DNA of 64,000 bases, taken from NCBI GenBank assembly GCA_035221665.1, contig CM069140.1, positions 74,090,001 to 74,154,000 of the forward strand. Direction: 5' to 3'. Below the pieces are notes generated by a model that was not told the DNA's origin, did not search any database, and was given only the letters and a program-made list of their open reading frames with translations. Made by a program: the position numbers and the translations under genes. This document shows, in pieces, positions 1 to 64,000 of the stretch; positions within the stretch are counted from its first letter, which is position 1; every line of letters starts with the position of its first letter. The DNA comes from Okamejei kenojei. Taxonomy: Eukaryota.

Positions 1-129
1 GAGTGTCGAAAGTGCTGGAATCCATTAGGAAAGGTGAAGGTGTAGTAGCAGAACATCTGAAACACAGCGACAGGATCTGTGAAACAAAAAATCAGCTTGG
101 AATTATTAAAGTTAGATCATACTTGACAA

Positions 130-1260
130 CTTTAATGGGATTTTTTGAGGACATAACCAGTATAGTGGATAGAGTATGAGCCGGCAGATTCTCATTTGGA
201 TACGTGCAAAGCTCTCACATAGTTACAGGGTCATTCATGTGCTATCTAAATGTTTCTTAAACATTGCAATAGTACCTGCCTCTGGCAGCTCGCTCCGTCC
301 AATCACCAAGCTTTGTGTGCAAAAATTACCACAAAACGAGGAAAAGGCTTGTGAGGAATGCGAGGGGCAACCTTTTCCACACAAGGTTTGGTGGTTGTAC
401 AGAACAAGCTGTCAGAGGAGGTAACTGAGGCAGCGACTATCCCAATGTTTAAGAAACAGTTAGACAGGTACATGGATAGGACAGGTTTGGAGGGATATGG
501 GCCTGAGGCTGGCAGGTGGGACTAGTATAGATGGAACATGTTGGCCGGCGTGGGCAGGTTGGGCCGAAGGGCCTGTTTCCACGTTGTATGACTCTACGAC
601 ATGGGTCATCGTCAAAGATTAGTTTGCTAAATGAAGGCACTTGGGATTGGGGGTGATGTACTGACATGGATCGTGCAGGTCTGCTGGCAGGAAACAAAAT
701 GCAGAAGGCAGTGGAGGCCAATTCACTTGATGTATTCAAGAGAGAGTTAGATAGATAGAGCTCTTAGGGCTGACGGAATCAAAGGATATGGGGAGAAAGC
801 AGGAACAGGGGTACTGATTTTGGATGATCAGCCATAATCATATTGAATGGCGGTGCTGGCTCGAAGGGCCAAATGGCCAACTTCCTGCACCTATTTTCTA
901 TCTTTCTATGTAAAAATTCAGAATCAGTGGGACTTTTTCGAAGTGCAGGCAGTGAACAGTGGTATACCGCAAGGTTCAGCGTTGGGACCACAGACATTCA
1001 CCAACATATGTTAGGAATTTAGATGAGGGAATTAAATGTAATTTCTCCAACTAACAGATGACAAAAAGCCAGGAGGGGAAGCTACGAGGAGATGCAGACA
1101 GAACCATCAGTTTGTTCAAATAGGCAAAGAGCAAAGCAGATGACGTACAAGGTGAGTAAATGCGAGGTTATTCATTTCAGTGCATTTTAAAAGAGTTATC
1201 TAAAAGGCAAATGACTAAGAAACATGGCGGTGGGGCCAGACTCGTGAAGCAGTTGCTGAA
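130..1260 (+). mobile_element. Mosaic of degenerate CR1 (HER1-like) LINE fragments
   Basis: CR1 RT and 3'UTR motifs, e.g. cagaaggcagtggaggccaattc, gatcagccataatcatattgaatggcggtgctggctcgaagggcc, ggtataccgcaaggttcagcgttggg (GxPQGSxLG). Confidence 0.75.
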
Positions 1261-2956
1261 AGCAAGTGGTTGACACAAGGAACTGCAGATGCTGGTTTGC
1301 AGAAAAAGACAAAGTGCTGGAGTAACTCAGAGGGTCAGGCGACATGTGTGGGGAGCATGTTTAAGAAGGAACGGCAGATGCTGGAAAAAAATCGAAGGTA
1401 GACAAAAATGCTGGAGAAACTCAGCGGGTGAGGCAGCTTCTATGGCGCGAAGGAATAGGTGACGTTTCGGGTCGAGACCCTTCTTTAGGCTTTGTGTAGA
1501 GAGCAGGCGTGGAAGTACAGCTGGTGTCCAAGATGGCAAACGGTGTGTTGGTCCTTCACATGGAGAGGAACTGTGCACAAGAACAGGGACAGTATCACTG
1601 CAATCGTCCAGGGCTCAGGCGAGGCCACAGCCCCAGTACAGTATGCAGTCCTGGTCCCACTATCAGGGGAAGAATGTTCTTACTATGCATGGACTGCACT
1701 GAAGGTTCACCAGACCGATCGCAGGACTGATTGAAAAGGGTCTGGACACGAAACAGATGCTGGTTTAAACCGAAGACAGACACAAATTGCTGGAGCAACT
1801 CAGCGGGGCAGGCAGCATCTCTAGAGAAAAGGAATGGGTGATGCTTCGAATCGAGACCTGATGTTTTGGGTCAGGTCGGATCTGAAGAAGGGTCTCGGCC
1901 CAAAATGTCATCTTTCCAGAGGATGCTGCCTGACCCGCTGAGTTGCTCCATTTCTGATTTTAGTTTAGTTTAGAGGTTCATCGTGGAAACAGGCCCTTCG
2001 CCCATTAAGTCGGCACCGGCAAGCAATCCCCGTACATTTACACCACCCGACACACACTGGAGACAATTTACTAATTTTACCAAAACCAACTAGCCTACAA
2101 ATCTGTCCGTCTTTGGAGTGTGTGATGAGGCCGGAGCACCCGGAGTAAACCCACGCGGGTCACGGGGAGAACGTACAGACTCCGTACAGACGGCACCAGT
2201 AGATATATATCAGATATATTTGTGAGACTCATGGGGTAATTGTGCTAAAACACACATTTGATATACTGCAAATGATGGATTAGGGAGCACATTTATATTA
2301 CGCAGGATGAAAAGCCTCTCATGCAATTTTTAAATCGGGTACGAGGAAAAAATAGTTACTTTGGACACTGGCAAACAGAAAAAAGCTGTAACTGTGTTGG
2401 GGAAATAATTACCTCCATGCATTAACCAGACACCAGTGAACACAATTTGTTTTGTCAGTTTCACTATGGGTGGTTATTGAAATTGATAAGCAATTGCTTC
2501 TATTTAAAATTGTGCAATGATGCTCCATTAAACTATGTAACATCCAGCATTTAGAATTTAACCCCGGCAGCAATAAAAATAAATGTACTGGTACGATAAA
2601 GGCCTTCATTTTATGAAAATCGTCCTCAAGTCTGAAACTTTCTAGCCTCTAAGAACCTTTCCGATTGACATAATTGATTTCATGATACGATTTTCTATAA
2701 CACAATGTTTCTTAGAAACGTAACTGTAGGCACCTTGCGTTTTACGAGCGTTTGATTTAGACTTTAGAGGTACGGAGCAGAAACAGGCCCTTTGGCCCAT
2801 CGAGTCCACATCGACCAGCCATCCCACGTCGACCAGCGATCCCCCATACACTGACACTATCCTACACTCCAGGGGCAATTTACAAGTTTACAATTTAAAA
2901 TTACAATTGTAAAGAATTACAATTAAAATGTTTCTGAGGTCAATCATCCTCCAAAC

Positions 2957-3771
2957 CAATGTTCCCTCTAAGCTGTGCGCTTGTGTGCACGCGCACAAGT
3001 TTTGAAACCAGCGCACAAAGGGGGTGGAGAGAGGGGGTGGAGCGAGGGGGGTGGAGCGAGGGGGGTGGAGAGAGGGGGGGTGGAGAGAGGGGGGTGGAGA
3101 GAGGGGGGGTGGAGAGAGGGGGTGGAGCGAGGGGGGTTGAGAGGGGGGTGGAGAGAGGGGGGTGGAGAGAGAGGGGAGCGGAGAGAGGGGGGGGCGGAGA
3201 GAGGGGGGGGGAGAGAGGGGGATGGAGAGAGGGGGATGGAGAGAGGGGGAGGAGAGGAGGAGAGGAGAGGGGGAGAGGCAGAGGGGAGGGGGGGGGAGAG
3301 AGAGGGGGACTTGTTACACTGTTAAAATTAAGAACTGTTTCATTTGAAAAACGAAAGCATTCAAGAGTCTGTATGTCATAGACACTACAACGTCACCTAA
3401 AATGAAGTGATCAATAATTATACAGTATATAATTTATACTTATTTGTAAAAATCTCATAATCATATTGACTTTATTGTACAGTTTACGAAGATCCATTTC
3501 AAATTCTGTAGCTGGCTTATTGAGTTTTTATGGAAATAGATTTTGATTGACCATGTCAAATTCACAGGATGCAAAGGGTGTGAAGCGCAAAAGAACTGCA
3601 AGCTGGTTTAAAGTTGAATGGTTTAACGAAATAGTGAAAACTGCTACACGAAAAGCTCACGAGGTCATATATTTGCACAAGAATTCAGTGCACACATTTG
3701 TAACAGCATAAAAAACTGCACAATACAAGATTTCTGTGCACACGAACGACTAAAAATTAGAGGGAACATTG
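2957..3771 (+). mobile_element. Non-autonomous hAT-like DNA transposon inserted into a SINE
   Basis: Perfect 15-bp TIR CAATGTTCCCTCTAA...TTAGAGGGAACATTG. Flanks share caaac (degenerate ~8-bp TSD). SINE sequence resumes on both sides. A short transposase-like N-terminal relic MSNSQDAKGVKRKRTASWFKVEW starts at 3553. Confidence 0.7.
3020..3308 (+). repeat. G-rich polypurine simple repeat (GGAGAGAGGGGG)n
   Basis: About 290 bp almost entirely G/A, with repeated G4-G9 runs. Confidence 0.95.
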
Positions 3772-4859
3772 GATGACAAACCTGCACGTCTCTGGAGTGT
3801 GGGAGGAAACCGGTGAACCCGGAGAAAACCCCATGCTGTCACGGGGAAGAACGTACAAACTCCGGACAGTCAGCACCCGTAGTCAGGATCGAACCCGGTC
3901 ACTGGCTCTGTAAGGCAGCAACTCTACCGCTGCGCCCCTGTGCCTCCTTACGTTTTATGCGCTTTCAAATGAGGCGCTTGTTCTGTTAACACCAAAGTTT
4001 GCTTTACGAGCTGCTATTTTTGGAATGACGCACTCAAATTTACGAGTGATATCTTAGTCGCATACGTTTAATTTGCGATTATGAAAAAAAGCAGTGCTTT
4101 CCAAGGCACATAACCCCCCCGTGCAAAACGCGATGTGCCTGTATTGAGTTGTAACAGAACTACCTGCAGAACTAACGGTGATATGAGGAGAAAGCTGGAA
4201 CAATGTGGATTTAAGAGAGAGTTAGATAAGAGCTCTAGGGGCTAGTGGAGTCAAGCGGTATGGGGAAAAGGTAGGCACGGGTTATTGATAGGGAACGATC
4301 AGCCATGATCACAATCACATGAATGGTGGTGCTGGCTCGAAGGGCTGAATGGCCTCCTCCTGCACCTATTTTCTATTTTTTTATGTTTCTAATATACCAA
4401 ATTTGAACGAACAGCCAAGATCCTGTCAAATGGAAGGCGGGGGGGGGGGGGGGGGGGGGGGGGTTGGCGCAGATGGTTGCCCAAAAAGCCTGCGTTTCTT
4501 TGAAGCTGATGCAGAGATACCTGGGTCTTTTGAAAAGATCGGTAGAATCAAAAGACGAAATAGCAATTCCTGATATTGTCCTCACTTCACTTTTGGCGCG
4601 GCTCATTCCAAGACCAGAATTTATTACTCCGATATCTAGTTTAGAATGCATCACCAGAGCATCTTTGCCAAATCAAACATCTGTTTGAAATATGAAACTC
4701 TGCAAATAACACACGAATTCCAAGTAGGACAAGGCGCCCCCTGCAAAATGGGGCCCAAGACCCAAACCGACGCGGAAATCTGCTATGTTCTTGTGCATTA
4801 AACAAATTAGAACTTCAATTCTGAATCGTGCATGCCAGAAGGAACTAGGTTAGTGTGCC

Positions 4860-5545
4860 TTCAGTCAGCCGCATTGACATGAGGCAGCCAGCAGTTCCAT
4901 GTGGAAGCAACGAACCCTATTCTGTCCTGTATGTCAATGTACCCATTGTCTCGGTGTGGACTCCCGTATATCGGCGAGACCAAGCGCAGACTGGGCCATT
5001 GTTTCGCTGAACTCCTACGCTCAGTCCGCCCCGGCCCGGTTGCCAAACTCTTTAAGGGCCTGTCCCACTTGCCGATTTTTTTCGGCGACTGCGAGCATCA
5101 TTAACTGACTGACGTATCAGGTCAGCGAAAAATTCTCGGCGTGATGACGTATTGACGCGCGGCGTTTTTTCAAGTGTCGCAACATTTTTTTTGTCCCCGC
5201 TGGATTTTGAAATGTCCAAAATCTTTTGGCAACACTGATATGTCACCGGTAGTTGCCAAAAAAAAAATCGGCAAGTGGGACAGGCCCTTTAACTTCCCTT
5301 CCCGTTCCCACACTGACCTTTCTGTCCTGGGCCTCCTTCCCTGTCACGAGTGAGGCCAAACCCAAATTGGAGGAACAGCACCTCATATTTCGCTTTTTCA
5401 AACGGCGGCTTTCAGCCCAGCGGAATATTGAGTTTCTCGTAACCTCCCCTCTCCGACTCTCCGTTTGAAAAAGGGTTTCAACCCGAAGCGTCACCTATTC
5501 CTTTTCTCCAGAGATGCTGCCTGACCCGCTGAATTACTCCGACTG
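4860..5545 (+). mobile_element. Penelope-like element fragment (GIY-YIG endonuclease plus 3' tail), split by a Harbinger MITE
   Basis: Translation SRCGLPYIGETKRRLGHCFAELLRSV is a GIY-YIG motif. It resumes after the MITE as ...KLEEQHLIFR, followed by the tail acccgaagcgtcacctattcc. Confidence 0.8.
5055..5288. mobile_element. PIF/Harbinger MITE (interior type A)
   Basis: TIR AGGGCCTGTCCCACTTGCCGATTTTTTT...AAAAAAATCGGCAAGTGGGACAGGCCCT, with TTA target duplication at 5052-5054 and 5289-5291. Confidence 0.9.
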
Positions 5546-8399
5546 AAGAAATTCCTCCTCATCTTCTGTAAAAGATAGCAAATTGGCTGCAATTGGCTTC
5601 GGTAAAAAGATTGTAAATTGTCCCTAGGATAGAGCTGGGGTACGGGGATCGCTGGTCGGCGCGGACTCGGTGGGCCGAAGGGCCTGTTTCCGTGCTGCAT
5701 CTCTAAACCCCATCTTCCAGCATTGCCTCGTAGCCTTCACTGCCAAGTTAATTCAAGTGTTCACCCAGATACATCTTCAATGCTGTCAGCAACTCTACCT
5801 CCACCACCATGCCCAGCAGTGCGTTCCAGGTACAATTAGTGAAATAGACTCCCTTCAAACCCCCCTAGATTTCTTACCCCTTATCTTAAATGTACGTTGT
5901 TCACTTTTATTCAACTTTGACAAGGAGAGAGGATTTGTGCTGTCTTTGACTTTGGCCTTTAGAGAGACAGTGTAGAAACAGGCCCTTTGCCATAGATGCA
6001 GAGAAAACGCACATCTGCTGTGCATGCTGTTCTCGGTGTGTGGAGTGGCCCCCACTCCCCAGCCCCCCACCCCAAGTTTGTTCCGGCCAGTGATCACCCC
6101 TTAGACTAGCACGATCCTACACACTAGGGACAATTTACAATCTTTACCGAAGCCAATTCACCTACAAACATGTACGTCTTTTGGAGTGTGGAAGGAAACC
6201 GGAATACTCGGAGAAAACCCACGCAGTCACGGGGAGAACGTACAAACTCCGTACAGACGGCACCCGTGGTCAGGATCGGACCCAGGTCTCTGGCGCTGTG
6301 AGGCACCAACTCTACTGCTGCGTCACCGCTGCCAGATATGGTCCTATATAAGCAGTACAATGGAGGTATACTAGACAGAATAAATGGTAGATACACACAA
6401 AATGCTGGAGTAACAGCGGGACATGCAGCATCTCTGTAGAGAAGGAATGGGTGATGTTTTGGGTCGAGACCCTTCTTCAGACTCAGAGTCACCCATTCCT
6501 TCCCTCCAGAGATGCTGCCCGTCTCGCTGAGCTACTCCAGCGTTTTGCGTCTACCTTCGATTTAAACCAGCATCTGCAGTTCTTTCCCACACGCCTAGTG
6601 GCTCCACAGTTGCACGAGCTACAGATGTGCTGAGCGTGTTAGGGTGCTGAGGAAATGGGCGCGAGGTGCCATGACCTAACGCAGCTAGGAAATTGGGTTC
6701 TATTTAAACTGAATCTTCAAAGCCTCAGTGAATCCGGCAAGTCGCTTCATGGCACCATAGAAATGGTCACTTTGAAACAGCCAGCCACTTCAAACCAAGC
6801 ATGTATTCTTTCTCCTGCGAGTTTTGTGATTGCTGCCTCCTTGGCTCTCGTCTGAGCTCTGTTACGAGTGAATTTGCTTCTGCCGTCCTTGCAGGCACGG
6901 CGTCCCGGATTGTAAAACTCGCCATGTCAAACAAAAGACTCTCACCCCCCTCGCCTTGCTCTGCCACAGACTGCACAACAGCCGCTCGCGATGGAGAGCT
7001 CGCTGGCATCTTTAACAATGGCGCCGAGAGGCTTGCAAAACCAATTTAACCCAAGCAGCGCATTAATGTGCTTAATCTGCAAGAAGTTTCTCATTTCATT
7101 TTTTTTTTTTTTTTTTAACAAATCCCAAATCTTGCTGGCAGAGCTGCAAACAAAACAATGTGATTGCACTCTGCATGAGCACTTTCATTAAGTACTCATT
7201 TCTTTTAATTCCCCCTTTGCGGAGGCAACCCTTTTTGAGTTCTCAAATTACACCATATATCCAGATTCCCGCAACCCTTCTGTTACCACACACCTCACGT
7301 TATTCCCTGCTTATTTTTGACCCACTGTAAATGTCTGGAGAGGCTTTGAACAATTGGTCTAAATGTAAGATTACCCAGAGACGATTTGATTTGAAAGATT
7401 AGTCTGGGTTTGTGCGCTTTCTATATACAGCTTGGCTGGGATTTCCACTGTGCTCTTAGTAGGCTTGCTCTTCATAGCGTTACTTATAAACTAAAGAGAG
7501 AACAAAGTCAACCCTTATTTTGTGCAATTCTCAATTAGAGTTGGCACCAGTAATCGTGCTAACCAGTAGTAATTTGTCCATTTTATATAGTTCAAACGCA
7601 CACGATTCATGCCAAATCTGTAGACGTTTGAGTTTAGAGATACAGCGTGGAAAAAGGCCCTTTCGGCCCCCCAAGTCACTAGGGACAATTTACTATTTTA
7701 CCAAAGCCAGTGAACCTACATGCGTGCATGTCTTTGGAGAGTGGGAGGAAACCGGAGCACCCGGAGAAAACCCACATGGTCACAGAGAGAACGTGCAAAC
7801 TCCGTACAGGCAGCACCCTGTGGTCAGGATCGAACCCTGGCGCCATAAGGCAGCAACTCTACCGCTGGTAGACAAAAATGCTGGAGAAACTCAGCAGGTG
7901 AGGCAGCATCTATGGAGCGAAGGAATGGGTGACGTTTCGGGTCGAGACCCTTCCCGTGATAAGGGGCAACTCGATAAGCGTTAGATTGATAACCACATTT
8001 CTGTGGAGTCTATTAACATTTCACACTTCTGACATAATGTTGGCCACAAAGTTACATTGGAAACAATCAAGGAACGGCACCAATTGAAGCCGATTCTCAC
8101 GAGCTTCTAACACTTGAGGCCCATTCTCATGAGAGTGGCATTAGTTGTGGCAATGTTTGCAGCAAACTGTCACGAGTGTGCCAATGTTTAAGGCTAAATT
8201 TTGGACACGTCCCAGAATTGGTGCTCGATATTTGTGGGTCACCACCGTTGGAACAACAGTCAACAACCAGAGAGGGGTCCTGAGCTGCTTTCTACCCCAT
8301 TGGAGGCCCCTTGGACTCCCTTTAATCGGACTTCACCTTGCACTAAACATTATTCAGGTTATTCCCTTTATCATGTACCTGTACACCGCGAGCGGATCG

Positions 8400-8880
8400 A
8401 TTGCAGAGAAATTGCAGCAAATTGTGGTCGCAGCCCAGACCACCACACAAACCAACCTCCCTTCCATTGACTCCATTTACACCTCACGCTGCCTCTGCAA
8501 GGCCAGCAGCACAATCAAGGACAAGTCGCACCCGTCCCACTCCCTCTTCTCCCCTCTTCCATCAGGGAAAAAGGTACAGAAGTGTGGAAACGCACACCAG
8601 ATCCAGGGACAGTTTCTTCCCAGCTGTTATCAGGCAACTGAACCATCCTATCGCAACCAGAGAGCGGTCCTGAACTACTATCTTCCTCATTGGTGACCCT
8701 CGGACTATTCTTGATCGGACTTTGCTGGCTTTACCTTGCACTAAACGTCATTCCATTATCATGTATCTGTATACTGTAAATGGCTCGATTGTAATCAGGT
8801 ATTGTCTTTCCGCTGACTGGATAGCACGCAACAAAAGCTTTTCACTGTACCTCGGTACACATGGCAATAAACTGAACTGA
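8400..8880 (+). mobile_element. Rex1/Babar-type LINE 3' fragment
   Basis: KLQQIVVAAQ...LPSIDSIYTSRCLCKASSTIKDKSHPSHSLFSPLPSG, then RDSFFPAVIRQLN after a frameshift; tail ends in caataaactgaactga. Confidence 0.75.
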
Positions 8881-10688
8881 GCTGATTGTAATCATGTATA
8901 ATCTTCCCGCCGACTGGTTAGCATGCAACAAAAGCTTTTCCCTGTGCCTCATTACACATGACAATAAACTAAATATCTCCGATGTTTAGACACATGACAA
9001 TACATAGGGCATGTACACAGGCAGTCACACACTCATAAGGACACGGACACACTCACACACAGCCTCTGGTGGTTCATCTCATGTAATGATTCCCAAGTGG
9101 AAGTAAATAAATCAGGTTAAAGGACACATGCTTAAGGGTTTAGTGGCAAAACTGAGACACTACATGCACTTCACTGGCACCAACACACTCCATAAAACAA
9201 TTCGTCGGACATTTATTTTAGCCACAGAAACTTCAGGTTCCAAACTGAAAGAGTTCCCAACCTCTCATCTTTCCCAAAGCCAGACTCTTTTGCACATAAA
9301 GATGACCAGCTGGAGATCATTGCTCACATCGGCTGATATTTACTACAGAGGGAGTGTTGCATTTATGGAAAGGCAGTCCCTCAGTTTAGTTTAGTTTAGA
9401 GACACAGCACGGAAACAGGCCCTTTGGCCCACCGAGTCCGCGCCGGCCAGCGATCCCCCGCACACTTACACAATCCTACACACACTAGAGACAATTAACA
9501 ATGATACCAAGCGACTGGGCTTGTAACACAGGAATTTGGAAGGATTGGTAAGGGATTGGGCACGCTAGAGCAGGAAACATTATGCGGGATGCTTTCAAGT
9601 TAGAGAGAGCTCTTAAAGAAAGCAGAGTTATGGGGAGAAGGCAGGAATGGGGTTATCTGATTTGGATGATCAACCATGATCACAGCGAATGAAGGACGAA
9701 TGGCCTATTGTCCTGCACCTAGGAGTGGAGAAACCGGATATCTCGGAGAAAAACCCATGCAGGTGGGAGAACGTTTCCGTACAGTAGTCAGGATCGAACC
9801 CGGGACTCTGGCGCTGTAACCACAGATTCACCACCCTCTGGTTAAAGAAATTCCTCCATCGCTACATGGAGGCTATGGCCGTTGGATCCCGGTCTTCTCC
9901 ACATCCACTCTATCGCAAATGCTCATCGCACGTTAACCTAATCAGCAATGTCAGCACAACCTTCTTCAGACAACCTTCCTCAGATAGGGGGCACAGCATG
10001 GATATGCAGGGTATGGAGGGATGGATCTGAGGTTAGGGCATTATCCTTGATACAGTCCCAGGTTTCCTGTGCTGTGTTCTCTACTTATTTCTTCAAGGTT
10101 GTTTCCGTTGCCAAAATTATTCAAAATCAGAAAGCATAGTTATCGAGGGCAATGCATATATAAGCAGCAGCAATTTACAGGTGAAAATAGTCAATGCAAT
10201 ACCATCCAAGAGAAATTACAAATTGAGCTGAGAATTGCAATTGCTAATCACCCCACCAAACACATATCAGGCCTGCGAGGGGTCATCTTATAGAGGTGTA
10301 CAAAATTATAAGAGGACTGAATGAATACGTTTATTGGCCAAGTAGTCACATACAAGGAATTTGCCTTGGTGCTCCGCCCGCAAGTGACAACATGACAATA
10401 GATTGGTAAACGCAGAGTCCTTTGCCACTAGGTTTAAGGTGATGGCGGAAGGATCGAAGTGACTATTTTACACAAAGGGTGGGGGGGTGGAAATGAACTA
10501 ACTGCCAGAGGAGATCGTTGAGGCAGGTATAATCGCAACATTTAAGAGGCATTTAGACAGGTACATGGCTAGGACAGGTTTAGTGGGGGGGGAGGGGGCA
10601 ATATCATCCTACCACAACCAGAGAGCAGTGCTTTAACTGATGTCCCTCGGACTATACTTGACCCAACTTTGCTGGCTTTACCTTGCAA

Positions 10689-10929
10689 AGGTCCTGTCCC
10701 ACTTGGTGATTTATTTCGGCGACTGCCGGCGTCATTGACTGACATATCAGGGTCGCCGAAACATTTCAAAATTCAGCGGCGACAAACAAAATGTTGCGAC
10801 ACTTGAGGAAACGCCACGGTGTCAATACGCCATCACGCCACGTCACCGCCGCGCCTCTTTCGGTGACCTTATACGTCAGTCAATGACGCCGGCAGTCGGC
10901 GAAAAATATCGGCAAGTGGGACAGGCCCT
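10689..10929. mobile_element. PIF/Harbinger MITE (type A, opposite orientation to 5055)
   Basis: TIR AGGTCCTGTCCCACTT...AAGTGGGACAGGCCCT followed by TAA. It interrupts the repeat tail ccttgca|taaacgtt. Confidence 0.85.
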
Positions 10930-11220
10930 TAAACGTTACTCCCTCATCATGTATCTATACGCTGTAAATGGATCGATTGTAATCATGCGTTGCGTTTCTG
11001 CTGACTGGATAGCACGCAACAAAAGCTTTTCACTGTACCTCGGTACACGTGACAATAAACTCAACTGAAAAGCAGCCAGGTGGGACAAGTGTAGATGGGG
11101 CATGTTGGTCGGCATGGGCAAGTTGGGCCGAAGGGCCTGTTTCCACGCTGTACGAGTCTATATTCTAAACATGCCAACTTTTAGCCACTCTTGTGAATGA
11201 GGACCTATGTACATAAGTAA

Positions 11221-11770
11221 AGGGCCTGTCCCACTTAGGCGATTTTTTCGGTGACCACAGGCCACGTGGTCGCGGGGGGGGGGGGGGGTGACGCCGGTAT
11301 GGTGGCGAGTTGTCTCCTCAAGTCGCCTAAAGAGCAGTAACGTTTTTCTGGTCTCTGCTGGATTTTGAAATGTTTAAAACCTTCCAGCGACTGTGGGCTT
11401 GACGTAGCTTTTCCTGTCGTAGGTGATGTCTTAGGTTGTCGCCAGGATGACGCAGGTTGTCGCCGGGTGCTGACTTCGGTGAATTCCACTGGCGACTACC
11501 TACGTCAACCGGCGACAGGTACCGGCGACTGAATTGTTTTCAGTTGTCGCTGACAGGGTCGTAGCTTGTCGCGGGTGGACGTAGGTTGTCGTAGGTGTGG
11601 TCGTAGGTGGACGTCCTAATGGGTTGCCGGTTGTCGGTAGCTTGCCGTCGACTAGGTGGTAGGTTGCCGGGGGGGGGGGGTTCCAGTCGCCGTTTTTTCG
11701 GCGACCTGCTGCGACTGTGACTGTCGCCGGCAGTCGCCGAAAAAAAAATCTCCTTAGTGGGACAGGCCCT
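11221..11770. mobile_element. PIF/Harbinger MITE (type B)
   Basis: TIR AGGGCCTGTCCCACT...AGTGGGACAGGCCCT with TAA/CAA flanks; interior rich in GTCG repeats. Confidence 0.85.
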
Positions 11771-13044
11771 CAAATCACATTCCTTCATAGATGAGCTTAT
11801 CCAAAGAACGCAGCAAACATGGAAACAAATAAGCAGAATTTCACAGTTACAAAGGAGATTGGTTACATTTCCTTAATCTTTTTCTCACGCCACTATTTAT
11901 AAAATAGTGTGTTAAAACTCCAACTCCAAATTTATAACAGCACAATAAATGCTGGGGTAAAACGCCCATTCAAGAAAAACACCCAGCCTGTGAGCAATTA
12001 CCAAGTAATTAAGTTCACCAGTCAAAAACACAGGCGCCAATGTGGAAGCTGAGAATTCAGCAGACACTGGAAAAGAGTTTACTTTCAATAACCAAGTTCC
12101 CATTTAAATTCTTTAGCTTAGTTTAGAGATGCAGCATGGGGAATAGGCCACTCAGCCCACCGCCCATAGCAACCATTAATCACCCGTTCAGGATTCAGGG
12201 TCAGTTTCTTCCCAGCTGTTTATCTGGCAACTGAACCATACTATCATAAAGTAGAGACCGGTCCTGAGCTACCATCTACCTCATCGAAGACCCTCGGACT
12301 ATTTTTAATCAGACTTTACCTTGCACTAAACGTTATTCCCTTTATCATTTAGTTGTATACTGTGGTTAGCTCGATTGTCATTCCGCTGACTGGATAGGAC
12401 GCAACAAACGCTTTTCACTGTACCTCGGTACACGTGACAATAAACTGAACTAAACCATCATGTTATCGCATTTTCACGTCCATTCCCTGCACACTAGGGG
12501 TAATTTTATAAAGGCAAATAAACCTATCAACCTAAGGTAGACACAAACCACTGGAGTAACTCAACGGGACAAGCAGCATCTCTGGAGAGAAGGAATGGGT
12601 GATGTTTCGGGTCGAGACCCTTCTTCAGACTCTACTAGCTGAGAGAAACCCACACGTGATGTGGGAGACAAACCAATGCAATAAAGGAGAACGGGAAAAC
12701 TCCACACAGACACCCAAGGTCGGGAATGAACCCAGGTCTCTGGCGCTGTGAGGCAGCAGCTCCACCAGCTGCACCTCTGTGCTGGCCCTTATGAACGCTC
12801 CACTAAACTAGCATTTTATGAACAGAAATGGAGGCATCCCAATATATTCAAGCCAGGGTAGGATTTTAAAAATAGGTTTCAGTCAATAGTTCTTAATTTA
12901 TGGTTTACATCATGCCTAGAAATTGACCACATTTGGCTCTGTAGTCAATCATTACAATTTGAGCTCCAAGCTTCATTTTGAGGCAGCGAACTCGGGGAAC
13001 ACTAACCATTTTCCACATCATTAACATTTTTGTTTCTCAAAATA

Positions 13045-13111
13045 CAGATCCACCATCGTTTTTTCCGGCACCTGCTTTAATCTGGACAAAATCATGAGAA
13101 TGCACTTGAAC

Positions 13112-13145
<34 letters not shown>

Positions 13146-13340
13146 ACCCCCCCCCCTCCGGAAATGTAGCACTAAGGCCGGGAAAGGCAGCCGGTCTCTA
13201 CCTCATTGGGACCTCCGCGCCTATCGGCGCGTGGAATTTGCCCCCTTGCGGCCGGGGTTCCGGTTACAGCGGCCCGGTAGAGCCATTCTCATAGTCGCCA
13301 TCCATGGCTGATCAGCGGGTCGAATTTGCCCCCCCCCTCC
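13045..13340. mobile_element. Partial Tc1/mariner-type MITE related to 25253-25663
   Basis: TA|CAGATCCACCA terminus; interior matches the reverse complement of 25450-25600. Confidence 0.6.
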
Positions 13341-13619
13341 CCCTATAAAGAGCACAGGTATATATAGTCATAGAGTCATACTGTGTGGAGAGGTCCTTCG
13401 GCCCAACTTGCCCACACCGGCCAACATATTCCATGTACACTAGTCCCACCTACCCGCGTTTAGTCCATATGCCTCTAAACCTGTCCTATCCATGTACCTG
13501 TTTAACGGTTTCTTAGACATTGGGTTAGTCCCTGCCTCAGCTACCTCCTCTGACAGACAGCTCGTTCCATACACCTACCACTCTTAGCGTGACAAAGTTA
13601 CCCCTCAGGTTCCTATTAA

Positions 13620-14075
13620 ATACAATGCGATACGAACTTTATTGATCCCAGGAGGGAAATTGACCTGCCAAGCCATTAAACACAAGATACACAAAATATG
13701 AAATTAAAGAAATTAAAGTGACGAGCGGAAAGGATTGGGGATGTGCAAAGATTGGGGAGGAGGGGGGTCAGTCTACCCCACGACAGAAGGGGTAGCAGTT
13801 GTAGAGTTTGATAGCCGCAGGGAAAAAGGATCTCCTGTGGCGTTCTGTGCTGCATCTGGGAGGAACCAGTCTGTTGCTCCTCAGGTTGACCAGTGTGTCA
13901 TGGAAGGGGTGACCTTTATTGTCCAAGATGCTCCGCAGTTTGAGGAACCTCCAAGGCCACCTCCCATGAATCCAACTCTGCTCCCAGGACGGAGCCAGCC
14001 TTCTCGATGAGTCTGTTTATTCGATGGGCGTCCGCAGCCTTCACCCTGCTGCCCCAGCACACGGCAGCGAGGAAG
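13620..14075 (-). mobile_element. Rex1/Babar LINE 3' end
   Basis: Same family as 55280-55740 (acagaacgccacaggagatcc = TERHRRS motif; tail gatcaataaag). Confidence 0.75.
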
Positions 14076-15059
14076 ATGCCACCGGCTACCACTGTGCTCC
14101 AAGGAAGAGAGTCCTAGCCTGCTCGACCTCTCACTGTAGCTTAGGCCCTGGATGGGGTGGGAGATTGCAACCTTCACGTGGTCCGCCCTGTTTCGACTAA
14201 TGCAATCAACTTGACGTGCACAAATGGAAGATCAAATAGAACAAGTTGTCCAACAACTTTAGGCTGTGCACGCCACACGAAAGAAGGCGGCGGCCCTGGA
14301 TAACATCCTCTTAAATCATCTCTGCTCTCTGTCCAGCTTGACAACATTTCTCCCGACAACATGGTGCCCAGAACTGAAGGTAGGGAACAGGTGATGCTAC
14401 CCTTCCCTACTAAAGGGCATCACGGCAGCTTCCATGACTCACTGATGACAGAAAGTATCCCCAAAATAGTTGCCATACACCAACTCCCAATGGACACGGA
14501 AGCAGGGAGATGGGAATTCATTCCTTGGAGCGCAGGAGGAGGAGGGGTGATCTTATAGAGGTGTATAATATCATGAGAGGAACAAACAGGGTGAACGCAG
14601 TGGATTAATCTCCCTGTTAAGTTGTCCTTCAACTTTAGGCTGTGCACACCTTACGCAAGAAAAAGAATCTCCCTGTAACCTCATGGGCTTCATCGGGATG
14701 CTCCGGATTCCCGCCACATCCCAAATAGATCGGCGTGGACACACAGAGTCGTTTACCCAGGGGAGGGGAATCAAGAATCAGAGGACATAGGTTTAAGGTG
14801 AGAGGGGAAAGATTTAGTAGAAACGCAAGGGGCAACTTTTTCCAGGAGGTGGTGGGCTTGTGGAATGAAGCGTAGAAGCATAGAGAAAGCATAGAAAAAC
14901 AGGTGCCAGGAGTAGGCCATTCGGCCCTTCAAGCCAGCACCGCCATTCAATATGATCATGGCTGATCATCTAAAATCAGTACCCCGTTCCTGCTTTTTCT
15001 CCCCACATCCCTTGATTCCTTTAGCCCTAACAACTAAATCTATCTCTCTTGAAAAGTTA

Positions 15060-15377
15060 AAGCCCCGTCCCACTGTACGAGTTAATTCAAGAGCACTCCC
15101 GAGCTTAAAAAAAAATCAAACTCGCGGTAAGCACATAGAATGAACGTCGCGGGTACGTCGGAGGTCGGGGACGTCTCTTAGCGGCTCGTAACACTAACGG
15201 CAGGTACTCGGGAAACGCGATAAACTCAGGAAGACTCGTGAAGATTTTTCAACATGTTGAAAAATGTCCACGAGACTTCCGAGTACGGGCGAGCGGCCAT
15301 TACCGTAAATCTCCGAATTCGAATCAGGGCAAACTCGGGAGAACTCTTGAATGAACTCGTACAGTGGGACAGGGCTT
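15060..15377. mobile_element. PIF/Harbinger MITE (type C)
   Basis: TIR AAGCCCCGTCCCACTGTACGAG...CTCGTACAGTGGGACAGGGCTT with TTA on both sides. Confidence 0.85.
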
Positions 15378-15380
15378 TTA

Positions 15381-16260
15381 GATTTATAATGAATTAATAT
15401 CATATATTTATAATATCTTACTGGAAAATGATTTACCAAACACGGAAAAATATAGACAAGCATGGGAAAACGAATTAGGTCAAACAATTAGTGTAGAAGT
15501 ATGGAATGAAAGTTTACAACATATACACCACTGCTCATTAAATGCCAGACACTCCTTGATACAATTTAAAGTTTTATATAGATTACACTTCTGAAAATCC
15601 AAATTAAACAGAATTTTTTCAAATGTTTCTGCTATATGTGATAAATGTCAGCAGTTAGCTAATCTAACGCATTCATTCACAAAATATACAAAAATTACTA
15701 ATTTTTGGATAGAAATTTTTAAGATAATTTTGAATGTAGTTAATGCAAATTTAACTCCAGACTCAAAATTAATCATATTAGGAATATTAGAAACAGATCA
15801 GCTACTAACAACACAGCAAATAATTTTTATTGGTTATAGTTTAATAATTGGTAAAAAAACTAATACTAAGATTTTGGAAAGGTCCCATATCCCCCACAAT
15901 CAAAATGTGGATTACAGAAATGTCGGAGACACTTCACCTGGAACGATTAAGACTTGTCCTATTGCTCAGGCTAGATCAATTCAGAGGAATATGGTCTCCA
16001 TTTATTGAATACTATGTTAAGGTGGTCCGGTTCGAGGCCCTGACTGAAGCCTGAATGAAGGAATAGATGAAGAATTATATATAATAGACCACGAATATAT
16101 CTCCAATGAAGAATATCTTGCTTAATACTCCACTCATTTTATCGATTTTTTATTTCTATCTTATTTCTTTTTATTATTTCTCTTTACTTCCTACTGTTAT
16201 AAAATAATAAAAAATATAGAAGTATAAATACGAATGACTGTAAATTTTAAAAATATTAAG
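15381..16260 (+). mobile_element. L1-clade LINE 3' end (ORF2 C-terminal Cys-rich region), degenerate
   Basis: WNESLQHIHHCSLNARHSLIQFKVLYRLH...ICDKC...LTH, then KKLILRFWKGPISPTIKMWITEM...IWSPF; AT-rich 3'UTR. Confidence 0.8.
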
Positions 16261-18564
16261 AATGTATAAAGAGCTGCCAAGGGAGGTAGTTGAGGCAGGT
16301 ACTATAATAACATTTATATGACATTCAGATAGGTACATGGATAGGAAAGCTTTAGATGGATATAGGCCAAACACGGGCAGGTTGGGCTTGCAGAGGTGGT
16401 CCCAAGGCATAACAAACCACACTGGCCGCCCAGCAACACAGAGAGGGGAGGTCAACGATCACACAACATTAACTTAGCTTCCTTCCCCTCAAATACTACC
16501 TAAAAGGTACAGGGTCTCCTGCATTTTCTATTGTTAGTGCTATCAAAGAGAATATTATCAAAGGAGTCCTGGGGCTTGGTCAGATAAACGGTGTACGAAG
16601 GAACTGCAGAACTGAAGATAGACACAAAAAACTGGAGTAACACAGCGGGTCAGACAGCATCTCTAGAGAAAAGGAATAGGTGAATTCTGAAGAAGGGTCT
16701 CGACATGAAACGTCACCGATTCCTTTTCTCCAGAGACGCTGTCCGACCCGCTGAGTTCCTCCAGTTTTTGAGTGTCCATCTCCGGCTTGGTTAGGTAGCT
16801 AGGCTCTGAGGAAAGTGGAATTAGGAGAACGAGAGGCAGGAAGCACAACTCATGGCTGCAGATAGTTTAGTTCAGGAATCTGCAGTTGGGGAACGGAATT
16901 TGTTCAAGGTTCCATGGAAAAAGGTTTATCCCGTGCCAGGAGAATTCTTCTTATCCAAAGGAGTGGACAAAAATGTAGCAGTTCCGGATTTACAAGCCAG
17001 AAGATAACACCACGCCACGAGAGAGATGGTAAAAATTAATGACAGTATTTGTTGTCAGGCGCTGACAGCAATGGAAGTTGTTGAACAATTCTGAACACGT
17101 AGCTGATTCAGTGATGTGCTGTCGGGAGGAAATTAGGAACTTAGGAAGGAAGTTTCCCAGAGTCTAGGGCCAGTTCAGTTCAGTTTGTCACGTGTACCGA
17201 AGTTATGTCAAAAGCTTATGTTGCGTGCTATCCAGTCAGCAGACAGACTATACATGATTACAAACAAGCTATTTACATGATAAGGGAATAACGTTTAGTG
17301 CAAGATAGAGCCAGCAAAGTCCGATCAAGGACAGATAGTCCGAGGGTCACCAATGAGGTAGACAGTAGTTCAGCACTGCTCTCCAGTTGTGGTAGGATGA
17401 TTCAGTTGCCTGACCAGAGGGCACAGCCTCAGAATAATAGGGCATACCTTCAGAAAGGAGACGAGGAGGAATTTCTTCAGTCAGAGGGTGGTGAATTTGT
17501 GGAATTCATTGCCACAGCTGGCGGTGGAGGTTGAGTCATTTGATATTTTTAAAGCAGGGATTGTGGGATAATGTAGAACTTTAGGTTCTTGATTAGTAAG
17601 GGCGTCAAAGGTCATGGGGAGAAGGTAGGAGAATGGGGTGGAGAAGGAAAAGTAGATCAGCCATGATTGATTGGCGGGGTAGGCTTGATGGGCCGAATGG
17701 CCTTATTCTGCTCCTGTGTCTTATGATTTCATGCGAACGGGGCAATGGAAGGAATAGAGAATTGCAAAAATAAAAAAAACTATCTGAAGCCAAAAGAAAG
17801 GAAAGATACTACCTTCATGTATCCAGTCTCCTTAGTTTAGTTTAAAGATACAGCGTGCAAACAGGCCCTTCGGCCCATCAACTTCACGTCACGATCAATC
17901 ACCAGCTCACACTAGTTCTACATTATCCCACTTTCTCATCCACTCCCTGCACATTAGAGGCGATCTACAGAGGATAATTAACCTATGATTCTACACGTCT
18001 TTGGGATGGGAGGAAACCTACAAAACTGTGGTTTAGTTCATTTTAGTTTAGTTTAGTTTAGAGATGCAGCATGGAAACAGGCCCTTCGGCCTGAGTCCGC
18101 GCCGACCAGCGATCCCCGCACGCTAACACTATCCTACACACACTAGGGACAATTTACATTTATACCAAGCCAATTAACCCACAAACCTGTACGTCATTGG
18201 TGTGTGGGAATAAAGCTAAGATCTGGGAGAAATCCCACGCAGGTCACAGGGAGAACGTACAAACTCCGTACAGACAGCGCCCACAGTCAGGGTCTCTGGC
18301 GCTGGAAGGCAGTAGCTCTACTGCCGCGATACCGAGCCGCCCACTTTGGTATAAACCAGCATCTGCAGTTCTTTGTTTCTACATGGGGAAAAGCTAGTTA
18401 TACGCCACAAAGTCACTGATTAGCCAAGTGGGGGGAAACAAAGCTGCCTGCTAACTTAAAAAGAGAAGCAGAAGAGTTTAGTTAGCAGTAGGCTATATTT
18501 TCCCCCTCATCTTGGCTAATTCGTGACTTAACAGTGCATGACTATAATAGCTTTAATTATCTAT

Positions 18565-19800
18565 GTCTGAGCATCCCTCAAGAAAGTGGAGGACTTCAAG
18601 TACCTGGGAGGGAGGATGCAGAGCTCGGAGAATGACATCAAGGTCCGGAAAGCGTTCGCATGGAAAGCCCTCAATAACATGGGTAAAATCTGGACGTGAC
18701 GGATGACTAAGGGTCTCAAACTGAGATAGTTCCATGCGACTGTAGAGGCCATATTATTGTACGGGTGTGAGGCATGGACTCTCACACGCGCACTGTCCCA
18801 AGTCTCTCGATGGTACCTACACCCGAACGCTCAGAAAAGTTCAAAATGTCAGGTGGGGGGGACCACATCACCATCGCCCTGCTCCATGGGGAGATTCCAC
18901 CTCTGACCGAGAAGATCAGGTGGAGAAGGATGAGGCTCGCTGGTCACTGCCACCGCCACCCAGAAATGGCAGCAAACAAGGTCGTGCTGTGGAAGACATG
19001 ACCCTGGACGGCCAATCACAGTTTTTTCCACACCTTAAAAAAAAATCAAAAAAAAATCCTGAAATAGAATTCCAAATTACCTGGAATTTGATGGTAGTTC
19101 CCGGCCCGGTAAGCTTTCCTCAACTGCGCATTTGAGACTGCCGCCCCAACTGCGCACGCGCAGATACTGGGCCCACTGTGCATGCACGGGGAGTCCCTAC
19201 CGCGTCACCGGCGCCATTTTTAATTGTGACGCGGCTGTCGGGCCTCCCCCAACTGCGCAGGAACGTACGGTCGGAAATATACAGGTGCATACTGTTTTTC
19301 CGCAAATCATCCCACGGGCCTGATTGGACCCCTTTGCATATCCCACTGCGTTCACCCTGTTTGTTCCTCTCATGATATTATACACCTCTATAAGATCACC
19401 CCTCCTCCTCCTGCGCTCCAAGGAATGAATTCCCATCTCCCTGCTTCCGTGTCCATTGGGAGTTGGTGTGTGGCAACTATTTTGGGGATACTTTCTGTCA
19501 TCAGTGAGTCATGGAAGCTTCGTGCGTGCGAAGTTGGGGCGGCAGTCATACATGCGCAGTTGGCAAAGGCTTACCGGGCCGGGAAATTTCCCCCAAATTA
19601 TTTCATTTCCCTAAAATTACCCGAAGACAACCGGAATTTCAGGTCATTTCCTTCAAAGTGGACACACTGGCCGATCAAGAGGAGGCTGAAGACGCATGTG
19701 CAGAGGCAAGAGGGGCTCGCCAGCTGCACGGAGGACAGAGACGTGTGGTGCGTCCGTCACCGTGCCCGTCGGAAACCAGCACCACTGCGTCGCTAAGGTT
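18565..19800 (+). mobile_element. RTE/RTE-X-clade LINE 3' fragment interrupted by a palindromic insertion (~19022-19655)
   Basis: LKKVEDFKYLG, ILLYGCEAWTL, LDGTYTRTLR, RRMRLAGHCHRH and PGRPIT before the insertion; VDTL...EDRDVW after it; (aat)n tail. Confidence 0.75.
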
Positions 19801-20334
19801 TTCAACGATTTAATAATAATAATAAATAATAATAATAATTCTGATGGAGTACAATGAACGCTCCTCATTTGTCACACTCCCACCTGCATGAAGAGTAATA
19901 GGCTCACGTCATTCTAGAGTACGAGTGCATAACGTTGCTGACACTTCAATGCTGATACGTGCAAGTGCATCACTATCATGGGTGCCTTCTTCACATCAGA
20001 AGAGCCACAGAGGTTGCGACTGCATTCTCAGATGGATAATAAGAGACGTCACAAAAATCTTTGAAACAAAAAGCAAAGTATGCAGGAAGGAAGTGCAGAC
20101 GCTGGTTTACACCGAAGGTAGACACAAAAATGCTGGAGTAACTCAGCGGGACAGGCAGCGTCTCTGGAGAGAAAGAGTGGGTGACGTCTCGGGTCTGAAG
20201 AAGGGTCTCGACCCGAAACATCACCCATTCCTTCTCTCCAGAGATGTTGCCAGTCCCGCTGGGATACAAAAAACAAAGTCGTTCGTCCTGATATCGTGGC
20301 CAACATTTATCCTTCTATCAAAGTCAAAGAACTG

Positions 20335-20850
20335 ATTACGGCTGCACGGAGGCGGGGACGAGAGCTCTTCAGCGCGTCGTCCACAGAGCGCAGAAGATTA
20401 TTGGTGCACCGCTACCAGCCTTGGAGGGCATCTACTACACACGGTGCCTCATGAAGGCCGTCAGCATCCACAGAGCCTCCTCACACCCTTGTAATGGACT
20501 GTTCGAACTACTCCCTTCCGGCAGACGTTACAAGGCCTTCTACGCCCGCACCACCAGACTCAGGAACAGCTTCATCCCCAGAGCTATAGCTGGTCTAAAC
20601 CGGCCCTGCTGAGTGCCCCCCCCCCCCCCATGAACTGTCTCCCTCGGATGGTCACGGCGGACATCGACCCGGCACAGACACATTTGCACTTTAGACATCA
20701 CCCATTCTTTACTGCTCTTTTTATCAATCATGTTTCTCGGGGTATCTAAATCTAAATTGTATCTAAATTTTATTAGTTGTTTAAGTTATGACATCGGATG
20801 GAAGTTGCAAACCAAATCTCGCTGCACATATGTGCAATGACAATAAAAGA
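20335..20850 (+). mobile_element. Rex1/Babar LINE 3' end
   Basis: IYYTRCLMKAVSIHRASSHPCNGLFELLPSGRRYKAFYARTTRLRNSFIPRAI; tail atgacaataaa. Confidence 0.75.
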
Positions 20851-20851
20851 T

Positions 20852-21260
20852 ATTATTACCCATATCACACATCTGAGCTATGCTTTTACAAAATTGTATT
20901 CCCTTCGTTTTGAGTGCCAGCAGGGTTAACAGGGGAATATTTTCTTGTATTCCCCTTTCTTGCGAACGCCTATGGACTTTACGTGTTAAAACAGCGGTAA
21001 ATATAGTCTTATATTCCCCTGGTCTCACATCCGGGAACTTGGCAATGTGACGCTGCGCGGGAAAATGGCAGCCTCCTGCGAGAAGAGGTTCGCGACTTTT
21101 GACGAAGATTTTCCTCTAGATGTCTGATATGGGTAATAATAACAATATTGACTGTCCTCTTTCGGGGGATACGACATATATTGCCCTCACTAGATCCATG
21201 AATCTACTTCAGGCAATATATGTCGTATCCCCTCAAGGCCAGTCAATATTCTATTATTAT
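20852..21260. mobile_element. Crypton-like non-autonomous hairpin element, copy 1
   Basis: Inverted arms TTATTACCCATATCA / TGATATGGGTAATAA followed by a ~120-bp terminal hairpin; homologous to 36871-37534. Confidence 0.55.
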
Positions 21261-23602
21261 TATTATTCTTATTTGGAAATTATATTGATAGGATTTCTAA
21301 GATCTTCAGATATTCAAAAGGATAGGAGCATAACAGTTATTCAGCCCATTGAATCGACTCCACCATTCAATCACGGCTGATCAATCGTTCCCTTTCAACC
21401 CCATTCTCCTGCCTTCTCCCCGTAACCGTCAATACCTTTGCTAATCAAGACATTGGCGATCTACGCTTTAAATATGCCCAATGGCTCGGCCTCCACAGCC
21501 GTCTGTGGCAATGAGTTCCACAGATTCACCACCCTCTGCCTAAAGAACCTCCTCCTCATCTCCTTTCTGAAGGTACATCCTTTTATTTCGAGGCTGTGCC
21601 CTATGGTGCTGGACTGTCCCACTTAGTGGAAACACCCTCTCCGCCCGCATTCACATCTTGCACAGTAACGCCTGCATTTACTAAACAGGAATATTGTGGA
21701 AATACAAAAATATTTCAAAAGCCGTGAAATACTTGAATAATCATGAATCATCCTTTCCACGTGCAAGATTTTGAGTTCAATGTTGCCAAAGAGACACCTG
21801 CTCGCACTAATGCCAGCAGCCAAACAAAGCACAGACCCATGAATACACAAGGGGCCAGCCAGCCAGGCAACCACAGCAGGGCCATTCTTTGGAAAGTGAA
21901 CCAAATGCCACACACATGACCAGAGGTCATCACATTTTTTAAAAATCTCGTCAGAGATTAATCTTATTAATTGCTATTTTCCTGCCGACAGTACTATAAT
22001 GCATGTCTGCTAAAGATATGAACGTTCCAGCTTATTAAAATTCACAGTTTCGAAGATAAAACTGAGTTATGAAAAAGAATGCTTCCGGGGGGAGGGGGGT
22101 CATCACACACGTGACCAGTCACCTTTGACCTCTGACCTTAAACATTGTCCGCATAACGTAAACATTTCGCTTGATAAACTTCGAGAGAAAAAAAAGAATC
22201 ATATGTACAATAAAAAACAATATACCTGCAACGCTTTCAGGATAAGAAGAGATGTATTCCACAATTGTTCATATGTTTTGGTCACACACGTGACTGAGAA
22301 TGGCCCAGCACGGAGGCGTTTTAAAAAAAAATGTATTAAAAACGATTTCAATTCCCCAGTGTAAAAAGGTACAGGAACTTCAAAAACATGACCACGAATT
22401 TGTTCACCCACTTTCTCAAGGAAACGCTTCTTTTTGCCAGCAAACACTGAAATTCCCTCCGCAAAATGCCAGGGGGTCTTTGGGAAGGGAATCTGGCTCG
22501 TGCACAGCTGAAGGAAGCAACACTGCAGAACACCGAGGTCCATACTAATTATTCTGGGGATCTTAAAACATTTAAAAACAAAGAATAATACACCAGTAAC
22601 AAATGGGCATTTGTTACACAATTGCAGAGTCAAAATAAGACGAGGAAATGGTTTCATAGTATTTTTCAGCAGCCAAATACATTCCAGTCAAGGTTATCTT
22701 CTCAACACAGTACATTCTGTGAGATAGAGGCTGCAGTGGATCCGTTTAAAAACACGTTCTCCACCACATCTTTTCAATTGAATACTTAGCTGCATTCAGC
22801 GCTCCTGTGAACATGGGCTCTATGTTCGATGTCACGTTGCCCCCAGCGATCTGCTATCCAAGCCAGTGCATGCAGCCAGACACACCAGCAACATGCCCTA
22901 TACTGTGCAAAAGAAGTCAGCAACATTGTATGTGTAGGAAGGACCTGCAGTTGCCGGTTTAAACCGAAGATGGACAAGTAAAAGCTGGAGTGACTCAGCT
23001 GGTCAGTCGGCATCTCTGGAGAGAAGGAATAGGTGACAATAGACAATATGTGCAGGAGCAGGCCGTTCGGCCCTTCGAGCCAGCACCGCCATTCAATGTG
23101 ATCATGGCTGACCATCCCCAATCAGTACCCCGTTCCTGCCTTCTCCCCCTATCCCCTGACTTTGCTATCTTTAAGAGCCTTTCTCCAAAGATGCTGTCTG
23201 ACCCGCTGAGTGACTCCAGCTTCAAGTGTCTGTCTCCAGCAACAGTTGAAGTCCTTCCCAACAACTCAGTGCATGTCCAAGGGACATCTGCGTAGGAAGG
23301 AACTGCAGATGCTGGTTAACACCGAAGATATAGACACAGAACGCTGGAGTAACTCAGCGGGACAGGCTGCATCTCGGGGGAGAAGGAATGGGTGACGTTT
23401 CGGCTCGAGACCCTTCTTCATGACCCATTCCTTCTCTCCAGAGATGCTGCCTGTCCCGCTGAGTTACTCCAGTTTTTTGTGTCCATAACACGATACCGTT
23501 TCCATTCAACCCCGTGCTGCAGAAATGGGCTAAAATGTAGTTTTTTTTTAAATAGGGGAACAAAAGAAAAACGGCTGTCATGGTTACCATGGTTACACAT
23601 AC

Positions 23603-25080
23603 TCTTTGTTGTGCTTCAGTGCCACATGGTCTGATTCAAAGTAGTACACATCGGGCTCCTCGTCCTCTTCCTCCTCTCTAGACAGCTGGCTGCCATTCTC
23701 CCTGCTCGCAGGCAAGAGCCCTCTGTGCAGCCCCCGCTGAGCCGGCGAGTCCGGCACGTCACCACCGCAGCAGCCGCCGCCGCCGCCCCCCGGCTCGTCT
23801 GGCTCCCTTCCGGCTCGAGAGTCGCCCTCCTCCACCGTCGCACAGCGTTCCCTGTCCGCGGCCACCGCCGCTCCGACGGGCGGTCCACAGTCGCCGCCGC
23901 CGGGGTTGGGGAGGTTATCCTCCGCCTGCCCGCAGTCCCGGGGGGACGAGCACGTCTTTTGAGGGCTGCCCTTGCCCGCGGCAGCCCTCCGGGGCGAAGT
24001 TCTCAGTGCGTACCTGTGCTCCTGCGAATCGAACGGGGAGTCGGGCGCGGCGGACTCCTCGGGCGCCCCCGCGAGGGGACCCACGTCCGGGGCCGCGTCC
24101 GCCCCGCAACACTGCTCCCGCGACAGGGACGAGCTGTACCCCACCACGTCCACCTCCTCCTCCGATTCCCTGATTTGCACCGGGTTCTCAGTGGCGGGAT
24201 GCGCGGCGGACCGCTGCGACTGGCAGTCACTGACTGTCTCGCAGTCTTCCCACTGCAAGTCTCTAGAAGGCACATCGGGCTCTGAAGTGGCGGCCATCTT
24301 GCTGCCGTTCAGCAGCAGGGAATGGCCGCCCGAGTTAACGCTGACAGTGTCTGTGGGTAAAATGGGTGCACGCGTATCCACACGTTTTGGTTTATGGTTC
24401 AAATGAAGAGGTTCACACTCACTACGCTCCGAAGAGGCAGCAGCAACAGCAGCAGCAGCAGCAATATCTTTCTCATTGATCCCATTGGCAGCTTTGTGTG
24501 AAGATGCCTCCCTCAGCAGCAACGGGTCCTCGCGCCCGCCATCCAAGTCCTTCATCTTTTTGATCTCCCTTTTGTCACAATCATCCAGTAGAAGAAAGCG
24601 CCGGGCGCGCTTGAGCTGCGAGGAGTCGCCATCGCTGTTGGGGGCCAGCCCCTTGCGCTCGAGAGGAGCCTTCTCGGTCCTAGCGGGGGGCGACGGGTCC
24701 TCCAGGCTGTCCGCGGGCTCCGAGCGCGAGCATCGCTTCACCCGCTTGAAGCCGGGCAACGCCGGCTGGCAAATGTCCAGCAGCTTCTTCTCGTGGTTGT
24801 CCTTGTCCGAGCACAGCAGCCCCCTCTTCCTCGGGCTGGCCCACGGCTCCCGGGCGCCGTGCTGCCTGCACTCGCCGACCTTGCCGCTGTTGGCGCTCCT
24901 CGGCTGCGGTGTGGCCTCCTGCTTCTTTTTCGGCGATCGCGACCTCAACTGGGGGAGGGGGGAGGAATCGTCGGGGTGGATTATGCTCCGGTTCCTCAGC
25001 GTTCGCCCGCAGAAGTTCTCGTCCAAACCGTTCGACCCAACTGACGACCTTGTGACGCGCTGGGATCTAAAAGCGGCCAT
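23603..25080 (-). CDS. ZZZ3: ZZ-type zinc finger-containing protein 3 (ATAC complex subunit), large first coding exon; later exons lie outside the window
   Basis: The 495-aa ORF matches the recalled vertebrate ZZZ3 N-terminus: MAAxRSxRVTRSxVGxNGLDExFCGRTLRNRSI, RSRSPKK, SPRKRGL, LLDDCDKREIKK, SEEEVDVVG, QEHRYxLRTSPRRAA, EPDVYYFESDHVALKHNK. It ends at a phase-2 donor AAAGA|GTATGT (23602-23597). An in-frame TGA lies upstream of the ATG. Confidence 0.95.
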
Positions 25081-25143
25081 GCTACGGGGAATTCCTAAAA
25101 GATCACCATCATGACTCTCTCATGAGCATCAAGTGAAGGAAAC
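25081..25143 (-). other. ZZZ3: 5'UTR part of the ZZZ3 first coding exon, with splice acceptor
   Basis: Minus-strand polypyrimidine tract and acceptor tttgctcttttcttttgtattctcaag|GTTTCC, 63 nt upstream of the ATG. Confidence 0.75.
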
Positions 25144-25252
25144 CTTGAGAATACAAAAGAAAAGAGCAAATTAAGCTAGAGGCAGTAAACAAAATATATT
25201 GCATACAAACACCGCCTAAATGCACTTTGGCCTTGCCTGGTCCGACATACTA

Positions 25253-25663
25253 CAGGTCCACCACCGATTTTCCCGCATCTTTGGTTCCCGTGCCTTTCTG
25301 GATTATCCATTTTTCCGGGTCAACTGAGGTCACGGCCTCTGAGGGGACTTGAACAGTACAGGAACGGTCTGCCCAGGCTGCTGAGGGGCCGAGATAACGG
25401 CCTGCAAGGTCAACCCTGGATGTCGGCTATGGGAACGGATCTGTTGGCTCTGGCCCGGCCGGAGTTCCAGAGCCCGGGGCCGCAGGGGGGCAAATTCAAC
25501 CCGCCGATTGGCCGCGGAAGTCCCGATGAGGTAGGGATCGGCCTCATCACCTGGCCTCAGAGCCACATTTTCGGGGGGACTCTCAGGGGGGGGGGGCGGC
25601 AATTTTTTCTGGATTAAAGGAATGCCGGACCACCAGTTGCCTGAAAAATCAGTGGTGGACCTG
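25253..25663. mobile_element. Tc1/mariner (pogo/Tigger-like) MITE
   Basis: TIR CAGGTCCACCACCGATTTT...AAAATCAGTGGTGGACCTG flanked by TA on both sides. Confidence 0.85.
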
Positions 25664-26582
25664 TAGTCGACCGTTTGGTTTTCAGCTATTCAGTACTTTG
25701 TCCTTCAAGTGAAGGACTCCTGTCACAAGAGCGTGCTTTACCACAATACGCATTTATCTCCTCGTACCTCAAGTACCATAGGAGAAGAGCAAAGCAGTGG
25801 AATTTTCAGGCAGACAATAGACAGCAACTTAAACAAGGAAGGCCAAAAGCTATGAGGAGCAGCTGACAACATGGTGCTGAGGCCAAAATTGGATCATCCA
25901 TGTTACTGAACTGCTGAGCTTGCATGCGGAGACGACTGGTTTACTAATGCTGTTTAAGAAGGAACTGCAGATGCCGGAAAATCGAAGGTAGACAAAAGTG
26001 CTGGAGAAACTCAGCGGGTGCAGCAGCATCTATGGAGCGAAGGAAATAGGCAACGTTTCGGGCCAAAACCCTTCTCCAGACTTTACTAATGCTCCCATTT
26101 CTTCTTTTCTTCAGGTATTCCTGCTAATTAAATCGGTGTTATTCACAATTTCTTACCTGATAATTCCAGCATTTCACTTTGGTAATAAGTAGCATGTTAT
26201 AGAGTCATACAAAGTGGAAACAAGCCCTTCGACCCAACTTGCCCACACCCGCCAACATGTCCCACCTACGGAAGTCCCACTTGCCTGCATTTGGCCCATA
26301 TCCCTCTAAACGTGTCCTACCCATGTACCTGTCCAACTGCTTCTTAAATGTTGCAACAGTCCCTGCCTCGACTACCTCCTCCGGCAGCTGGTTCCATGCG
26401 CCCACCACACTTAGCATGAAAAAGTTACCCCTCCAGATTCCTATAAAATCTCCGCCCCCCCCTCACCTTAAAGTTATGTCCTCTGGTTCTCGATTCTCCT
26501 ACTCTGGGCAGGAGACTGTGTGCGTCTTACCCCATCTATTCCAGTCGTGTCTGGAAAATCCCATAAACTACATACTGCTTAC

Positions 26583-26712
26583 ACCGTCTGCATGGAATAG
26601 GGTCGGTCATTCTTCTCGTCGAATGTTTCTTGGATATGTTCGTGGAAACACAGTCATGACTCCCTTGCTCTTTCTTCAGTTCTTGAGGTTTAAATTTACT
26701 ATCTGTACAGTG
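26583..26712 (-). other. Putative 5'UTR exon of ZZZ3 (130 nt)
   Basis: Non-repetitive segment bounded by acceptor ttttttgttctgtgcaacag| and donor |GTAAGC on the ZZZ3 strand, 1.4 kb upstream of the coding exon. Splice signals are the only evidence. Confidence 0.5.
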
Positions 26713-27864
26713 CTGTTGCACAGAACAAAAAAATGTGTTATCCTCAAAATGGATGTGTACAGAACAGAAGAGTTCCATTCTGCCTACAGTACCATGCTCC
26801 CGACAGCACCTTCTGAGAAACATCCATTTTGACATGTAGGTTTTTCTCTTCTACGCAGCAGACTGCGCAAATATGAAAGAGCGGAGGACAGAATATCCAT
26901 GTTTCCACTGACAGATCCAACTAACATTCAACAAGAATGACGACCGACTATACTTCATGTCAACAGTGGAAGCTAAAGCAGTAACGTGAATTTCGCTGGA
27001 AATATGCTACTTATTCCAAAGTACTTTACAGAAGTTATAAAAGGTGGGAGATCGGAACTAACACTATTTGAAGTGGTGCGAATGACTGAAGAAATGGATA
27101 AAACTGGAAGAGGAGTAGATCAGTTGTTCCCACAAACCTGCAGCCCGCCATTCAGTAGGCTGATCCAATCCTGGCCTCAGCACGACATATCCTCACAGCA
27201 TCCCCTGTCTTGCCATCTTTCCCCTCACCTTAGTTGTCCTACCAGTTGCACTGTCGTCCTGTTGAGTTTCATTGTCTGTATAACTCGTTCCCACCTATCC
27301 CACCAGCCAACAATGGATCATTGTGGGCTCCACCTTTCCTTGCTCAGCTTTACTTTTTGCATATCTTTCATTCATTTGTTCCATATCTCTACATCACTAT
27401 CGAAGGGCCGAATGGCCTACTCCTGCGCGTATTGTCTATATCTCTCGTTTCCCTTTCCCCTGACTCTGTCTGAAGAAGGGTCTTGACCCGAAAGGTCACC
27501 TATTCCTTTTCTCCAGGCATGCTGCCTGACCCATCGAGTTACTCCAGCTTTTTGTGTCTATCTTCTTGTTCTCCCCGTGACCGCGTGGGTCTTCCTCGGC
27601 CACTCCAGTTTCCTCCCACACTTCAAAGACGTAATGCTTGTAGGTCAATTTGGATTCGATTAAAATTGTAAATTGTCCCTCGTGAGCAGGATAGTGCTAG
27701 TGTACAGGGATCGCTGGTCGAGGAGGACTCGGCGGGCCGAATGGCCTTTTTCTGCGCTACAACTCTAAACTAAGCTAAACGCTTAGAAATCTTACACTTT
27801 GCCAGTTCTACAGTGGGGAGAATACTGACTGATTGCATCAGTGATCGGAAAGCCCAGAAAGAAA

Positions 27865-28343
27865 AGGGCCTGTCCCACCAGCATGCGACTCCATGCGGCG
27901 AGCGCGACCAAACCGGCAGCGGGGGCCGCGCGGAGGTCAGGTGAGCGGCGCGACATGGCGCGAAGTTGGAGCGAAGTCCGCGGTAAGTTTGCAAGGACAG
28001 AGAGGGACACACACACAGAGGGGCATGGAGGCACACAGAGAGAGGGCCACGGAGGCACACACAGAGAGGGCCAGGGAGGCACATATAGAGAGGGTCACGG
28101 AGGCACGATGTCGAGGCGGTGCGTAATGCGTCGAGGCGGCTGCGGGCCGACAGGCCGTTGCCGCGCGGAATTTTTGAACACGGTCAGTTTTTCGGAGCCT
28201 CGCGCGATGTCGGGACCAGCCCCGCACAACTCCATACGACTCCGGCGATCGAAGTGGGACCGGCCCCGCGAGGCCGGACGGCTCAAGCAACCATGTTAGG
28301 TCGCGCTCACCGCATGGTGTCGCATGCTGGTGGGACAGGCCCT
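27865..28343. mobile_element. PIF/Harbinger MITE (type D) with an internal ~24-bp tandem repeat
   Basis: TIR AGGGCCTGTCCCACCAGCATGCGAC...GTCGCATGCTGGTGGGACAGGCCCT followed by TAA; repeats of gagagggccacggaggcacacaca at ~27995-28107. Confidence 0.85.
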
Positions 28344-29950
28344 TAAGGGATCTAGAGAGAGCATTGCCTAAAGAATGCAACTAAAATCAGACCCACACTA
28401 TCCTCTCATCTCACAGCTACCATCGGGAAGGTGACACAGGAGCTTAAGAACCTTTACAGGCAGGTTCAAGATCAACTTTATCCTCCTCCTCATCTCAGTC
28501 CTGAATGGCCTACCCCTTCTTAAACTGGCCCCTGGTTCTGGACACCCAAAATCAGGAAATGTTTACTGCACCCAGCCTGTCCAGTCTTATATGTTTCTGG
28601 TAAGATCCCCTCTTATCCTTCTAAATTCCACTGAATGCAAGCCCAGTCGATTCATTTTTTCCATCGTATGTCAGTCCCGCCATCCCGGGAATTAACCTTG
28701 TGAACCTACTCTGCACTCCCTCAATAGCAAGAATGCCCCTCCTCAAATTGGGAGACCAAAACTAAAACAATACTCCAGGTGCGGTCTCACCAGGGCCCTG
28801 TACAACTGCAGTAGGACCCCCTTGCTCCTAAACTCAAGTCCTCTTGCTATCATGTTCAACATGCCATTTGCTTTCTTCACTGCCTGCTGTATCTGCATGC
28901 TTACGTTCAGACACCACATGCAGCCACCACATACGGCGCTTGCAAAGTTACAAAGTGCCCCCCCCCCCCGCTGGCTCTTCCTTTGTTCTCCGCCACAGTG
29001 GTTCCCCCACACTGGGTTCTCCTTTGTTCTCTCCCCAACCCCCCCACCCCCCCACCGATGATCTCCCCCACGCCGGATCCTCCAAAGTTCATTGCTCCCC
29101 CTCTCTCCCATCCCTTATTAACCATCAGGTGCTTGAACCAGCCAGACAGAACCCTAACCACATTCCAATCTCAGCACCGCACTGCTGTGGACTTTGCACT
29201 GTGTACTTTAGCTTGCACTATCATGGAATAATTCTTGTATATTTATCTGTTGTACTGGTGTGTTTAATGTGCCTGTAAAACTGCTGCTAGAGTTCCATAG
29301 TTAATATCCACCAGGAACGGAACAATTGGGCACACGTGATCATTCCATCAGCTTTGCCAATCACTTGCTGTGCCTCGTGCTCACTTTTTGGTTTCATGCA
29401 CTGGGACTCATTCCTTCGTACTATATCATGTTGTCGTCACAGAGTGATACAGTGTGGAAACAGGTGCTTCGGCCCAACTTGCCCACACTGGCCAACGTGC
29501 CCCATCTACACTAGTACCACCCGCCTGCATTTGGCCCGTATCCCTCCAAACCTGTCCTGTACCTGTCTAAATGTCTCTTAAACGTTGTGCTAGTCCCTGC
29601 CTCAACTCCCTCCTCTTTGTACCCCTCAGGTTCCTATTAAATCCTTCCCCCCTCAGCTTAAACCAATGTCCTCTGGTTCTTGATTCCCCTACTCTGGGCA
29701 AGAGAATTGGGCGTTTACCCGATCTATTCCCTTCATGATTTTTCACATCTCATGAGAGTCTTTAGATAATTACTTGTATTTTCATTCTTTCTCCCAAAAT
29801 GGATAATCTCACATTTTCCCCACATTATATTCCATTTGCCTTCTTATAGCCCGACTCCATACCCTTCACAGACTTCCTCCTTGCTAATCCATCTACCTTT
29901 ATGTCATGGAGTAACTCAGCGGGCGAGGCAGCATCTCTGCAGAGAAGGAA

Positions 29951-29988
29951 TGGGCGACGTTTCGGGTCAAGACCCTTCTTCAGACCCA
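29951..29988 (-). ncRNA. Candidate minimal type I hammerhead ribozyme within a palindromic Penelope-tail element (29908-30092)
   Basis: Minus strand reads UGGGU-CUGAAGA-A-GGGUC-UU-GACCC-GAAA-CGUC-GCCCA. This gives the core CUGANGA/GAAA, a stem II, a palindromic ACGU in place of stem III, a GUC triplet and a 5-bp stem I. Confidence 0.55.
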
Positions 29989-30413
29989 AAACGTCGTCCA
30001 TTCCTTCTCTCCAGAGATGCTGCCTCACCCACTGAGTTACTCCAGCATTTTGCGTCTACCTTCGATATAAAACAGCATCTGCAGTTCTTTCTTATATACT
30101 TCTTATATCTTTATATCATCAATTCTGTCTGTCGGATACTTGGTCCCTTCATCCGAGTCATTAATGCAGCTTAAAAGCAATGGAGGTCCGAGAACTCAAC
30201 TACTTACTGAATGCTGATCCAAAAATATCCCATCTAGTTTCTGTTAATTAGCAGTGGCCCTATCCTTGCCAACAATATTATTCACTATCCTGTATGCGCA
30301 GTAACATCATATGTGGTAATTTATCCAATACCTTTTAGAAATTCAAATGCACAGCATCTAATGCTTCCCCTTTCTCCAGTCTATATGGTACATCCTCAGA
30401 GAACGTCAGAAAA

Positions 30414-30725
30414 CACGGCATCACAGTGACATAGCGATGGAGTCGCTGCCTCACAGCGCCAGAGACCTAGGCTCGATCCTAACTACGGGTGCTGTCTGCA
30501 CAGGGTTTGTACATTCTCCCTGTGACCGTGTGGGTTTGCTCTGGGTGCTCCAGATTCCTCCTACACTCCAAAGACGTACAAGTTTGTAGGGGCATTGGCT
30601 TTGGTAAAATTGTAAATTGTCCCTAGTATGCAGGATAGTGTCGGTGCCTGGGGTGATCGCTGGTCGCCCATGTCTCGGTGGGCCGAAGGGCCTGTTTCCG
30701 TGCTGTATCTCGAAGGTCTAAAATG
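30414..30725 (+). mobile_element. tRNA-derived V-SINE (HE1-like), one of ~18 copies or fragments in the window
   Basis: tRNA-like head (B box ggctcgatcc), V-domain tttgtacattctccctgtgacc...cactccaaagacgt, CR1-like tail gggccgaagggcctgtttcc. Confidence 0.8.
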
Positions 30726-31407
30726 TAAACATCCGTAGAGAACATAATTGTCAATCAATATTTCCCTTTCATGCTGCCCCACCCTGCCTAATGATCTTCC
30801 AAATGTATTGGCATTACCTCCTTAATAATAGATTCCAGCATTTTCACAGTGACATGTATGAGGTTAACTGGCCTAAAGTCTTCAACCATGTATCTCCCTC
30901 CTTTCTTGAATCGAGGAATTATACGTGAAGTTTTTGAACAGATCTTGGACATCTGTGGAATCCTAGGAATCCTAATTAATTACAACACATCCACTATCTT
31001 AAAAAAAACTGACACAAACTGCTGGAGTAACTCAACAGGTCAGGCCACTCCGCATCCCTGAGGAACATGGATAGGTAACGTTTTGGGACATAACCTTTTT
31101 TCACACTATCTTTGCAACCACTTCCCCCAAGAACCTACGATACAGATCATCAGGTCCAAGTGACCTTCAAATATTCAACCTTCAATCTCATTTGTTTGCC
31201 TGAAAGCCTTTTTTACTCGATTGATAATTTAAATTCTTTCCTCCATATATCCCATTAGCTATTGTTATTGGCATTTCTTTGTGCCTTTTTACTGTGAAAG
31301 TTCTATTCTGAAGGCTGATCCAAAGTAACTATTCAATCTCTGTGATGTCTCTATTCCCCATTATCAATTGGACAGCACAATGTTGTAAGGGGTGAGCTGC
31401 TGCCTTA

Positions 31408-31741
31408 AGGGCCTGTCCCACTTACGCGACCTTTACAGGCGACTGCCAGCACACGTCACAGGTCTAGGAAATTTTCAACATGTTGAAAACTCAGCGGCGA
31501 CCAGAACGACGCTACAACTCTTTGGAGACCTCTCACGACCATAGGCTGTATGGCCGCGAGAGGTCTCCTATGGTCGTGAGAGGTCACCCGCCTCATGTAG
31601 CCAGGGGTCGCCTGTTTGGTGGTGAGAGGTCTCCTATGGTTGTGAGAGGTCTCCAAAGAGTCGTAACATGTCGAAAATTTTGGCGACCTATGACGGGTGC
31701 CGGCAGTCGCCTGTAAAGGTCGTGTAAGTGGGACAGGCCCT
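31408..31741. mobile_element. PIF/Harbinger MITE (type B-related) inserted in a SINE head
   Basis: TIR AGGGCCTGTCCCACTTAC...GTAAGTGGGACAGGCCCT. It splits the SINE at gctgcc-TTA|TAA-cagcgccagagacc. Confidence 0.9.
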
Positions 31742-32149
31742 TAACAGCGCCAGAGACCCGGGTTTGATGTGTGCTGTCAGTATGGAGTTTGTACATTCTC
31801 CCTGTGACCTCGTGGGTTTTCTCCGGGTGCTCCGATTTCCTGCCACGTTCCAAAGATGTGCAGGTTTGTAGGTAAATTGGCTTCTGTAAGTTGTTGTTAG
31901 TGTGTACCATAGAACTGGTGTACAGGTGATTGTTGGTCAGCGCTGTATCTCAAAACTAAACTAAATTGTTCAGCCTCAACCTTTATCTTCTCGCATTTAA
32001 AAAAAATCTTGTTGACTTGCAACTCAGTGCTTTTATACCTTCTTGATATTTTTAATTCCGCAAATTAAGAAATAATAATCTTTATCACAAAAGTTCCAAC
32101 AGTCTCAAAGAAAAAAAACTCGCTAGCCAAGACTAGAATGCCTTCCTTA

Positions 32150-32464
32150 AGGGCTGTCCCACTGTACAAGGAAATTTAAGAGCTCGCCCGAGTTTAAAAA
32201 AAAATCAAACTCGTGGTAAGCACGCAGAATGTATGTAGCGGGTACGTCGGAGCTCGGGACGTCGCTTAGCGACTCTTAACGCTAACGGCAGGTACTCGGG
32301 AAACTCGGTAAGCTCGTGAAGACTCGTGAAGATTTTTCAAAAAGTTGAAAATGCCCATGAGAGCCCCGAGTACCTACGAGCGGCCATTACCGTAATTCTC
32401 CGAGTTCGAATCAGGAGAAACTCGGGAGAACTCTTGAAATACCTTGTACAGTGGGACAGGCACT
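32150..32464. mobile_element. PIF/Harbinger MITE (type C)
   Basis: TIR AGGGCTGTCCCACTGTACAAGG...CCTTGTACAGTGGGACAGGCACT with TTA on both sides; interior homologous to 15060-15377. Confidence 0.85.
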
Positions 32465-33421
32465 TTAGAAAGTAGACCCTGCCTCAGACAAAGCAGCATT
32501 TCGAAAAAGTAGCGATTGTCCATAATTTACCCAATGGCATGTATGTTAAACAATTTTGTTTCACCTCGATCCAAGATACTAACTCTGAAGACAGTGGCTC
32601 CTTTCTATACTACAATTACCAATGACTCTTCATGACCTCACTAAGCTAACTATGACTCATATGTGGATTGGAGATGTTAAATTCCTGAACTGGTAATTAT
32701 CGAAGATCAACTAACTTTCATTTGTTAACATATCCTTTGCAAGAGGCTCAGCGGAATGCATTTGGCCAATACTTTTCTTCTCATGGTGTCATTTGTACCA
32801 CTCTTGCGTCAGGAAGTAGATTCAGATCCCACTACAGAGACAGTATTGCAGGATCAGTTTTTCAGATGAAATCGTAAAGGTCTTTTAAACTCGGTTTAGT
32901 TAAGTTTGGGTGGGGGGATACAAGGCAGAAACCGGCCCTTCCGCCCACCGAGTCCATGCCGACCCGCACATTAACACTGTTCTACACACACTAGGGACAA
33001 TTTACAATTATCTCAAGCAGGACACGGGGAGAACATACAAACTGTAGACAGCACACGTAGTCATTTTCAAACCCGGGACTCTGGCGCTGTGCCACCATGC
33101 CGTCCGATTAATGTGGTCGCTCTCCACAACTCTTTTAAAGCTAATAGAACTGTGGGCACTGGTCCCAGAAGGCTCACCCAAGTACACCTCAGTCACATGC
33201 CTTGCGAGGATATACTGCTATACCTTCAAATAGGTATGTCTTGATCACTGGCTATAGGGAAACGGGTGATAATTAGAGCCAGGATTTTGCCATAAATGCC
33301 ATGTGCCTTTTCGATAATTTCAGGAAGATAACGCCTTTTCAACGATTGAGCGCCTGCCTAAATCTGCCTTTTTAACGTAACTTAACGTACAAGAAAATTT
33401 ATACCACCGGGGCGAAACCCG

Positions 33422-33715
33422 GCTGTAAGTGGGTGTTAAGTGGTGATTGGAGAGGGGTGCGTGGGAAAGGGTCCAGTCTTTTCAAACTGGAGTCAAGCTG
33501 TGAGTAGGTGTGAAGTGGTGATCGGAGAGGGGTGCGTGGGAAAGGGTCCGGTCTTTGCAGACTAGAGTCATGCTTTAAGTAGGTGTGATGTGGTGATTGG
33601 GGGGGGGGGGGGGGGGGGGGGGGGAGAGAGTAGGTGGGGAAGGGTCCAGTCTTTTCAAACTGGAGTTAAGCTGGAGTTAGGGTGTGAAGTGTTGGTTGGG
33701 GATGGGGTGTGGGGG
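33422..33715 (+). repeat. 75-bp tandem repeat, ~3.6 copies
   Basis: Units start at 33422, 33497 and 33572 (gctgtaagtgggtg...gggtccagtcttttcaaactggagtcaa); the third unit has a poly-G expansion. Confidence 0.85.
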
Positions 33716-33769
33716 TACCAGGGTTAAGTTTCTGTTTATCGAACCTGCAGTAGAACTCGTTCAGGTCGT

Positions 33770-33975
33770 TGGTCAGCTGACGATTGTCTAAGGAGCGGGG
33801 GGGTTTTCCTCGTAGCTTGTGATTTCTTGCAACCCCTTCCACACTGAAGAGTCATTTGCTGAGAACTTGCCTCTCAACTTCTCAGAGTACCTTTCCTTGG
33901 CAGCTCTGATTCCTCTTCTCAGCTTGTACTTGGCCTGCCTGTAGAGGTCTGCATGCCCGCTCCTGTAGGATCTAC
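33770..33975 (-). mobile_element. Rex/Babar-like LINE ORF fragment
   Basis: YRSGHADLYRQAKYKLRRGIRAAKERYSEKL...DSSVWKGLQEITSY is typical of the region upstream of the RT domain. Confidence 0.65.
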
Positions 33976-33990
33976 CCCCGCAAGACAAGT

Positions 33991-34680
33991 CAACGTCTTG
34001 TGAAAAACGAAACGGTTTGGTGAGAGTGTACGGGAGTGATATATTCTCTACAGACAACTGTGTGCTGTTTTGCAAAGCATGTGAGAAAGCAGTGAATCAC
34101 GAGAAGAAATACTTTATCTCCCAGCATGTACAGACAGCTAAACACAAGTCTGCGGCAGAGAAACTGAAGATAGGAAATACGCAAGCTTGTCTCCTCACTA
34201 CATTTACTGCTGGCTCCAGTCGCACATCTGAGTTTTCGAATGGTCTGTGCAAAGCATTCATTGATGCTGGAATTCCACTGTGGAAATTGGAAAACAAATC
34301 TCTCGAGTTTTTATTAAGGAAATACACAGAGGAACATATACCAAGCGAGTCATCATTACAGAAAAATGATGTTGACAGCAACTTAAACATTGTTGCGCAA
34401 TAAATTTGAGATGAAGTTGCATGCAACAAAATATGGACAACCATATATGTTGCCAATGTGGTCATCGGTAAACTGGAGGCAGGTCAACCATCAAAGGAGT
34501 ATTTCTTGACATTGGAAGTATTGGAGAAGTCAAAGAGCTCAACTATTGTTCAGTTGTTTGTTTACATCTTCACTTACTGTACTTTGTACTTAATGCTCAT
34601 GGCGATGTAGGTAAAGACATACAAGGAAAATCAGAGAGGGTGATTTTAGCTAACAAAGATCTTGAAGAAATACAGTCTCC
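33991..34680 (+). pseudogene. Decayed CGGBP1-like hAT transposase
   Basis: Zinc finger LFCKACEK...ISQHVQTAKH and DAGIPLWKLEN...YTEEHIPSESSLQK. After a stop and a deletion it continues YVANVVIGKLE...FLTLEVLEKSKSSTIVQLF. A putative element end TAGAGCCAGGATTT lies at 33274. Confidence 0.75.
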
Positions 34681-35979
34681 AGTGAATCCAACACTGTCCC
34701 TAATGCTATTTAATTGACCAATATAAACAAAGGCTAGAAACACCTCATCTCACAGTGGTATTAGAATTATTTTTGCAGCTTATTACTGATTTTATTGCCT
34801 AATCAATCAACCTTTATATGACAAATAATTCAATTTGTTTCATTTTACAGGATGCAGACTAGTCATGATTACCTACAACCAAGGTAACATTTGGTTAAAA
34901 CACTGCATCACTGTAGAGGTTTTAGTTTTAGAGATACAGCGCGGAAACAGGACCTTCGGCCCACCGAGACCGCACCGACCAGCGATCCCCGCACACTAAC
35001 ACTATTCCACACACATTAGGGACAATCTACAATTAGACAAAGCCAATTAACCTACAAACCTGTACGTCTTTGGAGTGTGGGAGCAAACCAGAGATCCCGG
35101 AGAAAACCCACACTGGTCATGGGGAGAACGTACAAACTCTGTAGAAACAGCACCCGTAGTGAGGCAGCAATTCTACCGCTACTCCACCGTGCCGCCCTTT
35201 GGGTTAGTGCAATGGAAACTTGTATCTTAAATGAATGAACATTACTGAAAGTATTACTGCTGTTGTACCTATTATGGAACAATTTGGCAAAAGGAATAAC
35301 CAGTGAATATAAGATTGCTTCCGCAGCCAAAGTGTATTCTAGCCAAGAGGGTTAAAACAACCTCAAGTAAATAGCCTGACACGCCAGAATGTAGTATAAT
35401 TACAGTCCTTGGTGATGCAAATTCTACAATGTTTGCAGACAAATGAGTGCCATTTGCAAAACTCGAATTTCTTTGTACAAAGTGGGGGACGCCGGTTTCT
35501 TCTTCTTCGGAGGTCCCTGGAGATCAAGGATGACATCCATTCCCATTCCATGTGGTACATTATGACTAGCAAGGCCAATGTAGGACCAGAGGTTTTCCCT
35601 GTAGTTGGGCCAGGAGCTGGGTAGTTTGGGAGGTGGGGCCCTGTAGCTGCCCTTTGTACCCGATTGTTAAGTGATCCTAAAGCATGGGTTCTAGACTGTC
35701 AATGCGATCGGGCTTCTTCCTCCCCACTGAAGGGGTGTAGGCATGGGACTGCCAGAGATTTGGGGGAGTGGGGGAAAGAATATTGCATTTTCTCAAGGCT
35801 TCAGTTTAGTTTAGAGAAACAGCGCGGAAACAGGCCCTTCAGCCCACCGAGTAAGCGCCGACCAGCAATCCCCGCACATTAACATTATCCTACACACACT
35901 AGGGACACTTTACACTTTATACCGAGCCAATTAATCTACAAATCTGCACGTCTTTAGAGTGTGGGTGAAAACCAAAGAT

Positions 35980-36726
35980 AACCATATAACAATTACAGCA
36001 CGGAAACAGGCCCTCTCGGCCCTTCCAGTCCGTGCCGACCATTTGTTTTCCCCTAGTCCCATCTAGCTGCACTCAGACCATACCCCTCCATTCCCTTCAC
36101 GTCCATATACCTATCCACTTTACTTTTAAATGTTAAAATCGATCCTGCCTCCACCACTTCTGCTGGAAGCTCATTCCACACAGCCACCACCCTCTGAGTA
36201 AAGAAGTTCCCCCTCACGTTACCCCTAAACTTCTGTCCCTTAATTCTCATGTCATGCCCTCTTGTTTGAATCTTCCCTACCCTCAATGGGAAAAACGTAT
36301 CCACGTCAACTCTGTATATCCCTTTCATCATTTTAAAGACCTCAATCAAGTCCCCCCTTAACCTTCTGCGCTCCAAAGAATAAAGACCTAACTTGTTCAA
36401 CCTTTCTCTGTAACATAGTTGCTGGAACCCTGGCAACATTCTAGTAAATCTCCTCTGTACTCTCTCTATTTTGTTGACATCCTTCCTATAACTAGGCGAC
36501 CAAAATTGTACACCATACTCCAGAATTGGTCTTACCAATGCCTTGTACAATTTTAACATTACTTCCCTACTCCTATATTCAATGCTCTGATTTATAAAGG
36601 CCAGCACACCAAAGGCTTTCTTTACCACCCTATCTACATGCGATTCCACCTTCAGGGAACTATGCACGGTTATTCCTAGATCCCTCTGTTCCACAGCATT
36701 CCTCAATTCCCTACTATTTACCATGT
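35980..36726 (-). mobile_element. Young 5'-truncated CR1 (HER1-like) LINE inserted into a SINE
   Basis: Open RT C-terminus EQRDLGITV...LYKALVRPILEYGVQFWSP...LERRRLRGDLIEVFK...FFTQRVVAVWNELP, with a (ggttatat)n tail. The SINE is split, with agat repeated at both junctions. Confidence 0.92.
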
Positions 36727-36870
36727 AGATCTCAGAGAAAACCCACGCGGTAACGGGGAGAACGTACAAACTCCGTACAGACAGCACTCGTAGTCGGGAT
36801 TGAACCCGGGTCTCCGGCGCTGCATTCGCTGTGTAGCCACTGTTGATCGAGTGGGTCCCTGCATATTGTA

Positions 36871-37534
36871 TATTATTACCCATATCACCCATCTGAGGTA
36901 TGCTTTTACGAAATTGTATTCCCTTCCTTTTTACTGCCAGCAGGGGTAACAGGGGAATATTTTCTTATATTCCCCTTTCTAGCGAACGCCTATGGACTTT
37001 ACCTGTTTAAACAGCGGGGAATATAGTCTTATATTCCCCTGGTCTCACATCCGGGAACTTGGCAACGTGACGCTGCGTGACGGCAACGTGACGCTGCGTG
37101 CGAAATTTAAAATTTATTCTCAAAACAAACAAAATGGCAGCCGGTTGCAAGAAGAGGTTCGCGATTTAAAAGTTCGACCTTCACATTGTCACATAAATGA
37201 ATTACATAAATTACATAAATGAAACATAAATGTTACATTGTTTTAGTACCCTTATTTACAATGTTGGAATGGTTTTAGTACCCTTATTTACAATGTTGCA
37301 ATGCATATTGCAAAATGTATAGATACATTCATATCATATGAGATGTTCAGATTTTCCTCTAGATGTCTGATAATGGGTAATAATAACAATATTGACTGTC
37401 CTCTTTCGGGAGATACAACATATATTGCCCTCACTAGATCCATATTGCCCTCGTCTTCGACTCGGGCAATATGAATCTACTTCAGGCAATATATGTCGTA
37501 TCCCCCTCAAGGCCAGTCAATATTCTATTATTAT
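36871..37534. mobile_element. Crypton-like non-autonomous hairpin element, copy 2
   Basis: Same architecture as 20852-21260 plus an apical stem CATATTGCCC-TCGTCTTCGA-CTC-GGGCAATATG (37441-37473). Confidence 0.55.
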
Positions 37535-37599
37535 CCGCTGGTGACTGAGAAGGTACAAACTCCATACAGATGGCACCGTAGGACAGAAACATTGATATA

Positions 37600-37870
37600 G
37601 GAAATGGGAAGAGGAGTGGGAATGGTTAGCGACCAGGAGATCCAGCAGATCTCGGCTGCTGGAGTCCCTGGAAGGATGCAAGAGAGGAGGTGGAGGGACC
37701 AGAGTTGCATCTCCAGTGATTGCAAGGAAAAGTGCCTGAGGAAAAGACGGGGTGGTGTGTGGGAAGGGACAAGAGGACCAAGGAGTTGCAGAGGTTGTGA
37801 TCTCTACGGAAAGCGAAAGGGGTGGAGGCAGGAAGATGGGGTCGCCTTGAAGGTGGTGGAGGCAATGTTG
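37600..37870 (-). mobile_element. Penelope-like ORF fragment
   Basis: PFAFRRDHNLCNSLV...GTFPCNHWRCN, the linker/CCHH region preceding GIY-YIG. Confidence 0.6.
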
Positions 37871-38679
37871 CCATTTCTCCCCTCCCTGCCACCCATCCCT
37901 CCAAATGCTGCTCGACCAGTTGACTCCCTCCGGCGCATGCTTTTGTCGCATCCTCCTTTCTTTCTTTTAAAATCTTTTAATTCGTTTTTTTTCAAAAGCA
38001 AAAACAAAAGAACAAAAAAGTAATGATATACATAACGATGGTATTGATACATAGGGATCAGGGTTACATTAATGGCAGGTACAACCTAAATATGAGTCCA
38101 GTGTCAAAATACACATTGAATATAGATCTCCCGGTCTCTATGTAAATATAGTTAAGTGTTTAAAAGAGAACTTGTATGTACAAAAACAAAATGATAAAAA
38201 AAAGAGAATAAAAGAGAGAAAAAAAACCTAAACTAAAGAAAATGGGGGGAAAAAAAAAAGCAAAAACAAAATCTGGGCTGCAAAGAGTTCCAACAATTTA
38301 AGTCCTTGTTTGTCGTCACCGTTCCAACGTATACCAGTAAAAAACATTATTATAACAGTTGGAGAGGGGACAGTGTATGTCGTATGAAAATGTTGAATAA
38401 ATCTTCCCTATCAAATTTAATCAAGAGTTCAACAATGTCACTCCAATGTTGCATCTAAAAACAACAGGTCCACAACCAAAATATTAAAGCTTGACAATTT
38501 GTAGTACACAACAAATTTATGCAGTATCTATAACTTAGCACAATATTTCATGAGAAAATATGGCACATGAGCAAGCAGGGAGAAGAGGGTATATAGGCCA
38601 TATGCATGTGGATGGGATAGATCTAAATTGGCATCATGGTCAGTACTGACATTGTGGGCCAAACGGCTTGTTTACTTTC

Positions 38680-38968
38680 GAGAGATAGCGCAGAAACAGG
38701 CCCTTCGGCCCAACGAGTCCGCACCGACCAGCGATCCCCGCACATAAACACTATCCCACAGAGGGGACAACTTTTACTTTTAAACCAAGCCAATTAACCT
38801 ACAAACATGTACGTCTTTGGAGGAAACTGAAAATCTCAGAGAAAACCCACGCGGTGATGGAGAGAACGTACAAACTCCCATCCAGACAGCACCCGTAGTC
38901 AGGATTGAACCTGGGTATCTGGCGCAGTAGGCGCTGTAAGGCAGCAACTCTACCGCTGCGCCACCGTT
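38680..38968 (-). mobile_element. tRNA-derived V-SINE (HE1-like)
   Basis: Minus-strand head acggtggcgcagcggtagagttgctgcc, V-domain and CR1-like tail. Confidence 0.8.
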
Positions 38969-39291
38969 CCTGCGCTGTATTGCTCAATGCTCTGTGGCAT
39001 TTATCCTCATGAGGAGATAACAGCAACATGTCGGTGCAGAAATGATATAACCTATATGCAAAGGATAGGACGGAACTGCAGATGCTGGTTTTCACCGAAG
39101 ATAGACACAAAATGCTGGAGTAACTCAGCAGGTCAAGCCGCAACTTTGGAGACAAGGAATAGGTGACCTTTCAGGACGAGAAGAAGAGTCTCAACCAGAA
39201 ACATCACATATTATTTTTCTCCAGAGTTGCTGCCTGACCCTCTGCCTCCAGCATTTTGTGTTTACATTTAAAGGAGCCTTTTAAAGGAACA

Positions 39292-39480
39292 CCAGACCAA
39301 GTGGGACCGGTTGGGTCCCTGTCACACGGGAGGCCTGGTCCCCAATGCAGCCCGTTCCCCCAACAGGATATTCCACCACTCACCCATAGCCCCCACTGGA
39401 GGCCTATTCCACCACTCACCCGTTCCCCCAACGCAATATTCCACCACTCACACATAGGCTCCAACTGTGCAGAGGCGGCA
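39292..39480 (-). mobile_element. Helitron 3'-end fragment (same family as 61882-62699)
   Basis: ccagaccaagtgggaccggttgggtccc...cacacgggagg matches the hairpin terminus at 61882. Confidence 0.6.
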
Positions 39481-41171
39481 TATGTCCCCTTATTCACCCT
39501 CCCTCATTTTAAACTTTAAAAAAAATACCAGAAAAAAAGAATTGGATTTCACTTGCTGCCAGGACTCAGTGTCCTGTGATTGCAACACTATTGCAGACAG
39601 GGCCTGCAAGGATGTGTTTTTTGACACTGAGAAGTTAAGTGAAAAGTAAATTTTTTGACGTTTTAAATGTGAATAACTTGTAAAATTTGGTGCGGCTGAA
39701 AATAAGAAGCCAAAGAAAATCATGCATGGGAAACCGAAAATAGGCAAGCTCAGAGATATGGAGGCCTCCAGGCTTGAATGGAGGTTGCAGAGATTGGGGG
39801 ATCTCAATCTCAGAGGTTGGGGGATCTCTTTAAAGGTGGTCTTTAAAAAAGTGTGAGTGTGCATGCGTGCGCAAGCGTGATCACATATTCGCGAAAAAAA
39901 CGACACGCTTACGGTAACATTTTAACATATTCCAGTAGAGATTTTTCCCCTGGACTCCAAAATTGCCTTACTTCCATGATTTTATTTTAGTGCACAAATT
40001 GACGATTTTCAAGCAGTCAAGTTAAAATTGATACCAATGCATTAACAATTTGGCGTTCCAGATAGTTGTCTAGGTTTATAGCAGCACACCCCTGTATCCC
40101 ACTGTATAATAGCATTTGCAAAGGATCTTTGACCGAAAATGTAAACTCTTTTCACAGTTGTTGCCCGTTCTGTGAAATCCAACATTTACTATCTCTGAAG
40201 GATACAAAGTGCTGAAGTAACTCAGCGGGATCGGCAGCAATTCTGGAGAAAAGGATGGGTGACATTTCAGGCTGGGACCCTTCTTCAGACTCTGAAGTCG
40301 GAAGGGTCACGACCCAAGACGTGATCCACCCTTTTTCTCCAGAGGCGTTGCCTAACCCGCTGCGTTACTCCAGCAATTTTGTGTTCAGCTTTGGTATAAA
40401 CAAGCATCTGCAGTTCTTTGTTTCTACATTTACTATCTCTGGTCTGTTAACGGTTCCTAAATTATCTGAAAATATCAGTGTTGCTTTAAGAAGCACGTGT
40501 CAAAAAGTAAGGGTGGTACCCAAATTCCCCAACATACTCCTTCAACAATGTGCCTTTTACATCATGCGTGGATTGGTAAAATACCTCTTTCCACCTCATT
40601 TTAGCATGATTTGGTACAACAGTTTACACCTTCCTGTGCTATAAACAGACTTGAAAGCAGTAATAAAAATCAATAAGACATGGTTGGAGAAACTATAAAA
40701 TGAGTGCAATTGAACAAGACAGGACTTGTGTGCATTGAATGAAATCATCTGTTGCTTATACTGCTCAAACGAGAATCCCAAGTGCCACACTCATCTACCT
40801 GCAAAGAGGTGTATTAAGGAGTTTAAGAAGGAACTGCAGATGCTGGAAAATCGAAGGTAGACGAAAGTGCTGGAGAAACTCAGCGGGTGCAGCAGCATCT
40901 ACGGAGCGAAGGAAATAGGCAACGTTTCAGGCCGAAACCCTTCTTCAGACATATATTAAGGAAACCTTTATAGGCTAGATTAGAATATGTCTGCACAATC
41001 ATCCAGCAAGACTCTAAGTGCAAGCAGGGTCTTCCAGGGAAAGTATGGAGCAACATTGGGAGTATTTAGGGAGTCTACAATACATCAGCATTTGTATTCA
41101 TTTGTTCATTCAGGCAATGCAACATGAGAGGTATTATCCAGGAATAAAGAGCAGTTTACAACACAGCGGTA

Positions 41172-41602
41172 TGTTTCGCTGAACACCTCCGTTCAGTCCG
41201 TCTGAACCCATCTGATCTCCCGGTGGCCCAGCACTTCAACCCCCCCTCCCATTCCCACACTGACCTTTCTGTCCTGGGCCTCTTCCACTATCAGAGTGAG
41301 GCCCAGTGCAAACTGGAGGAACAGCACCTCATATTTCGCTTGGGTAGTTTACACTCAATGGGTATGAACATTGACCTCTCTAACTTCAGATAGCCCTTGC
41401 TTTCTCTCTCCTTCCCTTTCCCAGTTCTCCCGCTAGTCTTACTGTCTCCGACTGCATTCTATCTTTGTCCCGCCTGAAGAAGGGTCTCGACCCGAAACGT
41501 CGCCCATTCCTTCTCTCCATAGATGCTGCCTCACCCGCTGAGTTACACCAGCATTTTGAGCCTACCTTTGATTTTACCAGCATCTGCAGTTCTTTCTTAC
41601 AC
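41172..41602 (+). mobile_element. Penelope-like element 3' end with hammerhead core in its tail
   Basis: GIY-YIG C-terminus FAEHLRSV...PVAQHFN..SHSHTDLSVLGL...KLEEQHLIFRLG, followed by CTGAAGAAGGGTCTCGACCCGAAACGTC at 41474-41501. Confidence 0.85.
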
Positions 41603-43124
41603 CAGTGGTATGAATGTTGATTTCTCCAATTTCCAGCAGCTCCTGCATTCCTTCCTTCCCGCCCCTACCCCACCCTAGTTATTCTACGAGTTCCACTGCT
41701 GGCATCCTTGTATCCCTGTCATTGGTACATCTTCCCCAGCCAACAAAGGGCCATTGTGGACTGCACTGTTCCAGAGGTCATCTGTTGCCGGCCCTCACCT
41801 CCAGTTTTCTCACCTTCAGTTCCCAACACTCTCTCCCCCCTCCCCCCCCCCCCCCCCCCCCCCCCACCTTTCAGTCTGAGGGAGGGTTCTGACCCGAAAC
41901 ATCACCCAAAACAGCACTCGCAATTCCTTCCCACACACCCACGGAAGCACATTGGATTGTCTTCGTTAGGCAATTCAGCTTCAAGCTCAAATTGAGATAG
42001 AGAAACTAATACTAGCTGGGATAATGAGGAGGAAAAGTATACTTTCAGAACAAGGTTGAAAGGATATAGAGCAAAGACAAGTGGGGGCAAGGTACTGATC
42101 AGGTACTGTAATCTAACGGGATGGTTGTAAAGACTCGAGGGGTAGTGTGGGCCAACTCCAATTGAGTTCTCTACCTCTCAATTGCAGAGGAGAAAATGCG
42201 GACAAATTAATATTATTGCCTATCAATTTACAAAGATGCCAAGTTCGTAAGGGTTTTAACTGAAAGAACATGTCAGAAATGGTCTCTACACTACTGCCTG
42301 GTACAGCGAGTTAAACGAGGCTCTCAGGTTGTGACCTGGTCGCTCTGTGGCCACTGGACCTCCAACATTCTGGATTTACTCAAGACCTTGGGCATGCATG
42401 TTTGGGTCCCGAGGGCAGTTACTTGCCCCATCAGGTGGGATGCTCTTCCTCAAGGTTACACTGGAGTTTGTAAGACCGTCAAAAAGGTCCAAATGGAATT
42501 AAAGAAACGCATAGCTGAAGCTAATGATGTGACAGCCCAGACCATCACCTCCCTTCCATTGACACCTCACGCTGCCTCGGCAAGTCCAGCAGCACAACCA
42601 AGGACCAGTCTAACCCCGGTCATTCCCTCTTTTCCCACCTCCCATCAGGCAAAAGGTACAGAGGTGTGGACATGCACACCTCCAGATTCAGGGACAGTTT
42701 CTTCCCAGATGTTATCAGGCAACGGAACCATCCTACCAACACCTAGAGTGGTCATCTCCCCCCCTCTCCTAGAGAACGGTCCTGAACTACAATCCACCTC
42801 ATTGCAGACCCTCGGACTATCTCTCATCAGACACTACTGGACTTTATCTTGCACTAAACGTTATTCCCTTCATCTTGTATCTGTACGCTGTGGACGGCTC
42901 GATTATAATCGTGTAAAGTCTTTCCGCTGATTAGTTAGCGTGCAACAAAAGCTTTTCACTGGACCTTGGTGTACGTGACAATAAACTACACACATTTACA
43001 TGCCACGATGTTGTTTTGTTCAGAACTGGATGCTGCTGCAGGTTAATGTGGAATATTTGGAAAGATGTTAAAAAGTGGGTGATGTGGTGTGTGCCTGAGC
43101 TCAGCTTGATTGCATTTATGTATA

Positions 43125-43322
43125 CAGATGCTCCCCATTTTATGATGCTTCGACTTACAATATCTCGACTTTACGAGGGTGCAAACGCTGGGCAACGGCA
43201 GCGAGCCACAGCTCACGTCTGGTCACGTGATCAAATTGTATTAAATGCTTTTTCGACTTACGGGATTTACGATGGGTTTATCAGAACATAACATAACCTC
43301 ATCGTAGGTCGAGGAGCAGCTG
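43125..43322. mobile_element. Tigger/pogo MITE resembling Tigger5/MER47
   Basis: TA-flanked TIRs CAGATGCTCCCCATTTTATGATG...CATCGTAGGTCGAGGAGCAGCTG; interior gatgggtttatc and tcgacttac repeats. Confidence 0.75.
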
Positions 43323-46300
43323 TAGTATTATCTGATTTGATAGTACGCCATCAAAAGCTTATGGCAAAAGTACATGGCAATAATAAACCTCAACACTATG
43401 ATGTCAATAATTATGAGAGGGGGAGAGAGGGAGAGATGACCACTCAAACCTCATCCAAAGTTACTGTTGTGATTTTTTTTTCAACACACAGTGCTGGTGT
43501 AACTTGGCGGGACCGGCAGCATCTCTGGAGAACATGGATAGGTGACGTTTTGGGAATGGACCCTTGTGATTACAGTTGACATTATATGGTCATCAAAGAT
43601 TTTCTTTACTTCTCACTGAATCCAGAAGGGCTCGTTGTTGCTGCTCTGTAAACTGGTTGGTCTGTTATTTTATTTCGGGAACCGAACTTTATTCTCATAA
43701 TTTCTCTCTAACGCTCCCCTCTTTCTTTAAACAAAATGAACGGGGAAAGGCAAAATCTGAGAGATCGCACAGATCTACAGAAATAATAACCATCCTGGCC
43801 ACACACTCATCTCCCGGCTACCTTCAGGTGGAAGGTACAGGAGCCTGAAGACTGCAACGACCCGGTTCAGGAATAGCTACTTCCCCACAGCCATCAGGCT
43901 ATTAAACTCGGCTCGGACAAAACTCTGAACATTAATACCCCTTTATCTGTTATTTGCACTTTATCAGTTTATTTATTCATGTGTGTATATATTTATATAA
44001 GGGTATATGGACACACTGATCTGTTTTGCAGTCAATGCCTACTATGTTCTGTTGTGCTGGAGCAGAGCAAGAATGTCATTGTCCTATCAGGGACACATGA
44101 CAATAAACTCTCTTGAACTTGGACTAGGAACATGAGTACCTGCTGTTTGCACTCGAGAATGGTAGCTAGCGTTATTTTAAAAAATGGCTCTTACAAGATA
44201 CAAGATACATTTGTCACATGTGCCAGTTGGCACAGTGAAATGTGATCACCATACACACGATAGAGTTCAACATAAAACATCCCCACACAGCAGAATCAAA
44301 GGTTTCCCACTGTGAGGGAAGGCACCAAAGTCAGTCACCTTCCTCTAATGTTCCTGATGTTCACCTGCGGTCAGGGCCCCCCCGAGCCCTCCGCAGTCGC
44401 CGCTCCGGGCAGCCCGATGTACCAATCACCTGGTAACAATCTGGTAACAATCACCATTTGAAATTAAACTCTATTTTAAAAAGTACTATCCGTTCATCTC
44501 ATTGGGAGCCAAGAAAATCATTTTTTAAAACATCCTTTTTAAAATGTTGTTAAAAAGTATTCCTGAAAAAAAGTTATATTTACGACAAAAAGATAGACAC
44601 ACAATGCTGGAGTAACTCAGCAGGACAGGCAGCATTTCTGGATAGAAGGAAAGGGTGATGTTTTGGCCTTTGACAGGTCTCAACCCGAAACGTTAATCTT
44701 CGGTGCAAACCAGCATCTGCAGTTCCTACACCTACCAAGATGCCCATGGCTTGGTGAACATAGCTGCCTGGGAGATCTAGCGGTGGCAAAAGAGAAGGCT
44801 GTCCACTGTGGAAGAGCCTGGCCGAACATTTGAAACATAGATGATGGACACGAAAGAAGAGATTATGAGTACGTCCAAAACAACAAGAGCAATGTAGGTA
44901 TATAATTGCAGTCACAGTTGTGGAAGAGATAATAAATGAGAACTCGGAGTGACGCAGAATGTGTTTAATTGAAGGGTAAATAGTTAACTGGTCACCAGGG
45001 AGAAGTTCATGTTCTTCTGCGCAATAACACCGTGTGCATCTTCTGCTGTTACCTGAAGTATTGTTTAATGACTCACCACGGTGTACCAGCTCCTCCACTT
45101 TGGTCCTGAGCTTGAGTTGAAGGAAGTGGCCTGACACACCCATGTTGTCCATTTAAACGCTGCTAATCTGGTCCGACAGTCGTACAGCACAGAAACAGAC
45201 CCCTTTTCCCACCACTTCCACGCCCACTGTTTTGCCCATCAACGTGAATCCCGGTTTCCCGCAATATAACCATATCCTTCTCTGCAGGGACTATTTAAGT
45301 GCCTAAATGCTTCATAAAAATAGTAATTATATCTGATTCCACCACATCCTCTGGCAGTGCATTCCAGATATCAACTACTTTCTTAAAGCAAAACTTTCCT
45401 CTCAGATGTACCAAGAGTAGAGGATTCAACAACCAGATTTAAGATTTAAACCATAGGTTTAAGGTGAGGGGGGGAAAATATGTAATAGGAACCCGAGGGG
45501 CATCTTTTCCATGCAAAGGGTGGTGGGTGTGTGGAAAGAGCTGCGGAGGAAGTCGTTAAAGAAGATCCTATCACAACATTTAAGAAACATTTGGACAGGT
45601 CCAGGGACAGGATAGCTTCAGAGGAATATGGGCCAAATGCAGGGGCTAGTGTAGATGGGGCAGGTTGGTCGTCGTGGTCAAGCTGGGCCGAAGGGCCTTT
45701 TCTACACTATAATACTCTGTCTTTTAAACTCTGTCTTAAACCTATGCCCTCTTGTTTCTGATACCTTGTTAAGTTTAGTTAGCAAGAAATCCGGCTCATT
45801 TGACATGCGCGGGCGGCTGCCTTATCGGGGCTGCACCAACACCTTATGCTGGTTGGCGTTGTGAAACCTGGAACACTGCTGCTCTGAACATCTTCACAAG
45901 TGATAGGAGCAGAATTAGACCATTCAGCCCATCAAGTCCACTCAGCCATTCAATCATGGCTGATCTGTCTCTCCCTCTCAACCCCATTCTCCTGCCTTCT
46001 CCCCATGACCCCCGACACCCGTACTAATCAAGAATCTCTCAATCTCCGCCATAAACATATCCACTGACTTGGCCTCCTCCACAGCCTTCTATGCCAGTGA
46101 CTTCCACAGATTCACCACCCTCTGACTAAAGAAAGGTACGTCTACCTTGAAGAAGTTCACCAGCATTTTTTCGTCTTCCTTCTCATCTCAGTTCAGGTTA
46201 GTTTGGTTTATTGTCGCGTGTACTGAGGTAACAGTGAAATGCTTTTGTTGGTTGCCCAGTACAAGAATCATTATACATCAGCACTAAAATATTGTCCTGA

Positions 46301-46544
46301 ACTTGATGCCTGATCAAGTACCTGACACTTGTACTGAACTATTTGCAAAAATGAATTTCACTGTACCTCAGTACATGTGATATATAAAGTACCATTGAAA
46401 AAGTACCATTGAGAATTTCTGATATCCAGTTTTAGCAGCACTGGCCAATTCCAATGAAAGGACATTAGCCCGAAATGTTAACTCTGCCTTCCTCTATCCT
46501 GAGATGCTGCCTGAACTATTGCATATTTAAATGATCCTGGAAAC

Positions 46545-47056
46545 ATGATCCCAATGTTGGGGGAGTCCAGAACCAGGGGCCACAGTTTAAGAATTAGGGA
46601 TGGGCCATTTAGAACTGAGATGAGGAAAAACTTTTTCACCCAGAGAGTTGTGAATCTGTGGAATTCTCTGCCTCAGAAGGCAATGGAGGCCAATTCTCTG
46701 GATGCTTTCAAGAGAGACGCCGCGCGACGTCCACATTCAGTTGGCCTGCCTCCTGCCCAGCTGATTGGTGAGCATGATGTCAGGACCAGCTCCATACAAC
46801 TTCATACGCCTCCGCGGTTCAAATTGGGACCGGCCCCACGAGGCCGTACGCCACAAGCGACTACGTTTGGTCGCGCTAAACGCAAGCAATCGCATGCTGG
46901 TGGGACAGGCCCTTTAGATAGAGCTCTTAAAAGATAGCGGAGCCTGGGGATATGGCGAGAAGGCAAGGAACAGAGTACAGATTGTGGATGATCCGCCATA
47001 ATCATATTGAATGGCTCAAAGGGCCGAATGGCCTACTCCTGCACCTATTGTCTATT
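46545..47056 (+). mobile_element. CR1 3' end containing a one-ended type D Harbinger MITE (~46716-46913)
   Basis: ESRTRGHSLRI...FFTQRVVNLWNSLPQK. The right TIR GCATGCTGGTGGGACAGGCCCT+TTA is present and the left TIR is absent; CR1 resumes at gatagagctct. Confidence 0.8.
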
Positions 47057-48439
47057 TAGTCAATTCTGTTTTATACCTCACAGTTATCAAGACTTTTGTT
47101 TTATTCTCGTTTCCTCTGCTCTCCTTATCTTCTTCCACTTATTCCCCCGGATAGATCAGCTGCTATTAACAATCCATCAGCACCAGCAGCGGTCGTGACA
47201 TTCAATCGCTACAAATTTCTACAGAGGCATCATAAAAAGCATCCTATTCGCATGCATTCACAGCTTGGTTACAGCAAGTGTTCTGCCAAAGACCATAAGA
47301 AATGGCGGAGTTGCGGACTCGGCTCAGTCCATCGCACAAACCAGCCTTACGTTCCAATGATTCCATCCGGACTTTGCGATCCCCTTGGGTAAGCAACCAA
47401 CACAATGAGGGACCGTTCCAAACCCCGACCATCCACTCTCCCTCCATCCTCCGTCGGGCAGAAGATGCACAAGCTTGAAAGCTCGCACCACTGCATTCAA
47501 GAACACGGGCGACACAGAGGTAGAGTTGCTACCTTACGGCGCCAGAGACCCAAGTTCGATCCTGACTACGGGTGCTTGTCCGCACGGAGTTTGTACGTTC
47601 TTACTCCTGACCTGCGCGGCTTCTCTCCGGGTGCTCCGCTTTCTTCCCACTCTCCAAAGACGTACAGGTTGATAGGCTAATTGGCTTAGTAGAATTGCAA
47701 ATTGTGTGTGCGTGTGTGTGTCGTGTAGTGTGTGTGTGTGTGTGCGTGTGTGTGTGTGTCGGGTAGTGTTAGTGTGCGGAGATCGCTGGTCGGCGCGCAG
47801 TGAGAGGGCCTAATGGCCTGTTTCCTCGCTGTGTCTAAATCGCCGTTGTCAGACTCGTGAATGAATGTCTCCTAAACTAAGGATGTATTCCCACTCTCCC
47901 TCGATGTAGCACTTGCTCTGTATAACCCAAACTGTTTCTGGAGCTGGAGCGCTACATTCTGCACTCTGCCTCCCTTCTTTTATACACTGTTGTATTCAAG
48001 TACGGTATAATTGTATCAGCTTTGCCCAAATAGCAGACAAAACAATGTTTTTCCACAGGTAGAGAAAAATGCTGGAGAAACTCAGCGGGCGAGGCATCGT
48101 CGACCCGAAACTTCGCCTATTCCTTCGCTCCATAGATGCTGCCTCACCCGCTGAGTTTCTCCAGCATTTTTATCCGCCTTCGATTTTTCCAGCATCTGCA
48201 GTACCATCTTGAACAAGTTTTTTCACTGCATCGCGGGACAGGTGACAATCACAAACCAATACCAATATTCAAGTCCACCTATCACAAATATCACACATTC
48301 CTACTAGACTAATACCGATGGGCCAAACGTCCCAATTCGGCTCCTTACCATCTTATGACTGCCAGTAATCTGGCACGCAATTCTCTTTTTGCAGTCTTAC
48401 AACTGTGTTGAAAGTGTGACGGCAACATTTCCCACGGTT

Positions 48440-48715
48440 TATACGCCAGGATCCCTTGCAACCACCGACAATCAAAGAACCCGATCCGATTTGAGATACC
48501 AGCTACCAAGACAGATGTGTACAGCAATTCATTCTTCCCCCGCACAATTAAAGCATGGAAGAGTCTTCAACCTTCCCTAGAGTTACCCAACCAGATGGAA
48601 CTAAGTGTAAGGACGCTCTTTCTTCCCAAAAACCCTTTCGGGCTTAAGTCCTCCCTCCACCACCTCCAGTTTAAATTCCATTTGGAATATTTTGGAGGAC
48701 CAAGAAACCAAGAAA
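48440..48715 (+). mobile_element. CR1/L2-group (Daphne/Crack-like) LINE 3' end
   Basis: FEIPATKTDVYSNSFFPRTIKAWKSL motif; short (ccaagaaa)n tail. Confidence 0.55.
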
Positions 48716-50159
48716 CTCCAGTGAGTGATGGAATCTGGACCCAACCCAATTTCAGCAACTTGCAATTCCTCTGTAAACACGGACACCCACCCGTACGTCA
48801 TGGACTCTGTGACCCCAGTTATTTACAAAAGAAGTTAGCTGCCCAAAGCATGGACATTTTTTTTTCCAATTTTATATTTAGCGTGTACTGACAGAAAGAA
48901 TAAAAACGTGGGGAAGAAAGAAATTATCGACGTTTGTAAGAGAGATTTTATGACCTTACCCATCCACAGAAGGATCTCGTTTTAAAATCAGCGCTATTAT
49001 TGAAGGGGATTGGCGAGTCCCTTTGAAGACCACTCATTCTGTCATCTTTTCCCTCCATCAGCAGATCACCCATCTTCTCATTTCCGTGCAGGGCTATCGT
49101 CTTTAATTATAAAATAGCTCCGATAATAGATAGTAATCTACAGTCACCAAGTTCTGACACATTAGTGAACGGATATTTTTATGGCAGAGATAGATAGATT
49201 CTTGATTAGCATGGGTGTCAGGGGTAATGGGGAGCAGGCAGGGGAATGGGGTTTGGAGGGAGAGATAGATCAGCCAGGATTGAATGGCGGATTAGACTTG
49301 ATAGGTCGAATGGCCAAATTCTGCTCTCATCACTTTTGAACTTAAATACATACACCCTTCAACAACAATTTGCCACATTTCTTCCCAAAAGTGCGATCCA
49401 GCGTGAGTTACCGTTTTACATCCTGCAATCTCTTAAATGCAATGAAATAAATACAAACGTTTTTTTTTCAAACCATCCAATTTAATCGAGCCTAGTCTAT
49501 AATCGTAAAGGTGGATGGTTTTATTTTATGTGGGGACGGACAGATTATACCTCATTATACTCTGCCTCAGGATATTTTGTGTGTGTGCGCATTCCTCTCT
49601 CTCTCTCGAATACAACTTCCAACTGAAATGACTGGTCTTCAGAAAAAGATTAATTCTGAAGAGATTTTATTTAAAAACTGCGAAACACTTCATTCAATTC
49701 CCTAGTTAGACCGGTGCTAACAAGGTTCAAAGAATTAAAAAATTCAGACTGGCATGAAAGACTTTGATGCATTGGACACACGACCTTCCAAAGCAGATGT
49801 ACACACTGACCTTCTGAGCAGAGTGAGCGTGCATATAGTTATGCCTCTGTTCCCAGCCAGAATCAAGATTACTGTGTAAATCATGTCTGGAGACTGACTA
49901 TATTGCTGCAAGTGATTATGATTAACTTTCAATGGTACATGCATGTAACCATCACAACATTTTGATGTGGAAATCACCCTGCTTTTATCACAACTGTTAG
50001 GTCTGTCGTACCTCACTGAGAACATTGAACAGCACAGGAATGGCCCTTCGGCCCGCAATGTCTGTACCGAACATGATGCCAAGTTAAACATTATTCCCTT
50101 CATCCTGTATCTGTTCACTGTGGCTGGCTTGATTGTAATCGTGTGTGTAGTCTTTCCAG

Positions 50160-50630
50160 GACTCTGTGATTTACGGACTGTTCCCAGGCGTCGAGTGCTG
50201 CTGGAAGGCCATCAACTCGGTGAAAGACGCTCTTTGGCCTGCCCGAGCGTTGTTGACCTCCCAGCGGAGCGGGATGTCCGTCGGGGAATGTTGCCGACTG
50301 GCCCGCTGCAGACCACAGGGACGCACTGAAGCTCGGTGCAGCCAATGCCAAGGCTCTGTGGGGGAGGACCACAGACTTAGGGTCCCCCCGCTGCAGGACA
50401 TTTGGGGGGGGGGGGGGGGGGCAAGGGTGTGGTGGAGACGCCCCTCAAAGATAAGGGAAGGGGTTCCGCGCCAGTGGGCCACATGAGTGGCAAGGGTGGG
50501 GGATAAATTTGTGAAATTTGTGCAATGTGTGTAAATAGTATAGCCTCCGAAAATGTCGGATGAATTTTTTTGCACGGTTCCTGTATTGTATATATTAATT
50601 ACTTGGATAAAGTCCATTTTGAAATTGTTT
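50160..50630 (+). mobile_element. Tx1-like LINE 3' fragment
   Basis: IYGLFPG...CCWKAINSVKDALWPARALL...CCRLA is typical of the Tx1 ORF2 C-terminus. Confidence 0.6.
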
Positions 50631-50749
50631 TAAATAGCCTTTCCGTTGACTGGATAGCACGCAGCAAAAAAATGTCACTGTATCTCGGCGCATGTGACAA
50701 TAAACAAAACTAAACGTAAACTAAACTAAAATAAACTAATCCCTTTGCG

Positions 50750-50955
50750 TTTAAGAAGGAACTGCAGATGCTGGAAAATCGAAGGTAGACAAAAATGCTG
50801 GAGAAACTCAGCGGGTGAGGCAGCATCTACGGAGCAAAGGAAATAGACGACGTTTCGGGTCGAGACCCTTCTTCTCGACCCTAAACGTCGCCTATTTCCT
50901 TCGCTCTGTAGATGCTGCCTCACCCGCTGAGTTTCTCCAGCATTTTTGTCTACCT
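50750..50955. repeat. Fold-back palindrome of two opposed Penelope-tail units
   Basis: gtagacaaaaatgctggagaaactcagcgggtgaggcagcatcta...gggtcgaga and its reverse complement, centred near 50870. Confidence 0.85.
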
Positions 50956-53900
50956 ATAAACAGGGAGTGGCGAGTCTGTGGAATTCTCTGCCTCAGAGGG
51001 AGGTGGAGGCAGGTTCTCTGAATGTTTTCAAGAGAGAGCTAGATAGGGCTCTTAAAAATAGCGGAGTCAGGGGATATGGGGAGAAGGCAGGAACGGGGTA
51101 CAGATTGGGGATGATCAGCCATGATCACATTGAATGGCGGTGCTGGCACGAAGGGTCAAATGGCCTACTCCTGCACCTATTGTCTATTGTAATCGCTTCT
51201 GTCTGCGTGTGATCCAAGCTCCTCCGCTCCCTGTTTACCCATGTACCTACCTATTAAACTTTATCGCACCTGCTTCTACCCCCACTTCTGGCAATGCGTT
51301 CCAGACACCTACCTCCGTGCACAAAACCTGCCTCACACATCTCCTTTAAACGTTCCCCCACTTGCCTTAAAAGTATGTCCTCTAGTATTTGACATTTCCA
51401 CCCTGGGGGAAAAGATTCTATCCCATCCATGCCTCTCATAATGTCGTGAAGTTCCAGCGAGTCTCCCCTCAGCCTCCAATGTTGCAGATACTCCTTCAAT
51501 AGACTACAACGTTTGCTCCAAGTTCCACGCTGCTTCCACTCGACTCAACGACGGACAGGACAGGGAAACGGTGCACCAGGTAGAGACATAGAGTGATACA
51601 GCATGGAAACAGGCCCTTCGGCCCAACTAGCCCACACCAGCCAACAACCCCCATCTACACTAGTTACCAAGACCTCAACGGTGGAACAGGCTGAGGACGA
51701 TGGCTAACCTTATTGGATCGTCACAACGGCTGGGAAGGCGGATGGATGAAGGCTGCGGCAGAAAAGGGTCCCCGGTTGTCTTGGACTCCACGCCACTGGA
51801 TCCTGACCCAGATCTGTCAAGGACCGTGTGGTGGCTGTCTGTGCGCCAGTCTCCCCACGTTAAACAAAGTCACGCACAGGCGTCCTCCATGAGAGGACAG
51901 TCGTACTCGTTTCGAATGACCGCCGATGATACCAGTCCCACCAGCCTGCGTTTGGCCCTGGTACACATTACAATAAACTAAACCTCTCCCTATAGCTTAT
52001 ATTCTCAAAACTGTGCCACATTTTAGAGAGTCTCTACTGCACCCTCTCCAAAGCCTCCCCAACCTTCCTGTAATGCAGCAATCAGAACTACACACCAGAC
52101 TTGGCCTGTTAACATTTTATACAGCTGCAACGTATCTGAAGAAGGGTGCCGACCCGAAACGTCACCCGTCCATGTTCTCCAGGGATCTTGCCTGCCCCAC
52201 TAAGTTACACCAGCACTTTGAGTCTTTTTATTGTGTAAACCAGCATCTGCAGCTCCTTATTTCCTAACCTTTATACTCACTGCGCTGACCATTAAAGGCA
52301 AGTATGCTACATGTCTTCTTTGCCAGCCTATCAAGATCCCTTTGTACATCAATGCTCCAAAAGATCACGGGGGAGCACGGCAGCGCAGCGGGTCGTGCTG
52401 CTGCCTCACAGCGCCAGAGGCCCGGGTTCAATCCTCACCACGGGTGCTGTCTGTACGGAGCTTGTACGCTCCCCCCGTGACCCGCCTGGGTTTTCTGCGG
52501 GCGCTCAGGTTTCCTCCCACACTCCAAAGACATGCAGGTTTGCAGGCTAATTGCCTTTGGTAAAAGACTGTCCATTTGTCCCCTGGTGTTTCAAGGTTTC
52601 AAGGTCAGTTTGTTGTCATGTGCCCCAATTAAGGTACAGTGAAATTCGAATTACCATACCGTCATACTAAAAAAAGGTTTTTAATTAAAAAAGCAACAGG
52701 ACACACAACCCCATAAAAATTAACATAAACATCCACCACAGTGGAATCCCCGCATTCCTCACTGTGATGGAAGTCAGTAAAGTCCAGTAGGATGTGCTAG
52801 AGTACGGGGATCGCTGCTCGGAGCAGACTCGGTGGGCTTGTTTCCGCAGTGTATTTCTAAACTGAATTCAACTAAATTTACCTGATATTGTCCTCTGACA
52901 GCCAAAATGCAATCCCTCACACGTGCCCGAATTAAAACTCCATCTGCACTTCAATGAGCCAAAGGGCTTGTTTTTGTGCTGCAGGATTCTGTAACTCATG
53001 AGAGGATTAGAAACTAACTAAACGCAGGGAGGCAGTGGATGAAAATTACAAGGCTCTGGTAAATGAAAGGGCAGAAGCAAGACTGGAGAGAGAGGCATTA
53101 AAATGCAAAACGATAAACAAACTGTGACAAGGAGGAATACACGGTACAAATCCAAGAATAAATCAGTAAAAATGGCTGGAGGTTATAAAAATAATTTTAA
53201 AAAGAAGACGTGAAAGGCTCTGTACCTGGATGCAAGCAGTGTTTGAAATCAAGCAGATCAACTGGGAGTGTAAAAAGTAAGAAAGAATGTTGTGGCAACT
53301 ATTAAATATGGTGACAAAACAAAGATGACTGGGACCCGAATTACCGACATAAAAGGCATTTATGTACCATTCCGTACATTTGCATTTATATTTATTGGCA
53401 AACCATTTAAAAGGAGTGGTTAAGAATTACCGAACAGTGAAAGGCTTGGATAGAGTGGATGTGGAGAGGACGTTTCCACTAGTGGGAGAGTCTAGAACCA
53501 GAGGCCACAGCCTCAGAATAAAAGGGCGTACCTTTAGGAAGGAGATGAGGAGGAATTTCTTCAGGCAGAGGGTGGTGAATCTGTGGAATTCTTTGCCACA
53601 GAAGGCTGTGGAGGCCAAGTCATTGGCGGCTCTTGATTAGTACGGGTGTCAGGAGTTATACAATACTGTTTATTGTCATTTGAACCTCATTGAGGTTCAA
53701 AGGAAATTTAGTTTCTGCAGTCATACAGACAAGAAAAGAAGCAAGACACAACACAATTGACACAAACATCCATCACAGTGAATCTCCTCCTCACTGTGAT
53801 GGAAGGCAAAGTCTTATCTCTCCCCTGCACTCCCCATTCTCCTCCCGATGTCAGAGTCAAAGCCCCAGGAGGGCGATGGTAAATAAGTCCCGCGGCCATT

Positions 53901-55279
53901 CAGGCCGCGCCGGGCGAAGCAAGGCCGCGCTCCGGGTCTTGATGTTAGAGCCCCCGGCAGACGCTAGCAAGTCCCGCGGCCATTAAAGCCGGTCGATGTA
54001 AGGCCCCGCTCCAGGTCATTTTCAACCCCGCAACTCGGGCGGGAGAAGTTGCCGCCGCGGGAGCTCGGAAAAGCGGTCTCCCACCAGGGGTCCGCAAGCT
54101 CCCGGTGTTACCGTCCACCGGCCTGCAGCTGGAGCCTCCGAAGCTCTGGGGTCGGGCAGCAGCAGCAGCAGCGGGTCAGGTCCTCCGTACAGGGAAAAGA
54201 TTTTAACCGTTTCCCCCACCCCGCCCCCCCACACATATCCAGCTAAAAAAAACCCACTACACTAAAACGAGACAAAAAATAAAAAAAGACAGACGTACTG
54301 CAGAGGCCGCTGCGACGAGAGTCGCACCAACCACCGGAACATGAGAGAAAAGGCAGGAGAATGGAGTGGAGAGGGGAAAGATGGATCAGCCATGATTCAA
54401 TGGCGGAGCGGACTTGATGGGCCAAATGGCCTATTCTGCTCCTATAACTTATGAACTTAGTGTATATTGGTATGTTTGCCTTCATTAGTCAGGCATTGAG
54501 GATAAGAATCAGGAAGTCATGATGCATGCAGCTTTATAGGTGTTTAAGAAGGAACTGCAGATGCCGGAAAATCAAAGGTAGTGGAGAAATCAAAAAGTGC
54601 TGGAGAAACTCAGCGGGTGCAGCAGCATCTATGGAGCGAAGGAAATAGGCAACGTAGTTTTAATACATAGTTGGTGCCTGGAACATGCTGCTCGGGGCGG
54701 TGGTGGAGATAGATACAATAGTGGCATTAAAGAGACTTTTGGATCGGCACATTCAGGGAGTTGTGGGGATATAGATCACGTGCAGGCAGAGGAAATGTGT
54801 AGGAAGGAACTGCAGATGTTGGTTTACACTGAAGATAGACACAAAATCCCAGAGTAACTCAGCGGGACCAGCAGCATTTCCGGATAGAAGGAATAGGTGA
54901 CTTTTCGGGCCGTTTTCGGGTTCGAAGGGTCTTGACCCGAAACGTCGCCCATTCCTTCTCTCTAGAGATGCTGCCAGTCCTGCTGAGTTACTCTGGCATT
55001 TTGTGTCTATTGCAGGGAGAGGAGATAGATTTAACCTGACATCATTTTGGGCGCAGGCATTGTGGGCCAAAGAGCTTGTTCCTGTGCTGTGGTGTTCTAT
55101 GTTCTAGGCGAGGAGGACATGAGGCTAAGAAAGGTTGGTGGGGCAACTGTTCAATAATGAAGTGAAGGAAGGAACTGCAGATGCTGGTGTATACCGAAGA
55201 TAGACACAAAGTGCTGGAGTAACTCAGCGGGTCAGGCAGCATCTCAGGAGAAAAAGGATGGGAGACGTTTCAAATCGAA

Positions 55280-55740
55280 ACGATACAATGGAACTTTAAA
55301 AATGATCCGCCAACAGTCGTAAGAACACAAAATACATGAAACGGGAAATTAAAGTGACGAGTGGAAAGGCTTGTGGGATGTGCAAAGATTGGAGAGGGGA
55401 GGCAATCTCAGTCTACCCCATGACAGAAGAGGGAGGAGTTGTACAGTTTGAGAGCCACAGGGAAGAAGGATCTCCTGTGGCGTTCTGTGCTGCATCTCGG
55501 TGGAACCAGTCTGTTGCTGAAGGGGCTCCTCCGGTTGACCAGTGTGTCACGGAGGGGGTGAGCTGTATTGTCCAGGATGCTCCGCAGTTTGAGGAGCATC
55601 CTCCCCTCCAAGACCACCTCCCGTAAATCCAACTCCGCCCCAAGGACGGAGCCAGCCTTCCTGATGTGTTTGCCGATCCTGTCGGTGTCCGCAGCCTTCG
55701 CCCTGCTGCCCCAGCACATGGCGGCGAAGATGGCACTGGC
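55280..55740 (-). mobile_element. Rex1/Babar LINE 3' end
   Basis: CWGSRAKAADTDRIGKHIRKAGSVLG...HPL...CSTERHRRSFFPVALKLYN. Confidence 0.85.
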
Positions 55741-55934
55741 TAAAACCCTTCTGGTTCCGACCCGAGGCTTCTCCCATCATTTTTCTCCAGACGTGCTGCC
55801 TGACCCGCTGAGTTACTCCAGCACTTTGCATCCATGTTCATTAATGCTGCTCTTAGTCTGAGTGAAAGGGATGATCCAAGTGCAAGAAACCAGGATTTTG
55901 AAGTGGTTCTGGTGAATGTGTGGTATTCTCCGTG

Positions 55935-56345
55935 GAGTGTCGCCTTGTGGTGGTGGAGAAGCTTGTGTGGACCTGAGATCCTGAGAGCGATGCCGTCTGG
56001 AGCTACGCTCCTGGTAGGGCCACCCATGGCGGTAAGGTCGAGGGGGAGGTCTCTGACAAAGAGCAATCCAACCAAGACCTCAACGGTGGAACAGGCAGAG
56101 GACGATGGCTGACCTTAGTGGAGCGCCACAACGGCTGGGAAGGCGGATGGATGAAGGCTGCAGCAGAAAAGGGTCTCCGGTCGTCTTGGACTCCATGCCA
56201 CTGGATCCTGACCCAGATCTGTCTGTCAAGGACCGTGGGGTAGCTGTCTGTGCACCAGTCTCCCCACGTTAAACAAAGTCACACATAGGTGTCCTCCATA
56301 TAGGGAATAGCACCCTGGAGACACCCCTGGTCAGCCATGACCGAA
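55935..56345 (+). mobile_element. RTE-derived non-autonomous element (RTE 5'UTR-like head); partial second copy at 51667-51930
   Basis: Head tcgccttgtggtggtggagaagcttg...tggtagggccacccatggc...gacaaag resembles the Rex3/BovB-type RTE 5' end. The body is repeated at 51667. Confidence 0.55.
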
Positions 56346-57029
56346 GGGGGCCTGAGAAGGAGGTATAATAAAGGAAAGGACTCTCGTGATTATCGTGAAC
56401 AGGCCTCCAAATAGTAACCGCATGGTGGGAAAGAATATAAAAAGAAAAAGGAATTGGAGCTGGTCCAAATGTTACGGCAAGAATCATGTTGGATTAGCAG
56501 GGAAGAAAAAAAATCAAATGGGTAAGGATTGACTTGATGAGTTTGTAGAATGTTTACAAGATTGTTTCTTATAACAGCATGTTTAGGAGTTAACCAAACA
56601 GCAAGCTCCACGATTGTCCTAGGAGAGAATTTTATTGAATTACATTAACATCAAGGCACCCCGAGATAGCAGCAAACATAATATGATTACAATTTAAATT
56701 CAGCCTGTGAGAGGAAACAATGGAATCAAGACCAGTATTTTAAACTTGAAGAAGGGTCATTATAAAGGCATGGGAATTATAAAGGGTATTTAAAAAGGCC
56801 TTAGTGAAATTGCAATTTAGGTTAAGAGATTGGCAATCAGGATGCAGAACAGACATTTAATGGAAGGTGGACGCAAATTGCGGGAGTAACTCAGCGGGTT
56901 TTTTTTTTATGGACCTGGAGTTGAAGACCTTATTGTCACACGTGACAAGTCACAGTGAAATTCTTTGCTTGCCTACCCAAGGTGTGCAAATAGTCACCCA
57001 TAAAGGGCGCTGCCAAAGTTATAACCCCC

Positions 57030-57030
<1 letters not shown>

Positions 57031-57088
<58 letters not shown>
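57031..57088. repeat. Poly-C homopolymer (58 nt)
   Basis: Uninterrupted C run; other long G/C runs occur near 4440, 13115, 33600, 41845 and 50405. Confidence 0.95.
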
Positions 57089-57091
<3 letters not shown>

Positions 57092-57233
57092 CAGTCCCTC
57101 CACGCCAGTTCCCCATTGTTCATCCCCCTCCCTCATGGAGGTCCCCCCCCCCATGCCACGAGATCTTAGATTCAAATTAGCAAGAAGGAAAAAAAAATTA
57201 AGAGGAGGTCCCGTGATCCTTGCTTAAGTAAAG

Positions 57234-57500
57234 AACGGTGGCGCAGCGGTAGAGTTGCTGCCTTACAGCGCCACAGACCCGGGTTCGATCCTGACTACGG
57301 GAGCTTGTATGGACGGAGTTTTTCTCCGGTTTCCTCCCACACTCCAAATATGTACAGGTTTGTCGATTAATAGGCTTCGATAAAGATTGCAAATTGCCCC
57401 TTGTGTGTAGGAGGGTGGTGTTCGTGTCCGGGGATCGCAGGTCAGAGCAGACTCGGTACGCCGAACGGCCCCGTTTCCGCATTAGATCTCTACATTAAAC
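57234..57500 (+). mobile_element. tRNA-derived V-SINE (HE1-like)
   Basis: A box TGGCGCAGCGG, B box GGTTCGATCC, V-domain and CR1-like tail. Confidence 0.85.
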
Positions 57501-58094
57501 TCAATTATTTTTAAAAGCTAACAAAGTGCGTGATAATCTCATTGAAAATAAGCTTGAGGAAATAATGGAAAACAAAAGAGAACGCATGAAATCAACAGGT
57601 TATTTGCGTCAGTGTGTAGTATAGAGATTACAACCCGACAGTAATAGCACGAAATTGGAGGTTTGGAAGGGAAAGAAAAGCTCATACAATGTATAATTCA
57701 GGAAGTAGAGCTGTGTAAAGTGGAACTGTAGGCTGTCAAGTCTCCAGGGTCCCCCAATCCGAAGAGGGGTCTCTACCCAAAACGTCACCCATTCCTTGTC
57801 TCCAAAGATGCCCCGCTGAGTTACTCCAGCGGGGCATCAAAATTCCAAGACGGTTCCATTAGATTGTAAAACAGATGCAGGCGAAATAACGGCGAAAAAA
57901 CTCATACTCAAATTTTGGAAAAAGACAACAGTTCCCACAGTGAAGATGTGGATTGCTGATATGTCCGAGACAGTACATTTAGAAAACACTAGGCTTGTCT
58001 TGGCTGGAAAAGCAGATCAATTTCTCAAGACATGGTCGCCTTTCACTGAATTTCAGCAACAACATTGGATAATGAAGTAGATTTGGAAAATTAA

Positions 58095-58977
58095 GTAGAT
58101 TTTCAAAGTCTACAGAGAGATTTGGGCCATTTGGAAAAGTGGTCTGAAAGATGGCAGATGGGAGTTTAATGCTGTTAAGTGTGAAGTGCTACATCTTGGC
58201 AGGACAAATCAAAATAGGACGTACATGGTAAATAGTAGGGAATTGAGGAATGCTGTGGAACAGAGGGATCTAGGAATAACTGTGCATAGTTCCCTGAAGG
58301 TGGAATCGCATGTAGATAGGGTGTTAAAGAAAGCCTTTGGTGTGCTGGCCTTTATAAATCAGAGCATTGAATATAGGAGTAGGGAAGTAATGTTAAAATT
58401 GTACAAGGCATTGGTAAGACCAATACTGGAGTATGGTGTACAATTTTGGTCGCCTAGTTATAGGAAGGATGTCAACAAAAATAGAGAGAGTACAGAGGAG
58501 ATTTACTAGAATGTTGCCAGGGTTCCAGCAACTATGTTACAGAGAAAAGGTTGAACAAGTTAGGTCTTTATTCTTTGGAGCGCAGAAGGTTAAGGGGGGA
58601 CTTGATTGAGGTCTTTAAAATGATGAAAGGGATAGACAGAGTTGACGTGGATACGTTTTTCCCATTGAGGGTAGGGAAGATTCAAACAAGACGGCATGAC
58701 ATGAGAATTAAGGGACAGAAGTTTAGGGGTAACGTGAGGGGGAACTTCTTTACTCATAGGTGGTGGCTGTGTGGAATGAGCTTCCAGCAGAAGTGGGAGG
58801 CAGGATCGATTTTAACATTTAAAAGTAAAGTGGATAGGTATATGGACGTGAAGGGAATGGAGGGGTATGATCTGAGTGCAGGTAGATGGGACTAGGGGAA
58901 AACAAATGGTCGGCACGGACTGGAAGGGCCGAGAGGGTCTGTTTCTGTGCTGTAATTGTTATATGGTTATATGGTTA
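58095..58977 (+). mobile_element. Young CR1 (HER1-like) LINE 3' end inserted into an L1 3' end (~57895-59270)
   Basis: Frameshifted RT C-terminus nearly identical to 35980-36726, with the same (ggttatat)n tail. An L1 fragment LILKFWKK...VKMWI...TWSPF lies upstream and an aataaa/poly-A tail downstream. Confidence 0.9.
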
Positions 58978-61881
58978 ACAGAATGGTTAAACACAAATTT
59001 GAACCCGATGCCAGGGATGGGTGAGGAGGGGGGAGGTATATCACCATCTCTCTTTTCTTATTTCTTTTCATTCCTCTTGCACTGCTTTGGTAGCTCTTCT
59101 TTTACTTCTCTCTCTTCATTCTCTCCTTTTTTCTCTCTTTTTTACGTTTTTTTAATTTAGGTTTCAATGTTAAAAATGAAGATGTACATTAATTGTATAA
59201 CTGTTATGTCCCGATCGCCTTATCCCTGTACAATTGCTTCTAATAAAATAAATACAACATAAAAAAAGATGCAGGCACTTTATTCAAGAGGGGGGAAGGT
59301 GGAAGGTGGAAAGCTGCGATGCACTTCTGCAGTTTGATTTTGATTTACAAATCAGTACTGATTTGCGAAAGGGAAATCATATTAGACTAATTCCTTTGAA
59401 GCAACAACATAGAAAACAGGAAACCACAGGAGAGAGCTTAACATTTCACATGGGGAAATGTTCATTTTGGAAGGGCACGGAGGAAAATGTACAGTAATCA
59501 GACAAAGTCAGCATCGTATCAAAATACAAAAATGCAGAGAACACTCAGCAGGTCAGACAACATCTATGATTTTTACAATATCTGCCGTTTTACTTTGATT
59601 TTCAAATCAATACTGGCTTGCGAAAAGGAAATTATCACAGCTGACCAATTCCTTGAAGCAGCAACATTAGCGGAGGAAAATGTGAACCAGTGGATGTGCT
59701 ATAAAGGTGACTCCCCATATAACGGGGAGATTGCTTTAGACTGTGGGAGGAAACTGGAGCACCCGGAGAAAACCCACACCATCACTGAGAGAACGTACAA
59801 ACTCCATGCAGGCAGCACCAGTAGTCAGAATGAAACACGGATTTCTTGCTCTGTAAGGCAGCAACTCCACTGCTACACCACTGTGCCACCCACTGTACTG
59901 AACTTGGGAACCTATCCATATTGTGAACTTTCGTAATGAAAAGCCACGCCATCTGAATCTTGCAGTCGGTGAAATTGGTCTCACCCCAATACTTCAAGGA
60001 GCGTACTATGGATCGTCGATCACTTAGAACTGCACAGGAAGACAGAAGTTATTCCTGCCAAATCAACCACGAGCTTTGTACCAGGTTTCAAGACCTGATC
60101 GTCATTCTATCTTCCGCGCACCAACAAATCCAAGGAGTCACAAGGACCTGTAGATCCTGGAATCGTGTGTACAACACAAAGTGCTGGAGCAACTCAGCAG
60201 GTCCGAAGAAGGTTCCAAACCCAAAACACCAATGGTCAATGTCCTGCACAGATGCTGCCCGACTCCAGCATTATGTTTCCCAACCAACGCAAGGATGCTG
60301 GCGGGAGGCTGCTCCACAGTGGGCTATGCCATTCCCAAGGGTATTCTGCTGAGCAACATGCCAATAGGCTCTCCGTGAGCTGAACAGGGCACGGAGAGGG
60401 TGATGAGTTTCATCACCGATGACTGCGTTTTCTAAGACATAATATAGGAAGCAGTCTTTATTCTTCAAGGATAGACACAATAGACAATAGGTGCAGCAGT
60501 AGGCCATTCAGCCCTTCGAGCCAGCATCGCCATTCAATGTGATCATGGCTGATCATCCCCGTTCTTGCCTTCTCCCCATATCCCCTGACTCTGCTATTCT
60601 TAAGAGCCCTATCTAGCACTCTCTTGAAAGCATCCAGAGAACCGGCCTCCACTGCCCTCTGAGGCAGAGAATGAGGCAGAGGTGCTGGTGTAACTCTGCG
60701 GGTCAGGCAGCATCTCTGGAGAAAAAGGATGGGTGACGTTTCAGGTCGGGACCCTACTTCAGACTTCGGAAAGGTCCCGACCCAAAACGTCACCCATCCT
60801 CTTTCCCCAGAGATGCTGCCTGACCCGCTGAGTTACTCCAGCACTATGTGTCCATCTTCAGCTAATACCAGCATCTGCATTCCTTTCTACCTACTCATTT
60901 TCCAAGGGCATGGATTTTTCGTCATAAAGACAGTTTTGTACAGGCGAGGTTGATCGAGGGCCTGTGTTTACCCATTGTTGTTAAGTGCTAGACCCATTTT
61001 CTTCTTTGCTTCTGTGAAAAAGAGCTGTTGACGACTTGAGAGCTTTGCCTCCGAATAAGCTGAGAGACATCAGACTTTGGATGAATGGTCATAGGATGTT
61101 TAGTCAAAATGATCATGTGGAACTGGGTCTAGAGACCATAGCCCACTACAATGCTCAATAGTCCACTGATTGAGCATCTTGTTGCTGCAATTCGGAGGTC
61201 ATGAGACCAAATTGTGGATAAACTAATGGAAAACATTTGGTGATTTATGAATTAGCCGTCAGACTGTCATTAAAGATTTACTCAGCATTCAAGAAACACA
61301 ACGTCATTTGGTCAATTTGGTTGGTGTGAATTTAACGGCGCGGTGGGAGAGAAAGGTCCTTTGAGTTGAGTGAAAGTGCAGGGTACAGAGGCTGATAGGC
61401 TCAGGCTTATTATTGTCATGTGTGCCAAGGTGCAGTGAAAAGCTTTGTTTTCCATGCTGTCTAATCAAATGGGATAATACTATACATCCATACAAAGACA
61501 AACTCAAGTACAATCGGTAGAGCAAAGGGAAATATACAGAGTGCAGAATATGGTGCTCAGCAATGCTGTTCACCAGTTCCTTAGATAAGGTCCAATGTCC
61601 ACGCTGGGGCAGAAGTGAATCGGACAGTACACTCGCTTATGGACACACTGGTCAGATGCCCGATAACAGAAGGTGTTCACGAGTCTGGCGGTGTGTGCTT
61701 TCAAGCTTCTGTATCTTTTGCCTAACTGGGGCAGGGAGGAGGAGGAATGGGACGAGTCTTCGATTATGTTGGCTGCTTTTCTGAAGAAGTGTGGTGCCAG
61801 TGCATGTGAGAGTACGTGTTTGGGAACATACGCTGAACTTTTTTCCTAATTTATTATAGTTTACAGCGTATTATGTTTACA

Positions 61882-62699
61882 CTAGACTAAGTGGGACCTG
61901 TTGGGTCCCATGTTCACACGGGAGGGCTGATCCCCCAACGCAATATTTCACCTCTCCACCAATTCCAATATTGGTGGCCATTGGGGGCGGGGGGCTTCCT
62001 GGAGCGCTTGAATGGGTGTTGTGTGCTGAAGGGACTGGTTTCCAGAGGGCTAGTATGGACATTGTGTGCCGAATGGATTATTGGGCTGGCAGCTCAGTCA
62101 CTCAAGCCTGGTGTGCCGGCAGCTCACTCATGGCTGGTGGGCTGGCAGTTGACTCACGGCTATTCCTTGAAATTCCATTTCAAGCAGCGTGTAATGCCAC
62201 CAAATTCAAATTAACTTTCCTACCATTTCAAGCAGGGTGCAAGGCCACCAAATTCAAAAGCAGTTTCCTACCATTTCAAGCAGGGTGTAAGGCCACCAAA
62301 TTCAAAAGCAGTTTCATACCATTTCAAGCATGGTGCAAGGCCACCAAATTCAAAAGCAGTTTCCCACCATTTCAAGCAGAGTGCAAGACCTCCCTCCCCC
62401 ATCTTGCAGAGACTGAACCACGCCCACACTTCCAGGTTTTATAGTCGCTCCTCCCTCCCACCGGAAGGGGCGCGGCCTTCGTGGCGGTGATTGACAGGAG
62501 AGAGAATCTCAACATTTTTAAAACATTAATAACTCTTTTATTTTTCATCGATGGGAAAAATCCTCTTGTCCTGTGCAGCAGAGGGGGACTCCGAATCAGA
62601 TAGCCAAAAATCACAGCCGTAAATGTGACAGCGTTTTGTCTACATTCAATATGCAGTGCAAACAGGAATTGGTCAAGATGAGACTTTTAATTATATAGA
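61882..62699 (-). mobile_element. Complete non-autonomous Helitron
   Basis: Minus strand starts TCTATATAATTAAAAG and ends with hairpin GGGACC-CAACA-GGTCCC then ACTTAGTCTAG. It is inserted between A and T with no TSD, and the flanks rejoin as tatgtttaca|tattctgttgtgctg. Confidence 0.88.
62175..62387 (+). repeat. 48-bp minisatellite (~4.4 copies) inside the Helitron
   Basis: Units start at 62175, 62223, 62271, 62319 and 62367 (ccatttcaagcagggtgcaaggccaccaaattcaaaagcagtttccta). Confidence 0.95.
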
Positions 62700-62993
62700 T
62701 ATTCTGTTGTGCTGCAAGTAAGAATTTCATTGTTCTATCTGGGATAAATGACAATAAAACACTCTTGACTCTAAGTCTAAGAACATGTGCACCAGCTACA
62801 CAGCAGAGCATGGTCTCCAATTGTTTTGCATCTCTTTGCCATTAGATCAAACTATACTTGCTCTAGTGAAGTTAATGATGAACAAAATCCACCCCATGCT
62901 AAAAGGGTTTATGAGCAGGCATTGTCCACTCCTCAGAACGGAGGTGGGCGAATTTCTTAATCCCAAGGGAGTGCCTAAGGAGGAGGAACTTAC

Positions 62994-63292
62994 AACCATT
63001 CTGCAACTGTAGCTACACCTTAACACACAGTCGCACACACAGGCAAGGCACAACTGAAATGCTTTCCTTTGTTTACACGCAAATCCAGTTCCCGACTACA
63101 TAACCGAACCCAATGCCCTTTGGGCAAGTTAGGAGGGGCAATGATACTGCGGTGTCAACTTCACCCTGCAGCAGAAAGCCAGCACCTTTGAAAGGGAAGA
63201 AAACGCTTTTAGAACTTAAAGAGAGAGTTGAAAGGGAAATTTGTTCACTGCTTTCAGGCGTTTCCAATAACTAGGAAATTGACGATTCGCAC
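62994..63292 (-). other. Possible further non-coding exon (ZZZ3 5'UTR?)
   Basis: Donor |GTAAGT at 62993-62988 and acceptor tttttttag| at 63293, with alternative internal acceptors. Unique sequence with no recognisable coding frame. Confidence 0.25.
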
Positions 63293-64000
63293 CTAAAAAA
63301 AGGCCCGAAAGGAAATGTCAACACCTTTCTTTTAACTTAAGTGACCTCAGAAGCCAGGAACTGCAGATGCAGGTTTACATAAAAACGACACAAAGCGCTG
63401 GAGTAACCCAGGTCAGGCAGCATCTCTGGAGGACATAGTTTTGTGTCAGAAGCCTTATTCAGGCATCAGAGATTTTGGCGGGTGGGTGAATTGGGCCGAG
63501 AGGTATTTTAATAATAATCAAATCCAAGAGAAGAAAGGAGGATAGGGAAATGCAGGATACTACCTTCAATACGTGAAACAGCCTTGCATTTACGTTTGCA
63601 GTCAGCCAGCAATTAGAAAACTTTGTAATCTGCTCATGAACGATTTTGAAGGAGCCTCCCCTAAACAATCAATGCCAACACTCGAAAATACTTACTGAAA
63701 GATCCTACAGAGGCACAGGCCGACTGCCAAGGAAATCAAAGAGCTACACAACAGGGTTATCCGGGATAGACTGCATAGTTTATCCTCTCCCACCCTCTAA
63801 TGAGGCCCCAAGTTTGCTGCCTGAGTTTAGGCGATTAGAAGCGAGAGGCTTGAAAGATTCTTTCATTAACACCGTAGTTAGTGCAACAAGAAAAACTGTG
63901 TTTTAAAATTGGAATCGGATTCCCATATCACTCTAAAGTGACAGAAATAATGTAAAGATAAATACTGGAAAGTTTCTGGACTTCCTCGCTGTGTGACTGT

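Follow-up and report, generated by a model that had tools for sequence, protein, structure and literature searches.

Hammerhead-bearing repeats of the skate Okamejei kenojei are probably end stubs of a Penelope-like element, with a fixed 5' stop and paired long and short arms

What is a minimal hammerhead core doing just downstream of an endonuclease reading frame, and what is it that recurs with this core, mostly without the frame, across a vertebrate genome? The question arises from a 64,000-nucleotide stretch of the Okamejei kenojei genome (GCA_035221665.1, contig CM069140.1, positions 74,090,001 to 74,154,000 of the forward strand; hereafter the window), in which a first-pass annotation had placed a 28-nt core at 41474-41501 on the + strand, just 3' of the end of a GIY-YIG ORF, and had proposed that an ORF-less, ribozyme-bearing unit has amplified as a retrozyme-type family. 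The core is present as described, and all nine further positions named in the window bear the motif, either intact or with 1-4 changes. We found 23 cores within 6 substitutions in the 64 kb and 0 in each of 20 shuffled versions, which bears out the claim of more than 15 recurrences; a looser core pattern gave 14 matches in the window compared with 3.99 expected, a figure that 0 of 100 shuffles reached. Rfam returned no match at gathering scores in the window and no hammerhead family among 5 weak matches.

A profile of the last 800 bases of the element, built from 43 genomic copies, recovered 51 pieces from the window, 44 of them tail arms, and covers 8.7% of its bases. It covers 5.7% of the bases in a blind sample of 0.96 Mb, for which 96 stretches, each 10 kb long, were drawn from contigs 1-38 at fixed positions. 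That sample contains 361 arms, or 3.76 per 10 kb (bootstrap 3.2-4.3; 13 of the 96 stretches were empty), and scaling to the genome of 2.76 Gb gives an estimated 1.0 million arms (0.9-1.2 million). A Penelope-type minimal type I hammerhead core does occur at SINE-like density, as had been proposed, and the copies are indeed mostly without an ORF (38 ORF-end pieces and 341 tail arms by a stricter count of the blind sample). The unit, previously put at ~150 bp, measures ~100 or ~130 bp, and the head-to-head arrangement of many copies is a feature that the first-pass annotation did not contain.

At ~430 bp and with a long tail, the focal copy is a 5'-truncated insertion of the ordinary sort (Table 1). 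Element positions count from the first core base, which is +1 and lies at window 41474, with -1 immediately upstream; cleavage is predicted after +28 (window position 41501), and the core begins 80 nt after the ORF stop. The ORF end matches the endonuclease C-terminus of a longer copy (locus L031) at 82% identity and shark and ray relatives at 54-67%, and a Pfam search with its 81 amino acids returned nothing. The flanks on either side look like the ORF end of an older copy, which makes a nested insertion probable. Younger copies sitting with short duplications inside the ORF ends of older copies of the same element, here (window 41164-41173 and 41603-41908) and at ~1512 in locus L288, may reflect a preference of the element for its own sequence.

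Table 1. Parts of the focal copy, and other copies of the element, in the window
Feature	Position	Strand	Remarks
Left copy of probable 10-bp target-site duplication	41164..41173	+	Read from sequence; 9/10 bases match 41603-41612
5'-truncated C-terminal end of PLE ORF (GIY-YIG endonuclease C-terminus)	41174..41393	+	Stop at 41391-41393
Pyrimidine-rich 3' UTR	41394..41473	+	Without the short YCAGT-motif stretch that normally precedes the core
Minimal hammerhead core	41474..41501	+	CUGAAGA, bulged A, 4-bp stem II with tetraloop, GAAA, palindromic ACGU; stem I 2 bp only
End-repeat body to short 3' end (~+93 to +97 from first core base)	41502..41570	+	Bimodal 3' ends
Optional PLE tail, ~32 bp, long 3' end	41571..41602	+	In long copies runs into ORF N-terminus
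Right duplication copy and rest of older decayed copy (ORF end, long UTR, degenerate core at 41876)	41603..41908	+	
Head-to-head pair, short arm -, long arm +	40198..40421		Inside 16-bp target-site duplication
Head-to-head pair, long and short arm	54800..55010		13-bp duplication
Head-to-head pair	29907..30094		Includes first-pass copy at 29956
Head-to-head pair	20085..20267		Includes first-pass copy at 20195
Head-to-head pair	16594..16788		Includes first-pass copy at 16687
Head-to-head pair	6378..6587		Includes first-pass copy at 6453
Head-to-head pair	1753..1950		Includes first-pass copy at 1882
Solo long stub, start 3 nt before core	25955..26082	-	12-bp duplication
Solo long stub	40824..40961	-	First-pass copy at 40921; GUU at cleavage site
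Solo long stub of older subfamily	52135..52259	+	First-pass copy at 52136

Copies elsewhere in the genome extend upstream to variable lengths and reveal the parent: a GIY-YIG endonuclease, reverse transcriptase (RT) motifs, a DKG motif and an N-terminal region. Pfam searches with decayed long copies gave RVT_1 at E=0.003-0.018 and GIY-YIG at E=0.017, both under the curated cut-off, but there were clear homologues in sharks, rays, corals and urchins (23 matches), several of them with RT and GIY-YIG domains. A CX2-5CxxC linker precedes the endonuclease in 24 of 30 distinct copies (38 rows less 3 unrelated matches and 5 duplicates). This linker is described as a mark of Neptune and Nematis and as absent from Penelope and Poseidon (PMC8557442). 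The parent is an endonuclease-bearing Penelope-like element (PLE), assigned to the Neptune/Nematis type by its linker motif rather than by a tree, with the two clades taken together; a Poseidon label was considered and is ruled out by the presence of the linker zinc finger. With the published EN+ PLEs of those clades the element shares an RT with DKG, the linker, the C-terminal GIY-YIG domain and strong 5' truncation, as well as partial tandems, adjacent inverted truncated copies, a 30-40-bp tail often at one end and a hammerhead in the end repeat (PMC8557442). It differs from them, as they are described there, in having about one million arms, roughly nine in ten of them ORF-less, and a sharp stop 2-6 nt before the core.

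Partial tandems give the element a pseudo-LTR, and the end repeat is continuous with the start of the ORF: among copies found by their N-terminal region, the tail passes directly into the ORF start, with the ATG at ~+165. All of the long copies examined were broken, at 77-88% alike, and genome searches in which the best 40 candidates were scored found no intact master copy. One young subfamily with a long UTR (L231-L259) is 97-98% alike, which suggests activity later than that of the bulk of copies, which are 7-20% diverged. At L175, L176 and L182 (oriented 1220-1560) a frame beginning at the first core base shares its register with the ORF ATG. The variable sites of this open frame across core and tail fall without codon periodicity (12/9/9), hence it carries no signal of coding constraint. 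A splice-donor-like site overlaps the ORF ATG and is exact in 6 of 16 copies.

The 3' ends of the copies are bimodal, near +96 and near +126, and these two ends give the two arm lengths. Adjacent arms in the blind sample stood head to head in 62 of 80 cases; across all loci, and with 3 of 80 ambiguous pairs excluded, 60 of 77 classifiable pairs joined a long arm to a short one (p=4e-7), so that one arm has the known 30-40-bp tail and the other lacks it. Many of the pairs lie inside a single target-site duplication. Both arms belonged to the same subfamily in 51 of 61 pairs, compared with 19% expected. Duplications, mostly of 9-17 bp, surrounded 24 of 65 pairs (0% when the flanks were shuffled) and 20 of 106 solos (1% when shuffled). 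Junctions within pairs vary, and the few that recur do so at microhomologies. Because the arms obey the long-and-short rule, come from one subfamily, share a duplication and meet at varied junctions, each pair is a single insertion event made afresh. An 8-bp helix between +48..+55 and +105..+112 (window 41521-41528 and 41578-41585) is present in all seven subfamily consensuses, with no covariation; it forms only in RNA that bears the tail, and it encloses the short 3' end.

The head-to-head layout as such is already in print (PMC3846280, PMC8557442). The Pen2a_Av insertions of Adineta also have an inverted repeat arranged head to head, a tail on one arm and a single duplication around the insert (PMC3846280), whereas the pairs described here are often only ~200 bp long; the authors of that study propose self-priming on an antisense template, while the long-and-short rule suggests priming on both strands. 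Poseidon_Ac of the green anole (PMC11167929) likewise has two 3' ends ~30 nt apart, a hammerhead and tail that overlap the start region of the ORF, and a cleavage site that is not a copy end. It belongs to another clade, given the linker zinc finger of the skate element, whose first in-frame ATG lies ~165 nt after the core start, and the fixed 5' stop of the skate stubs does not feature in the sections of PMC11167929 cited here.

That stop is a further regularity of the family. Using a library of 13 UTR variants and setting 47 paired copies aside, we found that, of 112 unpaired copies with a core, 72 stop 2-6 nt ahead of it and 40 continue. Stops occur at a rate of 0.094 per nt at -7..+1, compared with 0.004-0.022 inside the unit (0.0065 around the cleavage site, +26..+30) and 0.003-0.04 upstream; they fall mainly after -5, -3 and -2, in long and short arms alike. 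The upstream flanks of stopped copies are unique, with no common head, and in individual copies the target-site duplications abut the -2..-6 boundary. The share of stopped copies differs by subfamily, from 7/23 to 8/8, and in the youngest, whose copies are 97-98% alike, 24 of the 30 best matches extend beyond it. Among 20 distinct copies that carry both the core and the ORF start (drawn from 60 loci after duplicates and core-less copies were dropped), 6 stop at the fixed point (p=0.006 versus 72/112), and on inspection 3 of these 6 extend by at least 15 nt. Unrelated UTR variants have in common a YAG at -4..-2 (40 of 48), which fits an initiator consensus. The idea that the UTR is an intron ending at this YAG, as in D. 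virilis, was rejected: a genome pattern search listed 40 matches (control, 0), and 19 of 20 examined proved to carry another UTR variant and 1 of 20 a nested insertion. We met no description of a fixed stop in the literature covered, which lay outside subscription papers, Repbase and Dfam. The possibility against which the first-pass proposal had been set, that all copies are simple 5'-truncated Penelope insertions, thus comes close to the truth but leaves out 5' ends that are non-random and piled up just before the core.

The hammerhead itself has all of its parts: the CUGANGA and GAAA boxes, an NUH site, stem II and a palindromic stem III. Stem II had been drawn as 5 bp with a 2-nt loop, a form that the folding program rejected; 4 bp with a 4-nt loop can fold. 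Metazoan PLE minimal hammerheads share the type I core, the bulged base before stem II, the G-C at the stem base and the palindromic ACGU in place of stem III, and they too are mostly single motifs of truncated copies with some opposite-strand pairs (PMC4209133; dimers are reviewed in PMC6765202). Schistosome motifs have a stem II of 7-8 bp and a stem I of 4-5 bp, compared with 4 and 2 bp in the skate, while helix I of D. virilis is likewise 2 bp (PMC4209133). Stem I has 2 bp in 48 of 72 intact cores and at least 4 bp in 6 of 72, and a search of the seven consensuses for a pseudoknot or a longer stem I gave no conserved helix from the stem II loop. Construction of consensuses, one of the checks suggested by the first-pass annotation, succeeded for seven subfamilies and copy number was estimated, while its covariation half drew a blank, stem II being invariant: a few copies have a U-A to U-G change, none has a two-sided change, and no such change occurs in any helix of at least 5 bp that all seven consensuses share.

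Across the consensuses the boxes and stem II do not vary, while 29 positions from +29 on do, so the master copies were under some constraint. The copies themselves do not keep the core better than its flanks: it decays like other invariant sites (93.9% versus 92.9%, p=0.13, with the flank sites picked post hoc); 69 of 186 copies retain the core and 38 of 186 retain core, stem II and ACGU. When two monomers were folded the hammerhead was predicted to be disfavoured, with a stem II pair probability of at most 0.003. Copy ends do not gather at the cleavage site, and this, together with the 2-bp stem I, the flank-like decay of the core and the lack of regular core-bearing arrays in the blind sample, makes the hammerhead of the stubs look like a probably idle passenger. 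The disfavoured monomer fold and short stem I fit the low or protein-dependent activity reported for such motifs (PMC4209133, PMC11167929). One subfamily combines U-G in stem II with GUU for GUC at the cleavage site (window 40921-40948 and 25955-26082, both on the - strand; loci L075, L116 and L148).

How might such stubs be made? The tail coincides with the beginning of the ORF region, and a transcript from the 5' end repeat would carry the core, the tail and the ORF start. By analogy with Poseidon_Ac in vitro, where reverse transcription begins at two internal sites that define the tail, the element's protein would nick both target strands and prime at two internal RNA sites ~30 nt apart, giving the two 3' ends (PMC11167929). 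Where both strands are primed, one per site, the two cDNAs would join head to head within one duplication, which is the pattern that the pairs display. Most cDNAs would be 100-130 nt long because their template goes no further, and the resulting stubs, without the downstream RNA that the protein needs, would be dead ends with an idle hammerhead as passenger. Our preferred explanation is that the repeats are PLE end stubs, inserted singly or as head-to-head pairs and likely copied from the RNA of the autonomous element, and that the fixed stop would be caused, with a probability of about one half, by run-off at an RNA 5' end that lies 2-6 bases before the core.

That the repeats are PLE stubs and not retrozymes is very probable, whatever the cause of the stop. 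An independent, non-autonomous SINE- or retrozyme-like family with a fixed 5' end, amplified from short masters of its own, would account for the very high copy number, the discrete ends and the duplications, and retrozymes have been proposed to derive from PLE end repeats (bioRxiv 10.64898/2026.07.22.740005). Non-LTR retrozymes resemble the stubs in being ORF-less, hammerhead-bearing, PLE-related and abundant, but they are described as tandem arrays with a hammerhead per unit, mostly canonical, that are expressed as circles, whereas the stubs lie scattered, singly or as inverted pairs, and their core is minimal (PMC7229834; bioRxiv 10.64898/2026.07.22.740005). The blind 0.96 Mb contained no regular core-bearing tandem arrays and only 10 same-strand neighbours within 400 bp, so the family falls outside the tandem definition of non-LTR retrozymes given in those two sources, although other parts of the genome may hold such arrays. 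Six of the seven tail subfamilies are linked directly to the ORF. The seventh, which is older, looked like an exception, with 0 of 81 arms ORF-linked at first pass and none by motif search, but its copies have a UTR in common, and a search with that UTR found an endonuclease upstream in 12 of 25 targeted loci; there is accordingly no stub-only subfamily among the seven, clusters coarse enough for small stub-only lineages to hide within them. One polyA RNA run from a presumed relative (6% sampled, reads mostly <95% alike) has 97-98% of its reads continuing into unrelated sequence, tail reads about equal on both strands and no starts or ends piled at the focal locus, a weak test given that polyA libraries miss circles. 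With the varied pair junctions, these data make an independent family improbable and do not support the first-pass proposal of one. It is very improbable that we are dealing with ordinary random 5' truncation, the pile-up being an alignment artefact of divergent UTRs: some apparent starts at -8..-47 did turn out to reflect UTR variants that the first profile had not captured, and the UTR library may be incomplete, but the stop persists in the count made with 13 variants and the duplications abutting the boundary largely refute the idea. Least likely of all, to the point of being hardly tenable, is that hammerhead self-cleavage makes the RNA ends from which copies derive. The invariance of the core among consensuses whose downstream positions vary would favour it, but the copies retain sequence upstream of the cut, with no pile of starts at +29 and, in the one polyA run, no pile of RNA ends at the cut; stem I is mostly 2 bp, and mutants of the Poseidon_Ac hammerhead insert unchanged in vitro (PMC11167929).

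The alternative that bears most closely on the run-off reading accepts the same stubs and the same autonomous RNA and would have reverse transcription abort at the 5' edge of the hammerhead domain, which, folded or bound by protein, would anchor the RNA to the protein. We regard such a stall as possible, if on the doubtful side. It agrees with a stop that is set by sequence and not by length, since long and short arms stop alike, and that is weaker on second passage, in the ORF-start copies; the Poseidon_Ac hammerhead, moreover, cleaves only with protein, and that protein requires the first 172 nt of the ORF region (PMC11167929). Yet the stop lies beyond the core, where the core pairings would already be unwound, and folding predictions for the RNA alone do not give a hammerhead. 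Run-off, for its part, is consistent with the fixed stop, the two arm lengths that share it, the unique flanks and the common YAG. A cap-derived G is the expected junction mark of run-off, and there was no significant excess of it at the junctions (6/16, p=0.22; 10/24, p=0.10). The end repeat of D. virilis Penelope contains an internal TATA-less promoter (PMC2377424), which speaks for run-off, and its start lies ~120 nt upstream of the ribozyme (a 46-nt exon and a 75-nt intron; PMC2377424, PMC4209133), which speaks against it. Run-off predicts that ORF-start copies should also begin at the RNA 5' end; that only 6 of 20 do so counts against it, and a second class of template, started further upstream, is needed to account for long copies. 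The differences between subfamilies, the youngest copies that run past the stop point, the spread of stops over -2, -3 and -5, the want of a pile of RNA starts (a weak test) and of an intact master tell against it too.

The family is ordinary in kind, for minimal hammerheads, tails and inverted repeats at PLE ends have all been published already, and the stubs are likely dead by-products. They nevertheless make up a large share of the genome's repeats (~5.7% of the sampled DNA), to be annotated as PLE-derived and not as a ribozyme gene family, and the fixed 5' stop, the long-and-short pairing and the common subfamily of paired arms constrain the mechanism of PLE insertion. Tentatively, and at somewhat less than even odds, the stubs might be read as a fossil record of Penelope insertion, in which a protein dimer would prime both strands at two internal RNA sites and most cDNAs would end at the 5' edge of the hammerhead. 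If that were true, a product resembling a strong stop would explain pseudo-LTRs, one-sided tails and inverted ends, and the question of how PLEs transpose would become directly testable in vitro.

Some further observations concern the stubs and their surroundings. Head-to-tail arrays of a 66-bp unit (+21..+87) without the first catalytic box occur at L222 (oriented 1650-1947) and L293 (oriented 1600-1745); these are a satellite-like stutter rather than a retrozyme. Over ORF parts (L176, 800-1820) polyA reads favour one strand by 2-3 to 1, probably the strand antisense to the element; over the tail the two strands are balanced. Chondrichthyan retrozyme families are listed in the supplements of bioRxiv 10.64898/2026.07.22.740005 and may bear on these stubs. 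The window has other contents besides. Its segments 36053-36964 (-), 58099-58895 (+) and 46515-46937 (+), the first without a Pfam match, are presumably fragments of another abundant repeat that resemble a LINE C-terminus, and short ORFs at 33969-34483, which have no Pfam match, are assumed to be like a zinc-finger fragment of a DNA transposon. Finally, ZZZ3 (ZZ-type zinc finger protein 3), whose best named relatives here come from rays and sharks, in keeping with a cartilaginous and probably batoid host, has a large coding exon at 23593-25119 on the - strand that is 71% identical to a Mobula protein.
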